Counted from the first letter of the stretch, positions 1 to 64,000 are shown. The stretch is 64,000 bases of DNA from Planctomycetota bacterium (GCA_039815565.1 JBCBZB010000012.1:5072-69071); one strand, 5' to 3'. A program made the numbers and translations. The notes: generated by a model not told the origin, from the sequence alone.

Positions 1-2736
<2,736 letters not shown>

Positions 2737-2740
<4 letters not shown>

Positions 2741-3732
2741 GACGAAATGGCGTCCGTCGCAACCGAGGAGAGGACTCGATCTGCGGACGCGATGAAGGTC
2801 GCGGGGAGGTCTTGGCTGCTGGCTGCGGGCGCCTGCGGCTCGACACGGAGATTCTGAAGGCCGGCGTCTTGCAGCCAGCTGGTGACTCGTTCGCGAGAGA
2901 ACCCCTGCCAGAGCACGCCAAGATCCTTGCGCATCCACTCGTGGTCGCGGCGCGGAGACTCGTCGTCTTGCAGGAAGTCGACGATCACGACACGGCCGCC
3001 GGGCTTCACGACGCGCGCCATCTCGGCGATCGCTTCACGGGGCGAACTCACCGAGTGGAGCACCATGTGTGCGAGGGCAGCGTCGACTTCACCGTCTTCG
3101 AGCGGCAGCGCAGTTGCATCGCCCGCCCGAAGCTCCACACCACCGATCTCAGCGAGTCGCAGGTTCTCTGCGGCCGCCTTCAACATCGCGTCGGCGTTGT
3201 CGACGGCGATCACTTCGACACCGAGGTTAGAGAGGTCGACGGCGAGAACGCCTGTGCCGGTTCCGATGTCGGCCACGCGTAGACCGCGCGGGACCAAGTG
3301 TCCGATCGCTCGCGCGCGCTGAAGGTCGTCACGGAACACCTGCCGGATCCGGTCCCAGTCTGGACCGACGGCGTCGAACCACTCCCGGCTCTGCAACGCC
3401 CGCTCGTTGCGAAGCAGTTCGAGAGCCTCGGCGTCAGTCACCGCCTGCGGGTCGTCACGCAGTGAGTCGCGCGCCATCTCCCAGGCCGTACGCCAAGGCC
3501 CCGTGCTGGGAACGTCGAGCCGCGAGTAGGAGAAGGTCCCCTCCCGCCGCTCGCGCAGGATCCCCGCTTCACGCAGGACGCCGAGGTGACGGGAGACCGT
3601 CGACTGTGGGACGGCGAGCACCCGCACCAAGTCCTGAACCGCCAGCTCCTCGACTTCCAGCAGCGCGAGCATCCGCAGACGGGTGGCGTCTCCGAAGGTC
3701 TTGAGCAGGCGCTGGAAGGAATCGACGGACAT
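2737..3732 (-). CDS. ArsR-family HTH regulator fused to a SAM-dependent methyltransferase domain
   Basis: The N-terminus [17 protein letters not shown]...[28 protein letters not shown] is an ArsR/SmtB wHTH. The C-terminus has the Rossmann MTase motif [13 protein letters not shown]...[13 protein letters not shown]. Its stop overlaps the metH start (ATGA). Confidence 0.8.
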
Positions 3733-3749
3733 GAGTCGCCAGAGTGTAT

Positions 3750-3812
3750 CGGCTCATCCGGATTTTTGGGTTTAGACCCGCAAGAATCCGGATCTTCGGA
3801 TGGATCCGAGAT
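3750..3812. promoter_or_regulatory. Array of ATCCGGAT-type palindromes upstream of the ArsR-MTase/metH operon; candidate operator
   Basis: TCATCCGGAT at 3754-3763 and AATCCGGATC at 3785-3794, about 30 bp apart. Imperfect palindrome TCGGATGGATCCGA at 3796-3809. All lie in the 130-bp region 5' of the minus-strand ArsR-family gene. Confidence 0.4.
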
Positions 3813-3861
3813 GGCCCGCGGAGTTCATGCCTCGGAGACCCCGACACCCGACCCCGCACCC

Positions 3862-4842
3862 CTAGGGCAGGAGCCTTCGGCGCCGACAGAACTCCAACAG
3901 CGAGCGAGCGACGAGCTCGTGGCCTCGAGCGGTCCAGTGGCCATCGGACGGGAACCGCACCGCCGGCCCGCCGGAGTTCCCGGCCAGGGCCGGCCCCAGA
4001 TCGTGGACGTAGAGGTTCGGAACGCCCTCGAGCGCATCGCTCAACCAGGGAGCGCCCTCGTGAAAGAGCACGAGGGCCGCGCCCGAATCGGCGGCGGCTG
4101 ACGCCAGCCCACGGTAGAGAGCGAGAACCGTCGCCCGAGCCAACTCCGGCTCGACCTCAGCTGGCCGACCGACCGCCCAGTTCACGGCCCACTTCCGGAT
4201 CGATCGGAAGAACTGAGAGTTTCGCGTCAGCCATCCGACCTGCGGCCGTTCCGGGCCCACGAGCTCTCCGGCCGCGCCCAGACGGTACCGGGGTTTCGCG
4301 GCGCCATAGACCTCGGAGCGCAGCACCTCGTCGAGATCGTTCCGGCAGAAGTTCACCAGGATGACCTCCGGGCTGGCCCGCCCTGCCAGCAAGCCCGGAA
4401 GTCGTTCACGCAGCATCAGCAGGTGCTGATCCGGGGCCTGACCGCTGATTCCGAGGTTCCAGACCCGGGAACCCAGCGCCGCCGCGAGCCGGGCCGGAAA
4501 GGTCTGCTCCAACTCCACCCCCCACCCGAAGGTGAACGAGTCCCCGAGCGCGACGACCTGTGGCGACACCGAGTCAGGTCCCAGACCCCCGCGAAATCCC
4601 TCAGGACCGATCCGGATCGAGACGTTGAACTCGTCGGTTCGATGCCGCGCCTCCGCGCCCGGGCGGTAGACCCAACCGAGCAACGGGTCGTCTTGGACCA
4701 GCTGAGGGTTTGTCGTCGGGCCGAACCCACTCGTCCGAACGAAGCGCCAGGTCCACTCCCCGACCAGCAGCGCGAGCAGCGGCACGCAGAGCCGGAACGC
4801 GATCCGGATCCATCGACGGGGCCTCGGCTCGCGACCGTTCAT
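3862..4842 (-). CDS. SGNH/GDSL-family hydrolase, membrane-anchored
   Basis: GDSFTFGWG block. TM helix IAFRLCVPLLALLVG after the internal Met. Start set at the ATG at 4842 (ORF extends to 4884). Confidence 0.7.
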   Translation of the reverse strand: MNGREPRPRRWIRIAFRLCVPLLALLVGEWTWRFVRTSGFGPTTNPQLVQDDPLLGWVYRPGAEARHRTDEFNVSIRIGPEGFRGGLGPDSVSPQVVALGDSFTFGWGVELEQTFPARLAAALGSRVWNLGISGQAPDQHLLMLRERLPGLLAGRASPEVILVNFCRNDLDEVLRSEVYGAAKPRYRLGAAGELVGPERPQVGWLTRNSQFFRSIRKWAVNWAVGRPAEVEPELARATVLALYRGLASAAADSGAALVLFHEGAPWLSDALEGVPNLYVHDLGPALAGNSGGPAVRFPSDGHWTARGHELVARSLLEFCRRRRLLP

Positions 4843-5027
4843 GGCTTCAACACCTCGTGGAGATCCGTCCCAGAGCCGGGACACTCAGTGGGAAAACGGA
4901 GCGACGACTCGGGGCTGCGCACCCCCGTTCAGGCGGCGGTGGGCGCCGGGCCGTTTCGCGGCTACCTGGGGCTGACAAGGCCCAGCCGGCGCGGCCCCTA
5001 GGCCTCTGGCGCTGGGAGTGTGCGGTG

Positions 5028-5100
5028 TGGAGATGAGGGGAGTCGAACCCCTGACCTCAGCATTGCGAACGCTGCGCTCTACCAACTGAGCTACATCCCC
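5028..5100 (-). tRNA. tRNA-Ala (anticodon CGC)
   Basis: Cloverleaf by eye: acceptor GGGGATG/CATCTCC with the G3:U70 Ala identity pair, D-arm GCTCAGTTGGTAGAGC, anticodon loop TTCGCAA, T-arm AGGGGTTCGACTCCCCT. CCA is not encoded. Confidence 0.85.
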
Positions 5101-5302
5101 GCACTGGGGGCGCCAGAGTCTAGCGAGCAGCGCAGCGATTGGAAGTCACCAGGAGAGGGCTTTCGGAGCGGTTTCAGAGGGGCCGGGTCCCAGCGCGGGA
5201 CCGGCCGCGAGCAGGACCTTTGGCTGGGCCCCTCGCAACGCCGATTGATCCAGCGACGGCGAGGTCGAGTCCACGCCGTCACACCGAGAAGAGGGGAGTC
5301 GA

Positions 5303-6244
5303 ATGCCGATCCGAATCAGCGACGCAGCCGCGCAACTTCAGACTGACGAATCCGAGATCCGTGACCTCCTGATGCAGCATCGGGATCGGTTCGCCTCCGG
5401 CGGAGAGGGAGACGTCCTGGCCGACCCGGACTTCGAGCTGCTCCGCATGCTCGTCCGGGAGGCCCACGGAGAGGCCCTGGCGCCGATCGTCACGGTCACA
5501 TCGGGCAAGGGCGGGGTCGGCAAGACCTCGACATCCGTGAACGTCGCGGTCGAGCTGTCAAAACGCGGTCGCCGCGTCATCCTGCTCGACGCCGACCTCG
5601 GCCTCGCGAACGCCCACATCGTCGCCGGCCTGCGCGCCGCAGACCGGACGTTGTCCGACTATCTGCAGGGCGACTCCGACCTGATCGACATCGTGATGGA
5701 CGGTCCGGCCGGCCTGAAGATCATCTCGGGTGGCAGCGGCATCAAGGAGATGGCGGACCTCGACCAGAAGGGTCGAACGCGAATCATCGACGCGGTCCGC
5801 GCACTGCGTCCGCACTGCGACCTGATCCTGATCGACACCGGCGCCGGCATCGGCGACACGGTCACGGACTTCGTGAAGGCTGCAGACCACACCCTGGTCG
5901 TCACGACCGGCAACTTCGCCGCGATCGCAGACGCCTACGGAATCATCAAGGTTCTCGCGCAGTCCGGCTACGAGAAGCCGATGCACGTGATCGTGAACCG
6001 GGCCCGTTCCCCGGAGGAAGCCGAACAGGTGTTCACGAAGCTCAACGGCTGTTCGCGACGTTTCCTGAATTCATCCCTCAACTGGCTCGGACTCCTGCCG
6101 GAAGATAGCGGTGTCGAGGGAGCAGTCCTGCAGCGCACACCGTTCTGCATCGCGAACCCGAACAGCGTGGCCACGCGTTACTTGACGCGACTGGTCGACG
6201 CGCTGGATCGAGTTCTGCCGAGCCAACGGGTTCGCGTCGGCTGA
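5303..6244 (+). CDS. MinD/ParA/FleN-family P-loop ATPase with a 60-aa N-terminal extension
   Basis: Deviant Walker [19 protein letters not shown]. ParA-type motifs [11 protein letters not shown] and [20 protein letters not shown] upstream. Confidence 0.8.
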
Positions 6245-6291
6245 AGCCGAGCGCAGGAGGGGGATCACTCGAGGGAGAAGGGAAGACAGAG

Positions 6292-6717
6292 ATGACGAAC
6301 GTTTCCGAACACGACAGCGGACACGCAGACGGCGGTGCGAACACCGAGAAGACCGAGTCGAACACGCTCGGTCGCCAGGCCAACAAGGGCATCCTTGCCA
6401 AGGCAGTTGCGGAGGAGCTCGACGTACCACGTCGCGCGGCCGCCCGCATCTTGGATGCCGTCCTGGACTCGGTCCGCGATCTGCTACGCGACCAGGGCCG
6501 AGTGGCCATCAAGGGCTTCGGCACTTTCGAGCGTAAGATCCGCAAGGGTCGCGCCTACAAGCACCCGCTCACCGGGGAGAGTATCGAGGTCGCCGACAAG
6601 GAGACCGTGCTCTTCAAGCCGAGCGACGCGCTGATCTCGGACACCCGCCAGGGTGGTGCCACCCGCCGCCGCAAGGCCGCCGGCAGCCGCACCGAAGACG
6701 TCCTCTTCCGCGGCTGA
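6292..6717 (+). CDS. HU/IHF-family DNA-binding protein with N- and C-terminal extensions
   Basis: HU core GFGTFERKIRKGRAYKHPLTGESIEV (beta-arm signature). 40-aa N-terminal tail. Basic C-terminal RRRKAAGSR tail. Confidence 0.8.
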   Translation: MTNVSEHDSGHADGGANTEKTESNTLGRQANKGILAKAVAEELDVPRRAAARILDAVLDSVRDLLRDQGRVAIKGFGTFERKIRKGRAYKHPLTGESIEVADKETVLFKPSDALISDTRQGGATRRRKAAGSRTEDVLFRG

Positions 6718-6741
6718 GCCGCGGAGGCGGCCACAGGAAAC

Positions 6742-7629
6742 GTGGTCGCAACAAGCCGCGCGCGCTTGCTATCTTCTCGCGCCGTGGCCAACGAGCAGAC
6801 CGATACCGCGTTCGACGCGGCCTGCATCCAGTGCGACATCGCACCCGGTGACGTCGAAGGAAACTTCGAACGGATCGAGGTCGGGTTGCGTGAGGCGGCC
6901 GAAGCTGGCGCCCAGCTGATGGTGTTGCCGGAGATGTGGACGACTTCGTTCGTCGACAGCTACGACGACGACCTGCTCGACCGCGCCGTGCGCGCCGAGA
7001 CCCGGGTGGCGGCACTGAGCGCCGAACTCGACTGCATCATCGTCGGCGGTGGTCCGGCGCGAGACGGAATCGGGGTCTCCAACCGAGCGAACGTGTTCGA
7101 TCGCGGGGCCGCACTCGGCACCTACCGGAAGATCCACCTCTTCTCGCCGATCGCGGAACACAAGCGACATGTCGCCGGCAACCGCCCGCTGATCCTCGAC
7201 ACGCGACTCGGTCGACTCGGCGTCGTGCTCTGTTACGACCTCCGTTTCCCCGAGCTCGTCCGTCACTACTTCGTCGAGCGATGCGACGTCCTGCTCGTTC
7301 CCGCGCAGTGGCCCGAAGCCCGCGCCGATCACTGGCGCGTCCTCCTGCGCGCGCGGGCAATCGAGAATCAGTGCTACGTCATCGGGTGCAACCGCGCCGG
7401 CGTCGAAGACGGCCGCCACCCGAACGCTGACCACCTGCTGTTTCCGGGTGACTCGCGCATCGTCGATCCGACCGGCACCGTGATCGCCGCGGGTTCGGGA
7501 GAAGCGAAGCCGGTGCTCGGACACATCGAACTCCGCACGGTGCGCAGCATGCGCCGGATCGTGCCGATCGCGAAGGATCGGCGTCCAGAGGTCTACTCAC
7601 AACTCTGGAAGACGCCCGAGCCGGACTGA
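6742..7629 (+). CDS. Carbon-nitrogen hydrolase (nitrilase superfamily) protein
   Basis: ELxxPE-type block LMVLPEMW. Catalytic Cys context GVVLCYDLRFPEL. QWPEARADHWRVLLRARAIENQCYV. The exact start is uncertain. Confidence 0.7.
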   Translation: MVATSRARLLSSRAVANEQTDTAFDAACIQCDIAPGDVEGNFERIEVGLREAAEAGAQLMVLPEMWTTSFVDSYDDDLLDRAVRAETRVAALSAELDCIIVGGGPARDGIGVSNRANVFDRGAALGTYRKIHLFSPIAEHKRHVAGNRPLILDTRLGRLGVVLCYDLRFPELVRHYFVERCDVLLVPAQWPEARADHWRVLLRARAIENQCYVIGCNRAGVEDGRHPNADHLLFPGDSRIVDPTGTVIAAGSGEAKPVLGHIELRTVRSMRRIVPIAKDRRPEVYSQLWKTPEPD

Positions 7630-7683
7630 GCCCGTCCGCCCCTCAAGCAGCGACCGTCGAAAACGCCGCTCCGCGGAGATCGC

Positions 7684-8850
7684 TCAGTCGAAGATCTTCA
7701 GCCGCTCCAGCGGCTTCGGCTTCTTCAATCGCTCGAGTGCAGCCTTCTGTAGCTGACGCACACGCTCGGCCGTGACACCGAGATCTTTCGCGATGTCGGC
7801 GAGAGTCTCGGGCTCATCTCCGTCGAGACCATAGCGACGACGGAGGATCATCTGCTCACGGTCCGGCAGCTCGGCGAGCACCGCGCGCAGCTCTTCTCCG
7901 AGGTCCCCCTCCGGAACCGATTCCGGAATCGGGGTCGCGTCCTCGTCCGGCAACATCGCACCGAGGGAGAAGCCCTCGTCATCACCGCCGATCGTCGCGT
8001 CCAAACTGACGGCAAATCGACGGACTGCTTGGATGTCTTCGACTCGGTCCGCCGGCATGTCGACGCGCTCGGCGACCTGCTCGAGCAACGGCGCCGAGCC
8101 GGTCTCGTTGCGAATCGCATCCTCTGCACGACGAATCTTGCGGAGCGCCTTCTGCACCCAGATCGGAACACGGACGGTCCGCGACGCGTTGTAGAGCGTC
8201 TTCAGGATCGCCTGCTGGACCCAGTAGACGGCGTAGGTCTTGAAACGGACCTCACGCCGCCAATCGAAACCCTCGATCGCCTGGAACAGCGACGCACTGC
8301 CTTCCTGGATCAGGTCCGTCGCGTCGACACCGAGACCGCGGTAGCGGCGGACCGGTCCAAGGACCAGGTAGAGCGCGCCTTCGACGTAGAGATTGCGGAG
8401 GTCTTCGAGGTCCTGAACGACCTGCGCGAGCAGGTCCGCCGCACCCGACTGCGCTTTCCGGGTCGGCTTCGGCATCGCTCGGACCGGACGCAGGACCAGA
8501 TCGTCGACGATCGACTCCCGGTGACCCGCGCGGAGCAGCGCGTCTCGAACGCGCGCCTTGGCGAACTCGTAGCGGCGGGCCATGCGGAACTCTTCCGCCC
8601 GGTCCATCCGCGGCAGCAGCTTGACCTGCGCTTCGAAAAGCGAGGGCCAAGAGACCTTGGCCGTGTCCGAGGAGATCTGCGGGAGCGCCGAACTCGGAAC
8701 GGAGACCTGGTAGCTCCGGTTCGCAAACTCGCGAACCAGTTTCTTCAGGTTCTTGCCCCAGTCAGCAGTCGGGACGTCGAGCAGAGCGTCGAGTCGGTCG
8801 AATCCGACGATGCTCTTCTCCGGCAGGGATCGGCGTGCGCGCGTGTTCAT
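7684..8850 (-). CDS. RNA polymerase sigma-70 family factor
   Basis: Regions 2-4 are recognisable: DLIQEGSASLFQAIEGFD, TYAVYWVQQAI, ETLADIAKDLGVTAERVRQLQKAALERL. Start chosen at the ATG at 8850, preceded by a GGAGG SD. Confidence 0.8.
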   Translation of the reverse strand: MNTRARRSLPEKSIVGFDRLDALLDVPTADWGKNLKKLVREFANRSYQVSVPSSALPQISSDTAKVSWPSLFEAQVKLLPRMDRAEEFRMARRYEFAKARVRDALLRAGHRESIVDDLVLRPVRAMPKPTRKAQSGAADLLAQVVQDLEDLRNLYVEGALYLVLGPVRRYRGLGVDATDLIQEGSASLFQAIEGFDWRREVRFKTYAVYWVQQAILKTLYNASRTVRVPIWVQKALRKIRRAEDAIRNETGSAPLLEQVAERVDMPADRVEDIQAVRRFAVSLDATIGGDDEGFSLGAMLPDEDATPIPESVPEGDLGEELRAVLAELPDREQMILRRRYGLDGDEPETLADIAKDLGVTAERVRQLQKAALERLKKPKPLERLKIFD

Positions 8851-8988
8851 GAGGCCTCCGGCGGATCCGCGAATACGCGGACGCCTCCCGGTCGGTTTCA
8901 AGTTTCGGGCGAGCCGGCCAAAAAACAGCCTTGAATTGGGGCTGTATTGAGGCAGCCAGGGAGTGGAACCCCCTAACAGGCTTGTAAA

Positions 8989-9918
8989 TCAGCGCTTACG
9001 GCCGCTGAACAGAACAGCGCCAGCCAGCAGAACCAGAACCGCTGCGCCGCCGTAGATGAGGAAATCCCCGCCACCCTCGTCCGGATCCTCGGGCAGGTCT
9101 GCCACATCGACAGGACCAGCCTGAACCGCACGGTCCGCCGCATCGAATCGCTCCGCGAGTGGGCCGGTGCGAACCGACGATTCTCCACCCTGGCTGCGGA
9201 CCGACTCGGCCTCGAGCGCCTCTCGGCCGTCCTGACCCGGAACACGGACCGGCTCGTCGGAGCCTCCCTGCTCGCTCGGGATGAACGAGGGCAGTGCTTC
9301 GCCGACGACGACCTGGACCCGCGCGATCCCCTGCAGAACACCCTGGAAACGCCCTCCGCGGCGCACCTGGATCGGCACCTGGACCTGCACGCCGCCCGGG
9401 TAGGTGCCGTGCGGAGCATCCTGCGACACCGTGACCGGAGCCTCGATCCGAATCAGGTCGTCGTAGACCGTCAGGCCAACCAGGTCCGGATCCTCGCTCC
9501 TGCTGATCGGCTCGGAGACGACCGCTGGCCCGAAGCTCAGGTAGCCCTGATCCGGGCTCAGACGGACCTGGAATCGCTCGTCGGCGAGCCCGGCGTAGAG
9601 CGGGCGCATCGCGACATAGAAAATTGCCGTTCCAGTCTGACCGGGAGCCAGTCGCCGGGGCCGAATGCTCGCTCGGAGGTCCGCGTGACGGGACAGACCG
9701 TTTCGCGGCGCGTTCGGATCCAAGAACTCGGCATCCTCGTCGTCGCTGTCCCGCTTCCGCCCGTTCGGCTCGACCTTCAGAGGCTCACCCTGGCCTCTCC
9801 GATTGAAGCGCAAGTCACTGCCTGAACTCGGCTTGGATCGCTCTTGCGCAATCAGGTCAGGCGCCAGAGAAAGGGCCCCGATCGAGAGAACGAGGCAGAG
9901 GATCTTGGAACGGAGCAT
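8989..9918 (-). CDS. Hypothetical secreted protein with a C-terminal TM anchor
   Basis: Signal peptide MLRSKILCLVLSIGALSLA. C-terminal hydrophobic helix IYGGAAVLVLLAGAVLF followed by RKR. No recognisable catalytic motif. Confidence 0.5.
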   Translation of the reverse strand: MLRSKILCLVLSIGALSLAPDLIAQERSKPSSGSDLRFNRRGQGEPLKVEPNGRKRDSDDEDAEFLDPNAPRNGLSRHADLRASIRPRRLAPGQTGTAIFYVAMRPLYAGLADERFQVRLSPDQGYLSFGPAVVSEPISRSEDPDLVGLTVYDDLIRIEAPVTVSQDAPHGTYPGGVQVQVPIQVRRGGRFQGVLQGIARVQVVVGEALPSFIPSEQGGSDEPVRVPGQDGREALEAESVRSQGGESSVRTGPLAERFDAADRAVQAGPVDVADLPEDPDEGGGDFLIYGGAAVLVLLAGAVLFSGRKR

Positions 9919-10016
9919 GGCGGAGGGTCGGAACTCGGACGCGCCGAATCCCTGTGGCCGGTTGAGACGCCGGCTGGCAGAGTTTACTCCGCCGCAACCA
10001 TGTTCGCGGCCCCCAG

Positions 10017-11081
10017 ATGACCGACACCCAGCGAGACGCCGTCCTTCAGTCCCTCCGTCCCATCGTCGATCCGGACACCCGCCGGAGCATCGTCGACGGC
10101 GGAACCGTCCGAGAACTTCGGGTCGAAAACGGCGAAGTCCGATTCCTCCTGGCCCTCCAGCGCACCGGAACGCCCGAGGCGAAAGCCGTCCTGGCAGCCG
10201 CTGAAAAGGCCGCGATGAGCGTCGAGGGGACCGCCTCGGTCCACGTCCGCCTCGTCAACGCCGCGCCGCCGGCGGAGGGAGGCCTGCCGCCGAAACAGGC
10301 GATCCCAGGCGTTCGCCACGTCGTCGCGGTCTCGAGCGGGAAAGGCGGGGTCGGCAAGTCGACGGTCTGCGTCAACCTGGCCCTCGCCGCCGCGAAGGAA
10401 GGCTTACGGGTCGGCATCCTCGATGGCGATGTCTACGGCCCGAACATCCCTCTGATGCTCGGCGCCAAGGGACGCCCCTCCGGCGACGCCGAACGCCTTC
10501 ACCCGTTCGAGTCCCACGGCATCCAGACGATGAGCATGGGCCTTCTCGTCGGGGACGATCAACCGATGGTCTGGCGCGGCCCGATGCTCAACAAGGCGGT
10601 CACACAGTTCATGTTCCAAGTCGCTTGGAACGATCTCGACATCCTGTTCGTTGACATGCCACCGGGCACTGGCGACGTCCAACTCACGCTGACCCAGAAC
10701 ACCAACCTCAGCGGAGCGGTCCTCGTGACGACGCCGCAGAAGGTGTCAGTGCTCGACGTGAAGAAGGCCGTGCGCATGTTCGAGAAGATGGACACTCCGG
10801 TCCTCGGCGTCGTCGAGAACATGAGCTGGTTCCAGCCTCCGGGCAGCTCCGACCGCTTCGCACTGTTCGGCGAGGGTGGTGGACGGGAGATCGAGAAGCA
10901 GTTCAAGATCCCGCTGCTGGGCCAGATCCCGATCGGGATCTCGGTCCGCGAAGGTGGCGACAACGGGAAACCGGTCGTCGTCGCCGACCCGGATTCCGAC
11001 GCTGCCGACGCGTTCGTCCGCACCGCTCGCCGCACGATCGAGCGGATCCGCGAGCTCGCCACGGCCCCCCAGCCCCAGTGA
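10017..11081 (+). CDS. apbC: Fe-S cluster carrier ATPase Mrp/ApbC (NBP35 family) with an N-terminal DUF59-like domain
   Basis: [33 protein letters not shown]. CxxC-type region absent, but the Mrp signature blocks DILFVDMPPGTGD are present. Confidence 0.85.
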   Translation: MTDTQRDAVLQSLRPIVDPDTRRSIVDGGTVRELRVENGEVRFLLALQRTGTPEAKAVLAAAEKAAMSVEGTASVHVRLVNAAPPAEGGLPPKQAIPGVRHVVAVSSGKGGVGKSTVCVNLALAAAKEGLRVGILDGDVYGPNIPLMLGAKGRPSGDAERLHPFESHGIQTMSMGLLVGDDQPMVWRGPMLNKAVTQFMFQVAWNDLDILFVDMPPGTGDVQLTLTQNTNLSGAVLVTTPQKVSVLDVKKAVRMFEKMDTPVLGVVENMSWFQPPGSSDRFALFGEGGGREIEKQFKIPLLGQIPIGISVREGGDNGKPVVVADPDSDAADAFVRTARRTIERIRELATAPQPQ

Positions 11082-11106
11082 ACCGAAGCACTCCCAGCGC
11101 CTCCCG

Positions 11107-11325
11107 ATGACCGAAACCAAGAACCCGATGGACCTGTCCGACATCGGCCCCGAGACCGAGATGGCCGAGGTCGCGCGCAGGAACCCGAACCTCCCCGTCG
11201 CGCTGATGCGCTACCACATCGGCGGCTGCACTCTGTGCGGCTACGAGCCCGAGGACACGGTGGCCAAAGTCGCCGAGGACAACGGAGTTCCGCTCGAAGT
11301 CCTCCTCGAGGCCGTCCGGCGCTGA
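11107..11325 (+). CDS. Small DUF1858-like redox-disulfide protein (CxxC)
   Basis: The 72-aa ORF MTETKNPMDLSDIGPE...HIGGCTLCGYEPEDT contains a CTLC motif. It sits directly upstream of thioredoxin. The longer track ORF (10876) has a low-complexity Ser/Arg N-terminus that I judged spurious. Confidence 0.55.
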   Translation: MTETKNPMDLSDIGPETEMAEVARRNPNLPVALMRYHIGGCTLCGYEPEDTVAKVAEDNGVPLEVLLEAVRR

Positions 11326-11473
11326 GCCGGCTCGGGGAACTCCGAAGGCCGTTCCTCGAATCTCTCCACCCATTCCTTCCCTTGCGTTCCGGCTCCCGGG
11401 GTCCAAAATGCCCGGCCACGCGGTCGACCGACGTACTGGAAGGCCCCCACTACGTAATCCCTGACTATCACCG

Positions 11474-11803
11474 ATGGCGAACGTCCCAGAACTCCAGGAT
11501 TCGAACCTCGAGACCACCCTCCAGTCCGCTGAGCGCCCGGTCCTCGTCGACTTCTCCGCGACGTGGTGTGGCCCGTGCAAGGCCCTGGCTCCGAAGATCG
11601 ACACCGTCGCCAGCGACTACGACGGCAAACTCGACGTCTACAAGGTCGACATCGACCAGGCTCAGGAAGCCGCGGTGCGCTTCGGCATCTCTGGTGTTCC
11701 GACCTGCATCTTCTTCAGCAACGGCGTCGAGGTGGACCGCTTCGTCGGCAACAAGGACCTGAAGCAGATCAAGAGCAGCGTCGAGAAGGTCCTCGAGAAC
11801 TGA
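11474..11803 (+). CDS. trxA: Thioredoxin
   Basis: WCGPCK active site. 109 aa. Canonical Trx fold blocks VDFSATWCGPCKALAP and GISGVPT. Confidence 0.9.
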   Translation: MANVPELQDSNLETTLQSAERPVLVDFSATWCGPCKALAPKIDTVASDYDGKLDVYKVDIDQAQEAAVRFGISGVPTCIFFSNGVEVDRFVGNKDLKQIKSSVEKVLEN

Positions 11804-11859
11804 ACCCTCCTCCGGCGTGAGGCTGGGTCGAAGAGATCCGTCCACGTCGGCCCAGCGCG

Positions 11860-12264
11860 CTAGCGCGACGCGACGGAACGTCGGAACAGATCCCGGCAGT
11901 TCCAGAGCACGAACGCTCCGACCGCGCTGCCGAGCAAGGCATACGGCCATCGGGTGACCGGGTCGACCGCGCGAATCGGCGTCGTGCAGTGCACGCCCTG
12001 AATCACCGCCTCCAGGCGGTATGGGCCCGGCTCCTCGGGCATCGTGATCTCGAGCCGACCGTCCTCGTCGGTAAGCCCGAGCCTGCGCGGCTCCTCGGTC
12101 GCACCCGAATCTTCGTTCGGCGTGACGAACACCTCGACGCCGCCGATCACGTCCCCGCTCGCGGATAAGGTTCGGACCTCGATCGACTCGCCCGCCTCCA
12201 TCGCATCGGGACGCGGCTCGATCGACTGCAAGACACAGACTGTGACCAGCGCGGACAGCAACAT
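11860..12264 (-). CDS. Small membrane-anchored protein with a carboxypeptidase-regulatory-like (CarbopepD_reg) domain
   Basis: N-terminal TM MLLSALVTVCVL. GVEVFV...TDEDGRLEI pattern typical of the Ig-like CarbopepD_reg fold. C-terminal TM YALLGSAVGAFVLW. Confidence 0.5.
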   Translation of the reverse strand: MLLSALVTVCVLQSIEPRPDAMEAGESIEVRTLSASGDVIGGVEVFVTPNEDSGATEEPRRLGLTDEDGRLEITMPEEPGPYRLEAVIQGVHCTTPIRAVDPVTRWPYALLGSAVGAFVLWNCRDLFRRSVASR

Positions 12265-12889
12265 CGGAATCGAATCGCTCGGGCAGATCGACTACCGCTG
12301 TGCCCTGCAACGCATGCAGAGCGAACATGAAGCGGTCGTCGACGGGCGCTCGCGGGGCGTGATTCTGTTCTGCGAGCATCCACCGGTCTACACCGCAGGC
12401 CGACGAACCGAAGAAGGAACTGCCCCCGAAGGCGCAGTCGCGATCGAGCGCGGCGGTCGGGTCACGTTCCACGGCCCGGGCCAGCTGGTCGTCTATCCGA
12501 TCGTGCGCCTTCCCCACCGCGACCTCGGGGACTGGCTCCGGCGCCTCGAACGATTCGGGATGGCCGTCTGTGAGTCGTTCGGGCTCGAGGCCCGACCCTC
12601 GGTCGACGGGACCGGCGTCTTCGTCGGCGACTCCAAGGTCGCGTCCATCGGTGTTGCGGTCCGCCGATGGGTCAACCTGCACGGAATCTCGATCAACGGC
12701 CAGATGGACCTCGCTGCGTGGCACAAGATCCGCCCCTGCGGCCTCGACCCCGATCGGATCAGTGACCTCGCGTCCAAACTCGGGCGAGACGTCGAGTTGT
12801 CGGAGCTCGAGGCAGCGGCGCAGGATGCTCTCGATCTGCTCATCGATCCGGCCCTGCGCGTGGATCCGCACGACGACACTCGGTCGTGA
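12242..12889 (+). CDS. lipB: Lipoyl(octanoyl) transferase LipB
   Basis: LLFCEHPPVYTAGR. catalytic-site block IGVAVRRWVNLHGISIN. KIRPCGL. Start assigned to the GTG at 12242, because the track ORF (12044) has an implausible Ser-rich N-terminus overlapping the upstream gene. Confidence 0.8.
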   Translation: MTSADSNIGIESLGQIDYRCALQRMQSEHEAVVDGRSRGVILFCEHPPVYTAGRRTEEGTAPEGAVAIERGGRVTFHGPGQLVVYPIVRLPHRDLGDWLRRLERFGMAVCESFGLEARPSVDGTGVFVGDSKVASIGVAVRRWVNLHGISINGQMDLAAWHKIRPCGLDPDRISDLASKLGRDVELSELEAAAQDALDLLIDPALRVDPHDDTRS

Positions 12890-12916
12890 CCGCAGTTCGG
12901 CGTAGGATCGCCTGCC

Positions 12917-14635
12917 TTGGAACGCTCGATCGAACTCGACGAGGACCGCGCGCAGCTCGTGCTGCGCTTCGACTACGACAAGTTCCTGGTCGATGAAGTC
13001 CGCGAGCTGCCCGGTCGGCGTTGGGACAAGGGCTCCCGCTGCTGGCGTGTGCCGGCGAAGCACGCCGAGGTCGTCGTGACCACGATGATGCGACACAACT
13101 TCGACGTGTCGCAGCCGGTGATGGAGCTGATCGCCGGAACGCGCGAGCTGGCCGAGCCGAAGGAAGAAGCGACATCGAAGAAGACGTCGAGCCCGCAAGC
13201 CACCGACGACGATCCCGACGCGCCGCTCACGGTGTCGGGACTGAACGAGCGGGTGCGGGATGCGCTGCAAGAGCGCTTCCCCGGCCGGCTCCTGATTCAG
13301 GGCGAGCTGCTCGGGTATGACCGCAGCGCCCAACGGAAGCACGTTTTCTTCCAACTGATCGAGAAAGCCGAAGGTCAGGACCGCCCGCTCGCCGCCGTCG
13401 ACGTGGCGATGTTCGAACGCACCGCACAGCGGGTCCTCAAGAAGCTCGAGGAGAACGGGCTTGAGCTGAAAGACGGCGTCGAGATCCTGGTCGAAGCCAA
13501 GATCGATCTCTACCCAGCGACCGGTCGCTACCAGCTGATCCTCGAGGACATCCGCCCCGAGTTCACCCTCGGCAAGCTCGCTCAGTCGCGCGAACAGGTC
13601 CTCAAGGAGCTGCGAGCGCAGGGCCTCGACGCGCTGAACCGCGACAAGGAACTGCCGAAGCCGAGTCTTCGTGTCGGCGTGTTGACGAGCCCCGAGTCTG
13701 ACGGCTTCGTCGACTTCCTCACCGAGCTCGAGAAGTCCGGACTGCCGTTCGACCTCGGTCTCTATCCGGTGCGCGTCCAAGGCGAGTACTTGAAGCCGAC
13801 CGTTCTGGATGGCCTCCGTTGGTTCTCGAGGCACCAGGACGACTACGACGTCCTCTGCATCTTGCGGGGCGGCGGCTCGCGAACCGATCTCGCCGGCTTC
13901 GACGACAAAGACATTGCGATCCAGGTCGCCGAGCACCCGCTCAAAGTCCTCGTCGGAATCGGGCACGAGCGCGACCAGAGCGTGCTCGATGAAATCACGA
14001 CGTCGATGAAGACACCGACGGCGCTGGCGGCATTCCTCGTCGACCAAGCCCTCGAACTCGAAGCCGAACAGCGCGAGGCAACCCGACGCCTCGTCAACGC
14101 CGTCCGCGACCAACTGACCGAAGCCCGCCGCACCCTTCACCGGAGAGCGGCACAGCTCGAACGTGAGGTCGGACGCAATCTGATTCTCGCACGACGACAG
14201 ATCGACTCGGCTCCGTCACGACTTCGACAGGCTTCTCGCGGCGCGCTGCGGGACGAGCGCCAGTCGATCGCGCACCAAGAGACCCGACTCGTCTCGGCGG
14301 TCTCCCGTCGCAGCGAGCGCGCTCGCGTCGACCTCGAGCGTCGAGCCGAACGACTCCTGGAGACCGCATCCCGACGAATCGAACGGGAACAAACCCGCCT
14401 CGACCGCTTCGAAGATCGGCGACGACTGCTGGACCCCGAACGCGTGCTGCGTCGCGGCTACGCGGTCGTCCGCGACGAGCAGACCGGCCGGGTCTTGCCG
14501 TCGATCGACCGATTCCAGTCCGACCAACGAGCTGTCCTCCAGCTCCGTGATGGCCGTGCCGTCGTGCACGTCGAACGAACCGAACAACACCCGGAAGACG
14601 ACCGGAACGAAACCTCAGCCGATGGCAGCCCGTAA
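12917..14635 (+). CDS. xseA: Exodeoxyribonuclease VII large subunit XseA with an extra N-terminal domain of about 100 aa
   Basis: OB-fold start LTVSGLNERVRDALQERFPGRLLIQGEL. Catalytic core LCILRGGGSRTDLAGFD. Coiled-coil C-terminus. The N-terminal 100 aa (LVLRFDYDKFLVDEVRELPGRRWDKGSRCWRVP) is not part of canonical XseA. Confidence 0.85.
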   Translation: MERSIELDEDRAQLVLRFDYDKFLVDEVRELPGRRWDKGSRCWRVPAKHAEVVVTTMMRHNFDVSQPVMELIAGTRELAEPKEEATSKKTSSPQATDDDPDAPLTVSGLNERVRDALQERFPGRLLIQGELLGYDRSAQRKHVFFQLIEKAEGQDRPLAAVDVAMFERTAQRVLKKLEENGLELKDGVEILVEAKIDLYPATGRYQLILEDIRPEFTLGKLAQSREQVLKELRAQGLDALNRDKELPKPSLRVGVLTSPESDGFVDFLTELEKSGLPFDLGLYPVRVQGEYLKPTVLDGLRWFSRHQDDYDVLCILRGGGSRTDLAGFDDKDIAIQVAEHPLKVLVGIGHERDQSVLDEITTSMKTPTALAAFLVDQALELEAEQREATRRLVNAVRDQLTEARRTLHRRAAQLEREVGRNLILARRQIDSAPSRLRQASRGALRDERQSIAHQETRLVSAVSRRSERARVDLERRAERLLETASRRIEREQTRLDRFEDRRRLLDPERVLRRGYAVVRDEQTGRVLPSIDRFQSDQRAVLQLRDGRAVVHVERTEQHPEDDRNETSADGSP

Positions 14636-14867
14636 GAAGTCCGATCTCACCTACACCAAGGCCGCGGAGGAACTCCAGTCGATCCTCGACGAGATGGAGT
14701 CCGGGGAGGCCGATCTCGACGTCCTGGACAAACGCGTCGAGCGCGCGGCCGAATTGATCCGCTTCTGCCGCGAGTCTCTCGCCGGCACCGAACTCCGGGT
14801 CCAGAAGATCGTCGACGAACTTGCCGACGACTCCGAGGCCGAGCCGGCGACCAACGAAGAAGACTGA
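14622..14867 (+). CDS. xseB: Exodeoxyribonuclease VII small subunit XseB
   Basis: MAARKKSDLTYTKAAEELQSILDEMESGEADLD...LIRFCRESL is a typical XseB helical hairpin. It overlaps the xseA stop by 14 nt. The track ORF start at 14547 is a spurious upstream extension. Confidence 0.8.
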   Translation: MAARKKSDLTYTKAAEELQSILDEMESGEADLDVLDKRVERAAELIRFCRESLAGTELRVQKIVDELADDSEAEPATNEED

Positions 14868-14873
14868 GGCCGC

Positions 14874-15572
14874 ATGAACGACGAGACCACGCGCATCGTC
14901 CTCTACTTCGTCATCCTGCTGATCAGCCTCGTGTTCCACGAGGTGTCCCACGGCTTCGTGGCCAGCCGACTCGGAGACAAGACGGCCTCCGACGCCGGAC
15001 TGGTCACGCTGAATCCGTTCCCGCACATGCAGCGGGAGCCCTTCGGGACGACGATCCTCCCACTCGTCATGCTGATCTACAGCGGCGGCACGATGATGAT
15101 GGGATTCGCGCACGTGCCGATCGACGCGACCTGGGCCGACCGCAACCCACGCAAGGCCGCCTTGGTCGCGGCCGCCGGCCCTATCGCGAACGGGATCCTC
15201 GCCGGGCTCGCGTTCCTCGGTCTCTACCTGCTGGTCGAGAATCAGGTCGCCGACCCATGGCCGACCGCGCGGGACTTCTACTGGTTCGTGACGCCGGCCG
15301 ATCCGGATGACGGGTCGATGGTCGCACTGATCAGCATCCTGACGACGTTCCTCTACCTGAACACGCTGCTGATGGTCTTCAACCTGATGCCGTGGCCACC
15401 GCTTGACGCCCACCTGATTCTCAGCGGGCTGTTCCCGAAGACCGTCAAGCCGTTCTACCGCGCGATCGCCCAGCAACCACTCGTCGTGCTGGTCGTGTTC
15501 GTCGCGATGATCTTCATGGTGTTCCCCGAGATCTTCCGGCCGATCCTCAGAGCGTTGATCAACGCCTTCTGA
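14874..15572 (+). CDS. Site-2 protease (M50) family zinc metalloprotease
   Basis: HEVSHG (HExxH) inside the first TM helix. Multiple TM segments. LDG-like motif near the C-terminus. Confidence 0.75.
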   Translation: MNDETTRIVLYFVILLISLVFHEVSHGFVASRLGDKTASDAGLVTLNPFPHMQREPFGTTILPLVMLIYSGGTMMMGFAHVPIDATWADRNPRKAALVAAAGPIANGILAGLAFLGLYLLVENQVADPWPTARDFYWFVTPADPDDGSMVALISILTTFLYLNTLLMVFNLMPWPPLDAHLILSGLFPKTVKPFYRAIAQQPLVVLVVFVAMIFMVFPEIFRPILRALINAF

Positions 15573-15578
15573 TCGAAC

Positions 15579-16502
15579 TCAGTTCGGCGGCACCGGCTTG
15601 AGCGGCATGAACACCTCGTCGGCCGCGACCCGGGAACGCACCCGGACCAGCGCGCGACGAAGGGCGTGAGCCGAACGTCCGCTGGTCGCTGCGATCAGAT
15701 CGTCGAGCAGCCCGGCGAATACCTCGGCATCCGGCACGTCCGCGATGCGGTGCAGTCCGGCCTCACGGTCTCCGCGCTCCCGCAGGTAGCGCAGGCAGTC
15801 GGCCTTGGTGACAGTCCGACCACCGTGGCGAGGATCGACGAGCACCCGCCGGTCGCCATGGACCCGAACGAGGAAGTAGTCACCGAGGCGAACCGGCGAA
15901 CACTCGAGGCCCGCGCGACGACCGATGGCGAGGTAGAGCGCGCAGATCGCGGCCGCCGAACCGACTCGGGAGCTGAGGACGCGAGACGGCAGGAGCGCCT
16001 CTCGCTCGAACGGGTGATCGAGCACCTCGAACCCCGCCTCGTGGCCGAGCTGGCCGACCAGGTGACGAGCCTGAGTACGGCTCGTTCGTCCCTCGACGAC
16101 CTCACGCAACGGCGCGACGAAAGCCTCCAACTGACGGTCGAACGCACCAGGCTCGAAGTCCTCCGTGCGCGAGAACCGGTGCAGCGCATCGAGCGCATAC
16201 TCGAGCTGGAATCGTCCGCCGCGCGGTCGCGCCATCGCTGCGACTTCGTCGGCGAGGAGCTGGAGATCGATCCGATCGAGCAGGCGCCTCGCGCGCGTCC
16301 GGACCTGAGGATCCGCGTCCCGGCACATCTCGGCTAGAACGATGCGCGCAGGCCGCCCCCAAGCGACCAGGCAACCCTCGACCCGACGCACGACCCGCGG
16401 GTCGTCATCGGTCAGCAAACGGATCGCCGCCTCGATATTCGAGCGCCGCGTTCGTTCGGTCTGCATTCCCTTCATCCAGTTCAGTGCTTCGCTCGGACAC
16501 AC
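15579..16502 (-). CDS. Transglutaminase-like (SirB1/YchA family) protein with N-terminal helical repeats
   Basis: GRRAGLECSPVRLGDYFLVRV...VLVDPRHGG matches the Transglut_core2/SirB1 core. The start is uncertain (Met at 16502, 16475 or 16466). Confidence 0.6.
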   Translation of the reverse strand: MCPSEALNWMKGMQTERTRRSNIEAAIRLLTDDDPRVVRRVEGCLVAWGRPARIVLAEMCRDADPQVRTRARRLLDRIDLQLLADEVAAMARPRGGRFQLEYALDALHRFSRTEDFEPGAFDRQLEAFVAPLREVVEGRTSRTQARHLVGQLGHEAGFEVLDHPFEREALLPSRVLSSRVGSAAAICALYLAIGRRAGLECSPVRLGDYFLVRVHGDRRVLVDPRHGGRTVTKADCLRYLRERGDREAGLHRIADVPDAEVFAGLLDDLIAATSGRSAHALRRALVRVRSRVAADEVFMPLKPVPPN

Positions 16503-16660
16503 ACCCTGAGCGTCCGGCGGATGCGGATCCTACGTCTGCAGAGACTGGACCGAGGACCTCCACTTGATGAGACTCGGGGGTGGCCAATCACCCGGTAGGC
16601 GAAGCGCCGATGACACCGATGTCGAACGCGCTCCCGTTCTCGGACCAAACGAGATCTCAA

Positions 16661-18472
16661 ATGGCGAAACAGCGACTGGCGGCTCTTTTCCTGTGCCTCG
16701 CGGGCTCCGTGACGGCGCAACAGCCCGCATCCACCGCGAGCGGCCCCGTTCAGTACACCGTGCGCGCGACGACCGTAGATGCGGATGAACGCGGTCGTAT
16801 TCCGGTCGAGGTGACGATGCGTTGGCGGCACAGCGGAGGAACTCGTGCGGTCCTGCAGATGCCGCACTGGACTCCGGGCTCCTACCGCTTGCGAGACTTC
16901 CCCGAACGGGTGGATGTCTTGTCGGCTCGCTGCGAGACCGGCCGCGACCCGCTCGAAGTCTCCGTGCGCGAGGTCACCGAGGGTCGCTTCGATCTTCAGC
17001 CGCTGTCGCCGTCCGAGGTCGTGGTCGAGACCCGGGTCTGGCTGCTGGAGGCGGATCGGTTCATGCACCCCGGGCCGGGTCGCACGGCGCTGACCTACGA
17101 GGGGCCTCAGATGTATCTCTACATCGAGGGCGAGAAAGACCGGCCCTGCGAGGTCACCTTCGACCTCCCTGAGGGCTGGGAAGCCGCCTCGGGTCTCCAT
17201 CCGAACGATGACGGCACCTTCCGGGCCGACGACTACGACTTCCTCGCCGACTGCCCGGTCAAGCTCGGGACCTTCCGTCGCTGGTCCTTCGAGACCAACG
17301 GGACACCGATCGACGTCGTCATGGATGGAGCCGATACGGCGACGTTCGACGACAAGGGGTGGATCGCGAACATCCAGCGCATCACGGAGGTCCAGAGCGC
17401 GATATTCGGCGGCTTGCCCTTCGACCACTACACGTTCCTGTTCACCGCCTCGCGGATCGGCAAGGGTGGCGGCCTCGAGCACCTGACCTCGACCGCGATC
17501 GGGGCTCAGACGGGCGGCCTGGGACCGAGGGCTCGTATCAGCACGATCGCACACGAATTCTTCCACGCGTGGAACGTCAAGCGCGCACGGCCGATCGAAC
17601 TCGGGCCCTTCGACTACACCCGCCCGAATCGCACGACGATGCTCTGGCTCTGCGAAGGCCTGACTTCGTACTTCACCGACATCACGCTGGCGCGCATGGG
17701 CCAGGTCGATCTCGACGGGTTCTGGACCCGGATGGGTCGACAGATCCAGTCCCTCGAATCGAACCCGGCTCGCTACGAGATGTCCTCGGGAGACGCGTCC
17801 TACACGGTCTGGGACGATCGGCCGGTCTACGGCGCGATCAGCTACTACAACTCGGGCGAAGTCCTCGGCTTGCTGCTCGACGTGCAAATCCGAGCCGCGA
17901 CCGACAACCGAAAGAGCCTCGACGACGCGATGGTTTCGTTGTTCGAGTTCTGCACGCGCGAGGACCGTGGGTTCACCGAAGCCGAAGTCCGCGCGACCGT
18001 GAACGAGATCAGCGGCACGGACCTCGGATGGTTCTTCGATGCACATGTGAACGGCATCCTGATCCCCGACTACGCCAAGCTGCTCGCACCGGCAGGCATC
18101 GAGGTCACAACAGAGGAGCGCTCACGCGTCGTGCTCGACGGAGTCTCGACACTGACCGGTGAGAACGGGCGACTCCCGTACTGGTCCGACCCCGAGAACC
18201 CGCGGATCGCTCGCCAACGCGCGGGCGTCGTGATCGCGGTCGACGGCGAAGAGGTCGACGATCCCGACGAGCTCCGGACGCTGATCGCCGACAAGGAACC
18301 GGAGTCCCAGGTCACGCTGACGATCCGCCGCGCGGATGGGACGAACGTCGAGGCTTCACCGACGCTCCGCACGGAACGAGGCCTGCGGGTTCGGCTGACC
18401 CTCTCGGAGGAGCCCGACGACCTGGCGAAGCGCATCCGAGCCTCGATGATCGCTGCTCCCGAGGGACGCTGA
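16661..18472 (+). CDS. M61 glycyl aminopeptidase family protein with a C-terminal PDZ domain, secreted
   Basis: HEFFHAWNVKR zinc-binding block plus EGLTSYF. Signal peptide MAKQRLAALFLCLAGSVTAQQ. C-terminal PDZ-like GVVIAVDGEEV. Confidence 0.8.
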   Translation: MAKQRLAALFLCLAGSVTAQQPASTASGPVQYTVRATTVDADERGRIPVEVTMRWRHSGGTRAVLQMPHWTPGSYRLRDFPERVDVLSARCETGRDPLEVSVREVTEGRFDLQPLSPSEVVVETRVWLLEADRFMHPGPGRTALTYEGPQMYLYIEGEKDRPCEVTFDLPEGWEAASGLHPNDDGTFRADDYDFLADCPVKLGTFRRWSFETNGTPIDVVMDGADTATFDDKGWIANIQRITEVQSAIFGGLPFDHYTFLFTASRIGKGGGLEHLTSTAIGAQTGGLGPRARISTIAHEFFHAWNVKRARPIELGPFDYTRPNRTTMLWLCEGLTSYFTDITLARMGQVDLDGFWTRMGRQIQSLESNPARYEMSSGDASYTVWDDRPVYGAISYYNSGEVLGLLLDVQIRAATDNRKSLDDAMVSLFEFCTREDRGFTEAEVRATVNEISGTDLGWFFDAHVNGILIPDYAKLLAPAGIEVTTEERSRVVLDGVSTLTGENGRLPYWSDPENPRIARQRAGVVIAVDGEEVDDPDELRTLIADKEPESQVTLTIRRADGTNVEASPTLRTERGLRVRLTLSEEPDDLAKRIRASMIAAPEGR

Positions 18473-18570
18473 GCGCACGACGCTGCTCGAGACGATCCTG
18501 TTGGCGCGAAGTGAGCTACCCGCCCGGGGAGTGAGAGAAGCCTCTCGCTCGACCCGGGCTGGGAGCTGAG

Positions 18571-18656
18571 TGCCGAGAACAGGACTTGAACCTGCACGTC
18601 CAGTTAAGGACACCAGCCCCTCAAGCTGGCGCGTCTACCAATTCCGCCATCTCGGC
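18571..18656 (-). tRNA. tRNA-Leu (anticodon GAG), type II with a long variable arm
   Basis: Acceptor GCCGAGA/TCTCGGC. D-arm GGCGGAATTGGTAGACGCGCC. Anticodon loop TTGAGGG. Long extra arm. T-arm GCAGGTTCAAGTCCTGT. CCA is not encoded. Confidence 0.85.
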
Positions 18657-18770
18657 ACAGAAGCGGGGGCGGAGAAGTTAGCGGGCTGCCCGATCGAGTC
18701 AAGCACGCGACTGGTTTTCAGCTCGACGTCGAAGACGCCCTGAACCCCGCCAGCGGTCCGGAGCGCCCGA

Positions 18771-20828
18771 TCAGCGGAAGTTCAGCAGCGCGCGCGCCTT
18801 CCAACGCAACTCGCGCGGGCCGAGTTCGATCTGCATGAAAGCCCGGTCGACCAAGCGCATGAACGCCTGGTTCTCACGGATGTCGGCGATCGCAGGACCG
18901 AGGAATCCTTCGCGATCCCGCCCCCAACGCCGACTCATCGCCTCCGTGACCTTGTCCTCGAACTCGTCTTGCTGGTCCGGCCGGAGCGACGAGGACGAGC
19001 GGATGCCCGGGTAGCTGTTCCGAAGGACCTGCGCCTCGATCTCACCGCGCACGTCGACCATCCAACCCGGATCTGGAACGTCGGCCTCCTCGACGAGGAA
19101 CGTCACCTGGTCCTCGGCGACCTCGACGAGACGAGGGCCGTTGAGCCAGACGAAACCATTGAGCTTCTGCCCGAGCTCGGCCTCGATCGGCTGGAAGGCC
19201 TTCATGTTGCCGAGGTGGCTCGAGTCGAGCTGCGCCTGAACCATGTTCCGGACGAGGCCGCCGGAGTTCGAGAAGATGAAGAAGTCGCGGAACAGGCAGG
19301 CGACCAGCTGACCGGTCGCCGGAATGTTCGGGCTGTTGAACTCCTGCGCGACGTCTCCGCTCGCCGCGTTGACGATCGGGAGATCGGTCAGCCGGAACTC
19401 GAAGGTCCGGTGCTGCTCCTGCATGAACCGGATCAGGTTGCGGACCTGGCCGCGGAATCGATCGTCAAGCCAGAACACCCAGGCGACATCTGGGTCCGCA
19501 CTCGGGTCGTAGGTCTCGATCCGCTCGGCTCCCTCGGTGTTGAACTGGTTCGGGTCCTGCTGACGCTTGAAGACCACGCCGATGCGGTCGCGCAGCGATG
19601 GGCGTAGCGTCTCGACCAATCCGTCGAGCGACTCGTAGCGGCCCGTCGACTTGATCAACTGGTCGATCTCTCGACGGATCTCGGGATCGATCGCCGCCGC
19701 CATCTCGCGGAGGAAGTCCGCCGCGGGAACACGCAACGCCGCCGCCGCACACGCCTCCCGTGGCACCAGCGTGAAGAACGGGTCGAGCCAGACCCGTCGT
19801 TCCTGCGGCTCGGCACGGAAGAAGTCGGTCTGGAACGACGAGTGTGCGTTCTGGTCGATGCGGATGTCCCCGAGCCAGGTCAGCGAATCCTGCTCAAACA
19901 GGAAGCTGCCGCCGAGGTCCTTGAAGCTCTTGAGGTTCAGGAACGACGACAGCACGCGCTGCTCGACGCTGTCGGGGTGGTTCGCATCTGGCCAGCCGTC
20001 GTCGAACTCGACGTGGTCGAACAGAGCGTTCGTGCGCACGAACATCTCCATCGCGTTCGTGCCCTCTTCGGACACGCCCGTGACGCCCCGCCAGTCTTCG
20101 ATCCGACTGAGGATCTTGTCGCGGTAGAGACTCGAGGTGCCGAACGGACGCGCCTCCGGGTTGTCCGGAATGCCCATCGAGTCCAGCAGCAGCGTCTCAT
20201 CGTTCGCGACCATCAGGCAGTCGCGGTGACGCCCGAGGAACATCGGTGGTTCGCCAGCAGTCTCGATCGTGAAGATGCCGTCGTCACGCGGCGTGATCGT
20301 GGGGCCACCCCCGTCGACAACGCCGGAACGGACACTATCCCAGTCGAGCATCCCGACCCCGGCGCGGATCTTCCAGCTGACTCGCATGTACGCGCACCAC
20401 GCAGCATCGGCGAGTTCCCGCCCTTGCATTCGGCCAGCGAAGATGACTTCGTCGCCGACGACGTCATCCACCAGCGACACGAATCCGCCGGACCCCGCCT
20501 CGATCTGGACCGCGATGTCCTTCAACTGGGCTTCGTAGTCCAGCAGGTCCCGTCGCAAATCCGCGACGGTCTGCCCCTTGCGCAGGTCGCGCCAGGCACG
20601 GGAATTCTCGATGTCCTCGAAGAACGCCGGAGCCGGAAACTCCCCCAGATCGTCTGCGAGGTCGTCCTTCCGCAGGAAGAAGTCGACGTCGGCTGGCACC
20701 ATCCGCCGCATGTCGTCGACGCCCGATTCGAAGGGGTCGAACACAAAGGCAGTGATGCCGATCACCACCAGCACGACCAAGGTGGCGACGATGATGCCGA
20801 GGCGCTTGAAGAGTTTGCGGGACAGCAT
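18771..20828 (-). CDS. Hypothetical 686-aa protein with an N-terminal TM anchor and a large extracytoplasmic domain
   Basis: The ORF from MLSRKLFKRLGIIVATLVVLVVIGI (ATG at 20828) has real-looking composition. The 364 aa upstream of it in the track ORF (to 21923) is antisense to the aminotransferase gene and was excluded. Confidence 0.6.
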   Translation of the reverse strand: MLSRKLFKRLGIIVATLVVLVVIGITAFVFDPFESGVDDMRRMVPADVDFFLRKDDLADDLGEFPAPAFFEDIENSRAWRDLRKGQTVADLRRDLLDYEAQLKDIAVQIEAGSGGFVSLVDDVVGDEVIFAGRMQGRELADAAWCAYMRVSWKIRAGVGMLDWDSVRSGVVDGGGPTITPRDDGIFTIETAGEPPMFLGRHRDCLMVANDETLLLDSMGIPDNPEARPFGTSSLYRDKILSRIEDWRGVTGVSEEGTNAMEMFVRTNALFDHVEFDDGWPDANHPDSVEQRVLSSFLNLKSFKDLGGSFLFEQDSLTWLGDIRIDQNAHSSFQTDFFRAEPQERRVWLDPFFTLVPREACAAAALRVPAADFLREMAAAIDPEIRREIDQLIKSTGRYESLDGLVETLRPSLRDRIGVVFKRQQDPNQFNTEGAERIETYDPSADPDVAWVFWLDDRFRGQVRNLIRFMQEQHRTFEFRLTDLPIVNAASGDVAQEFNSPNIPATGQLVACLFRDFFIFSNSGGLVRNMVQAQLDSSHLGNMKAFQPIEAELGQKLNGFVWLNGPRLVEVAEDQVTFLVEEADVPDPGWMVDVRGEIEAQVLRNSYPGIRSSSSLRPDQQDEFEDKVTEAMSRRWGRDREGFLGPAIADIRENQAFMRLVDRAFMQIELGPRELRWKARALLNFR

Positions 20829-20954
20829 GGGCGGCTGAGGGTAGCCGGATCGCCCGGCGAGGGCCTCGTGGAAGCTCGAGCCTTCGACGATCGAGAGACC
20901 GAAGCCTTCCCCAGGATTTGATAACCACGTCGGCCGTGGCTCCAATCGCCACCA

Positions 20955-22142
20955 ATGCCGGCCATCCCCGTCAGCGCGCGCGCACGCGCGATCAGCGATT
21001 CCGTGACCCTCGCGATCCAGGCCCGGGCCAAGGCGATGCGGGCCGAAGGTGTCGACGTCGTCTCGTTGGGAGCGGGCGAACCGGACTTCGACACGCCCGA
21101 GAACATCCAGGACGCAGGCGTCCAAGCGATCCGCGACGGCCACACCCGCTACACAGCGGTCTCGGGCATGCCGGAACTTCGCACCGCCGCGGCGAAGTGG
21201 TTCAACCGCCACTTCGACCTCGACTACAGCAAGGAGGAGATCATCGTGACGGCCGGCGCCAAGCCCGCGCTGTCGCTCGGCCTGACAGCCGTCCTCAACG
21301 ACGGCGACAGGGTCCTCCTCCCGGCCCCGTTCTGGCCGAGCTACCCGGACATCGTTCGGATCGCCGGCGGCGTGCCGGTACCGCTCGAAGCGGTCCCGGA
21401 GCAGGGGTTCGTGCACACGCCCGACCAACTCGCCAAGGCCTTCGCCGAGACCGGCGCGAAGGGCGTCATGTTCAACTACCCGAACAACCCTTCGGGGGCG
21501 ATCGCGACGCGCGAACAGGTCGAGGGTCTGCTGAAGGTCTGCATCGACCACAACGCCTGGATCGTGTCCGACGAGATCTACGCTCGCCTGCTCTACGACG
21601 GAGCGAAGCACGTGTCGTTCGCCGCCCTCGACGGAGGCAAGGAACGGACGATGATCGTCAACGGCGGAACGAAGAGCCACTCGATGACCGGCTGGCGCGT
21701 CGGCTTCCTCGCGGCGCCGAAGGAGATCGCCGCCGCCGTCGGTCGCATCCAAGGGCAGGCGATCGGCAACACCTGCACGATCAGTCAGCACGCCGCGATC
21801 ACGGTCTGCGAAGAGACGGATAACACCGAGCTCGAGCGTCGACTGGAAACCTACGATGGGCGCCGCCGCCTGATGGTCGAGCGCGTGTCCGCGATCGACG
21901 GCCTCGCGGTCAACCTTCCGCAAGGCGCGTTCTACGCGATGGTCGATTGCCGTCCGGTCTGCCAGCGTGCCGGAATCAACGACATCGAGTTCTGCGAACG
22001 ACTCCTGATCGAGGGCAAAGTCGCGACCGTGCCGGGAACCGCGTTCGAGCTCCCAGGGTTCCTACGCCTGAGCTACGCAGCTTCCACGGACGCGATCGAG
22101 ACGGCGATCGACCGGCTCGGGACCTTCGTAAAATCTCTCTGA
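20955..22142 (+). CDS. aspC: Aspartate/aromatic aminotransferase (PLP fold type I)
   Basis: YPNNPSGA block. PLP-lysine block NGGTKSHSMTGWRVGF. 395 aa. Confidence 0.85.
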   Translation: MPAIPVSARARAISDSVTLAIQARAKAMRAEGVDVVSLGAGEPDFDTPENIQDAGVQAIRDGHTRYTAVSGMPELRTAAAKWFNRHFDLDYSKEEIIVTAGAKPALSLGLTAVLNDGDRVLLPAPFWPSYPDIVRIAGGVPVPLEAVPEQGFVHTPDQLAKAFAETGAKGVMFNYPNNPSGAIATREQVEGLLKVCIDHNAWIVSDEIYARLLYDGAKHVSFAALDGGKERTMIVNGGTKSHSMTGWRVGFLAAPKEIAAAVGRIQGQAIGNTCTISQHAAITVCEETDNTELERRLETYDGRRRLMVERVSAIDGLAVNLPQGAFYAMVDCRPVCQRAGINDIEFCERLLIEGKVATVPGTAFELPGFLRLSYAASTDAIETAIDRLGTFVKSL

Positions 22143-22305
22143 TCGGCTCTGGAGCCCCTGAGAACCTCGAACAACGTTTCTTGAAGAAGCCTTGTTCATC
22201 CGAAATCCCGGCCTACCATCCGGTTGGCTTCGCTTCTGGCGAGGTCAGGATCCCTAGAGGCAACTCGAAGGGTCCACGAGAGCAATAGAGAGTTGAGACA
22301 AGGTT

Positions 22306-22345
22306 CGGGGGTTGGAGTTGAGAGCCTCCAGCCCCCGATTTTAGT
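22306..22345 (+). terminator. Rho-independent terminator hairpin (11-bp GC-rich stem, U-tract)
   Basis: GGGGGTTGGAG-ttgagag-CCTCCAGCCCCC followed by GATTTTA. It lies 160 nt downstream of the aspC stop. Confidence 0.6.
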
Positions 22346-22428
22346 CCGGCCTCGCGCCGCCTCCTCCCCTGCTCCGTTCGAGCTGCACCGCCGCACAGAG
22401 GATCAGTCCGTTTCGGGCCGCGTTCTGT

Positions 22429-23778
22429 TCAGAGCCGCAGCGCGTTCACGCAACCATCCGGCAACTCGCGCAGACAGACCTGCTGCAACTGAGCCCGCGC
22501 GTCCCGATCGGTCTCGGAGCTGAACACATAGAGACGCCACAACCGCGGGTAGGAACGTGCGAGGTCACCGAGTCTCGGAACGCGGTCCGCGAAGTCCTCG
22601 AGTGTGCCGAACACGGCTCCCTCGCGCGACGGCATCCGGACCTGGGTGCGCGCTTCCTTCAGCTGCATCTCACGCGCGGGGCAGTAGAGAAGGACATCGA
22701 CCGGTCGGCCAAGCACCTTCTGCGCCTCGGCTTCGATGCGTTGCTCCCAAACTCGCCGCGAAGTCGCCGCGTTCGGATCGAAGAACGTGTCGAGCAACGC
22801 CTGCTGATGCTCCTGATTCTCGGCCGCGGTCAGAACCGCTAGGCGTTTCAGGAGCGCCCGCCGCCGATAGCGCTCGATCAGTCGTCGCAAGCGCGCCTGA
22901 TCCTCGCCGTTCGACAGTCGAACCGACTCCAGATGGAACAGCAGGGATTCGTCGGTCGCCTGCCGCAGGTCGTCGGCAGTCAAGCGACCATCGAGCAACG
23001 CTGCCTCGACCATACGGGCGATCATCGCTCCGGCCGCGATCTTGGCGTGGTGGTAGTAGACCCGCTCGCTGAAGTGGAAGCGGATCTCAAGCATTCGCAC
23101 GAGTTCCGAGGTGATGTCCTCCCGGAGCATCCCGCCCTTCTCGCAGTCGACGAACATCCGCTGCGACTCGCGGTCGACCCGGAACCAGGCCAGAGCGCGA
23201 TCGTCGTAGCGGAGCGCAAGGCCAGTGTGGTACGCGTCGCGGCGGAGGTAGTCACACAGGTCGGCATCGATCGTGTCGGAATGGATCTGCGTCAGGTAAG
23301 GCGGAAGCTCTTCATCACCGCAGAGCATCCCGAGCACGCGGGACCGTAGCCCGAGTCCATCGAGCACCGAGCCGATCTCGGTGTCGCCGAGAGCTTCGCG
23401 AAACCGCTCAGCGTGGTCGTGCCGTGCCAGGAGACCGGTCTGATCCTCGAGGTTGTGCCCGAACGGAACATGCGTCACGTCGTGGAGCAGGGCAGCGATG
23501 CGAATCGTGCGCCGATCCTCGTCCCCGATCCGAAGGCAGTTGCCCGGGTCCCGCTCGGCGTTGCGATTCACGGCGTCGATCATCCGATCGGCGCAGTGCA
23601 TCGTCCCGATCGAGTGTTCGAACCGGGTATGCACGGCGCCCGGATAGACCAACGAAGCCGTCCCGAGCTGCTTGACTCCGCGCAGACGCTGAAAATCGCG
23701 CGTGTCGATCAGCGCGATCTCTTCGTGGGTCAGCTCGATGTCACCGTGTACCGGGTCGCGTAGCGTCCGCGTGCTCAT
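22429..23778 (-). CDS. HD-domain dNTP triphosphohydrolase-like protein (dGTPase/SAMHD1 family)
   Basis: RFEHSIGT and LLHDVTHVPFGH (HD motif). dGTPase-type helical C-terminus. Start at the ATG at 23778 (MSTRTLRDPVHG). The upstream 69 aa of the track ORF were rejected. Confidence 0.75.
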   Translation of the reverse strand: MSTRTLRDPVHGDIELTHEEIALIDTRDFQRLRGVKQLGTASLVYPGAVHTRFEHSIGTMHCADRMIDAVNRNAERDPGNCLRIGDEDRRTIRIAALLHDVTHVPFGHNLEDQTGLLARHDHAERFREALGDTEIGSVLDGLGLRSRVLGMLCGDEELPPYLTQIHSDTIDADLCDYLRRDAYHTGLALRYDDRALAWFRVDRESQRMFVDCEKGGMLREDITSELVRMLEIRFHFSERVYYHHAKIAAGAMIARMVEAALLDGRLTADDLRQATDESLLFHLESVRLSNGEDQARLRRLIERYRRRALLKRLAVLTAAENQEHQQALLDTFFDPNAATSRRVWEQRIEAEAQKVLGRPVDVLLYCPAREMQLKEARTQVRMPSREGAVFGTLEDFADRVPRLGDLARSYPRLWRLYVFSSETDRDARAQLQQVCLRELPDGCVNALRL

Positions 23779-24036
23779 CCGACCGAGCGTACAAAAAGTG
23801 AGGCCACACCCGATCCGAGAACCGGGTGCGACCCCACCCCACGACAGAGAGACGCCACCGCGACCCCACAGCCACGGTGAGTGGCGGCCACAGGCAGTCG
23901 CCTGCGCAGCTGAGTTCTTCGGCTCCCGGTGTCCCGAACTGTCGAGTTTTTCGACAGCCGAGCCCGGAGAGAGACCGCATCTCACGAGCGGAGCCGGCAG
24001 TTCGAGCGGATCGGTGCGACGGCAACGGCGGAATGG

Positions 24037-25473
24037 CTACGGCCAGGTGGTGTCGCCGAGAAGCAGCATCGAGCGAACAATCTCGTTTCGCGTGATCCGC
24101 CAGAAGCCGGGACGGATCGGCAGGGTGGGTTCTGGACCTTGGGCGAGGACCTCGACCCTCTCCACGGTCGGGTCGGGACCAAGCACCACCCGGTCGAGCT
24201 CCGCGAGCCCGGACCAGTCGATCGACACCCGATTCGATCCGAGCTCGAGGAAGCCTCGCGCCGGCACCCGACTCCGCGCCAGAGGCACGGCGAGCGTGAC
24301 CGAACCGCTATCCGCCAGTCGACCACGCAGGATCCCGGGCGAGGCCGCCGCTGGCGCGAGAAGGCCCCGGCGAGCAGGGACCGGGGAGCGCACGAACGAG
24401 ATCTCGGCCGGCAACTCCAACAGTGCGCCTGCAAACTCGAAGTCGACCGTGACCTCCTCTCGTTCGCGAGGGAACCGCAACCGAATCTCGGCTCGCCCAG
24501 ATCGGAGGTCGAACCGTTCGACGAGGCCTTCGGGCAGCGATGGATGCTCGCAGACGAGTTCGAACTGCCCCTCGGCCGGCAGTCCTCCGATCCATGCGAC
24601 TCCGTCTTCTCCGAGCTCGACCGATCGATCGGCCGAGCGATGAAACGGATACGCGATCGCATCGCGCCCTCGTCGACCCGGACGCAAGTGGAGCTGCACG
24701 AGCCGGTCGGAGTCGAGCTCACGAAGACTCCGCGTGTGCACCCGCAGTCGCCCCTCAGGTCCGAGCCTCAGCACCAGCGGCTCCGGGCGTTCCGTCACCT
24801 CGATCCGCTGGAACACAGTCGTGTACCCCTCGGCACGAGCGACGATCGGAACTCCGGTTCCCGACGAGGTCTCGAGCGAGAACCGGCCTTCGGCATCGGT
24901 CGTCACGGTCTGCAACTCACCGTCGATCCACTCCGACGCGTCCACGACCGCATCCGCGATCGGCTGCCCCTCGGAGTTCCGAACAGAGCCCTCCACGAGG
25001 CGCCGAGCCGCGACGATAAGCTCGAGGGATCCGCTCTGAGCGAAAGCGATCCGATCGATCTCTCGACCCTCGGGGATCCTCACGCGCAGGAGGTGCGCCC
25101 CGACCATTTCACCACCGGCGGCGGCCGAGCCGGCGATCAGTTGGGCTTCTAGCCGATCACCGCCACGTCCGTAGGTCACTTCGACCTCGCCCAACTCGGA
25201 GAGCTCGAGTCGACCGATCTGCTTGGTGAACCAAATCGTGGACGCGAAACCGTCGCTCCCGGACTCGGCGGTTTCCGGATCCTCGGGTCGCGGCTTCTGG
25301 ATCCGCTCGGTCGTTTGCCGGATCGGCGGCGGCTCCTCGCCCGGATCGCCGCAACTCTTCGCCGGGAACAGGAAGACCCCGGCGACTCCGACGATCAGAA
25401 CGAGCGGCACCCATCGCGGCCCGGTCTCCCGGCCCGCCTTGTCTCCGCTCACACTGCCCGACGCCTTGGCCAT
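24037..25473 (-). CDS. Hypothetical membrane-anchored protein with a CarbopepD_reg-like domain
   Basis: TM WVPLVLIVGVAGVFLF after the Met at 25473. VVDASEWIDGELQTVTTDAEGRFSLE is a CarbopepD_reg-like beta-sandwich signature. Confidence 0.55.
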   Translation of the reverse strand: MAKASGSVSGDKAGRETGPRWVPLVLIVGVAGVFLFPAKSCGDPGEEPPPIRQTTERIQKPRPEDPETAESGSDGFASTIWFTKQIGRLELSELGEVEVTYGRGGDRLEAQLIAGSAAAGGEMVGAHLLRVRIPEGREIDRIAFAQSGSLELIVAARRLVEGSVRNSEGQPIADAVVDASEWIDGELQTVTTDAEGRFSLETSSGTGVPIVARAEGYTTVFQRIEVTERPEPLVLRLGPEGRLRVHTRSLRELDSDRLVQLHLRPGRRGRDAIAYPFHRSADRSVELGEDGVAWIGGLPAEGQFELVCEHPSLPEGLVERFDLRSGRAEIRLRFPREREEVTVDFEFAGALLELPAEISFVRSPVPARRGLLAPAAASPGILRGRLADSGSVTLAVPLARSRVPARGFLELGSNRVSIDWSGLAELDRVVLGPDPTVERVEVLAQGPEPTLPIRPGFWRITRNEIVRSMLLLGDTTWP

Positions 25474-25531
25474 CCGCGCCGACGATAGCTCGCCCGGACG
25501 CCCCTGTTTCGCACTACGCTCGGAATCGCCC

Positions 25532-26614
25532 GTGACCACGAAGCTCCGCATCGCTCTCGACTACCGACCCGCCCTTCTCGGTCGGTCCGGGGTGCCGCGC
25601 GCGGCCCGCGAGCTCTCCCAGGCGCTCGCAGCCGACGAGCGGATCGAGTGCCGCAACTTTGCGCATTCGTTCGGGTGGGCCAGGGTCTCCCCTCCGAACG
25701 GCACACGATTGAGGCGGTTGCCGATCCCCGGCCGATCGCTCCGCCACCTCTCGCGCCTGGGTCTGACGGCCGAACGACTGGTCGGAGGTGCCGATGTCGT
25801 GCACTGGACGGACTTCGTCCTGCCGCCGACCGCTGCCTCGACGCCCGTCGTGTTCACCGCGCACGATCTCGCAGCCTTCGAGGACCCGAGCTACCACGGC
25901 CGCGGCTCACAGGCGCTGATCGAACGCACCCGGTTCGCCGCCGAGCGGGCTCAGCGCGTCGTCACACCGACCGAGACGATCGCGCGGGCTGTCACCGAAC
26001 ATCTCGGTCTCCCTCCCGAGCGTGTGACCTCGATTCCCTGGGGACTGAACCACGACGGTTGCTGGCCCAAGAAGCCCGAGTCCGGTGGTTCGCACCTCCT
26101 CTGCGTCGGAACGATCGAGCCGCGCAAGAACCACCTGGCCATCCTCCGCGCCTGGCGGCAACTCGGCGAGGATCGACCGAAGTTGCTGGTGCTTGGCAAG
26201 CTCGGCTGGGAAGCGGAACGGATCGCCACCGCGCTGGAAGCCGCCGCAGACGACGGGTCGCTCAAGTGGCGACGCGATGCGAGCGATCACGAGCTCGAGA
26301 CAGCCTTCGGAGATGCGCTCGGACTGGTCTACCTCTCGAGTTACGAGGGCTTCGGGTTTCCTCCGCTCGAGGCTTTGGCCCGTGGTCTCCCGACGCTGGT
26401 CGGGGACGCCGAATCCTGCCGAGAGTCCACCTTGGGTCTCGCGACCTCCTGTAACCCACAGGACGACGAGTCGGTCCTCGAAGGACTCCGCACCCTGCTC
26501 GAGGCTCCAAGAACGGACGAAGCGATCGCTCGGCGGGTGCAGCACGCACGAGGATTCACCTGGTCCAACTGCGCCAGTCGCTACGCCGACGTCTACCGCG
26601 AGGTCGCAGGATGA
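25532..26614 (+). CDS. Glycosyltransferase family 4 (GT-B) protein
   Basis: C-terminal EGFGFPPLEA, the E-x7-E GT4 motif. GTG start at 25532 (VTTKLRIALDY). The upstream part of the track ORF overlaps the convergent gene. Confidence 0.75.
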   Translation: MTTKLRIALDYRPALLGRSGVPRAARELSQALAADERIECRNFAHSFGWARVSPPNGTRLRRLPIPGRSLRHLSRLGLTAERLVGGADVVHWTDFVLPPTAASTPVVFTAHDLAAFEDPSYHGRGSQALIERTRFAAERAQRVVTPTETIARAVTEHLGLPPERVTSIPWGLNHDGCWPKKPESGGSHLLCVGTIEPRKNHLAILRAWRQLGEDRPKLLVLGKLGWEAERIATALEAAADDGSLKWRRDASDHELETAFGDALGLVYLSSYEGFGFPPLEALARGLPTLVGDAESCRESTLGLATSCNPQDDESVLEGLRTLLEAPRTDEAIARRVQHARGFTWSNCASRYADVYREVAG

Positions 26615-27678
26615 CCGGACCTGTGGTCTTCGACGGCAGCATCCTCGGTGCCGGCCCCTGGACCGGGGTCGCATCGAGTTTCGTGACGACACTCGACGCC
26701 TGGCTCGACACGACCTCGCTCGAGGCAATCGTCGTCCTGCCCGACGAAGCCAGTCGAGACGCGCTCCACCCTCTGGTCTCGGATCGTGCGGAGTTGCGTG
26801 TCGAACCGAGCCTGAGCGGCCTCCTCCGACCGATCGCACGTACCCGACTCTGGCAGCGCCTTGGGCCGGCGATCTGGCACAGCCCGGTTGCAGCTCTTCC
26901 CGCGGGCCCGCTCGACCGGGGCGCCGGCTTCGTCGCGACGATCCACGACCTTCCCTGGATGCGGGGCCAAGAGCTCGATGGGGAGCGACCCTTCGGACGA
27001 CACCGTCGGGCCCTGCGTCGTGCACTCAGAGCGGCACGCGCGGGGCGCGGTCGAATCCTCGTTCCCTCCGCAAACACCGCGACCGAGCTTCGGGCCTCAG
27101 AGGGAAACCACGAGGTCACGGTCTGCGCTCCGGGTCTCGCCAATCCAGAAGCCCCCCCGGACCTCGATCGATCGCGGCGGACCGGGCCGTTCGTCGTACT
27201 CGGCGACGATCGCCCGCGGAAAAACATCGATCGCCTGAAGAGAGCGCATGCAGCCGCTCGTGCGCGATGTCCCACGCTCCCGGAACTTCTCATCGCGGGT
27301 CCGATCCACGGGTTCCTGAACGAGGAAGAGAAGGATCGCCGCGTACGAGCTGCGACCGCTCTCCTTCACCTGTCGCTCCACGAGGGATTCGGCATGCCGA
27401 TCGTCGAAGCGTTCGCGCGCGGGACCCCGGTGTTGTGTAGCCGAATCCAGGTACTCGACGAAGTCAGCGCCGGCGCCGCACTGCAGGCGGACCCCACCGA
27501 CGAGTCCGAGATCACCGAAGCGTTGTTGCAGCTGCACCAGAACGCCGAGCTGCGCGATCGACTCGCGCGCGCTGGCCTCGATCGAGCCCGCGCGTTCGAG
27601 CCGGAACGCAGTGCCGCAATCTGGTGCGACGTCCACCGTAACCTCGCCGCATCCCATGGTGGAATACCTCCGGGATGA
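26611..27678 (+). CDS. Glycosyltransferase family 4 protein
   Basis: HEGFGMPIVEAFARGTPV GT4 motif. The ATGA overlap with the upstream GT indicates translational coupling. Confidence 0.75.
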   Translation: MTGPVVFDGSILGAGPWTGVASSFVTTLDAWLDTTSLEAIVVLPDEASRDALHPLVSDRAELRVEPSLSGLLRPIARTRLWQRLGPAIWHSPVAALPAGPLDRGAGFVATIHDLPWMRGQELDGERPFGRHRRALRRALRAARAGRGRILVPSANTATELRASEGNHEVTVCAPGLANPEAPPDLDRSRRTGPFVVLGDDRPRKNIDRLKRAHAAARARCPTLPELLIAGPIHGFLNEEEKDRRVRAATALLHLSLHEGFGMPIVEAFARGTPVLCSRIQVLDEVSAGAALQADPTDESEITEALLQLHQNAELRDRLARAGLDRARAFEPERSAAIWCDVHRNLAASHGGIPPG

Positions 27679-28799
27679 CAACTCGATCGAGACGCTACGG
27701 CTTCGCACTCTGGCTCGACGACGGAAGACCGTCGGGTGCGAACCGACGTCTGCGCGCGCTCGTCCGCGAACTCCCGGGACTCCTCGATCCGAACGAGCGC
27801 CTGATCTTCCTCTGCGGGAACGAGACGCCGGAGCCCGAGCCCCACCCGCTCTGCGAAGTCCTCCGCGTCGACATTCCAGCGATCCCCACACTCCGCCGCG
27901 CCTTCGCCGAGTCTCGCCAACTCCCGTCCTTGGCCGCAGAGCTCAGGCTCTCTCTCGTCGACGTCCAAGCCCTCCCGGTCCCGGGAATCGGCGAGATACC
28001 GACCGTCTGCACGATCCACGATCTGCGCGACCTCGGCCCTTTCGCCCGCCGTCCACGTTGGGTCTACCGCTGTGTGCTCCGTCGGTCGGCACGACACGTC
28101 GAAGCCTTCGTCACCCCGAGCCGAGCGACAGCCGCCCAGCTGCGCGACGAGATCGGTGCGGACTCAAACGCCTCGATCACGGTCGTTCCGAACGCACCGG
28201 ATCCGGCGTTCTTCGACCTCCAACGGGAGCCGAACGAAACTCCGATCCTGCTCCACGTCGGGCACCTCGAACGCCGCAAGAATCTCGGCCGTCTCGTTGA
28301 AGCGCTGGCCATCTTGAAGACCGAGAATCTGGAACTCTGCCTGATCGGCAACGACGGTGGCGAGCGAAACCGCCTGACTCAGCTCGCGGAATCACTCGGC
28401 GTCGCCGAACGAGTGCGCTTCGAAGGAGTGATCGACGAGGGCGAGATGTGGGACCGAATTCGAATCTGTTCACTGGTCGCGATCCCCTCACTCGACGAGG
28501 GATACGGCCTCCCCGCGATCGAAGCTCTGGCGGCCGGGTGCCCGACCCTTGTGTCCGCACACGGGGCACTCCCCGAGGTCGTCGGCGAAGCCGGCCAGGT
28601 CGTCGCGTCGGATCGAGCCGAAGACTGGGCCCGAGCGATCGACGAAACGATCGAGCTCAGTCGGGATCCGCACCGAGAGCCTCTTCGGATCGAAGTCCGG
28701 AAGCGGCGCGCCGCCCGCTACTCGTGGACCGAAAGCGCGAGGCAGCTGATCGAACTCTGGCGCGCGACGGCGGACGCCGTTCAGGCAGCCAACAGGTAG
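27675..28799 (+). CDS. Glycosyltransferase family 4 protein
   Basis: DEGYGLPAIEALAAGCPTLVS GT4 motif. ATGA overlap with the upstream GT. Confidence 0.75.
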   Translation: MTTRSRRYGFALWLDDGRPSGANRRLRALVRELPGLLDPNERLIFLCGNETPEPEPHPLCEVLRVDIPAIPTLRRAFAESRQLPSLAAELRLSLVDVQALPVPGIGEIPTVCTIHDLRDLGPFARRPRWVYRCVLRRSARHVEAFVTPSRATAAQLRDEIGADSNASITVVPNAPDPAFFDLQREPNETPILLHVGHLERRKNLGRLVEALAILKTENLELCLIGNDGGERNRLTQLAESLGVAERVRFEGVIDEGEMWDRIRICSLVAIPSLDEGYGLPAIEALAAGCPTLVSAHGALPEVVGEAGQVVASDRAEDWARAIDETIELSRDPHREPLRIEVRKRRAARYSWTESARQLIELWRATADAVQAANR

Positions 28800-29497
28800 G
28801 CCCCGTAGCCGACGGCCAGCGCCACCAACACGGCGAGGATGTTGACCATCAAGCGGCGGCCACCCCCGAGCTGGTCGATGTCTTGGGACAGCAGGTTGCC
28901 CGACGCACCGCGATCCGCAGCGACGCTCCTCTGCGCCATCGCCGAGGCGGCCGACGGCCGCGTCGCGGGAGCCGAGCGCACCTCGACGACTTCATCCTCG
29001 AACTCGACCAGGTTCGCTGTCGCCTTCTGGGACGCGGGAGCCTGGGGCGACCGAGGGGCGGTCGCCGGCTCGTCGAACGAGATCTCGTCGAAGTCGTCGG
29101 CGGGATCGATCGATGGCGGGACGGAAACCGGCGCACTCGCGACCGGTTCCTTCGGGGTCGCCGGCACAGGCTCGTCGAAGGTCAGTTCGTCGGCCTCATC
29201 CAGGCCAACTCCGGATGAAGCCTCGACCTCGCGGAACGTCATCGACGTGCCACCGCACTCGAGCACATCACCGTCGCGCAGCAGACGACGCGAGATCGTC
29301 TGGCCGTTGATCCTCGTGCCGTTGCGCGAGTCCAGGTCTTCGACCTCGACGACTCCCGACTCGACGATGACGCGAGCGTGCTGTCGAGAGACCTTCCCGT
29401 CCGCGAGAACGAGGTCAGCCGGTTTGACGCGCCCGATCACGAGTCCGTCCTGCACGGGCACGAGCCGGCCATCCGGCAATTCCAGGGTCGAAGCCAC
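28781..29497 (-). CDS. FHA-domain protein with a C-terminal TM anchor
   Basis: FHA signature GRVKPADLVLADGKVSRQHARV...SRNGTRINGQ. Pro/Ala-rich linker. C-terminal helix VNILAVLVALAVGYGAYLL. Confidence 0.75.
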   Translation of the reverse strand: MASTLELPDGRLVPVQDGLVIGRVKPADLVLADGKVSRQHARVIVESGVVEVEDLDSRNGTRINGQTISRRLLRDGDVLECGGTSMTFREVEASSGVGLDEADELTFDEPVPATPKEPVASAPVSVPPSIDPADDFDEISFDEPATAPRSPQAPASQKATANLVEFEDEVVEVRSAPATRPSAASAMAQRSVAADRGASGNLLSQDIDQLGGGRRLMVNILAVLVALAVGYGAYLLAA

Positions 29498-29514
29498 GAC
29501 GAGACGTTAGCCGA

Positions 29515-30435
29515 TCAGCCCCGAATCGCGGCGAAGTGCGGCGTCTCCAAGAGCAGCTTCCGATGCACCCAGGCGACCTCAAACTTCCTCTCCCGGCCCT
29601 GAGCCAGGTCGCTGCGATCCGCCTTGGACAGCGAACCGTCGTCGGTGACCAGCCAGGGTTCGAAGCCGAGCTCCTCGAACTGTCGGACGTGGTCCCCCGA
29701 GGAGATGCCGGCCCGCTCGAGGAAGGCCGCCGAAAACTCCGCGACGATCAACGGACACTGAGAAGCCACCTTTTCGGCACCGCGAAGCACCAGATACTCG
29801 GCACCCTCGACGTCCATCTTCCAGAGGGTCGGACGTCGCGAGCCATCCTCGTTCCACTCGGACCAGAACTCGTCCAGCGACTGCGCCGGGACCTCGACCG
29901 AGCCGCCACCGGTTTCCGAGTGGAACGGGATCAGAGAGTGCTTCCCCTGGTTGACCTTCTTGTAGCGGTGCAGCCGCACCGAGCCGGAGGCATCGCTGAG
30001 CGCACAGTGGATCGGCTCCACTCTTCGTTGCAGCCCTGCGAAGTTGCGCTGGAGCAGCGCAAAGTTCGACGGATCCGCCTCGAACGCGAGCAGCGCCGCG
30101 TCAGGTGCCGCCTCGCTGAGCAGGCGGGCGAAGAATCCGCAGTGCGCGCCGACGTCGAGGATCACATCCTGGGGATAGGCGCGAGCCGCTCGGGCCAGAA
30201 ACGTCGTGGTCTGCTGTTCGTGGATGCCGCGCTTGAAGAGACGACGGCCGATGAAGTCGTCTCTCGCGACGAAGAGCTCGCCTTCGAGGGCCAGCGGCTG
30301 GGTCTTGAGCGTCGACTGCCGCAGCAGGTGATTCCGCAGGATGTAGCCGCCCGACCAGAGCCACCGGCTCACCTGACCGCGGCCGCGGATCGAGGCCGCA
30401 ATGCGGTCCGGAACGGGTTCAGTCGCCGAATTCAT
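29515..30435 (-). CDS. FkbM-family SAM-dependent methyltransferase
   Basis: ILDVGAHCGFFA and LAFEADPSNFALLQRN are FkbM-family blocks. Confidence 0.7.
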   Translation of the reverse strand: MNSATEPVPDRIAASIRGRGQVSRWLWSGGYILRNHLLRQSTLKTQPLALEGELFVARDDFIGRRLFKRGIHEQQTTTFLARAARAYPQDVILDVGAHCGFFARLLSEAAPDAALLAFEADPSNFALLQRNFAGLQRRVEPIHCALSDASGSVRLHRYKKVNQGKHSLIPFHSETGGGSVEVPAQSLDEFWSEWNEDGSRRPTLWKMDVEGAEYLVLRGAEKVASQCPLIVAEFSAAFLERAGISSGDHVRQFEELGFEPWLVTDDGSLSKADRSDLAQGRERKFEVAWVHRKLLLETPHFAAIRG

Positions 30436-30553
30436 CGCTCGAATTCTGACATCGAGCAGCGTCCTGACCAGGGATCACGACGGAATTCGGCGGCTGAATC
30501 GTGAATGATCCAAGGTGCTCGGGATAGCAAGGGCGCGCTCAAGCAGCTCTCGA

Positions 30554-31132
30554 ATGGACGAACTCTTCTACTACTCCGCTCTGATCGGAGGCACGGTACT
30601 CGTGGTGCAGACGCTGATGCTCCTCATCGGCATCGGCGGCGACGAGTTCGACGCCGACTTCGATGCCGACGTCGACGTGCCGGACACCGACGCGGCCCAC
30701 CTCGGGATGGTCAAGATCCTGTCGGTGAAGGCGCTCGTGGCGTTCTTCACCTTCTTCGGTCTGACCGGGATGCTCGCTCGGGAGTCGGAACTCGACTTGC
30801 CGTCGTCCGGACTTCTGGCAGTCGCCGCCGGCGTCGCATCGATGTTCTTGGTGGCGTGGCTGTTGGCCTCGCTGACCAAACTTCACTCGCGCGGCAACCT
30901 CGACTTCGGACAGGCACAAGGCTCGACCGGGACGGTCTATCTGCGCGTCCACGCGGGCGGCGAGTCCGGAGGTCGGGTGACCGTGGAAGTTCAGGGCCGC
31001 CGGGTCGAGTGCCGCGCCATCACGCACGGCGAGGAGATCGCCGTCGGCACTCCGATCGTGGTCGTCGGGCTCGCCAACTCCAACACTCTCGAAGTCCGAC
31101 CCGCCGTCTCACCATCCCAAGCCGGTGACTGA
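30554..31132 (+). CDS. NfeD-like membrane protein (partner of an SPFH/flotillin protein)
   Basis: Two N-terminal TM helices. C-terminal OB-like beta domain GTVYLRV...VEVQGRRVECRAI. Sits directly upstream of the flotillin gene. Confidence 0.6.
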   Translation: MDELFYYSALIGGTVLVVQTLMLLIGIGGDEFDADFDADVDVPDTDAAHLGMVKILSVKALVAFFTFFGLTGMLARESELDLPSSGLLAVAAGVASMFLVAWLLASLTKLHSRGNLDFGQAQGSTGTVYLRVHAGGESGGRVTVEVQGRRVECRAITHGEEIAVGTPIVVVGLANSNTLEVRPAVSPSQAGD

Positions 31133-31163
31133 GCGCTGATCCTCCGCACCGACCGGAACCACC

Positions 31164-32837
31164 ATGCCTACTGAAGTCTACTTCGTCATAGCGGCGGTCC
31201 TCGTACTCACGAGCTTCGCCGCAGTCCTGGCCAAGCGCTACAAGCGCTGCCCGAGCAACCGCATTCTCGTCATCTACGGCCGAGTCTCCGAAGGACGCTC
31301 CGCGCGATGTTTGCACGGTGGTGGCTCGTTCGTCTGGCCGCTGATCCAGGACTACTCATTCCTGTCGCTGGACCCGATGCAGATCGAGATCCCGCTGCGA
31401 GGCGCGCTGTCGAGTGAGAACATCCGCGTCAACGTGCCTAGCGTGTTCACGGTCGCGGTGGGCACCGAGCCGGCCGTCATGAACAACGCCGCCGAGCGTC
31501 TGCTCGGACTGCAGGTTCGCGAGATCATGAAGCAGGCCGAAGACATCATCTTCGGTCAGCTCCGCCAGGTGATCGCGTCGATGGCGATCGAGGACATCAA
31601 CCGCGACCGCGACAAGTTCCTCGAGAGCATTCACGACTCGCTGGCCTCCGAACTCGAGAAGATCGGCCTCATCCTGCTGAACGTGAACATCACCGACATC
31701 ACCGACGAGTCGGGATACATCGAGGCGATCGGTCGAAAAGCCGCGAGCGAAGCGATCCAACAAGCCGAGATCGATGTCGCCGTCCAACAGAAGAAGGGTG
31801 CGATCGGGGTCGCCGAAGCCGAACGCGAGCGCATGATCTCCGTCGCGCAGGCGAACAAGCTGCAGGACATCGGCACCAAGGAGGCCGAGCGTGACAAGCT
31901 CGTCCGGATCGCCGACCTCGACCGCGAAACGGCCGTCGGCCAGCAGGAAGCGGACTATCAACGCGAAGCGGAGGTCAAGCAGGCCGAGCGCGAGATGCGA
32001 ATCGTCACTTCGAAAGCCGAGTCCGAAGCGGTCACCGGCGAGAACGAGGCGAAGAAGACCGTCGCCGATGCGAACGCGTCTCTTAGTGTCCGCGAGGCCG
32101 AGGCGTTCCAGCTCTCCGAGACACGTCGCCGCGAAGCCGATGCGGCCGTTCGTCAAGCGCAGTACGAGGCCGAAGCACTCGCCGCCGAAGCACTCGCCCG
32201 CAAGGTCGAGCGTGAGAAGCGCGCCGAACTCGAAGCGGTTGCCAAGGCCGAGAAGGCCAAGCAGATCGTCGACGCGGAAGCGGCCGCCGAGCAGGTCCGT
32301 ATCGATGCTGACGCGCGCGCCGCGGCCATCTTCGCCGAGGCTGAGGCGCGTGCTCGTGGTGAGTACGAGGCCCTCGCCAAGAAGGCCGATGGTCTGCGCC
32401 AGATCGTCGAGCACTGTGGCGGTGCGCAGCAGGCGTTCCAGCTGTTGATGCTCGAACAGCTGCCGCAACTCGCGGAGACCGCAGCGAGCGCGATCTCGAA
32501 CATCAAATTCGACAAGGTCGTGGTCTGGGACTCCGGGAAGGAAGGCGGCGGCACGCAGGGCTTCCTCAAGAACATCGCCGGGTCGCTCCCTCCGATGCTG
32601 CACATGATGCGCGACATCGGCGGAGTCGAGATGCCGGAGTTCCTCGGGAAGCTGATTGATGGCGAGACGAAGCCAGATTCCGAGAACGCATCGAAGTCCG
32701 AGTCGGAAGGCGCGGACGCGGGCGCAACGAAGAAGAAGTCGACGCCACGCAAGCCGACTCCGAGCCGCGGCAAGCCCGGGACTTCCGGCGGACCGAAGGC
32801 CTCGGGCGGAGGCTCGAATCCGGAACCGAACGCCTGA
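31164..32837 (+). CDS. Flotillin-like SPFH/band-7 protein (YqiK/FloA-like)
   Basis: N-terminal TM. SPFH core. Long Ala/Glu-rich coiled-coil (EA repeats). Flotillin C-terminal block. Lys/Ser/Gly-rich tail. Confidence 0.8.
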   Translation: MPTEVYFVIAAVLVLTSFAAVLAKRYKRCPSNRILVIYGRVSEGRSARCLHGGGSFVWPLIQDYSFLSLDPMQIEIPLRGALSSENIRVNVPSVFTVAVGTEPAVMNNAAERLLGLQVREIMKQAEDIIFGQLRQVIASMAIEDINRDRDKFLESIHDSLASELEKIGLILLNVNITDITDESGYIEAIGRKAASEAIQQAEIDVAVQQKKGAIGVAEAERERMISVAQANKLQDIGTKEAERDKLVRIADLDRETAVGQQEADYQREAEVKQAEREMRIVTSKAESEAVTGENEAKKTVADANASLSVREAEAFQLSETRRREADAAVRQAQYEAEALAAEALARKVEREKRAELEAVAKAEKAKQIVDAEAAAEQVRIDADARAAAIFAEAEARARGEYEALAKKADGLRQIVEHCGGAQQAFQLLMLEQLPQLAETAASAISNIKFDKVVVWDSGKEGGGTQGFLKNIAGSLPPMLHMMRDIGGVEMPEFLGKLIDGETKPDSENASKSESEGADAGATKKKSTPRKPTPSRGKPGTSGGPKASGGGSNPEPNA

Positions 32838-32927
32838 GCGGCTGGCCGCGTCGCTCGAATTCGGTAGCTTCGCGCGGTGGCCCGGGTCCTCCACCCGGTC
32901 ACCGCTCGCCGAACCGCTCCGATTCCC

Positions 32928-33902
32928 GTGAACGACGCTCGCCAGACTCTCGCTCTCCTTTCCACGCTCTTCGCGGCGGTGGTCACCTCGAACCCGCTCG
33001 CCGCGCAGGACGTGTTGCCACGGACCTTCACACCGAGCGTCTCGGCGTCGATCCTCGATCAACCGCGCGACGGCCTCGGGGATTCGTTCGACCCAACCTT
33101 CCCCGGACTCCTGCGGGAGCAGTCGACCCGGGAGAACCGCGCGATTCAGGAGTTCGACCTGAACGGTCTGACGAGTGCCGACGTGTTCCAGGCGACCTTG
33201 TCGACCGAGGTGAGCGTCAACAACGCCGCGAACAACGGTCTGCGGACGTTCGACTTCCTCCTCTACCCGGGGAACGGCGTCGCGGATCTCAGTGACTTCG
33301 AGATCGCGAGCACGGTCGTCGGAACCGGTTCGTACTCGCCGCCGGTCGAGTCGTCGTTCACGGTCTCGTTTGACGTGACGACAACCCTTCGCGCGATCCT
33401 CGACACCGGAACCGATCAGATCGGTCTGCGCGTCGACCCGACCTCGAACCCGAACTTCCCGAACGTTCTGGGCAGCGCGACGACGCTGACCGTCGACGTC
33501 GGCCTGTCCGAGTTCGGAACCTCGACCAGCTGGACCTCAGGCACTCCGCGCGCGAGGTTTGCGGCTCTCCCGAGCCCGACGCTGCCAATCCCGCTCGAGC
33601 TCAGCGGTAACCCGGCGAACGGCACGGTGTTCTGGCTGCTCGGGTTCTCCGCCCTGCCCTCGCCGATCGACCTTTCGCCGATCGGCCTGCAACCGGGCGC
33701 CGTGCTCCTGATCGACCCACTCACCTCCGGAACCGTCGTGGCCGACGCGTCGGGCAACGCGACGCCAATCGTGGTCACGCTGCCAAACCGCCCAGCGATC
33801 GTCGGCGCGTCACTGTTGGCGCAGAGCCTCACGCTCGATCCGCTGCTGCCGTTCCCGATTCCGCTCGCGACGAGCCGAGCTGTCGAAGCAGTGATCCGCT
33901 GA
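32928..33902 (+). CDS. Hypothetical secreted protein
   Basis: GTG start followed by the signal-like LALLSTLFAAVVTSNPLAAQ. Thr/Ser-rich beta-strand-rich composition. No catalytic motif recognised. Confidence 0.45.
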   Translation: MNDARQTLALLSTLFAAVVTSNPLAAQDVLPRTFTPSVSASILDQPRDGLGDSFDPTFPGLLREQSTRENRAIQEFDLNGLTSADVFQATLSTEVSVNNAANNGLRTFDFLLYPGNGVADLSDFEIASTVVGTGSYSPPVESSFTVSFDVTTTLRAILDTGTDQIGLRVDPTSNPNFPNVLGSATTLTVDVGLSEFGTSTSWTSGTPRARFAALPSPTLPIPLELSGNPANGTVFWLLGFSALPSPIDLSPIGLQPGAVLLIDPLTSGTVVADASGNATPIVVTLPNRPAIVGASLLAQSLTLDPLLPFPIPLATSRAVEAVIR

Positions 33903-33933
33903 GGCCGAGGTCCGCACCTGATAGCCTGACCGG

Positions 33934-34842
33934 GTGCCCGATCACACCCCCGCACCGACCGGAACAACGACGCGCACCGAGCAACGGACGGTCGAGGTCT
34001 CGGACGTCTCGGTGCGGTTCCGCAAGAATCGGTTCGCCGGCATCCGGCAGGACCTCGACGCCCTCGTCGGGATCGACCTGACGGCGACCTCGGGTGAGGT
34101 GCTCGGCATCCTCGGTCCGAATGGTTCCGGCAAGACGACGCTGTTCCGCGTGCTCGCCGGCGAGCTCGAGCCAACGTCTGGATCGGCGCGGGTGTTCGGA
34201 CTCGATCCGACGGCCCGGGAACTCACGGCGCGCGTGGGTTACCAACCCGAAGGCCCCTTGCCGTTCTCGAACCTGCCCGGCGGGCGCTTTCTGCGACACA
34301 TGGGCGCGCTCTCGGGTCTCTCCTCGACGCAAGGCAAGGAGGCGGCATCGCACTGGCTCGATCGCCTCGACCTGAGCCACGCAGCCGACCGCCCCCTGCG
34401 CGACTACAGCACCGGCATGCGCAAGCGCCTCGCTCTTTGCGCCGCGCTCCTCGGTGATCCGGAGCTGCTGATCCTCGACGAACCGACGGCTGGTCTGGAC
34501 CCGGATGGATCGGAGCGAATCCTCGAGATCCTGCAGGAGCGCGCTGCAGCCGGCGGCACCGTACTGCTCGCGTCCCACCACCTGCAGGAAGTCGAACAGG
34601 CCTGCCAACGGATCGTCGTCCTGTCGGCTGGACACCTCGTCCGGGAGGGCTCACTCGAGGACCTCCTGGACAACGAAGAGCGTGCCTTGATCTTGCGCCA
34701 CATCGAAGACGAGAAGCGTCCGTCGGTCGAAGCGGCGGCACGTGCCGCCGGCGCCCAGGTCATAGATTGGCGACGCGGACAACGACACCTGTTCTCGCTG
34801 TTCCGCGAACTGCGCGAAGAGACCAGACGGAGCGATCCTTGA
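33934..34842 (+). CDS. ABC transporter ATP-binding protein
   Basis: Walker A GPNGSGKTT. Signature YSTGMRKRLAL (LSGGQ-like). Walker B LLILDEPTAGLD. H-loop. Confidence 0.85.
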   Translation: MPDHTPAPTGTTTRTEQRTVEVSDVSVRFRKNRFAGIRQDLDALVGIDLTATSGEVLGILGPNGSGKTTLFRVLAGELEPTSGSARVFGLDPTARELTARVGYQPEGPLPFSNLPGGRFLRHMGALSGLSSTQGKEAASHWLDRLDLSHAADRPLRDYSTGMRKRLALCAALLGDPELLILDEPTAGLDPDGSERILEILQERAAAGGTVLLASHHLQEVEQACQRIVVLSAGHLVREGSLEDLLDNEERALILRHIEDEKRPSVEAAARAAGAQVIDWRRGQRHLFSLFRELREETRRSDP

Positions 34843-35984
34843 GTTCGCGCTCGCGAGTGCGTCGGAGTCTCGCGATCGCAAGCTCGGTCACCTCGGGTTC
34901 GGTCGTACCCCTCGCAGCGGCGGCCGTCCTGGGCACGGCGCTGACGATCGCCCTGAGCCCCGGCCAGACGATCGAAGCAGACGCCCTGGGTCTCGATGGC
35001 ATCGACCCCACCATCGCGTGGCTCAACCTCGCCGCCCTCGTTCTCGGGGTGACGTCGCTGGCCTCGACGATCGAGAGTTGGCCTGGCTTCGGGCGCGGTC
35101 ACCCTGGCCGGGGAATGGTCGACCGACTGCAACCCGGACCACTCGACGGCTGTGTCCAGGCCAGCGTGACGGCCGTCCTGCTGAACGCCGTGTTCGCGAC
35201 CCTCGTGTTGCTCGCGCTCCTGTCTTCCGGCTTCGGTCCGATCGAAGCCGAACAGGATTCCGTACCCGGCAACCGGTCGGAGGGGGCCGCCGTCCACGAG
35301 GTGGCCACCTTGCTGCCGCTCCGATCCGAGGACCTGGGAACCGACCTAGCGACAGCCGTCGGACCGGGCCGTCCGATCGCTGAGTGGCGGCTCCCCGCCC
35401 AGGCCGGCTTCGAGCAGATCGAGCTCCGACCGCGCATCGTGGTCACCGAGAGCGGACTCGGGCCGGCGAACCTGCGGATCTGGTTCGACGACCAGGATCC
35501 CGCCGTCGCCGGGACGATCTGCCAGATCGAACGCAACGGTGAGCGCCTCCGGCTCCCCATGCCGAGCGGTGCGAAGACCCTCCACCTCGAACGACTCGCG
35601 GGTTCGGGACTGGCCTTGGCGTTTCCCGACGATTCCTCGACCGCGGTCCGTCCGATCGACCGCAGCCGGACGCTGAACCTCATCTACGCGATCTCGATCG
35701 CCTCAGCAGGGCTGTTCGCGGCCTTCGGGGCAGGCTGCGTCCTGCGCCGCTTCGTCCGTCGGGACCTGTTGGCAGGGACCAGCGTCGGTATCTTCCTGTT
35801 CCTCACACTGATCGGCCTGGCCCCGCAGGTGCCCGCTCTCGCAGCGGCTGCCCGAGCGGAGAGCGCCCTCGGACCGGACACCCAGCACGGGGTGTTTTGG
35901 TCGCTTTCCATCGGGGGCGGGCTCATGCTGTTTGGCGTAAGTCCCCGCTTCCTGCGACAACCTTGGCTTCGACGCGCGACATGA
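34839..35984 (+). CDS. Membrane permease-like protein with a large extracytoplasmic loop (ABC partner)
   Basis: TTG start overlapping the ABC stop (TTGA). Three N-terminal and three C-terminal hydrophobic helices flank a soluble insert of about 140 aa. Confidence 0.5.
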   Translation: MSSRSRVRRSLAIASSVTSGSVVPLAAAAVLGTALTIALSPGQTIEADALGLDGIDPTIAWLNLAALVLGVTSLASTIESWPGFGRGHPGRGMVDRLQPGPLDGCVQASVTAVLLNAVFATLVLLALLSSGFGPIEAEQDSVPGNRSEGAAVHEVATLLPLRSEDLGTDLATAVGPGRPIAEWRLPAQAGFEQIELRPRIVVTESGLGPANLRIWFDDQDPAVAGTICQIERNGERLRLPMPSGAKTLHLERLAGSGLALAFPDDSSTAVRPIDRSRTLNLIYAISIASAGLFAAFGAGCVLRRFVRRDLLAGTSVGIFLFLTLIGLAPQVPALAAAARAESALGPDTQHGVFWSLSIGGGLMLFGVSPRFLRQPWLRRAT

Positions 35985-36865
35985 CCCCCTGGATCGCCCT
36001 CCTGGTCGCGCTCGGAAGCAGCACGGCGACCCTGGCGACTCTGCCAGTCGAAGCCGGATCGCAGCCGTCCGCGTCGAGATCCGAGGTCGCGACCGAGCTG
36101 CTGTTTCCAATCCGCGCCCTGGTCCGCCCGCTGTCGATGCCGCGCACCTGGCTTTGGCTCGATCAGAGCAGCCGGTTCGGGCGATTCGAAGAAGAGGTCG
36201 CAGCAACCCGCGCACTCCTGGACGTCGTTCCGGAATGGACCGACGGGCATGCCCATCTGGCCTGGCTCCTCGGGCTCGACCTCCGTCGCAACGAAGACGA
36301 TCCACGTCGTCGTGCGGACTACCTGTTCGCCGCAATCCAGACGCTCGAGCGAGAGACCGATCGCTGCCTCCAACGTTCGGACGAAGTCGACGCGGTATCC
36401 CTCTGCCTCAGTGCGGCGACCCTGCTCCTTCACACGGCCGACGTCGACGCCGACCTCGCTCCGATCTACCTCGAGCGCTACGGCCTGAGGATCGAGGATC
36501 ACGCACGACAGATCGCGGCACGCGCCGTCGAGATCTCCTCGGACGAAGTCACTCGTGGTCGCCTCGCCGACGCCTCGACGGCTTCGCTGCGCGCCGCACT
36601 GAGACGTGGCCAACTGGAGCGCGCGGAAGCGATGCGCGAAGGCGCATTCGAGTTGTTTCGCAGTGTCGACGCGCCGAGTGCACGCCGGTTGGCGGACACC
36701 CTCGAAGAGCTCGGCCCGCTGCCAGAAGCCCTCAGAGAGGCTCAGAACGACGATTCGCGACTTCGGCGACTCGCCGAGGACGCCCCCTGGATCCGCAGCG
36801 CGATCGACAGCGTCCTCGAAATCGCCGCCGAGCGACTTCCCGAATCGAACGAGGAGGGTCGCTGA
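35981..36865 (+). CDS. Hypothetical exported protein
   Basis: ATGA overlap with the upstream gene. Signal-like MTPWIALLVALGSSTATLATLPVEA. Helical Arg/Ala/Leu-rich composition. Confidence 0.5.
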   Translation: MTPWIALLVALGSSTATLATLPVEAGSQPSASRSEVATELLFPIRALVRPLSMPRTWLWLDQSSRFGRFEEEVAATRALLDVVPEWTDGHAHLAWLLGLDLRRNEDDPRRRADYLFAAIQTLERETDRCLQRSDEVDAVSLCLSAATLLLHTADVDADLAPIYLERYGLRIEDHARQIAARAVEISSDEVTRGRLADASTASLRAALRRGQLERAEAMREGAFELFRSVDAPSARRLADTLEELGPLPEALREAQNDDSRLRRLAEDAPWIRSAIDSVLEIAAERLPESNEEGR

Positions 36866-36868
36866 ACG

Positions 36869-37735
36869 ATGGAGTCTCTCCAGTTCCTCCTCGACGCACC
36901 CTACTACTCGATCGCGATCCTGTTCATCGCCTGCGGGTTGGGGTTCCCGTTCCCGGAGGAGCCCGGGCTCCTGATCGCCGGCTTCCTGTGCTTCAAGACT
37001 GAAGCCGAGGTGCCGACGATGATGCTGATCTGCGTCACGACGATCCTGATCGGCGATCTGATCCCCTTCGCGATCGGCAAGTTCCTCGGCCCAAAGGTGC
37101 TGAAGATCCGACTACTCCGGTTCTTCATCACGCCGGAACGACTCGCGCGCTTCGACCTGTGGTTCCGCAAGCGCGGCGACCTCGTCGTCTTCCTATCGCG
37201 CTTCGTCGTCGGCCTGCGGATCGTGTCGTTCTTCACCGCGGGCACGATGCGCATGAGCTTCGGGCGCTTCCTGCTGCTCGACGGCCTCGGCGTCGTGATC
37301 ATCGCGCCGCCGCTGATCTGGCTCGGGAACCGCTTCGGCAGCTCGATCGAGGATGTGCTGGGCCAGGTCAAGCAGATCGAACACGGCCTCCTGGTGACCC
37401 TGGCCGCAGTCGGCACGATCGGCGGCGTCTGGTATTGGCTGCGTTGGCAGCGCCGCCAGAAGGCCCTGGTCGGTGCGGCGACCGACGCGTTCGTCGGGCC
37501 CCGGCTTCCCCAGCCTGACACCTTGCGCATCGAGGTCGGCCCGCGGGGCCTGATCCAAGGCGGCGACGATCAGCCGATCGAGGCCCAAGCGACGGCAGCC
37601 GAAGCCGCGCCAGACCCGGGAGAACCCCAGGACCCGAAGGCCTCCGAACGCTCCGAAGAGGCGTCCGGATCGGGATCCGGGGGCGATTCGGAACCTCCCA
37701 CGGCATCGGGCGGTGACGAATCGAAGACCGGCTGA
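36869..37735 (+). CDS. DedA/SNARE-associated family membrane protein with an acidic/Gly-rich C-terminal tail
   Basis: GLGFPFPEEPGLL and FLSRFVVGLRIVSFFTAG are DedA blocks. Confidence 0.7.
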   Translation: MESLQFLLDAPYYSIAILFIACGLGFPFPEEPGLLIAGFLCFKTEAEVPTMMLICVTTILIGDLIPFAIGKFLGPKVLKIRLLRFFITPERLARFDLWFRKRGDLVVFLSRFVVGLRIVSFFTAGTMRMSFGRFLLLDGLGVVIIAPPLIWLGNRFGSSIEDVLGQVKQIEHGLLVTLAAVGTIGGVWYWLRWQRRQKALVGAATDAFVGPRLPQPDTLRIEVGPRGLIQGGDDQPIEAQATAAEAAPDPGEPQDPKASERSEEASGSGSGGDSEPPTASGGDESKTG

Positions 37736-37850
37736 AAACGCCGTCTGAGCGCTTTCTTGCCCGCCAGAACCGCGCCCGTTACCGTCCGGCGCCCTTCCGC
37801 GCGGCGTCCGGCCGCGCCAACTTTCAGCTCAATCGACCCCCACCACCACC

Positions 37851-39947
37851 ATGACCTACGTGGCCCTGGTCATTGCCCTCCTGGCCGTCGGTCTCGCCGT
37901 GAAACTCTACGGCGAGATCATGCAGCAGGACGAAGGCACCGACCGCATGAAGGAGATCGCTCGCTACATCCAGGCGGGCGGCAAGGCATTCCTCAACGCC
38001 GAGTACAAGTGGCTCTCGGTGTTCGTCGGCATCGTGTTCCTCGCGATGATCGTCACACCGGCGTTCGGCGCGAAGACCGCGCTGGCGTTCCTGCTCGGAG
38101 CGATCGCCTCGGGTGCTGCCGGCTACTTCGGCATGCACACGGCGACCCGCGCTGCGGTGCGCACGACGCAAGCGGCGCGGAGCAGCCTGAGCAAGGCGCT
38201 CGACATCTCCTTCAAGTCGGGAATCGTCATGGGCATGACGGTCGTCGGCCTCGGCCTGACGGGCATCTGCCTCTTGCTGATGTTCTACGGCAAGGACGGC
38301 GAGGCCCTGAACCAGATCCTCGGCTTCTCCTTCGGAGCCTCGTCGATCGCGCTCTTCGCGCGCGTCGGTGGCGGCATCTACACGAAGGCCGCGGACGTCG
38401 GTGCGGACCTGGTCGGCAAGGTCGAAGCCGGCATTCCGGAAGACGACCCGCGCAACCCGGCCACGATCGCGGACAACGTCGGCGACAACGTGGGCGACGT
38501 CGCGGGCATGGGTGCGGACCTCTTCGAGTCGTTCGTCGGCGCGATCCTCGCGACGATGATCCTCGGCGTGTCGCTTGCATCGGGAACCGGTGAAGACCTC
38601 GAGAAGTCGCAGAGCGCGCTGCTGTCCTACCCGCTGGCGATCGCCGCGATGGGCGTCATTGCCTCGTTCCTAGGCACCTTCCTGGTCAAGACCGACGACG
38701 AGAAGAAGCTCAGCCACGCACTGCACAACGGTCTCTTGGCGGCCTCCGGCATCCTGGTCGTCCTGATGGCGATCCTGACCGCGATCGTCAAGCCCGAGAT
38801 CGGCACTGGAGACGACAAGGTCGGTTCCTGGAGCATCTACTTCTCGATGATCATCGGCCTCGCCGCCGGCGTCTTCATCGGCCAGGCGACCGAGTACTTC
38901 ACCTCGGAGAAGAAGAAGCCGGTCCACTGGATCGCGGAGCAGAGCCAGTCGGGCCCGGCGACGAACATCATCGGCGGCCTGGCTGTCGGCATGCAGTCGA
39001 CCTGGCTGCCGGTCGTCCTACTCTCCCTCGCCATCTACGGCTGCTCGGAGCTCGCTGGCGTCTACGGCATCTGCGTCGCCGCGGTTGGCATGCTCGCCAC
39101 CCTGGGCATCTCGCTCGGCATCGACGCCTTCGGCCCGGTCGCCGACAACGCCGGTGGCCTCGCCGAAATGGCCGAGCTCGAGCCGGAAGTCCGCCAGCGC
39201 ACCGACGCCCTCGACGCGACCGGCAACACGACGGCCGCGATCGGTAAGGGATTCGCGATCGGCTCGGCGGCGCTGACGGCGCTCGCTCTGTTCAACACCT
39301 ACCAATCCCAACTCGCCACTGAGTTGGCGGCTAAGGCCTCCGCAGAAGGTGGTGGCCTGGCCGGCATAATCTCTGCTATCGACACCAGCTCGATGCTGAG
39401 CTTGGGCCAACCGATGGTCGTCGTGGGCCTCCTGCTCGGCGCGATGCTGCCGTTCCTGTTCAGCTCGATGGCGATGCGCGCGGTCGGCCTGGCCGCGAAC
39501 GACATGGTCGAAGAGGTGCGCCGCCAGTTCCGGGAGATCCCGGGCATCATGGAAGGCACCGGCAAACCCGACTACGAGCGCTGCGTCGAGATCTCCACGG
39601 CCGGCTCGCTCCGGGCGATGATCGTTCCTGGCCTGCTCGCGGTCATCGCACCGCTCGCAGTCGGCATGATCTTCGGCCCTGCCGCCGTCGCCGGCCTGCT
39701 GGCGGGCGCCCTCGGCTCCGGTGTGATGATGGCACTGTTCATGGCGAACGCCGGCGGTGCCTGGGACAACGCCAAGAAGTACGTCGAAGCCGGTGCCCAC
39801 GGTGGCAAGGGCTCGGACGTCCACAAGGCCGCCGTCATCGGCGACACGGTCGGTGACCCGTTCAAGGACACCGCAGGCCCGTCGATCAACATCCTCATCA
39901 AGCTGATGTCGATCGCCTCGGTCCTGGCGCTGCCGCTCTTCCTCTGA
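37851..39947 (+). CDS. hppA: Membrane-bound proton-translocating pyrophosphatase (H+-PPase)
   Basis: [53 protein letters not shown]. About 16 TM segments. Confidence 0.9.
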
Positions 39948-40002
39948 GCGCAAGCCGGCAGCGCCGCTCTCGGGCGGCGCGCCAGGCCACCCGACCGGCA
40001 GG

Positions 40003-40740
40003 GTGCCAAGGCCCTCTTCGGGCCGCCCCGGTCTTCCGTTGGGGCGAAACGCGCCCCACGGAACACCCCCGGGGATCGGGTTGCCGCCATTCGATGAACG
40101 GCTCCCCCTTTCGGGAGCCTTCGTTGTTGGTATCCTGCGGGGTTCCAAAACCCTCAGGACCAGACCCATAGACGCCAAGCAGTTCGCTCTCGACCTCGCC
40201 GACCTCCTGGACGAGAACTACGCCGGGGACCTCGCGATTCTCGACGTCTCGGGTCCGCTCGCGATCGCCGACTACTTCGTGGTCGCGACCGCGAGAAACT
40301 CCCGCCACGCGCATGCGCTCGCGCGCTTGCTGATGCCGATCGCCAAGAGCCAGGGAGCGTCGTTCCGCCGCCAGGCCGGACTGCAGCAGAAGGGCTCGGG
40401 CGGCAACGGTGGTGATTCGGGCTGGGCCCTGCTCGACTTCGACCTGGTCGTCGTCCACCTGTTCGACGAGGAGCGTCGGGCGTTCTACGCGCTCGAGGAT
40501 CTCTACGCAGACGTCCCCAGGGTCGAGTTCACCCCGCGCGAACGGCCGGACGGGATCCCCGAGGATGCGATCCCGGGCATGGAAGGCACGGATGGCCGCG
40601 GAGGGAACTTCGAGGACGCCTTCGACGACCTCGCCGCCTTCGACGACGGCAGCGACAGCGGCTTCGCTGATTCGTCCACTTCGGACCAACGTCGCAACTT
40701 TCCGGACTCGGCATGGCCCGAGTCGGTCGACGAAATCTGA
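40003..40740 (+). CDS. rsfS: Ribosomal silencing factor RsfS (Iojap) with an acidic C-terminal extension; start uncertain
   Basis: ILDVSGPLAIADYFVVATARNSRHAHALA and DLVVVHLFDEERRAFYALEDLY are RsfS blocks. The true start is probably an internal non-ATG codon near 40081-40190. Confidence 0.65.
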   Translation: MPRPSSGRPGLPLGRNAPHGTPPGIGLPPFDERLPLSGAFVVGILRGSKTLRTRPIDAKQFALDLADLLDENYAGDLAILDVSGPLAIADYFVVATARNSRHAHALARLLMPIAKSQGASFRRQAGLQQKGSGGNGGDSGWALLDFDLVVVHLFDEERRAFYALEDLYADVPRVEFTPRERPDGIPEDAIPGMEGTDGRGGNFEDAFDDLAAFDDGSDSGFADSSTSDQRRNFPDSAWPESVDEI

Positions 40741-40878
40741 TTCGTTGAGGATGATCGGGGCGACGGCTGGATGGCGCGTCCGCTCTCGATCGAGAGCAAT
40801 CCTCGGGCACTGAGCAGATCGGGTGCGTGACCCACTGCCAGTGATCGACCATCCGGACGATCGACGGCATCAGACGGC

Positions 40879-42624
40879 ATGGCGGATCTGCGATGGGAGA
40901 ACTTCGATCCGGACGCGTTCGATCGCGCCCGGCGTGAGAACCGACCGATTCTGTTGGTCCTCACGAAACCCTGGTGCACGGTCTGCCGAGCGCTGTTGGA
41001 TGGACCGTTTCGGAGTGACGAGGTGCTCCAAGTGGCGCGCGACCGCTTCGTCCCGATTCGTGTCGACGCCGAGCGAAGACCGGACGTCAACGAACGCTAC
41101 GGCCTCGGCGAGTGGCCGACCGTCGCCTACCTGACCCCCGACGGCGAACTGCTCAAGCAGCACGGCAGGCTCGAAGCAGCCGAGCTTCAAGCCGAGCTCC
41201 AGTCGGTCGCCGACTACTTCGCCGGAAACCAGGGCGAGATCGAGGAACGGCTGCAGTCACTTTGGGCCTCGCAGGAAGCCGGCGAAGAGATCCGCCGCCA
41301 GCGCCAAGGCGAACTCAACAAGCAGATCATCGAGGACATCCGGCAAGCGCTCTACTCGGGCTTCGACCACAAGTACGGCGGCTGGGGCGACAAGGAGAAG
41401 TTCCCACACCCCGAGGCGATCGACTTCGCGTTGATCCTGTTCCAGAAGCAGAACGATCCGCAGATGCGCGAGGTCGCGCAGCTAACCCTCGACAAGACGA
41501 TCGAGGGCGCTGTGCACGATTCGATCGACGGCGGTTTCTTCCGCTACTCGAAGACCCCCGACTGGCGCCGCCCGAACTTCGAGAAGCTGCTCGACTCGAA
41601 CGCGCTGAAGCTCCGCAACTTGCTGGAGGCCGGACAGATCTTCGACCAGCCGCACTACCACTCCGCTGCGCGCGGCATCGTCAGCTGGATGACGGGCCGC
41701 ATGATGGATCCGGATAGCGGCGCGTTCTTCGGCTCCCAGGACGCCGACCCCGACTACTACCTGGGCGATCGCGCGGCCCGCGAGGATCGCGAGCCCCCGC
41801 ACATCGACAAGACCATCTACACCGACAGCAACGCGATCACGATCAGCGCCCTGTTGAAGGCCGCCGTGGTGCTCGATCAGCCAGAACTGCGCACAGTGGC
41901 TCACCGCGCGCTGGACTTCCTGCTGCGCGAACTCGTCGACGAGAGCCAAGGCGTCTTCCACTACTGGGATGGCACCTACCACCTGCCAGGCCTTCTCAGC
42001 GACCAGGCCTACCTCATCCGCGCCTTGATCGACATGGCGCAGCACACCGGCAACAGCGACCTGCTGCTGCCCGCGGAGCGGATCGCAGAGCAGGCGATCG
42101 CGCGTCAGCGGGCTCCGGGTGGAGGCTTCTTCGACATCCTCCACGATCCGAGCAACCGTGGATCGATGAAGCGCCGGAACCGGAGCATCTTGGAGAACTC
42201 GGTCATGGCCGAGTCCCTCCTACGCCTGTCGAGCCTCGCGCGTCGCCCGGAGTTCCACGACGAGGCGGTCTCGACGCTCGCAGCTTTCACCGGGGACTAC
42301 CGCGAGTACGGTCATTTCGTCGCCGCCTACGGCCGCGCGGTCGACCTGCTCTTCTACGAGCCGTTGATGATCACCGTCGTCGGCGACCGGGAGACCGAGG
42401 AAGCCGACGCACTGCGTCGCACCGCTCTGCAACCGTACGTGCCCTCGCGGATCGTCCAGATGCTCGATCCGAAGCACGACCCGATCCTCCTCGAACGCGC
42501 GAAGTTCGAAGTCGAGGACGCGCCGGTCGCCTACCTCGAACTCGGTCGCGAGATCCGTGCGACCGCGCGCAGCGAACGCGAACTTCTCGAGGCGATCGCC
42601 GGCCTCGAGGAAGCGCGACGCTGA
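40879..42624 (+). CDS. Thioredoxin-domain protein YyaL (DUF255 plus six-hairpin glycosidase-like domain)
   Basis: N-terminal Trx-like KPWCTVCRAL. GGF blocks GGFFRYS and GGGFFD. 581 aa. Confidence 0.8.
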   Translation: MADLRWENFDPDAFDRARRENRPILLVLTKPWCTVCRALLDGPFRSDEVLQVARDRFVPIRVDAERRPDVNERYGLGEWPTVAYLTPDGELLKQHGRLEAAELQAELQSVADYFAGNQGEIEERLQSLWASQEAGEEIRRQRQGELNKQIIEDIRQALYSGFDHKYGGWGDKEKFPHPEAIDFALILFQKQNDPQMREVAQLTLDKTIEGAVHDSIDGGFFRYSKTPDWRRPNFEKLLDSNALKLRNLLEAGQIFDQPHYHSAARGIVSWMTGRMMDPDSGAFFGSQDADPDYYLGDRAAREDREPPHIDKTIYTDSNAITISALLKAAVVLDQPELRTVAHRALDFLLRELVDESQGVFHYWDGTYHLPGLLSDQAYLIRALIDMAQHTGNSDLLLPAERIAEQAIARQRAPGGGFFDILHDPSNRGSMKRRNRSILENSVMAESLLRLSSLARRPEFHDEAVSTLAAFTGDYREYGHFVAAYGRAVDLLFYEPLMITVVGDRETEEADALRRTALQPYVPSRIVQMLDPKHDPILLERAKFEVEDAPVAYLELGREIRATARSERELLEAIAGLEEARR

Positions 42625-43331
42625 CGACCGGGTCGGGAATCCCGACACGGGACAGCGTGTTCGATCGACGATCGACCGCAACCGAACTGAACTGACCCCT
42701 CTCGGTGTTGGGACGGAGAATTCACCGGCTGGTCGCTCTGTCGGAGTCTTGCCCGAGGTCACGATCTTTCCCAACCACTTGGGGCGGCGAAGGCTCTGCA
42801 CGACGCCAGTCGCTGCCATGACCGAATCAGTCGGGAAGCAATCCAGGCGGCCTCTCGGGCGACTTGTGGCCATCCGCAAGTCGCGGGCGTTCGAGGTGCT
42901 ACGGCGACGACCTCGAAGTGAAAGAGAACGCCGTGCGCCCGCAGTTTGAGCTGCGGTGAGGTCAGGTCATCAGGCTGTGGACCGGCCTGCACCACCTCGG
43001 AGGGCCTCCCTCGTTCCCAGTGCCCCGAGACCGTCCTGGGTCACCGAGAAACGTCGTGAACTCCTCTGAGCCGCAGTCCGACCAACACGGGCCGAGGGCA
43101 GTTCACAACCGAACCCAGTTCGCTTCGCGCCGAGCCGTAATACGCGACGGTCGAACCCAAGACCTGCGGCCTGGAGGCGCTCGAGTCTCACCTTCATTGA
43201 TCGAACGCACGTGACATGCGCGCTACAAAATCGCCGTGCCACTTCGTCGGATTCGCGCGTAGGGGCACGCGCCGGCGACAGCTGAATGCATTCGTGCGGC
43301 TCCTCGACAGACCTGCATCCTCGAACGTCGC

Positions 43332-46121
43332 ATGACCCTCAAGCTCTGGACCATCGTCGCCACGACGATCAGCATCTGCTGTGCGAGCAGTTGCTTGTCC
43401 GCTCAGACGAACCTGCCGACCGGGTTCGTCGAGGAAGCCGTTCTCCAGGCCGGCGACGACCCCGCGACCTTCGCGTTCTCGCCGAACGGCCACCTGTACT
43501 TCGGCGAACGGATCCAAGGACGGCTGTTCGTGTCGCTTCCGGACCCGACCGCACCGACCGGCTGGTCGACACCCTCGAACCCGTTCTTCTCATTCGACGT
43601 CCCCAGCGACGGCAACGGCAATCCACGACGCCACCGCAGTTCCGGTCTTCGTGACATCGCGTTCCACCCAAACTTCCCGAACGAGCCTTGGGTCTACGCG
43701 TTCTTCATGCGCGATCAGCCTCGGCACAATCGAGTCGTGCGCGTCCGCGCCTCGGCGTCGAACCCGACGATGGCCGTGCCCGGTTCGCTGCAGGTGCTGA
43801 TCGACCTGCCCTTCAACAACAGCGGGTCCTCCGGCTCTCACAATGGAGGTGCCCTCGAGTTCGGCCCTGACGGAAAGCTCTACATCGCGACCGGAGATGG
43901 CTGGACCGGCGGTGACTCGGTGCAGACCCTGTCGACCTGGACTGGCAAGGTCCTCCGCCTGAACCCAGACGGATCGATCCCGAACGACAATCCGTTCTTC
44001 AGCGTCGCGAACGGCAACTTCCGCGCGATCTACGCACTCGGCTGCCGCAATCCGTTCTCGATGTCCGCGGACCCGTCCGACGGCACACTGTTCCTCAACG
44101 AGACCATCGGTCCGAACAAGACCAACATCTATCGGGTCTCCGCCGCAGCGAACTTCGAACACCAGGGCTTCGCGGGCATCGGCGTGCCCACCCAACCGTT
44201 CGTCGCGGCCAACAATGGCGGACGAATCAATACCGGCGGCGCTTGGTACTCGCCCAGCTTCCCCGGCCAAACGGCCGCCTCGATGCCGTTCCCAACCCAA
44301 TACCAGGGCAGCTACTTCGTCGCACAGTGGGGCGGGAACGACGGCAGCGGGGCGGAGATCGCGCGTGTCCGATCGCGCACGAACCGGTCCGTCAGCACCT
44401 TCGCCTCCAACGTCGACCACGGCCCGGATGGCCGACCGATCCTGACGCGCGTCGGCCCGGACGGCCATCTCTACTACCTCGCCACCGACTACGAGACATC
44501 GAGCGGATCGATCTACCGCATCCGCTTCGACCCCATCGCCGCGGGCAACGCGATCGCCGTACCGACGATCGAGCCGAACGGCGGCACCTTCTCCGTGCTG
44601 CCACTGATCTCGCTCGACCACGTAAACCCGGCGGCCAACATCCGCTTCACGATCAACGGGTCCGAACCAACCGCATCCTCGTCGCTGTTCTCGCAACCGT
44701 TCGCGCTCCGGAAAGCCGCGACGCTCCGCACGCGCGCATTCGTGAACGGAATCCCCGGACCGGTCAACGCGGCGGCATTCGAGGTCGGCGTCGATGACAT
44801 CCCACCGGTGGCGATCGCCGGTCCGGACTTCATCTGGCCGCGAGGCCAACTTGTCACTTTGAACGGGTCCGCGAGCTACGACCCCGACGGCGACGATGCG
44901 GCGTTGATCGACAACTGGGTCCAGACCGGTGGGCCGGCTCTGCTGCCAGGCTTCGACGGAGGGGACTTCCTCAGCTACTTCAACCCGGCCCGTATCGGCA
45001 CCTACACGTTCCGCCTCGACGCGTCCGACGCCTCGACCACGACCAGTGAGGAGATCTCGATTCGCGTCGTTCCTTGCCTTCTCGAAGTCCTCGACGGACT
45101 CGCGGCACGCTGGCCGCTTTCCGAGGGAACCGGCTCGATGGCCGGTGACTCCAGCCCCGGAGCCGACCACGGAACCATCGAAGGCGCACGCTGGATCGCA
45201 CGCGGACCGCGCCCGCGAGATGCGTTCTCGCTGGACTTCGACGGTCAGGACGACCGCGTCACGATCCCGGAGTTCGATGCAACGGGCTCAGCACTGACCG
45301 TCAGCCTCTGGATCCGACCGGATGGTTTCGGCGTCGGTGACGCGCGACTCCTGTCGAAGTCCGAAGGCACCGACACAAACGACCACGACCTGATGCTGTC
45401 GACGATCCCGGACGGGCCGTCCCAGCACGTCGTTCGCGCGCGCCTGCGGACCTCGGGAACGACCCTCGAACTGCGGGCTCCGCCCGGCAACCCTCTCGTG
45501 GCCGGAACCTGGCAACACGTGGCACTGGTCTACAACGGAACGAACCTGCGCTTGTTCCAGAACGGGCAGCTCGTCGCTCAACGACCGATGAGCGGCAACC
45601 TGACCTTCAACCCGGCACGACTGCTGGCGATCGGCAACCAACCCGAGGGAGCTGGAAGCCGCCCCTTCGACGGCCGGATTTCGAACGTCCGCAGCTACGG
45701 CCGCGCGCTCACCCCAACGGAGATCCAGTTGCTCGCCTCGCCGGATCTCGGAACGATGCCGAGCCCTTGCGCCTGCGCGGACGACCTCGGTGGCCAATCG
45801 CCGAGCGGCGGCGCGTTGGTCGCGTGCACGAACCCGAACGGTTCGAGATCCCTGCGCATCGAAGGCGGCGCACCGGGCGCTCTCGCCGTGTTGCTCGTCG
45901 GTATCGCGCCGCTCAACCCGCGAACTCGACTCGGCCGCGGAGAGCTCGTCCCAGCCAACCCGCTTCCGGTCGGCCTGGCCGCCCCGATCAACTCGACCGG
46001 GACTCTGGAGATTCCGCTCCCGCGCTCGACCCGGACGACCACGCTCTATGTGCAGGTGGTCTACACAAACCCGGGTGCGGTCGGCTTCCAGGCAACCAAC
46101 GGCCTGGCACTCGACTTCTGA
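43332..46121 (+). CDS. Large secreted multidomain protein: PQQ-type sugar dehydrogenase (SGDH) beta-propeller plus Ig/PKD-like domains plus a LamG domain
   Basis: Signal peptide. SGDH motifs GLRDIAFHPNF and HNGGALEFGPDGKLYIATGDG. Middle Ig-like domains. C-terminal LamG signature TWQHVALVYNGTNLRLFQNG. Confidence 0.75.
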   Translation: MTLKLWTIVATTISICCASSCLSAQTNLPTGFVEEAVLQAGDDPATFAFSPNGHLYFGERIQGRLFVSLPDPTAPTGWSTPSNPFFSFDVPSDGNGNPRRHRSSGLRDIAFHPNFPNEPWVYAFFMRDQPRHNRVVRVRASASNPTMAVPGSLQVLIDLPFNNSGSSGSHNGGALEFGPDGKLYIATGDGWTGGDSVQTLSTWTGKVLRLNPDGSIPNDNPFFSVANGNFRAIYALGCRNPFSMSADPSDGTLFLNETIGPNKTNIYRVSAAANFEHQGFAGIGVPTQPFVAANNGGRINTGGAWYSPSFPGQTAASMPFPTQYQGSYFVAQWGGNDGSGAEIARVRSRTNRSVSTFASNVDHGPDGRPILTRVGPDGHLYYLATDYETSSGSIYRIRFDPIAAGNAIAVPTIEPNGGTFSVLPLISLDHVNPAANIRFTINGSEPTASSSLFSQPFALRKAATLRTRAFVNGIPGPVNAAAFEVGVDDIPPVAIAGPDFIWPRGQLVTLNGSASYDPDGDDAALIDNWVQTGGPALLPGFDGGDFLSYFNPARIGTYTFRLDASDASTTTSEEISIRVVPCLLEVLDGLAARWPLSEGTGSMAGDSSPGADHGTIEGARWIARGPRPRDAFSLDFDGQDDRVTIPEFDATGSALTVSLWIRPDGFGVGDARLLSKSEGTDTNDHDLMLSTIPDGPSQHVVRARLRTSGTTLELRAPPGNPLVAGTWQHVALVYNGTNLRLFQNGQLVAQRPMSGNLTFNPARLLAIGNQPEGAGSRPFDGRISNVRSYGRALTPTEIQLLASPDLGTMPSPCACADDLGGQSPSGGALVACTNPNGSRSLRIEGGAPGALAVLLVGIAPLNPRTRLGRGELVPANPLPVGLAAPINSTGTLEIPLPRSTRTTTLYVQVVYTNPGAVGFQATNGLALDF

Positions 46122-46148
46122 CCAAGTCGACAACCTCGTCGAACGGAC

Positions 46149-47633
46149 TCAGAAGAACGTCACTTCGAGACCACTCGTCGCCGAGAAGAGGCCGTTCGGA
46201 GCAGTCGCGTCCTGAACAAGACCCTGGAACGACAGCACCGCGCCGCTGAGTGCTGCCGTCGCAGGAAGCGGTAGCGGCACTCCAAACTCACCGTTCGCGC
46301 CACCGGTCAGGAACGAAACCGAGGCGAGTGGAGCCACGAGGATCTGGCACCCGAGGAAGTCGATGGGCGCGATCTGGTTCCCGATGTTCAACGCACCCAG
46401 AACGCCGGCCTGTCCAGCCTCAACAACGACCTGGTAGCTACGGTTGCCATTCCCACCGGGAGTCGGAGTCCGAAGCGTCGGAATCCCGTTCGCGCCTCCA
46501 CAGCCGAGGCCGAACTCGACTCGAACGTCCTGACCGTTCGTCTGGCCGAGGGTCGGCGAAGCGTCCACGTACCAGAACTCGGATCCCACGCCTTCGCCCC
46601 CGAACGAAATGGACCAACCTTCGACCGCCGGGAGGCTGACGGAATCGTTCGCGTCCGACCACTCACCGATTTGGATCGCCTGGTTGATGCGGGCCATGCC
46701 ACCGCCGAACGACATCGCGTCGACGATTCGATCGCTCGCCCCGAAGTCGAACCCACGGAAGAGCATCACCGTCTCCGCCGCGCTCAGCGGGGACAGAGTC
46801 GGCAGGAACCAGTCAGTCGCGGTGTTCGTTCCGGAGGCGGCAATGTGCAGTCGAACCACCTCTCCCTCATCGACCTCGATGGTCGGGAATTGCGCGTAGT
46901 CGAACGGAACACAGATCCACTGGTCGACCGGCGCATAGGGCGCGCCCGTCACGTTGCGGATTTCGATGATCTGGTTACCGGCATCCGGCCCCACAGGATC
47001 TACCAGGACCTCTTCGATCCGAAACGTTCCTTCGAGAGCCGCGTAATCGAGCGGTCCGTGAAGTCGACCACCGGTCGAGTCCTCGAGGCGGATCAGGAAC
47101 GTGTCCGACGTCGTCGAAATCACCTCGGACGCGCCGGTCCACAGGCCTTCGGACACCGCCTGTCCGCTGCGAAACAACGAGCTTCCAGCGGACCCTGAGG
47201 GCTGATTCCACTGCAGGTGATCGGTGATCAGGCTGCTGTTGCCGAATGAAACCGAGCCGTTCGCCCCGGGCCGGTAGAGCTGAATCCCGTAGGCATCCTG
47301 ATCGAGCGGAACCGCGAACGAACCGACCGCAGAACGATCCAGGCGGTCCGGATCTCCTGCCGGAGCATCGTTGTTGAAGTGAACGAACACCGAGGTTCCA
47401 GCCTCGAGGACGACGCCGTTCAGTCCAGACGTTGCCGAGTAGCGCCGCACCTCATTCGAGTCGTGCGAGCAAAACCTCCAGCCAGTCAGATCGAGGTCCG
47501 ACGAACCGAAGTTGAAGAGCTCGAGGACACCCGTATCGAAGTTCACACTGCGGATCTGCGCGTCGCGGGGGTCGGGCTGGGCGAAAGCGCTACTGATCAC
47601 AGTCAGCGCAACGAGGGGGAGTCGGAGGTTCAT
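46149..47633 (-). CDS. Secreted protein with two lamin-tail-domain (LTD)-like modules
   Basis: Signal peptide MNLRLPLVALTVISSAFAQ. LTD-like blocks LELFNFGSSDLDLTGWRF and RIEEVLVDPVGPDAGNQIIEIRNVTGAPY. Confidence 0.6.
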   Translation of the reverse strand: MNLRLPLVALTVISSAFAQPDPRDAQIRSVNFDTGVLELFNFGSSDLDLTGWRFCSHDSNEVRRYSATSGLNGVVLEAGTSVFVHFNNDAPAGDPDRLDRSAVGSFAVPLDQDAYGIQLYRPGANGSVSFGNSSLITDHLQWNQPSGSAGSSLFRSGQAVSEGLWTGASEVISTTSDTFLIRLEDSTGGRLHGPLDYAALEGTFRIEEVLVDPVGPDAGNQIIEIRNVTGAPYAPVDQWICVPFDYAQFPTIEVDEGEVVRLHIAASGTNTATDWFLPTLSPLSAAETVMLFRGFDFGASDRIVDAMSFGGGMARINQAIQIGEWSDANDSVSLPAVEGWSISFGGEGVGSEFWYVDASPTLGQTNGQDVRVEFGLGCGGANGIPTLRTPTPGGNGNRSYQVVVEAGQAGVLGALNIGNQIAPIDFLGCQILVAPLASVSFLTGGANGEFGVPLPLPATAALSGAVLSFQGLVQDATAPNGLFSATSGLEVTFF

Positions 47634-47844
47634 CTCGAGGTCCTGGGAGTCGGAGCGTGCGACCGAACGTCGCGCATCGCGTGGAGGGTAAGAATCGCCC
47701 CCGCGTGACACGAACTCTCAAAAACCCGCAGGATCCGGCCCGAATCGAGGCTCGCGCCCGAGCCGGTCCACGGCGGGCTGCGTGAGGCCCACAGGCGAGT
47801 ATGTCGGCCGAGGGCATCGCACCCTCACGCCGAACGGCCAAGGC

Positions 47845-48384
47845 TCAGAACCAGTCGGGAGCGTCTTGGGGCTCACGCCCCATCGACTCAAGGATCAGGC
47901 CCTGAACGTAGGTCGGGTCGATGCTGAACTCCTTCAGCGTCTCGTAGCAGCTACCAGCGCGCACTGACATCAGCGCGATCGCGAGATGCTCGGGATCGAC
48001 GACCGAGTCCCCGAATTCGTCCGCGCACTCGCGAGCTCGCTCGAAGACGGTGCGGACGTGCCGGTTGAAGGGCTCCTGGTCCTCGCCCATCGACGGCTCG
48101 CGCGGCAGGCTATCGACATAGCCCGAGAACATGTCCGGGTCGATGTTCAGGTCCTTGAAGATGTGGTGGAGCCGAACGCTGGTGTCCTCACAGAGCCCGA
48201 AAACCAGATGGCCGGTCGCAACGGACCCGTCTTCGAGCTGCTCAGCCAGCTGCTTCGCCGATTCCACGGCCTTCAACGACTTGTCGGAGAACTTGTCCAG
48301 CATGCTCATCTCAGCCCCGGGCGAGCCCGATTCCAGGCCCAGCGGGGCCCCGTAGACTAACCCTCGGGGGTTCTCAAAGGTCAA
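47845..48384 (-). CDS. Stand-alone Clp N-terminal (Clp_N) repeat domain protein
   Basis: Two Clp_N repeats: GSVATGHLVFGL and VVDPEHLAIALM. Confidence 0.6.
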   Translation of the reverse strand: MTFENPRGLVYGAPLGLESGSPGAEMSMLDKFSDKSLKAVESAKQLAEQLEDGSVATGHLVFGLCEDTSVRLHHIFKDLNIDPDMFSGYVDSLPREPSMGEDQEPFNRHVRTVFERARECADEFGDSVVDPEHLAIALMSVRAGSCYETLKEFSIDPTYVQGLILESMGREPQDAPDWF

Positions 48385-48872
48385 CCTTTGGTCTCTCGAC
48401 GGGCGATTCGGGCGTCTCGACGCTGTTTCGCCTTCTCGTAGCGGCGCTCTTCCTCCCCGGTCTCCGGCAGAATCGGCGCGACCGGACGCGGCGTCCCGGT
48501 GTCCGAATCGAGGGCGACGAAGGTCAGGTAGGCCGAAGCCACATGGCTCCGGGCTCCGCTACCGCGGTGCTCGGCGTAGATCTTCACGCCGCACTCCATG
48601 GAGGTTCGATGGGCGTAGTTGACCGAGGCGTAGATCACCAGAACCCCACCCACGCGGACCGGCCGCTTGAAGTCGATCGAATCGACCGAGGCGGTGACCA
48701 CCGGTCCACTCGCATGGCGCCCGGCCGAGATCGCGGCCGCGATGTCGACCCAATGCATGATCCGGCCCCCCATCACGTTGCCGAGGGGGTTCGCGTCGTT
48801 CGGGAAGACGATCTCAGTCATCTCGGTCTTGGAGGCGGAGACTGGACGGCCTGGGAGCTTGGAATCGGTCAC
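48381..48872 (-). CDS. Acyl-CoA thioesterase (hotdog fold, YciA-like)
   Basis: FPNDANPLGNVMGGRIMHWVD...VTASVDSIDFKRPV is the YciA/Acot hotdog signature. Confidence 0.75.
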   Translation of the reverse strand: MTDSKLPGRPVSASKTEMTEIVFPNDANPLGNVMGGRIMHWVDIAAAISAGRHASGPVVTASVDSIDFKRPVRVGGVLVIYASVNYAHRTSMECGVKIYAEHRGSGARSHVASAYLTFVALDSDTGTPRPVAPILPETGEEERRYEKAKQRRDARIARRETKG

Positions 48873-48953
48873 GGATGGGCAGCAGGGTCGTGCGGATCAG
48901 AACGATCGGCCAGACCGAGGGCTGGAACAAGCCCGAGCCCGCCCGCGGCGCCG

Positions 48954-49367
48954 TTACCGCGGTGCGGCGGTGCCTTCGGTCTCGGGCGCCCAGGTCACGC
49001 CTTCCCGCTCGAACAGGGCCGCGAGGCCGTCGTTCATCGAGTAGAGCCCAAGCCAGACCTCGCGCTCCTCGAAGAGTTCGTAGCGGTAGAAGTTTCCCCA
49101 CTGATCGGCGTAACCGACCCACTGACCGCCGAGAGTCTCGACCTGCCAGCGACGGATGTCGTGCTCGACATCGACGATGACCCACTCGATCACGCGTCCG
49201 ATCGGATCGCCCTTGGCCGAGACCAGGTAGCTCTCCCCCTTGCGCACCGGGCGGGCCTGGAACTCCGTCGGGCGCGTTGGACCAGACTCACAGGCCGTGA
49301 GTGCCAGGAGCAGCACACTCCCGAAGGAGAGCCCGAGTAGATCCGTTCCAGCGTTTCGACCGCGCAT
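48954..49367 (-). CDS. Hypothetical lipoprotein
   Basis: Lipobox LLLALTAC. 137 aa. Confidence 0.5.
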   Translation of the reverse strand: MRGRNAGTDLLGLSFGSVLLLALTACESGPTRPTEFQARPVRKGESYLVSAKGDPIGRVIEWVIVDVEHDIRRWQVETLGGQWVGYADQWGNFYRYELFEEREVWLGLYSMNDGLAALFEREGVTWAPETEGTAAPR

Positions 49368-49459
49368 GATTCCGCTGCGCAGTGTAGCGAGCCGTTCTGC
49401 ATTTGGCTCGCGTCGTGACCGTGGCGCCGGCCCCCGGCAGCCGTCATCATCCCAAGTCC

Positions 49460-50646
<1,187 letters not shown>

Positions 50647-50650
<4 letters not shown>

Positions 50651-50952
50651 GCCGCCCCCGCCGCATCGAGGTCGTCGGGCAGGAGACAGAGTCTCCGCCC
50701 GAGAAGGCCCGGGCCGAGCGCCTGCGCTCCGACCGCCGAGGACTCCGAATCCTCGGTGAGATCGTTCTCTGGACCCTGGGAATCGCGGTCTTTCTGACGG
50801 TCGGGCGGATGTTGAACACGACCGCGCCCGGTCTCGTCGCCGGTCTGCGAGCGGTGCTCTTCAATCCCGTCGGTCTCGTCCTACTGTTCGGCGGCGGATT
50901 TGTCGCTCGTATCCTGCTGCGACGACGCCGCGAACGACTGCGCGAACGATGA
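50647..50952 (+). CDS. Small hypothetical membrane protein
   Basis: Two hydrophobic helices flanked by Arg-rich termini. ATGA overlaps on both sides, with kbl and with MetAP. Confidence 0.4.
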
Positions 50953-51872
50953 ACCCTCCTGACCTCGAAAAGCTGCGCCTCTCCGGCCGGATCTCCGCCA
51001 CGGCCCGCGAGCATGGCAAGACACTGATCCGCCCGGGCGCCAAGATGAGGCGCATCCAGGAGGAGGTCGAGGAGATGATCTACGACATGGGAGGCAAGCC
51101 AGCCTTCCCTGCCCAGCTGTCGCAGAACCACATCGCCGCCCACGACTGCTGCTCCCCCGACGACGAGCGCGAGATCGGCCCGACCGACATCGTGAAGCTC
51201 GATCTCGGGACTCAAGTCGACGGCTACGTCACTGACAACGCGACGACGGTCGACCTACAAAACGGCCCGAACTCGGCCCTAGTCCAGGCCAGCCAGATGG
51301 CGCTCGAGAATGCGATCGGCCTGATGGGCCCCGGCGCGTCGATCACCGAGATCGGCGGTGCGATCGAGACCACGATTCAGGCCTTCGGATTCCGCCCGGT
51401 CTACAACCTGACTGGGCACGGCGTTGCGCGCTACATCATCCACTGTGCGCCCTCGATCCCGAACTACCCGGACCCCAAGGCTCCGCGCCTGAAGGCCAAC
51501 CAGACGATCGCCTGCGAACCGTTCGCCTGTGACGGCAAGGGCGGCATCGAGGAAGCGGGCGTCGCCCAGGTCTTCGGCCTCAGCCGCAAACCCAAGCCGA
51601 AGGACAAGCTCCCCGACGACGTGATGCGCGCCCTCGAGTTCTGCGAGGGACTGCCCTTCGCCCGTCGCACGCTGCTCCGAACGCTCGAGGACCCGAGCCG
51701 CGTCGAAGAAGCGCTGAAGATGCTGAAGAAGGCGCGCCTGCTGCGTTCCTATCCGCCGCTGGTCGAGGCCAAGGGCGTCCGCGTCGCGCAGACCGAGCAC
51801 ACGATCTTCATCGGCGAAGAGGGAGCCGAAGTGCTGACCCGCGCACCGGAGAAGGTCCCGTCAGGAGGCTAG
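50949..51872 (+). CDS. map: Type II (archaeal/eukaryotic-type) methionine aminopeptidase
   Basis: M24 pita-bread fold. HAAPSIP-type block GHGVARYIIHCAPSIPNY. No MetAP1-type insert. Length of 307 aa is typical of archaeal-type MetAP2. Confidence 0.7.
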   Translation: MNPPDLEKLRLSGRISATAREHGKTLIRPGAKMRRIQEEVEEMIYDMGGKPAFPAQLSQNHIAAHDCCSPDDEREIGPTDIVKLDLGTQVDGYVTDNATTVDLQNGPNSALVQASQMALENAIGLMGPGASITEIGGAIETTIQAFGFRPVYNLTGHGVARYIIHCAPSIPNYPDPKAPRLKANQTIACEPFACDGKGGIEEAGVAQVFGLSRKPKPKDKLPDDVMRALEFCEGLPFARRTLLRTLEDPSRVEEALKMLKKARLLRSYPPLVEAKGVRVAQTEHTIFIGEEGAEVLTRAPEKVPSGG

Positions 51873-53803
51873 AACGACGGAGTCACCGGCTGACCAGCGA
51901 GAATCCTGTCCTGGACCGGAAGAGTCCCGCCGGGGACATCGCTGCCAAGTAACGGCCACGGCTTGCCTGCCCAGAATGGCGGTGGCGTTGCGAGGAACTG
52001 TGAAGGCGGAAGCGAGCCGTTCCAAGTCCAATCGAAAGAGCCCCCGACCAAGTTGGAGTGGGCCCGGAGGTCGAACACCCCCCACTGGACGAACACAAGC
52101 GGCATGCGATTGCCTACGAGGTTCTGGTGATTGGAATGATCTCGAACCTCGAGCTGAAACCCCTCCGCATGGTTCCGAAAGAGGGTGTTACCTGGACCAC
52201 AGGGTCCCCAGTAGTCGGCCATCGACACCTTCTCGCAGACGTTCGACTCAAAAAGATTCAGTGACGGCCAGTGACCATGAAACGAGATGTCCGCTGGATC
52301 GCCTGAGCCGGGCCACCAAGCATTGGTTGAGAGGTTGAAGGCGAACACGTTCCCGGACGCCCCTTCTTTCACCATCATCGAGTGGCGCAAGTGATCGAAC
52401 GCGTTGTTCCAGACCAACGAGTCTCGAACTTTCCCACCACAGACCACTCCGTAGCCCCGGCCGCCGCCATAGCCCAAGGCATGATGGAAGTAGCAGCCTT
52501 CCACTCGGCAATCGGCACTCGTCGAAATCCAAACGTGCGCAATCGTCGCATCTGACGATTCGACGTTCCGAACCACGCATCCGACTGCGTGCCGCATCCC
52601 AAACGTGTAGCCCTCCCCGATGTCTGTTCTCCGGATGCTCAGGTTCTCCACTACAGAGCCTTCGACAGCCACGAACTGCCGCACCTTCGGAAGGGATGCC
52701 AACGGGTAGTCGTAGTGAAGCGGACGATCCAGGATCAACTCCCCCTCCTGGACTCCTACGATCCGCACCACCTCTCCGACCGCTCGTTGCGCCCAAGGAA
52801 CATCAAACGATGGACTCGTGTACATCTCCGCCTGATTCGCGCGCGAGACTTCCAGCAGGCGGCCGACAGAAAACAACGACCCGTCCGTGACCGAGATCGC
52901 ACCATCCCCCGCGAGAGAGCTCGAGGCCAGCTCGACATAGTCATCGCGCTGCCATTTCACGAACTCGATCGCAGCGATGCCCTCTCCCGCGGCTCCACTG
53001 AGATCGAAGACCATTTGACTCTCGGTCGGGGACCCACCCAATAGGGTCACCTCGTCCGGCATTTGGATCGGGTGGTCAACATCGAAGACACCGTTCGGCA
53101 CAAAGCAGGAGAATCCGGGCGGAGTCGCATTCAGAGCGGCCTGAATCGCGGCCGAATCATCGACGCCATCGTCGCTGATCGCTCCGAACCCTGTAATCGA
53201 GGTCGCGACCGGACGAATCGCAATCTCACCGCCGCCGGCTGCGGACCAGTTTGCTCGGTTGTCCGGGTCGATCGAAGAATCGATCAGCTCCAGAGACACG
53301 TCATCGAAGTACAGTGTGTCGGGCTGAGAACCACACCAGAGTGTGAAGCGCAGATCCCCGCCGAGGGTCGCCGGGCACATCCACAAGAACTCATAGGTCT
53401 CCCAGGATGAGCCGAGATCGAAGTTCTCGTAGCGGTAAGTCGAGTAGGGGCTCGAGTTCTTCATCAGTACGGCGGTGACGCGACTTCCGACTGATTCCGA
53501 ACGAGCGGAGAATCGGACCCGGTAAGTCTCACCGTGGAGGCAGGACAACCCGGATTGACGCAGTTGCACTCGCCATCCCTGCGGAGAGACCGGAGTATCC
53601 AGGACGTCGACAACAGCACACCACGCCCCACTCATAGGAGCATTCGTCGTCGTATTGAAGCTTGCGGTGTAGCCGAGGCTTTGGGTCCCGCTCCAACTCG
53701 ACAAGCCGCTTTCAAAACTCCCGTTGGCGATCATTTCCGGAGCTTGTGCGGCTCCCGAGACAGCTAACACCAGGACGGTCACCCAGATCCGAATCGTTCC
53801 CAT
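51869..53803 (-). CDS. Secreted CBM4/9-like carbohydrate-binding module plus pectate-lyase-superfamily right-handed beta-helix protein
   Basis: Signal peptide. CBM-like N-terminus (NGSFESGLSSW). Pectate_lyase_3-like GFGAISDDGVDDSAAIQAALNA. Repetitive beta-helix coils. Confidence 0.65.
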   Translation of the reverse strand: MGTIRIWVTVLVLAVSGAAQAPEMIANGSFESGLSSWSGTQSLGYTASFNTTTNAPMSGAWCAVVDVLDTPVSPQGWRVQLRQSGLSCLHGETYRVRFSARSESVGSRVTAVLMKNSSPYSTYRYENFDLGSSWETYEFLWMCPATLGGDLRFTLWCGSQPDTLYFDDVSLELIDSSIDPDNRANWSAAGGGEIAIRPVATSITGFGAISDDGVDDSAAIQAALNATPPGFSCFVPNGVFDVDHPIQMPDEVTLLGGSPTESQMVFDLSGAAGEGIAAIEFVKWQRDDYVELASSSLAGDGAISVTDGSLFSVGRLLEVSRANQAEMYTSPSFDVPWAQRAVGEVVRIVGVQEGELILDRPLHYDYPLASLPKVRQFVAVEGSVVENLSIRRTDIGEGYTFGMRHAVGCVVRNVESSDATIAHVWISTSADCRVEGCYFHHALGYGGGRGYGVVCGGKVRDSLVWNNAFDHLRHSMMVKEGASGNVFAFNLSTNAWWPGSGDPADISFHGHWPSLNLFESNVCEKVSMADYWGPCGPGNTLFRNHAEGFQLEVRDHSNHQNLVGNRMPLVFVQWGVFDLRAHSNLVGGSFDWTWNGSLPPSQFLATPPPFWAGKPWPLLGSDVPGGTLPVQDRILAGQPVTPSF

Positions 53804-54048
53804 TGTGATGATCGCGAACTCTCCTCGCGAAGACGTGCAATGAACCCGACGCCTGAATCGTCAACAACCGAGGAAAGACCCGCGTCGGGTGAAGCGCGCA
53901 TCGAGCACAAATCTCTCCGAAACTGACTCCAAGTCGCCAAGACGTCGAGCCGAGACAACCGATCAGATATCCGTCCGACTGAGGTTCATCGAACAACCGT
54001 CCTCGCGGACCTTCTCGTTAGCATTCCGGGCTCAAGTCGCCCCCGAAC

Positions 54049-55752
54049 ATGTGCTCGATCCTCGCCATCCTCGGTCTCGCCCCCGGTGAGTCCGAGTCCC
54101 TGCGTCCGCTGGCCCTCGAACGCTCGCGCACAGTGCGCCACCGCGGCCCCGACTGGTCGGGCGTCCGCGCTGCGAATCAGGCGCTGCTGGTCCACGAACG
54201 CCTGGCGATCGTCGACGTCGAGGGAGGAGCCCAGCCTCTGATCTCGCCCGACGGCCGCTACGCACTGGCGGTCAACGGCGAGATCTACAACCACCAGGCG
54301 CTCCGGCGAGAAATCGACGCCGCAGAGCCCTTCGAGTTCACGACACAGAGCGACTGCGAAGTGATCACCCCCCTCGTGTCGCGACACGGTCCCGAGGCCG
54401 TCGCCCGCCTCCACGGCATGTTCGCGTTCGTGCTGCACGACGAGCAGACGGGCCGCAACGTCGTCGCCCGTGACTCGATCGGAATCATTCCGCTCTACTG
54501 GGGCGTCGACGAGCAGGGCCGCCGCTGGGTCGCGTCGGAGCTCAAGGCCCTGCACGGCATCTGCCCGAACTTCGAAGAGTTCCCACCCGGCCACTGGTGG
54601 GACGGCTCGACCGAGAAACCGGCCCCGTTCTTCGAACCCGAGTGGCGAGACTACGAACACGTCGCGGGCAAGCCGGTCGAGCTGAAAGACCTGCGCGATG
54701 GTCTCGAGTCTTCGGTCAAGTCTCACCTGATGGGCGACGTGCCCTACGGCGTGCTGCTCAGCGGCGGCCTGGACTCGTCGATCATCGCAGCACTCGCGGT
54801 CAAGCACGCCGCCACCCGCGTCGACGACAACGACCAAACCGAGGCATGGTGGCCGCGCGTGCACTCGTTCGCGATCGGGCTTGAAGGCTCACCCGACCTC
54901 GAAGCAGCGGCCGCTTGCGCCGAGCACCTCGGCACCGTGCACCACGGGTTCACGTTCACGCTCGACGAAGGCTTCGACACCCTGCGCGATGTGATCCGTC
55001 ACCTCGAGACCTACGACGTGACGACGATCCGCGCCGGCACGCCGATGACCTTGCTCGCACGTCGCATCCGCTCGATGGGCATCAAGATGGTGCTCAGTGG
55101 CGAAGGGGCCGACGAGTTGTTCGGCGGCTACCTCTACTTCCACAAGGCACCGAACGCGCGTGAGTTCCACGACGAGCTCGTGCGCAAGCTCTCGGACCTT
55201 CACCTCTACGACTGCCTCCGCGCCAACAAGGCGATGTCTGCCTACGGCGTCGAAGCGCGCGTGCCGTTCCTCGACCGCCCATTCCTCGAGACGGCGATGG
55301 GATTCGACGCAGCCGACAAGATGTGCCGCACCGGCGCCTCGGTCGCACCAGAGGATCAGCGCATCGAGAAGTGGGCACTGCGCAAGGCAGCGGAAGACCT
55401 GCTGCCCGACTCGATCGCGTGGCGTCAGAAGGAGCAGTTCTCCGACGGCGTCGGCTACTCCTGGATCGACGGCCTCAAGGGCAAGGCTGAGCGCGAGGTC
55501 TCCGACCAGCAAATGGTAAACGCAGCGGCACGATTCCCGGTGCAGCCACCTCGAAGCAAGGAGGCCTACCTCTACCGCTCGATCTTCGACGACCTCTACC
55601 CGGGCGAGGCAGCCGCCCGCTGCGTGCCCGGCTCGAAGAGCATCGCCTGCTCGACCGAAACGGCGCTGCGCTGGGATGCGACGTTCGAGAGTCAAGCCGA
55701 TCCGAGCGGGCGTGCGGTCCTGGGCGTGCACGACGACGCAACGGAGGTGTGA
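54049..55752 (+). CDS. asnB: Asparagine synthetase B (glutamine-hydrolysing)
   Basis: MCSILAILG N-terminal nucleophile Cys2. PP-loop SGGLDSS. 567 aa. Confidence 0.9.
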   Translation: MCSILAILGLAPGESESLRPLALERSRTVRHRGPDWSGVRAANQALLVHERLAIVDVEGGAQPLISPDGRYALAVNGEIYNHQALRREIDAAEPFEFTTQSDCEVITPLVSRHGPEAVARLHGMFAFVLHDEQTGRNVVARDSIGIIPLYWGVDEQGRRWVASELKALHGICPNFEEFPPGHWWDGSTEKPAPFFEPEWRDYEHVAGKPVELKDLRDGLESSVKSHLMGDVPYGVLLSGGLDSSIIAALAVKHAATRVDDNDQTEAWWPRVHSFAIGLEGSPDLEAAAACAEHLGTVHHGFTFTLDEGFDTLRDVIRHLETYDVTTIRAGTPMTLLARRIRSMGIKMVLSGEGADELFGGYLYFHKAPNAREFHDELVRKLSDLHLYDCLRANKAMSAYGVEARVPFLDRPFLETAMGFDAADKMCRTGASVAPEDQRIEKWALRKAAEDLLPDSIAWRQKEQFSDGVGYSWIDGLKGKAEREVSDQQMVNAAARFPVQPPRSKEAYLYRSIFDDLYPGEAAARCVPGSKSIACSTETALRWDATFESQADPSGRAVLGVHDDATEV

Positions 55753-55848
55753 GGGACCTGACACGTGGCAGTGCGTGAGAGTTGGCTGGCCGCCTGCTAG
55801 CCTGTGCGGCCCGGCCCAGCCGGCCCACTTCACCTCGCCACCTCTCCG

Positions 55849-58077
<2,229 letters not shown>

Positions 58078-58156
58078 TCGAACGCGGGACCACGGCTCCC
58101 GCGCCCCTTACACTGATTCGGGACGGACACCCTCCGTTCCGTCAGGACCAAGCCCG

Positions 58157-58600
58157 ATGACCCAGACCACCATCGTTCTCGCGACCGACTTCTCGCAGGA
58201 AGCCCAGCGCGCCTACGGCCCGACCGTGGATATGGCGGAGCGACTCGGCGGCAAGATCGTGCTCGCGCACGTCGTCGAAGCAGCGCTGATCTCGCCCCAC
58301 GGCGCCCCGCTCGCGCCGGCGCAGGTCGCTCCAGACACCCCGCAACGGGTCGACGAAGCTGAAGAGCAGCTGAAGAAGGAAGCCCAGCTGCTCGGAGACC
58401 GGGTGCCCGTCGAGGTCAAGGCAAGCTCGCACGAAACCTGTGCCGAAGGTCTGGTCCGCCTCGCCGACGGTGTCGGCGCAACGCACATCGCGATCTCGAC
58501 GCACGGCCGAACGGGCCTGCGGCGACTGGTCCTCGGCAGCGTGGCCGAAGGCGTCGTCCGCTACGCGACCGTGCCGGTCATCTGCTATCCGGCTCACTGA
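58157..58600 (+). CDS. Universal stress protein (UspA family)
   Basis: ATP-binding-type C-terminal motif GSVAEGVVRYATVPV. 147 aa. Confidence 0.75.
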   Translation: MTQTTIVLATDFSQEAQRAYGPTVDMAERLGGKIVLAHVVEAALISPHGAPLAPAQVAPDTPQRVDEAEEQLKKEAQLLGDRVPVEVKASSHETCAEGLVRLADGVGATHIAISTHGRTGLRRLVLGSVAEGVVRYATVPVICYPAH

Positions 58601-58687
58601 GCCTGAACGGCCCCGCGGAGTTGGCCGACCCGACCGAGGGTCAGCCGCTCCGGCCGCGCTCGGTTCGCCGCGCGGCTGGGCGCGCGA

Positions 58688-59737
58688 TCACGCCGAGCGG
58701 CTGCGCTCGACGATCTGCTGCGCCAGTCGATCCGCGGCATCGCTGGTCGGGATCTTCTCGCTGTCGGAGATCTGCCAGACTTCGCGCAGCGCTTCGGGGA
58801 TCCGCTGGATGCGTTCGACGGCGACACCCTCGTCGTAGCCACCCTCGCGGAACTCGACCGACACGTTGACGATACCGCCCGCGTTGATGACGTAGTCCGG
58901 CGCGTAGACGACCTTCTTCTCGAAGAGCTCACGGCCGTGTTGCGGCTCGGCGAGCACGTTGTTCGCGACGCCGGCAATGGCCTTGCACTTCAGCCGACCG
59001 ATCGTGTCGTCGTTCACGACCGCGCCCATCGCGCAGGGCGCGAAGACATCCATGTCGACGTCGTAGATCTCGTCGGCGCCGACGGCCTGAACACCGTGAG
59101 CATCGACGAGCGCTTGGACCCGCTCCTCGTTCCGGTCGGTGACCGACACGATCGCGCCATCCTTAACGAGTCGCTCGACGAGCGCGGAGCCGGTCGCTCC
59201 GACGCCCTGGACCGCAACCTTCTTGCCGGTGATGTCTTCCGAGCCGAACGCGCGGCCGCAGGCGGCTTTCAGTCCGAGGAAAACGCCGTAGGCCGTGTAG
59301 GGCGACGGGTTGCCGGAGCCACCGTCGTCCCGGCTGAGACCGGTGACGTGGCGGGTCGCACGGCGCACGGTCTCGAGGTCCGAGACCCCGATGTTCATGT
59401 CTTCGGCCGTGACGTAGAGGCCGTCGAGCGAATCGACGAACCGGCCCATCGCGAGGAACAACGCCTCGGACTTGATCGACGGATCGCCCAGGATCACCGA
59501 CTTGCCGCCGCCAAGGCCAGTGTGGGCGATCGCCGACTTGAAGGTCATGCCACGGCTGAGACGCAGCACGTCGGTCAGCGCCTCGTCCTCGGACGCGTAC
59601 GGCCACATGCGCATGCCGCCGAGGGCCGGGCCGAGGGTCGTGTCGTGGACCGAGATGATCGCGTGCAGGCCGGACTCCGGGTCCTTGGCCCTGACGACGC
59701 GTTCGTAACCGTCGATCGAAAGTTCGGTGATCTCCAT
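58688..59737 (-). CDS. ldh: Leucine (Glu/Leu/Phe/Val family) dehydrogenase
   Basis: GGGKSV catalytic Lys block. Rossmann GVGATGSALV. Start at the ATG at 59737 (MEITELSIDGYE). Confidence 0.8.
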   Translation of the reverse strand: MEITELSIDGYERVVRAKDPESGLHAIISVHDTTLGPALGGMRMWPYASEDEALTDVLRLSRGMTFKSAIAHTGLGGGKSVILGDPSIKSEALFLAMGRFVDSLDGLYVTAEDMNIGVSDLETVRRATRHVTGLSRDDGGSGNPSPYTAYGVFLGLKAACGRAFGSEDITGKKVAVQGVGATGSALVERLVKDGAIVSVTDRNEERVQALVDAHGVQAVGADEIYDVDMDVFAPCAMGAVVNDDTIGRLKCKAIAGVANNVLAEPQHGRELFEKKVVYAPDYVINAGGIVNVSVEFREGGYDEGVAVERIQRIPEALREVWQISDSEKIPTSDAADRLAQQIVERSRSA

Positions 59738-59955
59738 GGAGGTGTCGGGGGGCTGCCCCAGGAGCAAGAAGGCTCGGGGCGAAGGGCGGAGTAGCTTAGC
59801 GACGCCGACCCGTGACGCCATCGCTGCCAGGGATTCCGAGACGGCGCATGCGCGCCAGAATTCGGCCTACCGCAACCTGAGTTTGGACCACCTGTTCTGG
59901 CGGTCGAGCGAAACCGCGAGCCCCTCTCGGAGGCCCGCGGTAGATTCGTCCCCGC

Positions 59956-60750
59956 ATGGCAAAAGGCCAGATCGTCTCGATTCACTCCTACCGCGGTGGG
60001 ACCGGCAAGAGCAACCTGACGGCCAACGTCGCGTTCCAGCTCGCGACCCGGGGCAAGCGTGTCGCCGTTCTCGACACCGACCTCCAGTCGCCCGGCGTCC
60101 ACATGGTGCTGCAGCTCGACACCAAGCGCCTGTCACACACACTGTCCGACTACCTATTCGGCACCTGCGAGATCGACGAAGCGGCCTACGACATGTCGGC
60201 CAGGCTGCCGGACGAATCGACTGGCAAACTGTGGCTGCTTCCCTCGAGCATGGCCGTCGACAAGATCGTCAAGATCGCGCACGACGGCTACGACGCGAAC
60301 CGACTCAACGATCAGCTCGACCAACTGATCGAAGACCTCGAACTCGACTATCTGATCCTCGATACGCACCCCGGGCTCAACCGGGAGACGATGCTGTCGA
60401 CCGCGATCTCGCAGATCTTGATCGTGCTGATTCGACCCGACACCCAAGACTTCCACGGCACCGCGGTGTTGATGGAGGTCGCCGGCCGACTTGGCGTTCC
60501 GCACGTCTTCATGGTCGGCAACAAGGTCCCCAGAGCCCTCGACCACGGCGAGTTGAAGACACGGATCGAGCAGAGCTTCAACCGCGAGGTCCTCGGACTC
60601 CTTCCGCTCGCCGAAGACCTGGCCGCGCTCGGGAGCAACGGACTCTTCTCCGAGAAGATGGCGGATCATCCAGCGAGCCGCGAACTGAACCGCATCGTCG
60701 ACGGCCTGCTCGCACGAACGGAGCCGAAGGGCGGAGGCGGGGCGTCGTGA
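59956..60750 (+). CDS. ParA/MinD-like P-loop ATPase (deviant Walker A), stand-alone
   Basis: SYRGGTGKSNLTANVA deviant Walker A. DTDLQSP. DYLILDTHPG Walker B. No N-terminal DNA-binding or C-terminal membrane-targeting helix is evident. Confidence 0.75.
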   Translation: MAKGQIVSIHSYRGGTGKSNLTANVAFQLATRGKRVAVLDTDLQSPGVHMVLQLDTKRLSHTLSDYLFGTCEIDEAAYDMSARLPDESTGKLWLLPSSMAVDKIVKIAHDGYDANRLNDQLDQLIEDLELDYLILDTHPGLNRETMLSTAISQILIVLIRPDTQDFHGTAVLMEVAGRLGVPHVFMVGNKVPRALDHGELKTRIEQSFNREVLGLLPLAEDLAALGSNGLFSEKMADHPASRELNRIVDGLLARTEPKGGGGAS

Positions 60751-61736
60751 GCGAGAACGCGTCGGGCCGCCCCCAGGACCAAGCGATCGCTCGCGAGGTA
60801 CCGCTCAAGCGCGAGCGCTTCTCGACGATCGAGCGGATGGTCAGGAACGACGACTACCGCGTCGTCTTGTCTCTCGGTGGCGGAGCCCTCCCGGGACTTG
60901 CCGGAAACATCGCACTGCTCCGCATCCTCGAAGAGCTCGACCTCAAGCCGCACATCGAAGAGGTCTGGGGCACGAGCGCCGGCGCGGTCGTCGGCGGCGG
61001 TTGGGCCGCCGGCACGCCTGCCTACGACATTCTCGACCTCGTCGCGAGTCTCGCCGAAAAGGGATCGGTCGATGCGAACCCACTGAAGTTCGCGTTGTCG
61101 ATCCTGGCGTCGTGCAAGCCACTCAAGCGCCCGCTTCCCGACGGCGTCGTCGCCGGGAAGGCGTTCCGCAAGAAGATCGCCGGCGGACTGCGTGTCGACC
61201 GGATCGAAGACTGCCCGACGCCGTTCCGCGCCGTCGCCTGCACAGACGACGGAATGGGCAGGACCAAGGTGTTCCGCAAGGGACCGATGATGCCTGCGAT
61301 CTATTCGAGCATGGCGATCCCGGGCGTGATGGCGTCCTACCCGGGCGACGACGACGGCAACACCTACTTCGACGGCGGCCTCGTCGAGAAGACGCCTCTG
61401 AAGTCGGTCATCGCGGACCACAGCCGCAGCAGCGACCAGCGCAAGCTGCTGATCCTCGCCTCACACTTCCAGAACGAAGCCCGCGAGAAGTCCACGGGTC
61501 TGGTGAAGCGATTCCTCGCGACGATCTACGTGCTCGAGGAGCTTATCTGGGACTACCAGATCAAGGAGGCCCGCGAACGCGACGACGTCACGGTGACGAT
61601 GCTCGACCCTCACCTCAGCGGATTCAGCCTGTTCGCGTTCGATAAGACCGTCGACGCCTACCTCGAGTCGCGCGATGCGTTCGCGAACTCCATCCAGAAC
61701 ACCAGCATCGTCGCCTCCCTCGGCGGCATGCTCTGA
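60747..61736 (+). CDS. Patatin-like phospholipase
   Basis: GTG start overlapping the upstream stop (GTGA). Oxyanion-hole LSLGGGALPG. Catalytic GTSAG (GxSxG). DGG catalytic Asp motif in YFDGGLVE. Confidence 0.8.
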   Translation: MSENASGRPQDQAIAREVPLKRERFSTIERMVRNDDYRVVLSLGGGALPGLAGNIALLRILEELDLKPHIEEVWGTSAGAVVGGGWAAGTPAYDILDLVASLAEKGSVDANPLKFALSILASCKPLKRPLPDGVVAGKAFRKKIAGGLRVDRIEDCPTPFRAVACTDDGMGRTKVFRKGPMMPAIYSSMAIPGVMASYPGDDDGNTYFDGGLVEKTPLKSVIADHSRSSDQRKLLILASHFQNEAREKSTGLVKRFLATIYVLEELIWDYQIKEARERDDVTVTMLDPHLSGFSLFAFDKTVDAYLESRDAFANSIQNTSIVASLGGML

Positions 61737-61757
61737 TCGAGCCAGTTAGAACCCGCG

Positions 61758-62654
61758 ATGCAGCAGCAGTTCGACGACCGCAACCAAAGCCTCGTCTACA
61801 ACGTCAACGGCCGACTGATCGGCCGGGACGAGCCGGGCCTCTCCCCGTTCGACTCTTCGGTCCAGGGTGGCGACGCGGTCTGGGAAGGCCTGCGCGTCTA
61901 CGAAGGCAAGATCTTCCGGCTACAGCAGCACCTCGAGCGTCTGCGGCACTCCGCCAAGGCTCTGGCCTTCTCCGAGATCCCGGGCGACGACGCCATACGA
62001 ACCGAGATCCGCCGCACACTCGAAGCGAACTCGATGCACGACGACGTGCACATTCGCCTGACGCTGACGCGCGGGGTGAAGATCACCTCGGGTATGGACC
62101 CACGCCTGAACCAAGCCGGCCCGACCTTGATCGTCCTCGCCGAGCACAAACCGCCGGTCTACGGATCCGAGGGGATCACGTTGCACACGAGCTCGATCCG
62201 CCGATTCCGCGCGGACCAGATGGATCCGAAGATCCATCACAACAACCTGATCCAGTCGATCCTCGCGAAGATCGAGGCGAACGCGGCCGGCGCTGATGAC
62301 GCGTTGATGCTGGACAGCGATGGGTTCATCGCCGAGACGAACGCAACCCACGTGTTCTGTGTCGAGGGCGGCACGGTCGTGACGTCCACCTGCAAGGCCT
62401 GCCCCGAGGGCGTGACCCGGAGCGTGGTGCTGAAGCTGTGTGAGGATGACGGCATCCCGTTCCGCGTCGGCGACTACTCGCAGGCCGAGCTCTACCGAGC
62501 CGACGAAGCGTTCTGCACCGGCACGATGGGCGAGCTCGTCCCGGTGTTCGAAGTCGACGGACGCCCGATCGGCGAGAAGCGCATGGGACCCGTGACCGAG
62601 GCGCTGCGGACCAAATTCCGCGGGATCGCACGAACCCAAGCCGAAGCGATCTAG
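61758..62654 (+). CDS. Class IV aminotransferase (branched-chain/D-amino-acid aminotransferase or ADC-lyase family)
   Basis: Fold-type IV blocks: EGLRVYEGKIFRL, RHSAKA, ETNATHVF. Confidence 0.75.
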   Translation: MQQQFDDRNQSLVYNVNGRLIGRDEPGLSPFDSSVQGGDAVWEGLRVYEGKIFRLQQHLERLRHSAKALAFSEIPGDDAIRTEIRRTLEANSMHDDVHIRLTLTRGVKITSGMDPRLNQAGPTLIVLAEHKPPVYGSEGITLHTSSIRRFRADQMDPKIHHNNLIQSILAKIEANAAGADDALMLDSDGFIAETNATHVFCVEGGTVVTSTCKACPEGVTRSVVLKLCEDDGIPFRVGDYSQAELYRADEAFCTGTMGELVPVFEVDGRPIGEKRMGPVTEALRTKFRGIARTQAEAI

Positions 62655-62723
62655 TTCGCAACCCGGTCCACAGCCTCGAATCCCGGGCTGGACATAGCCG
62701 GCTTTGCATGGCAGAGTCCGGCC

Positions 62724-64000
62724 CGTGAGGAGTTCATCTTCGTCGTCGGGAAGCACGCTTTCCCACCGACTTCGACGAGCGGCCGTCCCCGCCGGGTTGG
62801 CGCTGCTCCTCGGAATCGGTGTCGGCACTCAATGGCCCGACGGCGAACGGGCGGAATCGCCCCCTCGAGCCGAACCGAACCCAAGCGTCGACACGGACTC
62901 GCGGACCGTCGCGGCAAGCGACAACGGAACCGCGAGGCGCCGGGCGAGCGCGACCGAGTCGCCGAGCGCCGACGGTTCGGTCACACGTCGGACCGACCTC
63001 GCGGGCATCGTACGTGACCTCGACGGGGACCCTCTCTCTGGCGCCAAGGTCGTCCTGCTCGAAGGCGACGGCGGAGCTTGGAACGAACGGTCCTCGCTCG
63101 TGACCGACGACACCGGTCGATTCCGGTTCGACGGCGTCCGAGACCCCCAGTGGCAGGTGTCCGCCCACTTCGAGGACCTGTTCTTCCTTCCCCGCCACCC
63201 GAAGAACCTCGGCTCGCGGGAACGAGGCGACCTCGAACTCTCCGCGCAAGAGGGTCACCACACCGCACTCGACCTGCGGCTCCCAGACGGCACGACGCCC
63301 GACCGCGCGGAGCTGCGGCTTCAGTGGAACCGCACCTGGCGCGCGCTGTGGACCCCCGCGAGCCCAAGCATCTGTGTCCCTCAAGGTCTGGTCACCATTC
63401 GCGCCCTGACCTCGCTCGGCGCGGACAACGACAGCGATTCGGACGCGGGCTCCCTCGACCTCGCCTCAGAGGCCGGCGCATTCCGAATCCGCGCCCAGGA
63501 CGAAGGCCCTCTTCGGATCGAACTCAGCCCGCGAACGTCGCTCGAGATTTCGATCCGGTCCGAGTTCGCACGACTCGACGACCTGCTCGTCGCCTTGGCG
63601 CGCCCCAACCCGAACACGGAGGGGGCTCCGTTCTCCGTCCGTGGCTATCACTCCCCCGAGTCGGGAAAGATCGAGATCGGGGACGTTCTCCCCGGCGAGA
63701 TCGAGCTGCGGTTCGTCGGCCGCGCCAACCTTCGGCGCACCGGCTCAACGAACTATCACGTCGAACGCCATCGCATCGAAGCCGGCCAACGAAACCTCGT
63801 CGCCGTCGAGCTTCCTCCACCGGACCCGAGAGACTTCCTGGTCGTGAGCTGCGTCGATTCAACCGATCGGCTCCTACCGGAGTGCTCGTTCGGACGACTC
63901 GACCCACCAGCTACGGAGGGCGGACGACCCGTGCGGCAACACGTGACACCGTTCGCGCTCGGAGACCGGCGGCTCCTATTCGATCGCGAACACCTGTTCG
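62724..64000 (+). CDS. Membrane-anchored CarbopepD_reg-like domain protein (3'-truncated at the window edge; no in-frame ATG, GTG start)
   Basis: Continuous open frame from the GTG at 62724 to the window end. It is absent from the Met-initiated ORF track. TM AAVPAGLALLLGIGVG. VVLLEGDGGAWNERSSLVTDDTGRFRFDGV CarbopepD_reg-like block. Confidence 0.5.

What the first reader, a model, noticed from the sequence alone, without database searches (positions are those of the whole stretch)
59956..61736. Translationally coupled ParA/MinD-like ATPase plus patatin-like phospholipase, a candidate two-gene module of unknown function
A stand-alone deviant-Walker-A ATPase (SYRGGTGKS, 264 aa) overlaps by GTGA a patatin-like lipase. 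The lipase has an intact GGGxxG oxyanion hole, a GTSAG nucleophile and a DGG Asp motif.

The pair is separated by more than 200 bp of promoter-like DNA from the divergent ldh gene, and is followed by an unrelated aminotransferase.

ParA/MinD ATPases normally partner with DNA-binding ParB, MinE/MinC or flagellar proteins. Patatins act as effectors in CBASS and other abortive-infection systems, and in lipid remodelling. I do not know a ParA-gated or ParA-localised phospholipase as a described system.

It could represent spatially regulated membrane lipolysis (polar lipid remodelling) or a defence-like NTPase-effector pair.
Basis: partly seen in the sequence, partly recalled or inferred. Interest (0 to 1): 0.7.

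Follow-up and report, generated by a model that had tools for sequence, protein, structure and literature searches.

The report
MinD-like switch ATPase coupled to lipase
A planctomycete gene pair, an unusual MinD-like ATPase overlapping a dedicated patatin-type lipase, is the conserved core of a lipid-metabolism operon; the ATPase belongs to a large, apparently undescribed family wired into signalling, and looks like a regulatory switch rather than a cell-division, DNA-partition or phage-defence protein.

Summary
A 264-aa MinD/ParA-fold ATPase (59956-60750) overlaps by GTGA a 329-aa patatin-fold hydrolase (60747-61736) with an intact Ser-Asp dyad.

The pairing is conserved. In the ATPase's own clade, 22 of 23 evaluable genomes carry the orthologous patatin downstream. 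It is either adjacent, or follows an inserted block of alpha/beta-hydrolase, enolase-family, GH3 and alpha/beta-hydrolase genes. A small FHA protein is usually convergent, and a Ser/Thr kinase is often directly upstream. In the reverse direction, 16 of 17 patatin orthologues in metagenomes have the ATPase or that block upstream.

The ATPase family has an Arg in place of the signature Lys (HSYRGGTGKS). Sister clades pair with glutaminase or a multipass membrane protein. Other members are fused to receiver, PAS, HisKA or Cache-HAMP domains, or to winged-helix domains.

There is no MinC/E or ParB, no defence context and no viral copies.

Best reading: an ATP-dependent dimerisation switch under phospho-signalling control gates a cytoplasmic acyl hydrolase. 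That hydrolase works in membrane-lipid remodelling, possibly supplying free fatty acids to a GH3 aminolipid pathway. The mechanism is inferred, not shown. I found no description in the searchable literature. Verdict: new variant of a known kind.

The parts
59956..60750 (+). MinD/ParA-fold ATPase, 264 aa, of the 'HS[FY]R-GG-x-GK[ST]' subfamily
   Evidence: ORF and translation. Pfam AAA_31, ParA and CbiA. AF2 model pLDDT 90.9; best PDB match is A. fulgidus MinD-1, 1HYQ, TM 0.79/0.90. 100% identical to a protein NCBI names MinD/ParA family, Planctomycetota MAG.
59983..60015 (+). Deviant Walker A, HSYRGGTGKSN: Arg13 at the signature-lysine position, with Lys18 and Ser19 retained
   Evidence: Coordinates. 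RGGTGKS in 117 of 120 closest homologues. R13, G14-G17, K18 and S19 are at least 95% conserved over 86 family members.
60073..60102 (+). Switch I region, DTDLQSPGVH (Asp40 and Asp42 invariant)
   Evidence: The equivalence to the catalytic Asp pair of MinD is from knowledge of the family.
60361..60381 (+). Walker B / switch II, DTHPGLN
60433..60462 (+). RPDTQDFHGT, the start of the helix that corresponds to MinD helix 7 (the partner-binding groove in MinD); near-invariant across all clades
   Evidence: Aligned to 'NPEISSITDG' of 1HYQ. Conservation. The functional equivalence is an inference.
60733..60737 (+). GGAGG, 9 nt before the patatin GTG and inside the ATPase coding sequence
   Evidence: Sequence.
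60747..60750 (+). GTGA start/stop overlap (translational coupling)
   Evidence: Comparable ATGA, GTGA or TGATG junctions in at least 10 of 26 clade members. 4-bp overlaps also appear in independent gene calls for L128 and L129.
60747..61736 (+). Patatin-fold acyl hydrolase, 329 aa, of a discrete subfamily dedicated to this operon
   Evidence: Pfam Patatin. AF2 pLDDT 92.3; best PDB match PlpD, 5FYA. 93 homologues at E <= 2.3e-40, then a drop to 2.9e-9. No signal peptide or TM segment evident.
60801..60842 (+). Conserved N-terminal segment PLKRERFSTIERMV (family consensus PLDPxRYxTLRRL) ahead of the patatin core
   Evidence: Alignments A2 and A3. Predicted helical with high confidence. Function unknown.
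60876..60896 (+). Glycine-rich oxyanion motif GGGALPG, which lacks the usual Arg/Lys
   Evidence: Alignment to PlpD (GGAARG) and ExoU (GGGAKG).
60969..60983 (+). Nucleophile elbow GTSAG (Ser77)
   Evidence: Invariant W-G-T-S-A-G.
61371..61379 (+). Catalytic Asp motif DGG (Asp209)
   Evidence: Invariant D209 and G210.
59822..59955 (.). Divergent intergenic region, presumed to hold the operon promoter (134 bp; 188 bp if the dehydrogenase starts at 59767)
   Evidence: No sigma-70-type match, no Rfam match, and not alignable with L002 or L004.

Best explanation
The pair is the minimal core of a conserved, chromosomally stable operon for regulated lipid turnover.

**The lipase.** The second gene encodes a cytoplasmic patatin-fold acyl hydrolase with an intact Ser77-Asp209 dyad. 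It lacks the phosphate-binding basic residue typical of phospholipase A2-type patatins. It most likely releases fatty acids from membrane or neutral lipids. In many relatives the same operon also encodes a GH3 acyl-acid amido synthetase, an enolase-superfamily (MLE-type) enzyme and two alpha/beta-fold hydrolases or acyltransferases. The only characterised bacterial relative of that GH3 is OlsH, which makes N-acyl-ornithine from free fatty acid and ATP. In those genomes the patatin plausibly feeds free fatty acids into aminolipid (N-acyl amino acid) synthesis or remodelling.

**The ATPase.** The first gene encodes a MinD-fold ATPase that acts as a nucleotide-dependent dimerisation switch. It is not a divisome or DNA-partition protein. 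ATP-bound dimers would bind, hold in check or activate the co-translated hydrolase. The switch would be set by Ser/Thr phospho-signalling: a small GarA-like FHA protein encoded convergently, and in many relatives a receptor Ser/Thr kinase directly upstream.

**What is shown.** Gene structure, folds, catalytic motifs, conservation and reciprocity of the linkage, clade-by-partner co-segregation, the signalling neighbourhoods and the domain fusions of the ATPase family.

**What is inferred.** A physical ATPase-patatin interaction, the direction of control, the substrate, and the free-fatty-acid supply role.
For: **Linkage**
- The patatin orthologue lies downstream of the ATPase in 22 of 80 genome loci. 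These are all in the ATPase clade nearest the window. Within that clade 22 of 25 have it, and two of the three exceptions are truncated contigs.
- Reciprocal test: of 17 metagenome loci with a patatin orthologue and at least 1 kb upstream, 16 have the ATPase or the GH3/hydrolase block upstream.
- At least 22 contigs are shared between the two independent protein searches.
- Independent gene calls with Pfam labels show ATPase-patatin-FHA(-) and ATPase-ABH-MLE-GH3-ABH-patatin-(DUF445)-FHA(-).
- Start/stop overlaps after the ATPase are frequent.

**Specific pairing**
- An NJ tree of 86 ATPases splits cleanly by downstream gene: patatin clade, glutaminase clades, and a clade paired with a 964-aa membrane protein.
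- The patatin subfamily is discrete.

**Competence**
- The ATPase keeps K18/S19, D40/D42 and D136, and has a confident MinD fold.
- The patatin dyad is invariant and the fold is confident.

**Regulatory role of the ATPase family**
- 51 of 80 loci carry FHA, Ser/Thr kinase, PAS/SpoIIE, STAS or RsbW-like genes within 6 kb. A cNMP-binding protein overlaps the ATPase start in some.
- Among the 150 best representatives, about 30 exceed 300 aa. In 17 of the 20 scanned, the ATPase is fused to REC, HisKA(+REC), PAS, dCache-HAMP, HTH-PAS or TIR domains upstream, or to winged-helix domains downstream.

**Lipid pathway**
- The GH3 in the extended operon hits only the OlsH model.
- OlsH uses free fatty acids plus ATP, and free fatty acid availability was proposed to limit it in E. 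coli (PMC12493201; PMC12971839).
Against: - No interaction, activity or phenotype data exist.
- The window lacks the GH3 block, so the free-fatty-acid supply role cannot be the whole story here.
- The GH3 of relatives scores far below the OlsH cut-off (99.8 bits against 620). The hydrolases match OlsI no better than other alpha/beta hydrolases.
- The ATPase is so conserved that only two conservative positions separate the patatin-linked from the glutaminase-linked clades. This argues against a clade-specific enzyme-binding surface, and suggests its direct partner may be something common to all clades rather than the enzyme.
- I saw no shared N-terminal peptide among the different downstream proteins.
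- The kinase cluster is defined by the kinase domain only and has mixed architectures. Planctomycetes encode many such kinases.
- In the window's closest relatives no kinase is nearby.
Confidence: 0.5

Rival explanations
1. Cargo positioning. The ATPase is a classical ParA/MinD-type positioning ATPase. It spaces or localises an enzyme assembly (patatin, with or without the aminolipid enzymes) on the nucleoid or membrane, giving spatially restricted lipolysis.
For: The MinD fold and catalytic residues are intact. ParA/MinD ATPases are typically encoded next to their cargo or adaptor genes (review PMC11407121). ATPase clades co-segregate with the downstream gene.
Against: There is no C-terminal amphipathic membrane-targeting helix and no hydrophobic segment. 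The protein is acidic, pI about 5.4. No adaptor with a recognisable shared N-terminal peptide was found. Family members are fused to REC, PAS, HisKA and Cache-HAMP inputs and to wHTH outputs. That is the grammar of signal transduction, not of positioning systems.
Confidence: 0.15
2. Assembly factor or scaffold. Like BcsQ in cellulose synthase, the ATPase is a stable ATP-bound dimer that nucleates or stabilises an enzyme complex. It might, for example, channel detergent-like free fatty acids from patatin to GH3. It would not act as a signal-responsive switch.
For: It is the first gene of tightly overlapping multi-enzyme operons. BcsQ-type structures are among the fold matches. Very high sequence conservation fits a structural role.
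Against: In the window and many relatives only one enzyme follows. The same ATPase family pairs with unrelated single enzymes such as glutaminase. The signalling fusions and neighbourhoods point to regulation.
Confidence: 0.15
3. Defence or abortive infection. An NTPase sensor paired with a membrane-destroying patatin effector, analogous to CBASS CapV or other NTPase-effector pairs.
For: Patatins are effectors in CBASS. There is weak PADLOC similarity: patatin to the CBASS phospholipase model at E 1e-5, and the ATPase P-loop to candidate PDC-M28B at 1.7e-13. One related ATPase is fused to a TIR domain, though it carries KGGTGKT. CapV and CapE appear among the fold matches.
Against: The PADLOC matches are partial: N-terminal 65 residues for the patatin, P-loop half for the ATPase. 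No CD-NTase or other sensor is within 6-10 kb. The flanks are housekeeping (heme, tryptophan, transaldolase, isocitrate dehydrogenase) and syntenic in relatives. ATPase identity is 50-70% across phyla, unlike fast-evolving defence genes. Neither protein has a relative in 2.9 million viral contigs. The linkage to biosynthetic lipid enzymes also argues against it.
Confidence: 0.05
4. Fortuitous adjacency. Two unrelated genes merely share a transcript in this MAG.
For: None beyond the general frequency of 4-bp overlaps in GC-rich genomes.
Against: Linkage is conserved and reciprocal across Planctomycetota, Gammaproteobacteria, Binatia and unclassified MAGs. It survives insertion or loss of a 4.5-kb block between the two genes.
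Confidence: 0.02

Closest known systems
MinD (archaeal MinD-1, PDB 1HYQ; bacterial MinD with MinC/MinE)
   Same: Same fold, with the best sequence and structure matches: E 9e-21; TM 0.79/0.90; 26% identity. It has a deviant Walker A with GK[ST], the switch I Asp pair and Walker B. The region equivalent to the MinD partner-binding groove is the most conserved surface.
   Different: An invariant Arg replaces the signature Lys. There is no membrane-targeting helix and no minC or minE neighbour. It scores 54-88 bits against NCBIfam MinD cut-offs of 202-213.
FleN/FlhG antiactivator acting on FleQ/FlrA
   Same: A MinD-like ATPase whose ATP-bound dimer binds and modulates the activity of a partner protein rather than positioning DNA. 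This is the closest functional analogy for the proposed switch (fold matches; review PMC11407121).
   Different: No flagellar or FleQ context, different P-loop, and the partner here would be an enzyme. The analogy is functional and untested.
BcsQ of the bacterial cellulose secretion system
   Same: A MinD/ParA-fold ATPase that is a subunit or regulator of an enzyme machine and is encoded in its operon (fold matches 6YAY and 6YB5).
   Different: Weak Pfam CBP_BcsQ match only (18.9 bits, below the 21.3 cut-off). No bcs genes.
Bacterial patatins PlpD / RssA and the CBASS effectors CapV / CapE
   Same: Patatin fold, GxSxG Ser and DG[GA] Asp dyad. The closest solved structure is PlpD at 24% identity, followed by CapV and CapE.
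   Different: It is a discrete subfamily. The motif is GGG[SA]xPG without Arg or Lys. It is cytoplasmic with no POTRA or beta-barrel, and has no cyclic-nucleotide sensor partner. It scores only 31 bits on the RssA model against a cut-off of 272.
OlsH/OlsI GH3-dependent ornithine-lipid pathway of planctomycetes (PMC12493201)
   Same: Relatives of the window operon encode a GH3 enzyme whose only NCBIfam hit is OlsH, plus alpha/beta-fold proteins. OlsH needs free fatty acids, which a patatin could supply.
   Different: The GH3 is a distant paralogue (99.8 bits against 620). The published operon (OlsH-OlsG-OlsI) has no ATPase, patatin or enolase-family gene mentioned. The window itself has no GH3 gene.
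GarA/OdhI small FHA regulators with Ser/Thr kinases (PknG/PknB)
   Same: The linked FHA protein is about 150-175 aa. It has an N-terminal acidic Thr motif (DDxxxT[LIV]), one FHA domain, and Ser/Thr kinases nearby. GarA-type proteins regulate metabolic enzymes directly (the GarA mechanism is from knowledge).
   Different: It scores 39.9 bits against the OdhI cut-off of 200. It has an extra conserved C-terminal helix. Targets are unknown. Phosphorylation is not shown.
KGGVGR-motif variant ATPase (NCBIfam NF047398) and the inactive MinD/ParA-like domains of VMAP ternary conflict systems (PMC7159879)
   Same: Second-best NCBIfam hit (85.5 bits). These are MinD-like domains combined with signalling or effector domains.
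   Different: Below the cut-off of 90. [quoted passage not shown] No vWA-MoxR context.

Membership tests
ParA/MinD superfamily (SIMIBI, deviant Walker A ATPases) | MinD/ParA alpha-beta fold | tested here: met
   AF2 model pLDDT 90.9. Foldseek top hits are all MinD, FlhG, FleN, Soj or BcsQ, probability 1.00. Pfam AAA_31, ParA and CbiA are above their cut-offs.
ParA/MinD superfamily (SIMIBI, deviant Walker A ATPases) | Signature lysine at the start of the deviant Walker A (KGGxxGK[ST]) | tested here: not met
   Arg13 replaces it (HSYRGGTGKS). R is found in 117 of 120 close homologues, and is at least 95% conserved over 86 members. R occupies that position in 66 of the 80 wider-family representatives with a GGxGK[ST]-type P-loop, and most of the other 70 read HS[FY]R-x-G-x-GK[ST] on inspection.
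ParA/MinD superfamily (SIMIBI, deviant Walker A ATPases) | Walker A Lys/Ser, switch I Asp pair, Walker B Asp | tested here: met
   K18, S19, D40, D42 and D136 are invariant.
Bacterial MinD (septum site determination) | Reaches the curated family score | tested here: not met
   TIGR01968: 54.1 bits against 212.9. PRK10818: 32.9 against 508. Archaeal TIGR01969: 88.5 against 201.75.
Bacterial MinD (septum site determination) | C-terminal amphipathic membrane-targeting helix | tested here: not met
   The C-terminus is variable, Gly/Asp/Ser-rich and not conserved. No hydrophobic segment. This is sequence inspection only.
Bacterial MinD (septum site determination) | minC / minE partner genes nearby | tested here: not met
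   None among the annotated neighbour clusters of 80 genome loci and 5 long contigs.
ParABS partition ATPase | Adjacent parB/parS, and the curated family score | tested here: not met
   ParA_partition scores 44.3 bits against 180, over residues 6-45 only. No ParB-like neighbour.
Patatin-like phospholipase family (PF01734) | Pfam gathering score and patatin fold | tested here: met
   66 bits against 27.7. AF2 pLDDT 92.3. Top structural hits are PlpD, CapV and patatin.
Patatin-like phospholipase family (PF01734) | Ser-Asp catalytic dyad (GxSxG and DG[GA]) | tested here: met
   GTSAG and DGG are invariant in alignments A2 and A3.
Patatin-like phospholipase family (PF01734) | Oxyanion-hole motif GGxR/KG with a basic residue | tested here: not met
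   The Gly-rich motif is present as GGG[SA]xPG. The position aligned to the Arg of PlpD or the Lys of ExoU is variable or Pro.
Patatin-like phospholipase family (PF01734) | Lipid acyl hydrolase activity | not testable with these tools
   Needs an enzyme assay.
CBASS or other patatin-effector defence systems | Linked CD-NTase or other sensor; a match to defence-system models; mobile or defence-island context | tested here: not met
   PADLOC gives only partial matches. No cyclase in the neighbourhoods. No relatives in viral contigs. Flanks are housekeeping and syntenic.
OlsH/OlsI GH3 aminolipid pathway | GH3 synthetase and alpha/beta-fold O-acyltransferase in the operon, reaching the curated scores | tested here: not met
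   The window has no GH3, MLE or ABH genes. In relatives the GH3 scores 99.8 against 620 and the ABH 38.9 against 385.
KGGVGR-motif variant AAA ATPase (NF047398) | Curated score and the KGGVGR motif | tested here: not met
   85.5 bits against 90. The motif here is RGGTGKS, with the Walker Lys retained.
GarA/OdhI-type FHA regulator (the linked FHA gene, outside the window) | Curated score; an N-terminal phospho-Thr motif that is phosphorylated by a Ser/Thr kinase | tested here: inconclusive
   OdhI model scores 39.9 bits against 200. A conserved DDxxxT[LIV] N-terminal motif and intact FHA residues are seen. Phosphorylation is not testable here.

The most novel reading that the evidence does not exclude
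The 'HS[FY]R' MinD-like ATPases form a widespread, undescribed class of signal-transduction switch. In this reading an Arg-finger variant of the ParA/MinD dimerisation cycle serves as the output of receiver, PAS, Cache-HAMP, partner-switching and Ser/Thr-kinase/FHA inputs. When stand-alone, the switch directly gates a co-translated catabolic hydrolase: patatin here, glutaminase in cyanobacteria. ParA/MinD chemistry would then have been recruited for post-translational enzyme control, and this operon would be a tractable entry point.
Probability: 0.3. Interest if true: 0.8.

Novelty: new variant of a known kind. Interest (0 to 1): 0.6.

Why it matters
ParA/MinD ATPases are known as positioning machines for DNA, divisomes, carboxysomes, flagella and chemoreceptor arrays. 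A few regulate a partner directly (FleN, MipZ, BcsQ).

A large, cross-phylum subfamily with an Arg in place of the signature Lys is specifically paired with single metabolic hydrolases. It is embedded in or fused to signalling modules. This would extend the family's repertoire to signal-dependent enzyme control.

It also gives ParA/MinD researchers a new 'cargo' class to test, using the same neighbourhood logic they already apply.

For bacterial lipid biology, the extended operon places a dedicated patatin next to a GH3 acyl-amino-acid synthetase. The recently described GH3 (OlsH) aminolipid route needs free fatty acids of unknown origin. This operon suggests a source, and points to an uncharacterised N-acyl amino acid lipid pathway in planctomycetes and other phyla.

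Tried and rejected
- **Canonical MinD/ParA/FlhG.** Rejected on curated scores, P-loop, C-terminus and neighbours.
- **Defence system.** PADLOC scan, viral-contig scans and context gave no support.
- **Metallochaperone or Fe-S carrier reading,** prompted by invariant His/Cys. Set aside because patatin and glutaminase are not metalloenzymes and there is no CxxC-type motif. Not tested further.
- **cis-regulatory RNA or promoter upstream of the ATPase.** No Rfam hit at E <= 1, no sigma-70-type consensus, and the region is not alignable among relatives.
- **A shared N-terminal ATPase-docking peptide** in patatin, hydrolase, glutaminase and the 964-aa protein. None is evident by eye.
- **Specificity-determining positions** between patatin-linked and glutaminase-linked ATPases. 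Only L39V and A223V were found, which is uninformative.
- **A conserved small gene next to FHA.** The 113-aa and 125-aa ORFs are unrelated.
- **Literature searches** for a ParA/MinD-patatin or -glutaminase system and for the P-loop motifs found nothing relevant. The MinD/ParA-like domains in PMC7159879 are a different, inactive kind.
- **Complex prediction.** Not possible with the tools, which predict single chains only.
Full report
**What is in the window**

On the + strand, an ATG at 59956 opens a 264-aa ORF ending with TGA at 60748-60750. A GTG at 60747 opens a 329-aa ORF ending at 61736. The two share GTGA. A GGAGG lies 9 nt upstream of the GTG.

An independent gene call on an identical public contig gives the same two genes. 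That contig is L001, 100% identical to window 57108-64000 and 6.75 kb longer. The source is a Planctomycetota MAG.

Pfam assigns the first protein to AAA_31, ParA and CbiA, and the second to Patatin.
- SYRGGTGKS
- GTSAG
- DGG

Three details need correcting.
1. The glycine-rich motif is GGGALPG and lacks the Arg or Lys that PlpD and ExoU have at the aligned position.
2. The divergent upstream gene is a Glu/Leu/Phe/Val-family dehydrogenase.
3. The intergenic gap is 134-188 bp, with no sigma-70 consensus and no Rfam match.

**The ATPase is a MinD-fold protein but not a MinD or ParA**

An AF2 model (pLDDT 90.9) matches A. fulgidus MinD-1 best (TM 0.79/0.90, 26% identity). MinD, FlhG, FleN, Soj and BcsQ follow. 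A profile search of PDB sequences agrees.

It falls below every curated NCBIfam cut-off:

| Model | Score (bits) | Cut-off |
|---|---|---|
| Archaeal MinD | 88.5 | 201.75 |
| Bacterial MinD | 54.1 | 212.9 |
| ParA_partition | 44.3 | 180 |
| KGGVGR variant | 85.5 | 90 |

The position of the signature lysine is an Arg in 117 of 120 closest homologues. It is at least 95% conserved across 86 family members. The Walker Lys/Ser, the switch I Asp pair and the Walker B Asp are invariant. The protein should therefore bind and hydrolyse ATP.

The C-terminus is variable and not amphipathic. The protein is acidic and has no hydrophobic segment.

**The pairing is conserved and reciprocal**

They come from Planctomycetota, cyanobacteria, Chloroflexota, Binatia, Acidobacteriota and Proteobacteria. 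The 80 best loci were analysed.

The window's patatin has an orthologue (34-54% identity) downstream of the ATPase in 22 of them. All 22 lie in one ATPase clade that includes the window. In that clade 22 of 25 loci have it. Two of the three exceptions end inside the intervening genes, and one (L032) truly lacks it within 6 kb.

Two architectures occur:
- ATPase-patatin.
- ATPase, alpha/beta hydrolase (Hydrolase_4), enolase-superfamily MR_MLE, GH3, alpha/beta hydrolase, patatin.

Independent gene calls with precomputed Pfam labels confirm both. They show 4-bp overlaps and housekeeping flanks such as heme and tryptophan biosynthesis, transaldolase and PhoH.

Start/stop overlaps after the ATPase recur in at least 10 of 26 clade members, whichever gene follows.

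For the reverse test I used a patatin alignment to fetch 43 metagenome loci. Of 17 with an orthologue and at least 1 kb upstream, 16 have the ATPase or the GH3/hydrolase block upstream. Where the contig is long enough, the ATPase lies further up. Only L082 does not fit.

The patatin subfamily is discrete. There are 93 homologues at E <= 2.3e-40, then a drop to 2.9e-9. At least 22 of them sit on the same contigs as ATPase hits.

**Other conserved neighbours**

A small FHA protein (about 150-175 aa) is convergent just after the patatin in most clade members: 15 of 25 genome loci and about 18 metagenome loci.

In the window's genome it lies about 5 kb further on, at window-equivalent 66825-67307 (-), beyond the window end. 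It is separated from the patatin by three genes: a class IV aminotransferase and two CarboxypepD_reg proteins. Those three genes are absent in the closest relatives L002 and L004, where FHA follows directly.

The FHA proteins share three features:
- an N-terminal DDxxxT[LIV] motif
- intact FHA signature residues
- a conserved C-terminal helix

This architecture recalls GarA/OdhI. That is a resemblance, not a membership: the OdhI model scores 39.9 bits against a cut-off of 200.

A Ser/Thr protein kinase is present in 11 of 25 clade loci. It is often immediately upstream on the same strand. The kinases have mixed architectures.

**The ATPase family as a whole is wired into signalling and pairs with different enzymes**

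In an NJ tree the ATPases split by downstream gene:
- patatin clade
- glutaminase clades (cyanobacteria, Pirellulales, one Burkholderiales)
- a clade followed by a 964-aa protein with 11 predicted TM segments and no Pfam domain (Binatia, Acidobacteriota, Chloroflexota)

Of the 80 loci, 51 carry FHA, kinase, PAS/SpoIIE (PP2C), STAS or RsbW-like genes. A cNMP-binding protein overlaps the ATPase start in others.

An exhaustive profile search of 1.84 billion representatives found 507 clusters at E <= 1e-30. Among the best 150, about 30 exceed 300 aa. In 17 of the 20 I scanned, the ATPase is fused to other domains:

| Position relative to ATPase | Fused domains |
|---|---|
| N-terminal | REC; HisKA; HisKA-REC; PAS (x1-3); REC-PAS; HTH-PAS; dCache-HAMP; TIR |
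| C-terminal | Winged-helix domains (MarR_2, HTH_45, EutK_C-like) |

In this wider family the P-loop reads HS[FY]R-[G/R/H]-G-x-GK[ST]. This is the domain grammar of a signalling switch or output module. I take it as the strongest evidence for how the stand-alone protein in the window works.

One observation cuts the other way. Only two conservative positions distinguish patatin-linked from glutaminase-linked ATPases. The surface that corresponds to the MinC/MinE groove of MinD (RPDxQDFHGT, GSxGLF) is invariant across clades. So the ATPase's direct partner may be common to all clades, rather than the variable enzyme.

**What the patatin probably does**

The fold is confident (pLDDT 92.3) and closest to PlpD, then CapV, CapE and plant patatin. 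The dyad is invariant. No signal peptide or TM segment is evident.

The missing basic residue hints at a substrate other than a classical phospholipid head group. This is an inference from knowledge of cPLA2 and patatin motifs.

In relatives, the intervening GH3 protein has a single NCBIfam hit: OlsH, the lyso-ornithine-lipid synthetase (99.8 bits, far below 620). The MR_MLE protein resembles muconate cycloisomerase, OSBS and N-acyl-amino-acid racemase-type enzymes.

OlsH was shown in Singulisphaera to make N-acyl-ornithine from free fatty acid, ATP and ornithine. An alpha/beta-fold protein (OlsI) adds the second acyl chain. The authors proposed that scarce free fatty acid explains the lack of activity in living E. 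coli (PMC12493201; PMC12971839).

A patatin in the same operon as a GH3 paralogue is therefore a plausible free-fatty-acid supplier or remodelling enzyme for an uncharacterised N-acyl amino acid lipid.

The window has no GH3, MLE or hydrolase genes. Here only the regulated lipase remains, or the partners lie elsewhere in the genome.

**Rivals**

- *Cargo positioning* remains possible. It lacks a membrane or DNA anchor and sits badly with the fusions.
- *A BcsQ-like scaffold role* is possible, mainly for the extended operon.
- *Defence* is poorly supported. PADLOC matches are partial. There is no sensor. The context is housekeeping and syntenic. The ATPase evolves slowly. 2.9 million viral contigs hold no relatives.
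- *Chance adjacency* is excluded by the reciprocal conservation.

**Novelty and verdict**

Nine literature searches found no description of this ATPase subfamily, its motifs, or a ParA/MinD-patatin or ParA/MinD-glutaminase module. The MinD/ParA-like domains in the conflict systems of PMC7159879 are fused, predicted-inactive versions in a different context. The library lacks most subscription-journal papers, so absence is not proof.

I rate the finding a new variant of a known kind. ATP-dimer-dependent partner control by a MinD-fold protein has precedents in FleN, MipZ and BcsQ. The P-loop variant, the enzyme partners and the signalling integration appear new.

The physical mechanism is inferred. 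Multimer prediction, binding and activity assays, and lipidomics would decide it.

Noticed in passing
Proteins P0228, P0230, P0234, P0235, P0236, P0263, P0274, P0286, P0288, P0302, P0348 (N-terminal fusions); P0239, P0262, P0315 and about 7 others of 366-387 aa (C-terminal fusions): Close relatives of the window ATPase (215-300 bits to its profile) are fused to REC, HisKA, HisKA-REC, PAS, REC-PAS, HTH-PAS, dCache-HAMP or TIR domains, or carry a C-terminal winged-helix domain. In HisKA-ATPase proteins the MinD-like domain sits where a histidine kinase would have its HATPase_c domain.
   Followed up: partly
L025, L034, L036, L040 (Pirellulales); L033, L048, L052, L053, L056-L058, L062, L063, L070, L075-L078 (cyanobacteria); L072 (Burkholderiales): about 6760-7900 in most loci: A sister clade of the ATPase is followed directly by a glutaminase A gene (above the NCBIfam cut-off). 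An FHA protein is often upstream, with PAS/SpoIIE, STAS and RsbW-like genes nearby. The same ATPase logic applies with a different hydrolase.
   Followed up: partly
L027:2383-5277, L030:766-3666, L042:2855-5142, L066:1311-4241, L071:6771-8300: In Binatia, Acidobacteriota and Chloroflexota the ATPase is followed by a roughly 964-aa protein. It has no Pfam or NCBIfam match, a conserved cytoplasmic N-terminus (DELFTRDEALGGLPARRAATLLF) and about 11 predicted TM segments.
   Followed up: partly
L008:6770-12389, L125:10001-16404, L126:10001-17560: This is an extended operon: ATPase, Hydrolase_4, MR_MLE, GH3, Hydrolase_4, patatin, (DUF445), FHA(-). It is a candidate pathway for an uncharacterised N-acyl amino acid lipid. 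The GH3 is a distant paralogue of OlsH. A conserved roughly 510-aa protein with no Pfam match precedes the ATPase in several of these loci.
   Followed up: partly
L001:9718-10200 (-), equivalent to window position 66825-67307, outside the window; alignment: The linked small FHA proteins share an N-terminal DDxxxT[LIV] motif and a conserved C-terminal helix (IDxxxVxxEAxxLL). The architecture is GarA/OdhI-like and suggests autoinhibition by phosphorylation.
   Followed up: partly
window 61758-62654 (+): A class IV aminotransferase (BCAT / D-amino-acid transaminase family, below the equivalog cut-offs) starts 21 bp after the patatin stop with no terminator-like site between them. It is absent from all related loci, so it is a lineage-specific insertion. 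With two CarboxypepD_reg genes, it separates the patatin from its FHA gene.
   Followed up: partly
window 58688-59821 (-): The divergent Glu/Leu/Phe/Val-family dehydrogenase has as its best model Trp dehydrogenase ScyB (354.8 bits, cut-off 600). It keeps this position only in the two closest relatives (L002, L004), together with a universal stress protein gene (window 58157-58600).
   Followed up: no
window 5303-6244 (+) and 10017-11081 (+): The same window holds two further SIMIBI ATPases. One is a MinD/FlhG/MipZ-like protein of 313 aa. The other is an Mrp/ApbC-type Fe-S carrier (FeS_assembly_P + ParA, 316.7 bits). So the genome has conventional family members besides the RGGTGKS protein.
   Followed up: no
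L079:5204-6004, L055:3684-4427, L026:6772-7485: A cNMP-binding-domain protein is encoded next to the ATPase in three distant loci. In L079 its stop overlaps the ATPase start by 4 bp.
   Followed up: no
L082:1-1302 and L032:9388-12750: These are the two exceptions to the linkage. One patatin orthologue has about 800 bp of non-coding DNA and an unrelated 151-aa ORF upstream instead of the ATPase. One Phycisphaerales chromosome has ATPase-ABH-GH3 but no patatin within 6 kb.
   Followed up: no
window 18771-21923 (-) and 11468-14140 (-): Two long ORFs (1050 and 890 aa) have no Pfam match. In a 66% GC genome they may be shadow ORFs of genes on the other strand. Not examined.
   Followed up: no
window 55804-58077 (+), 37851-39947 (+): The surroundings are housekeeping: monomeric isocitrate dehydrogenase and an H+-translocating pyrophosphatase. 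This fits a core-chromosome location.
   Followed up: no
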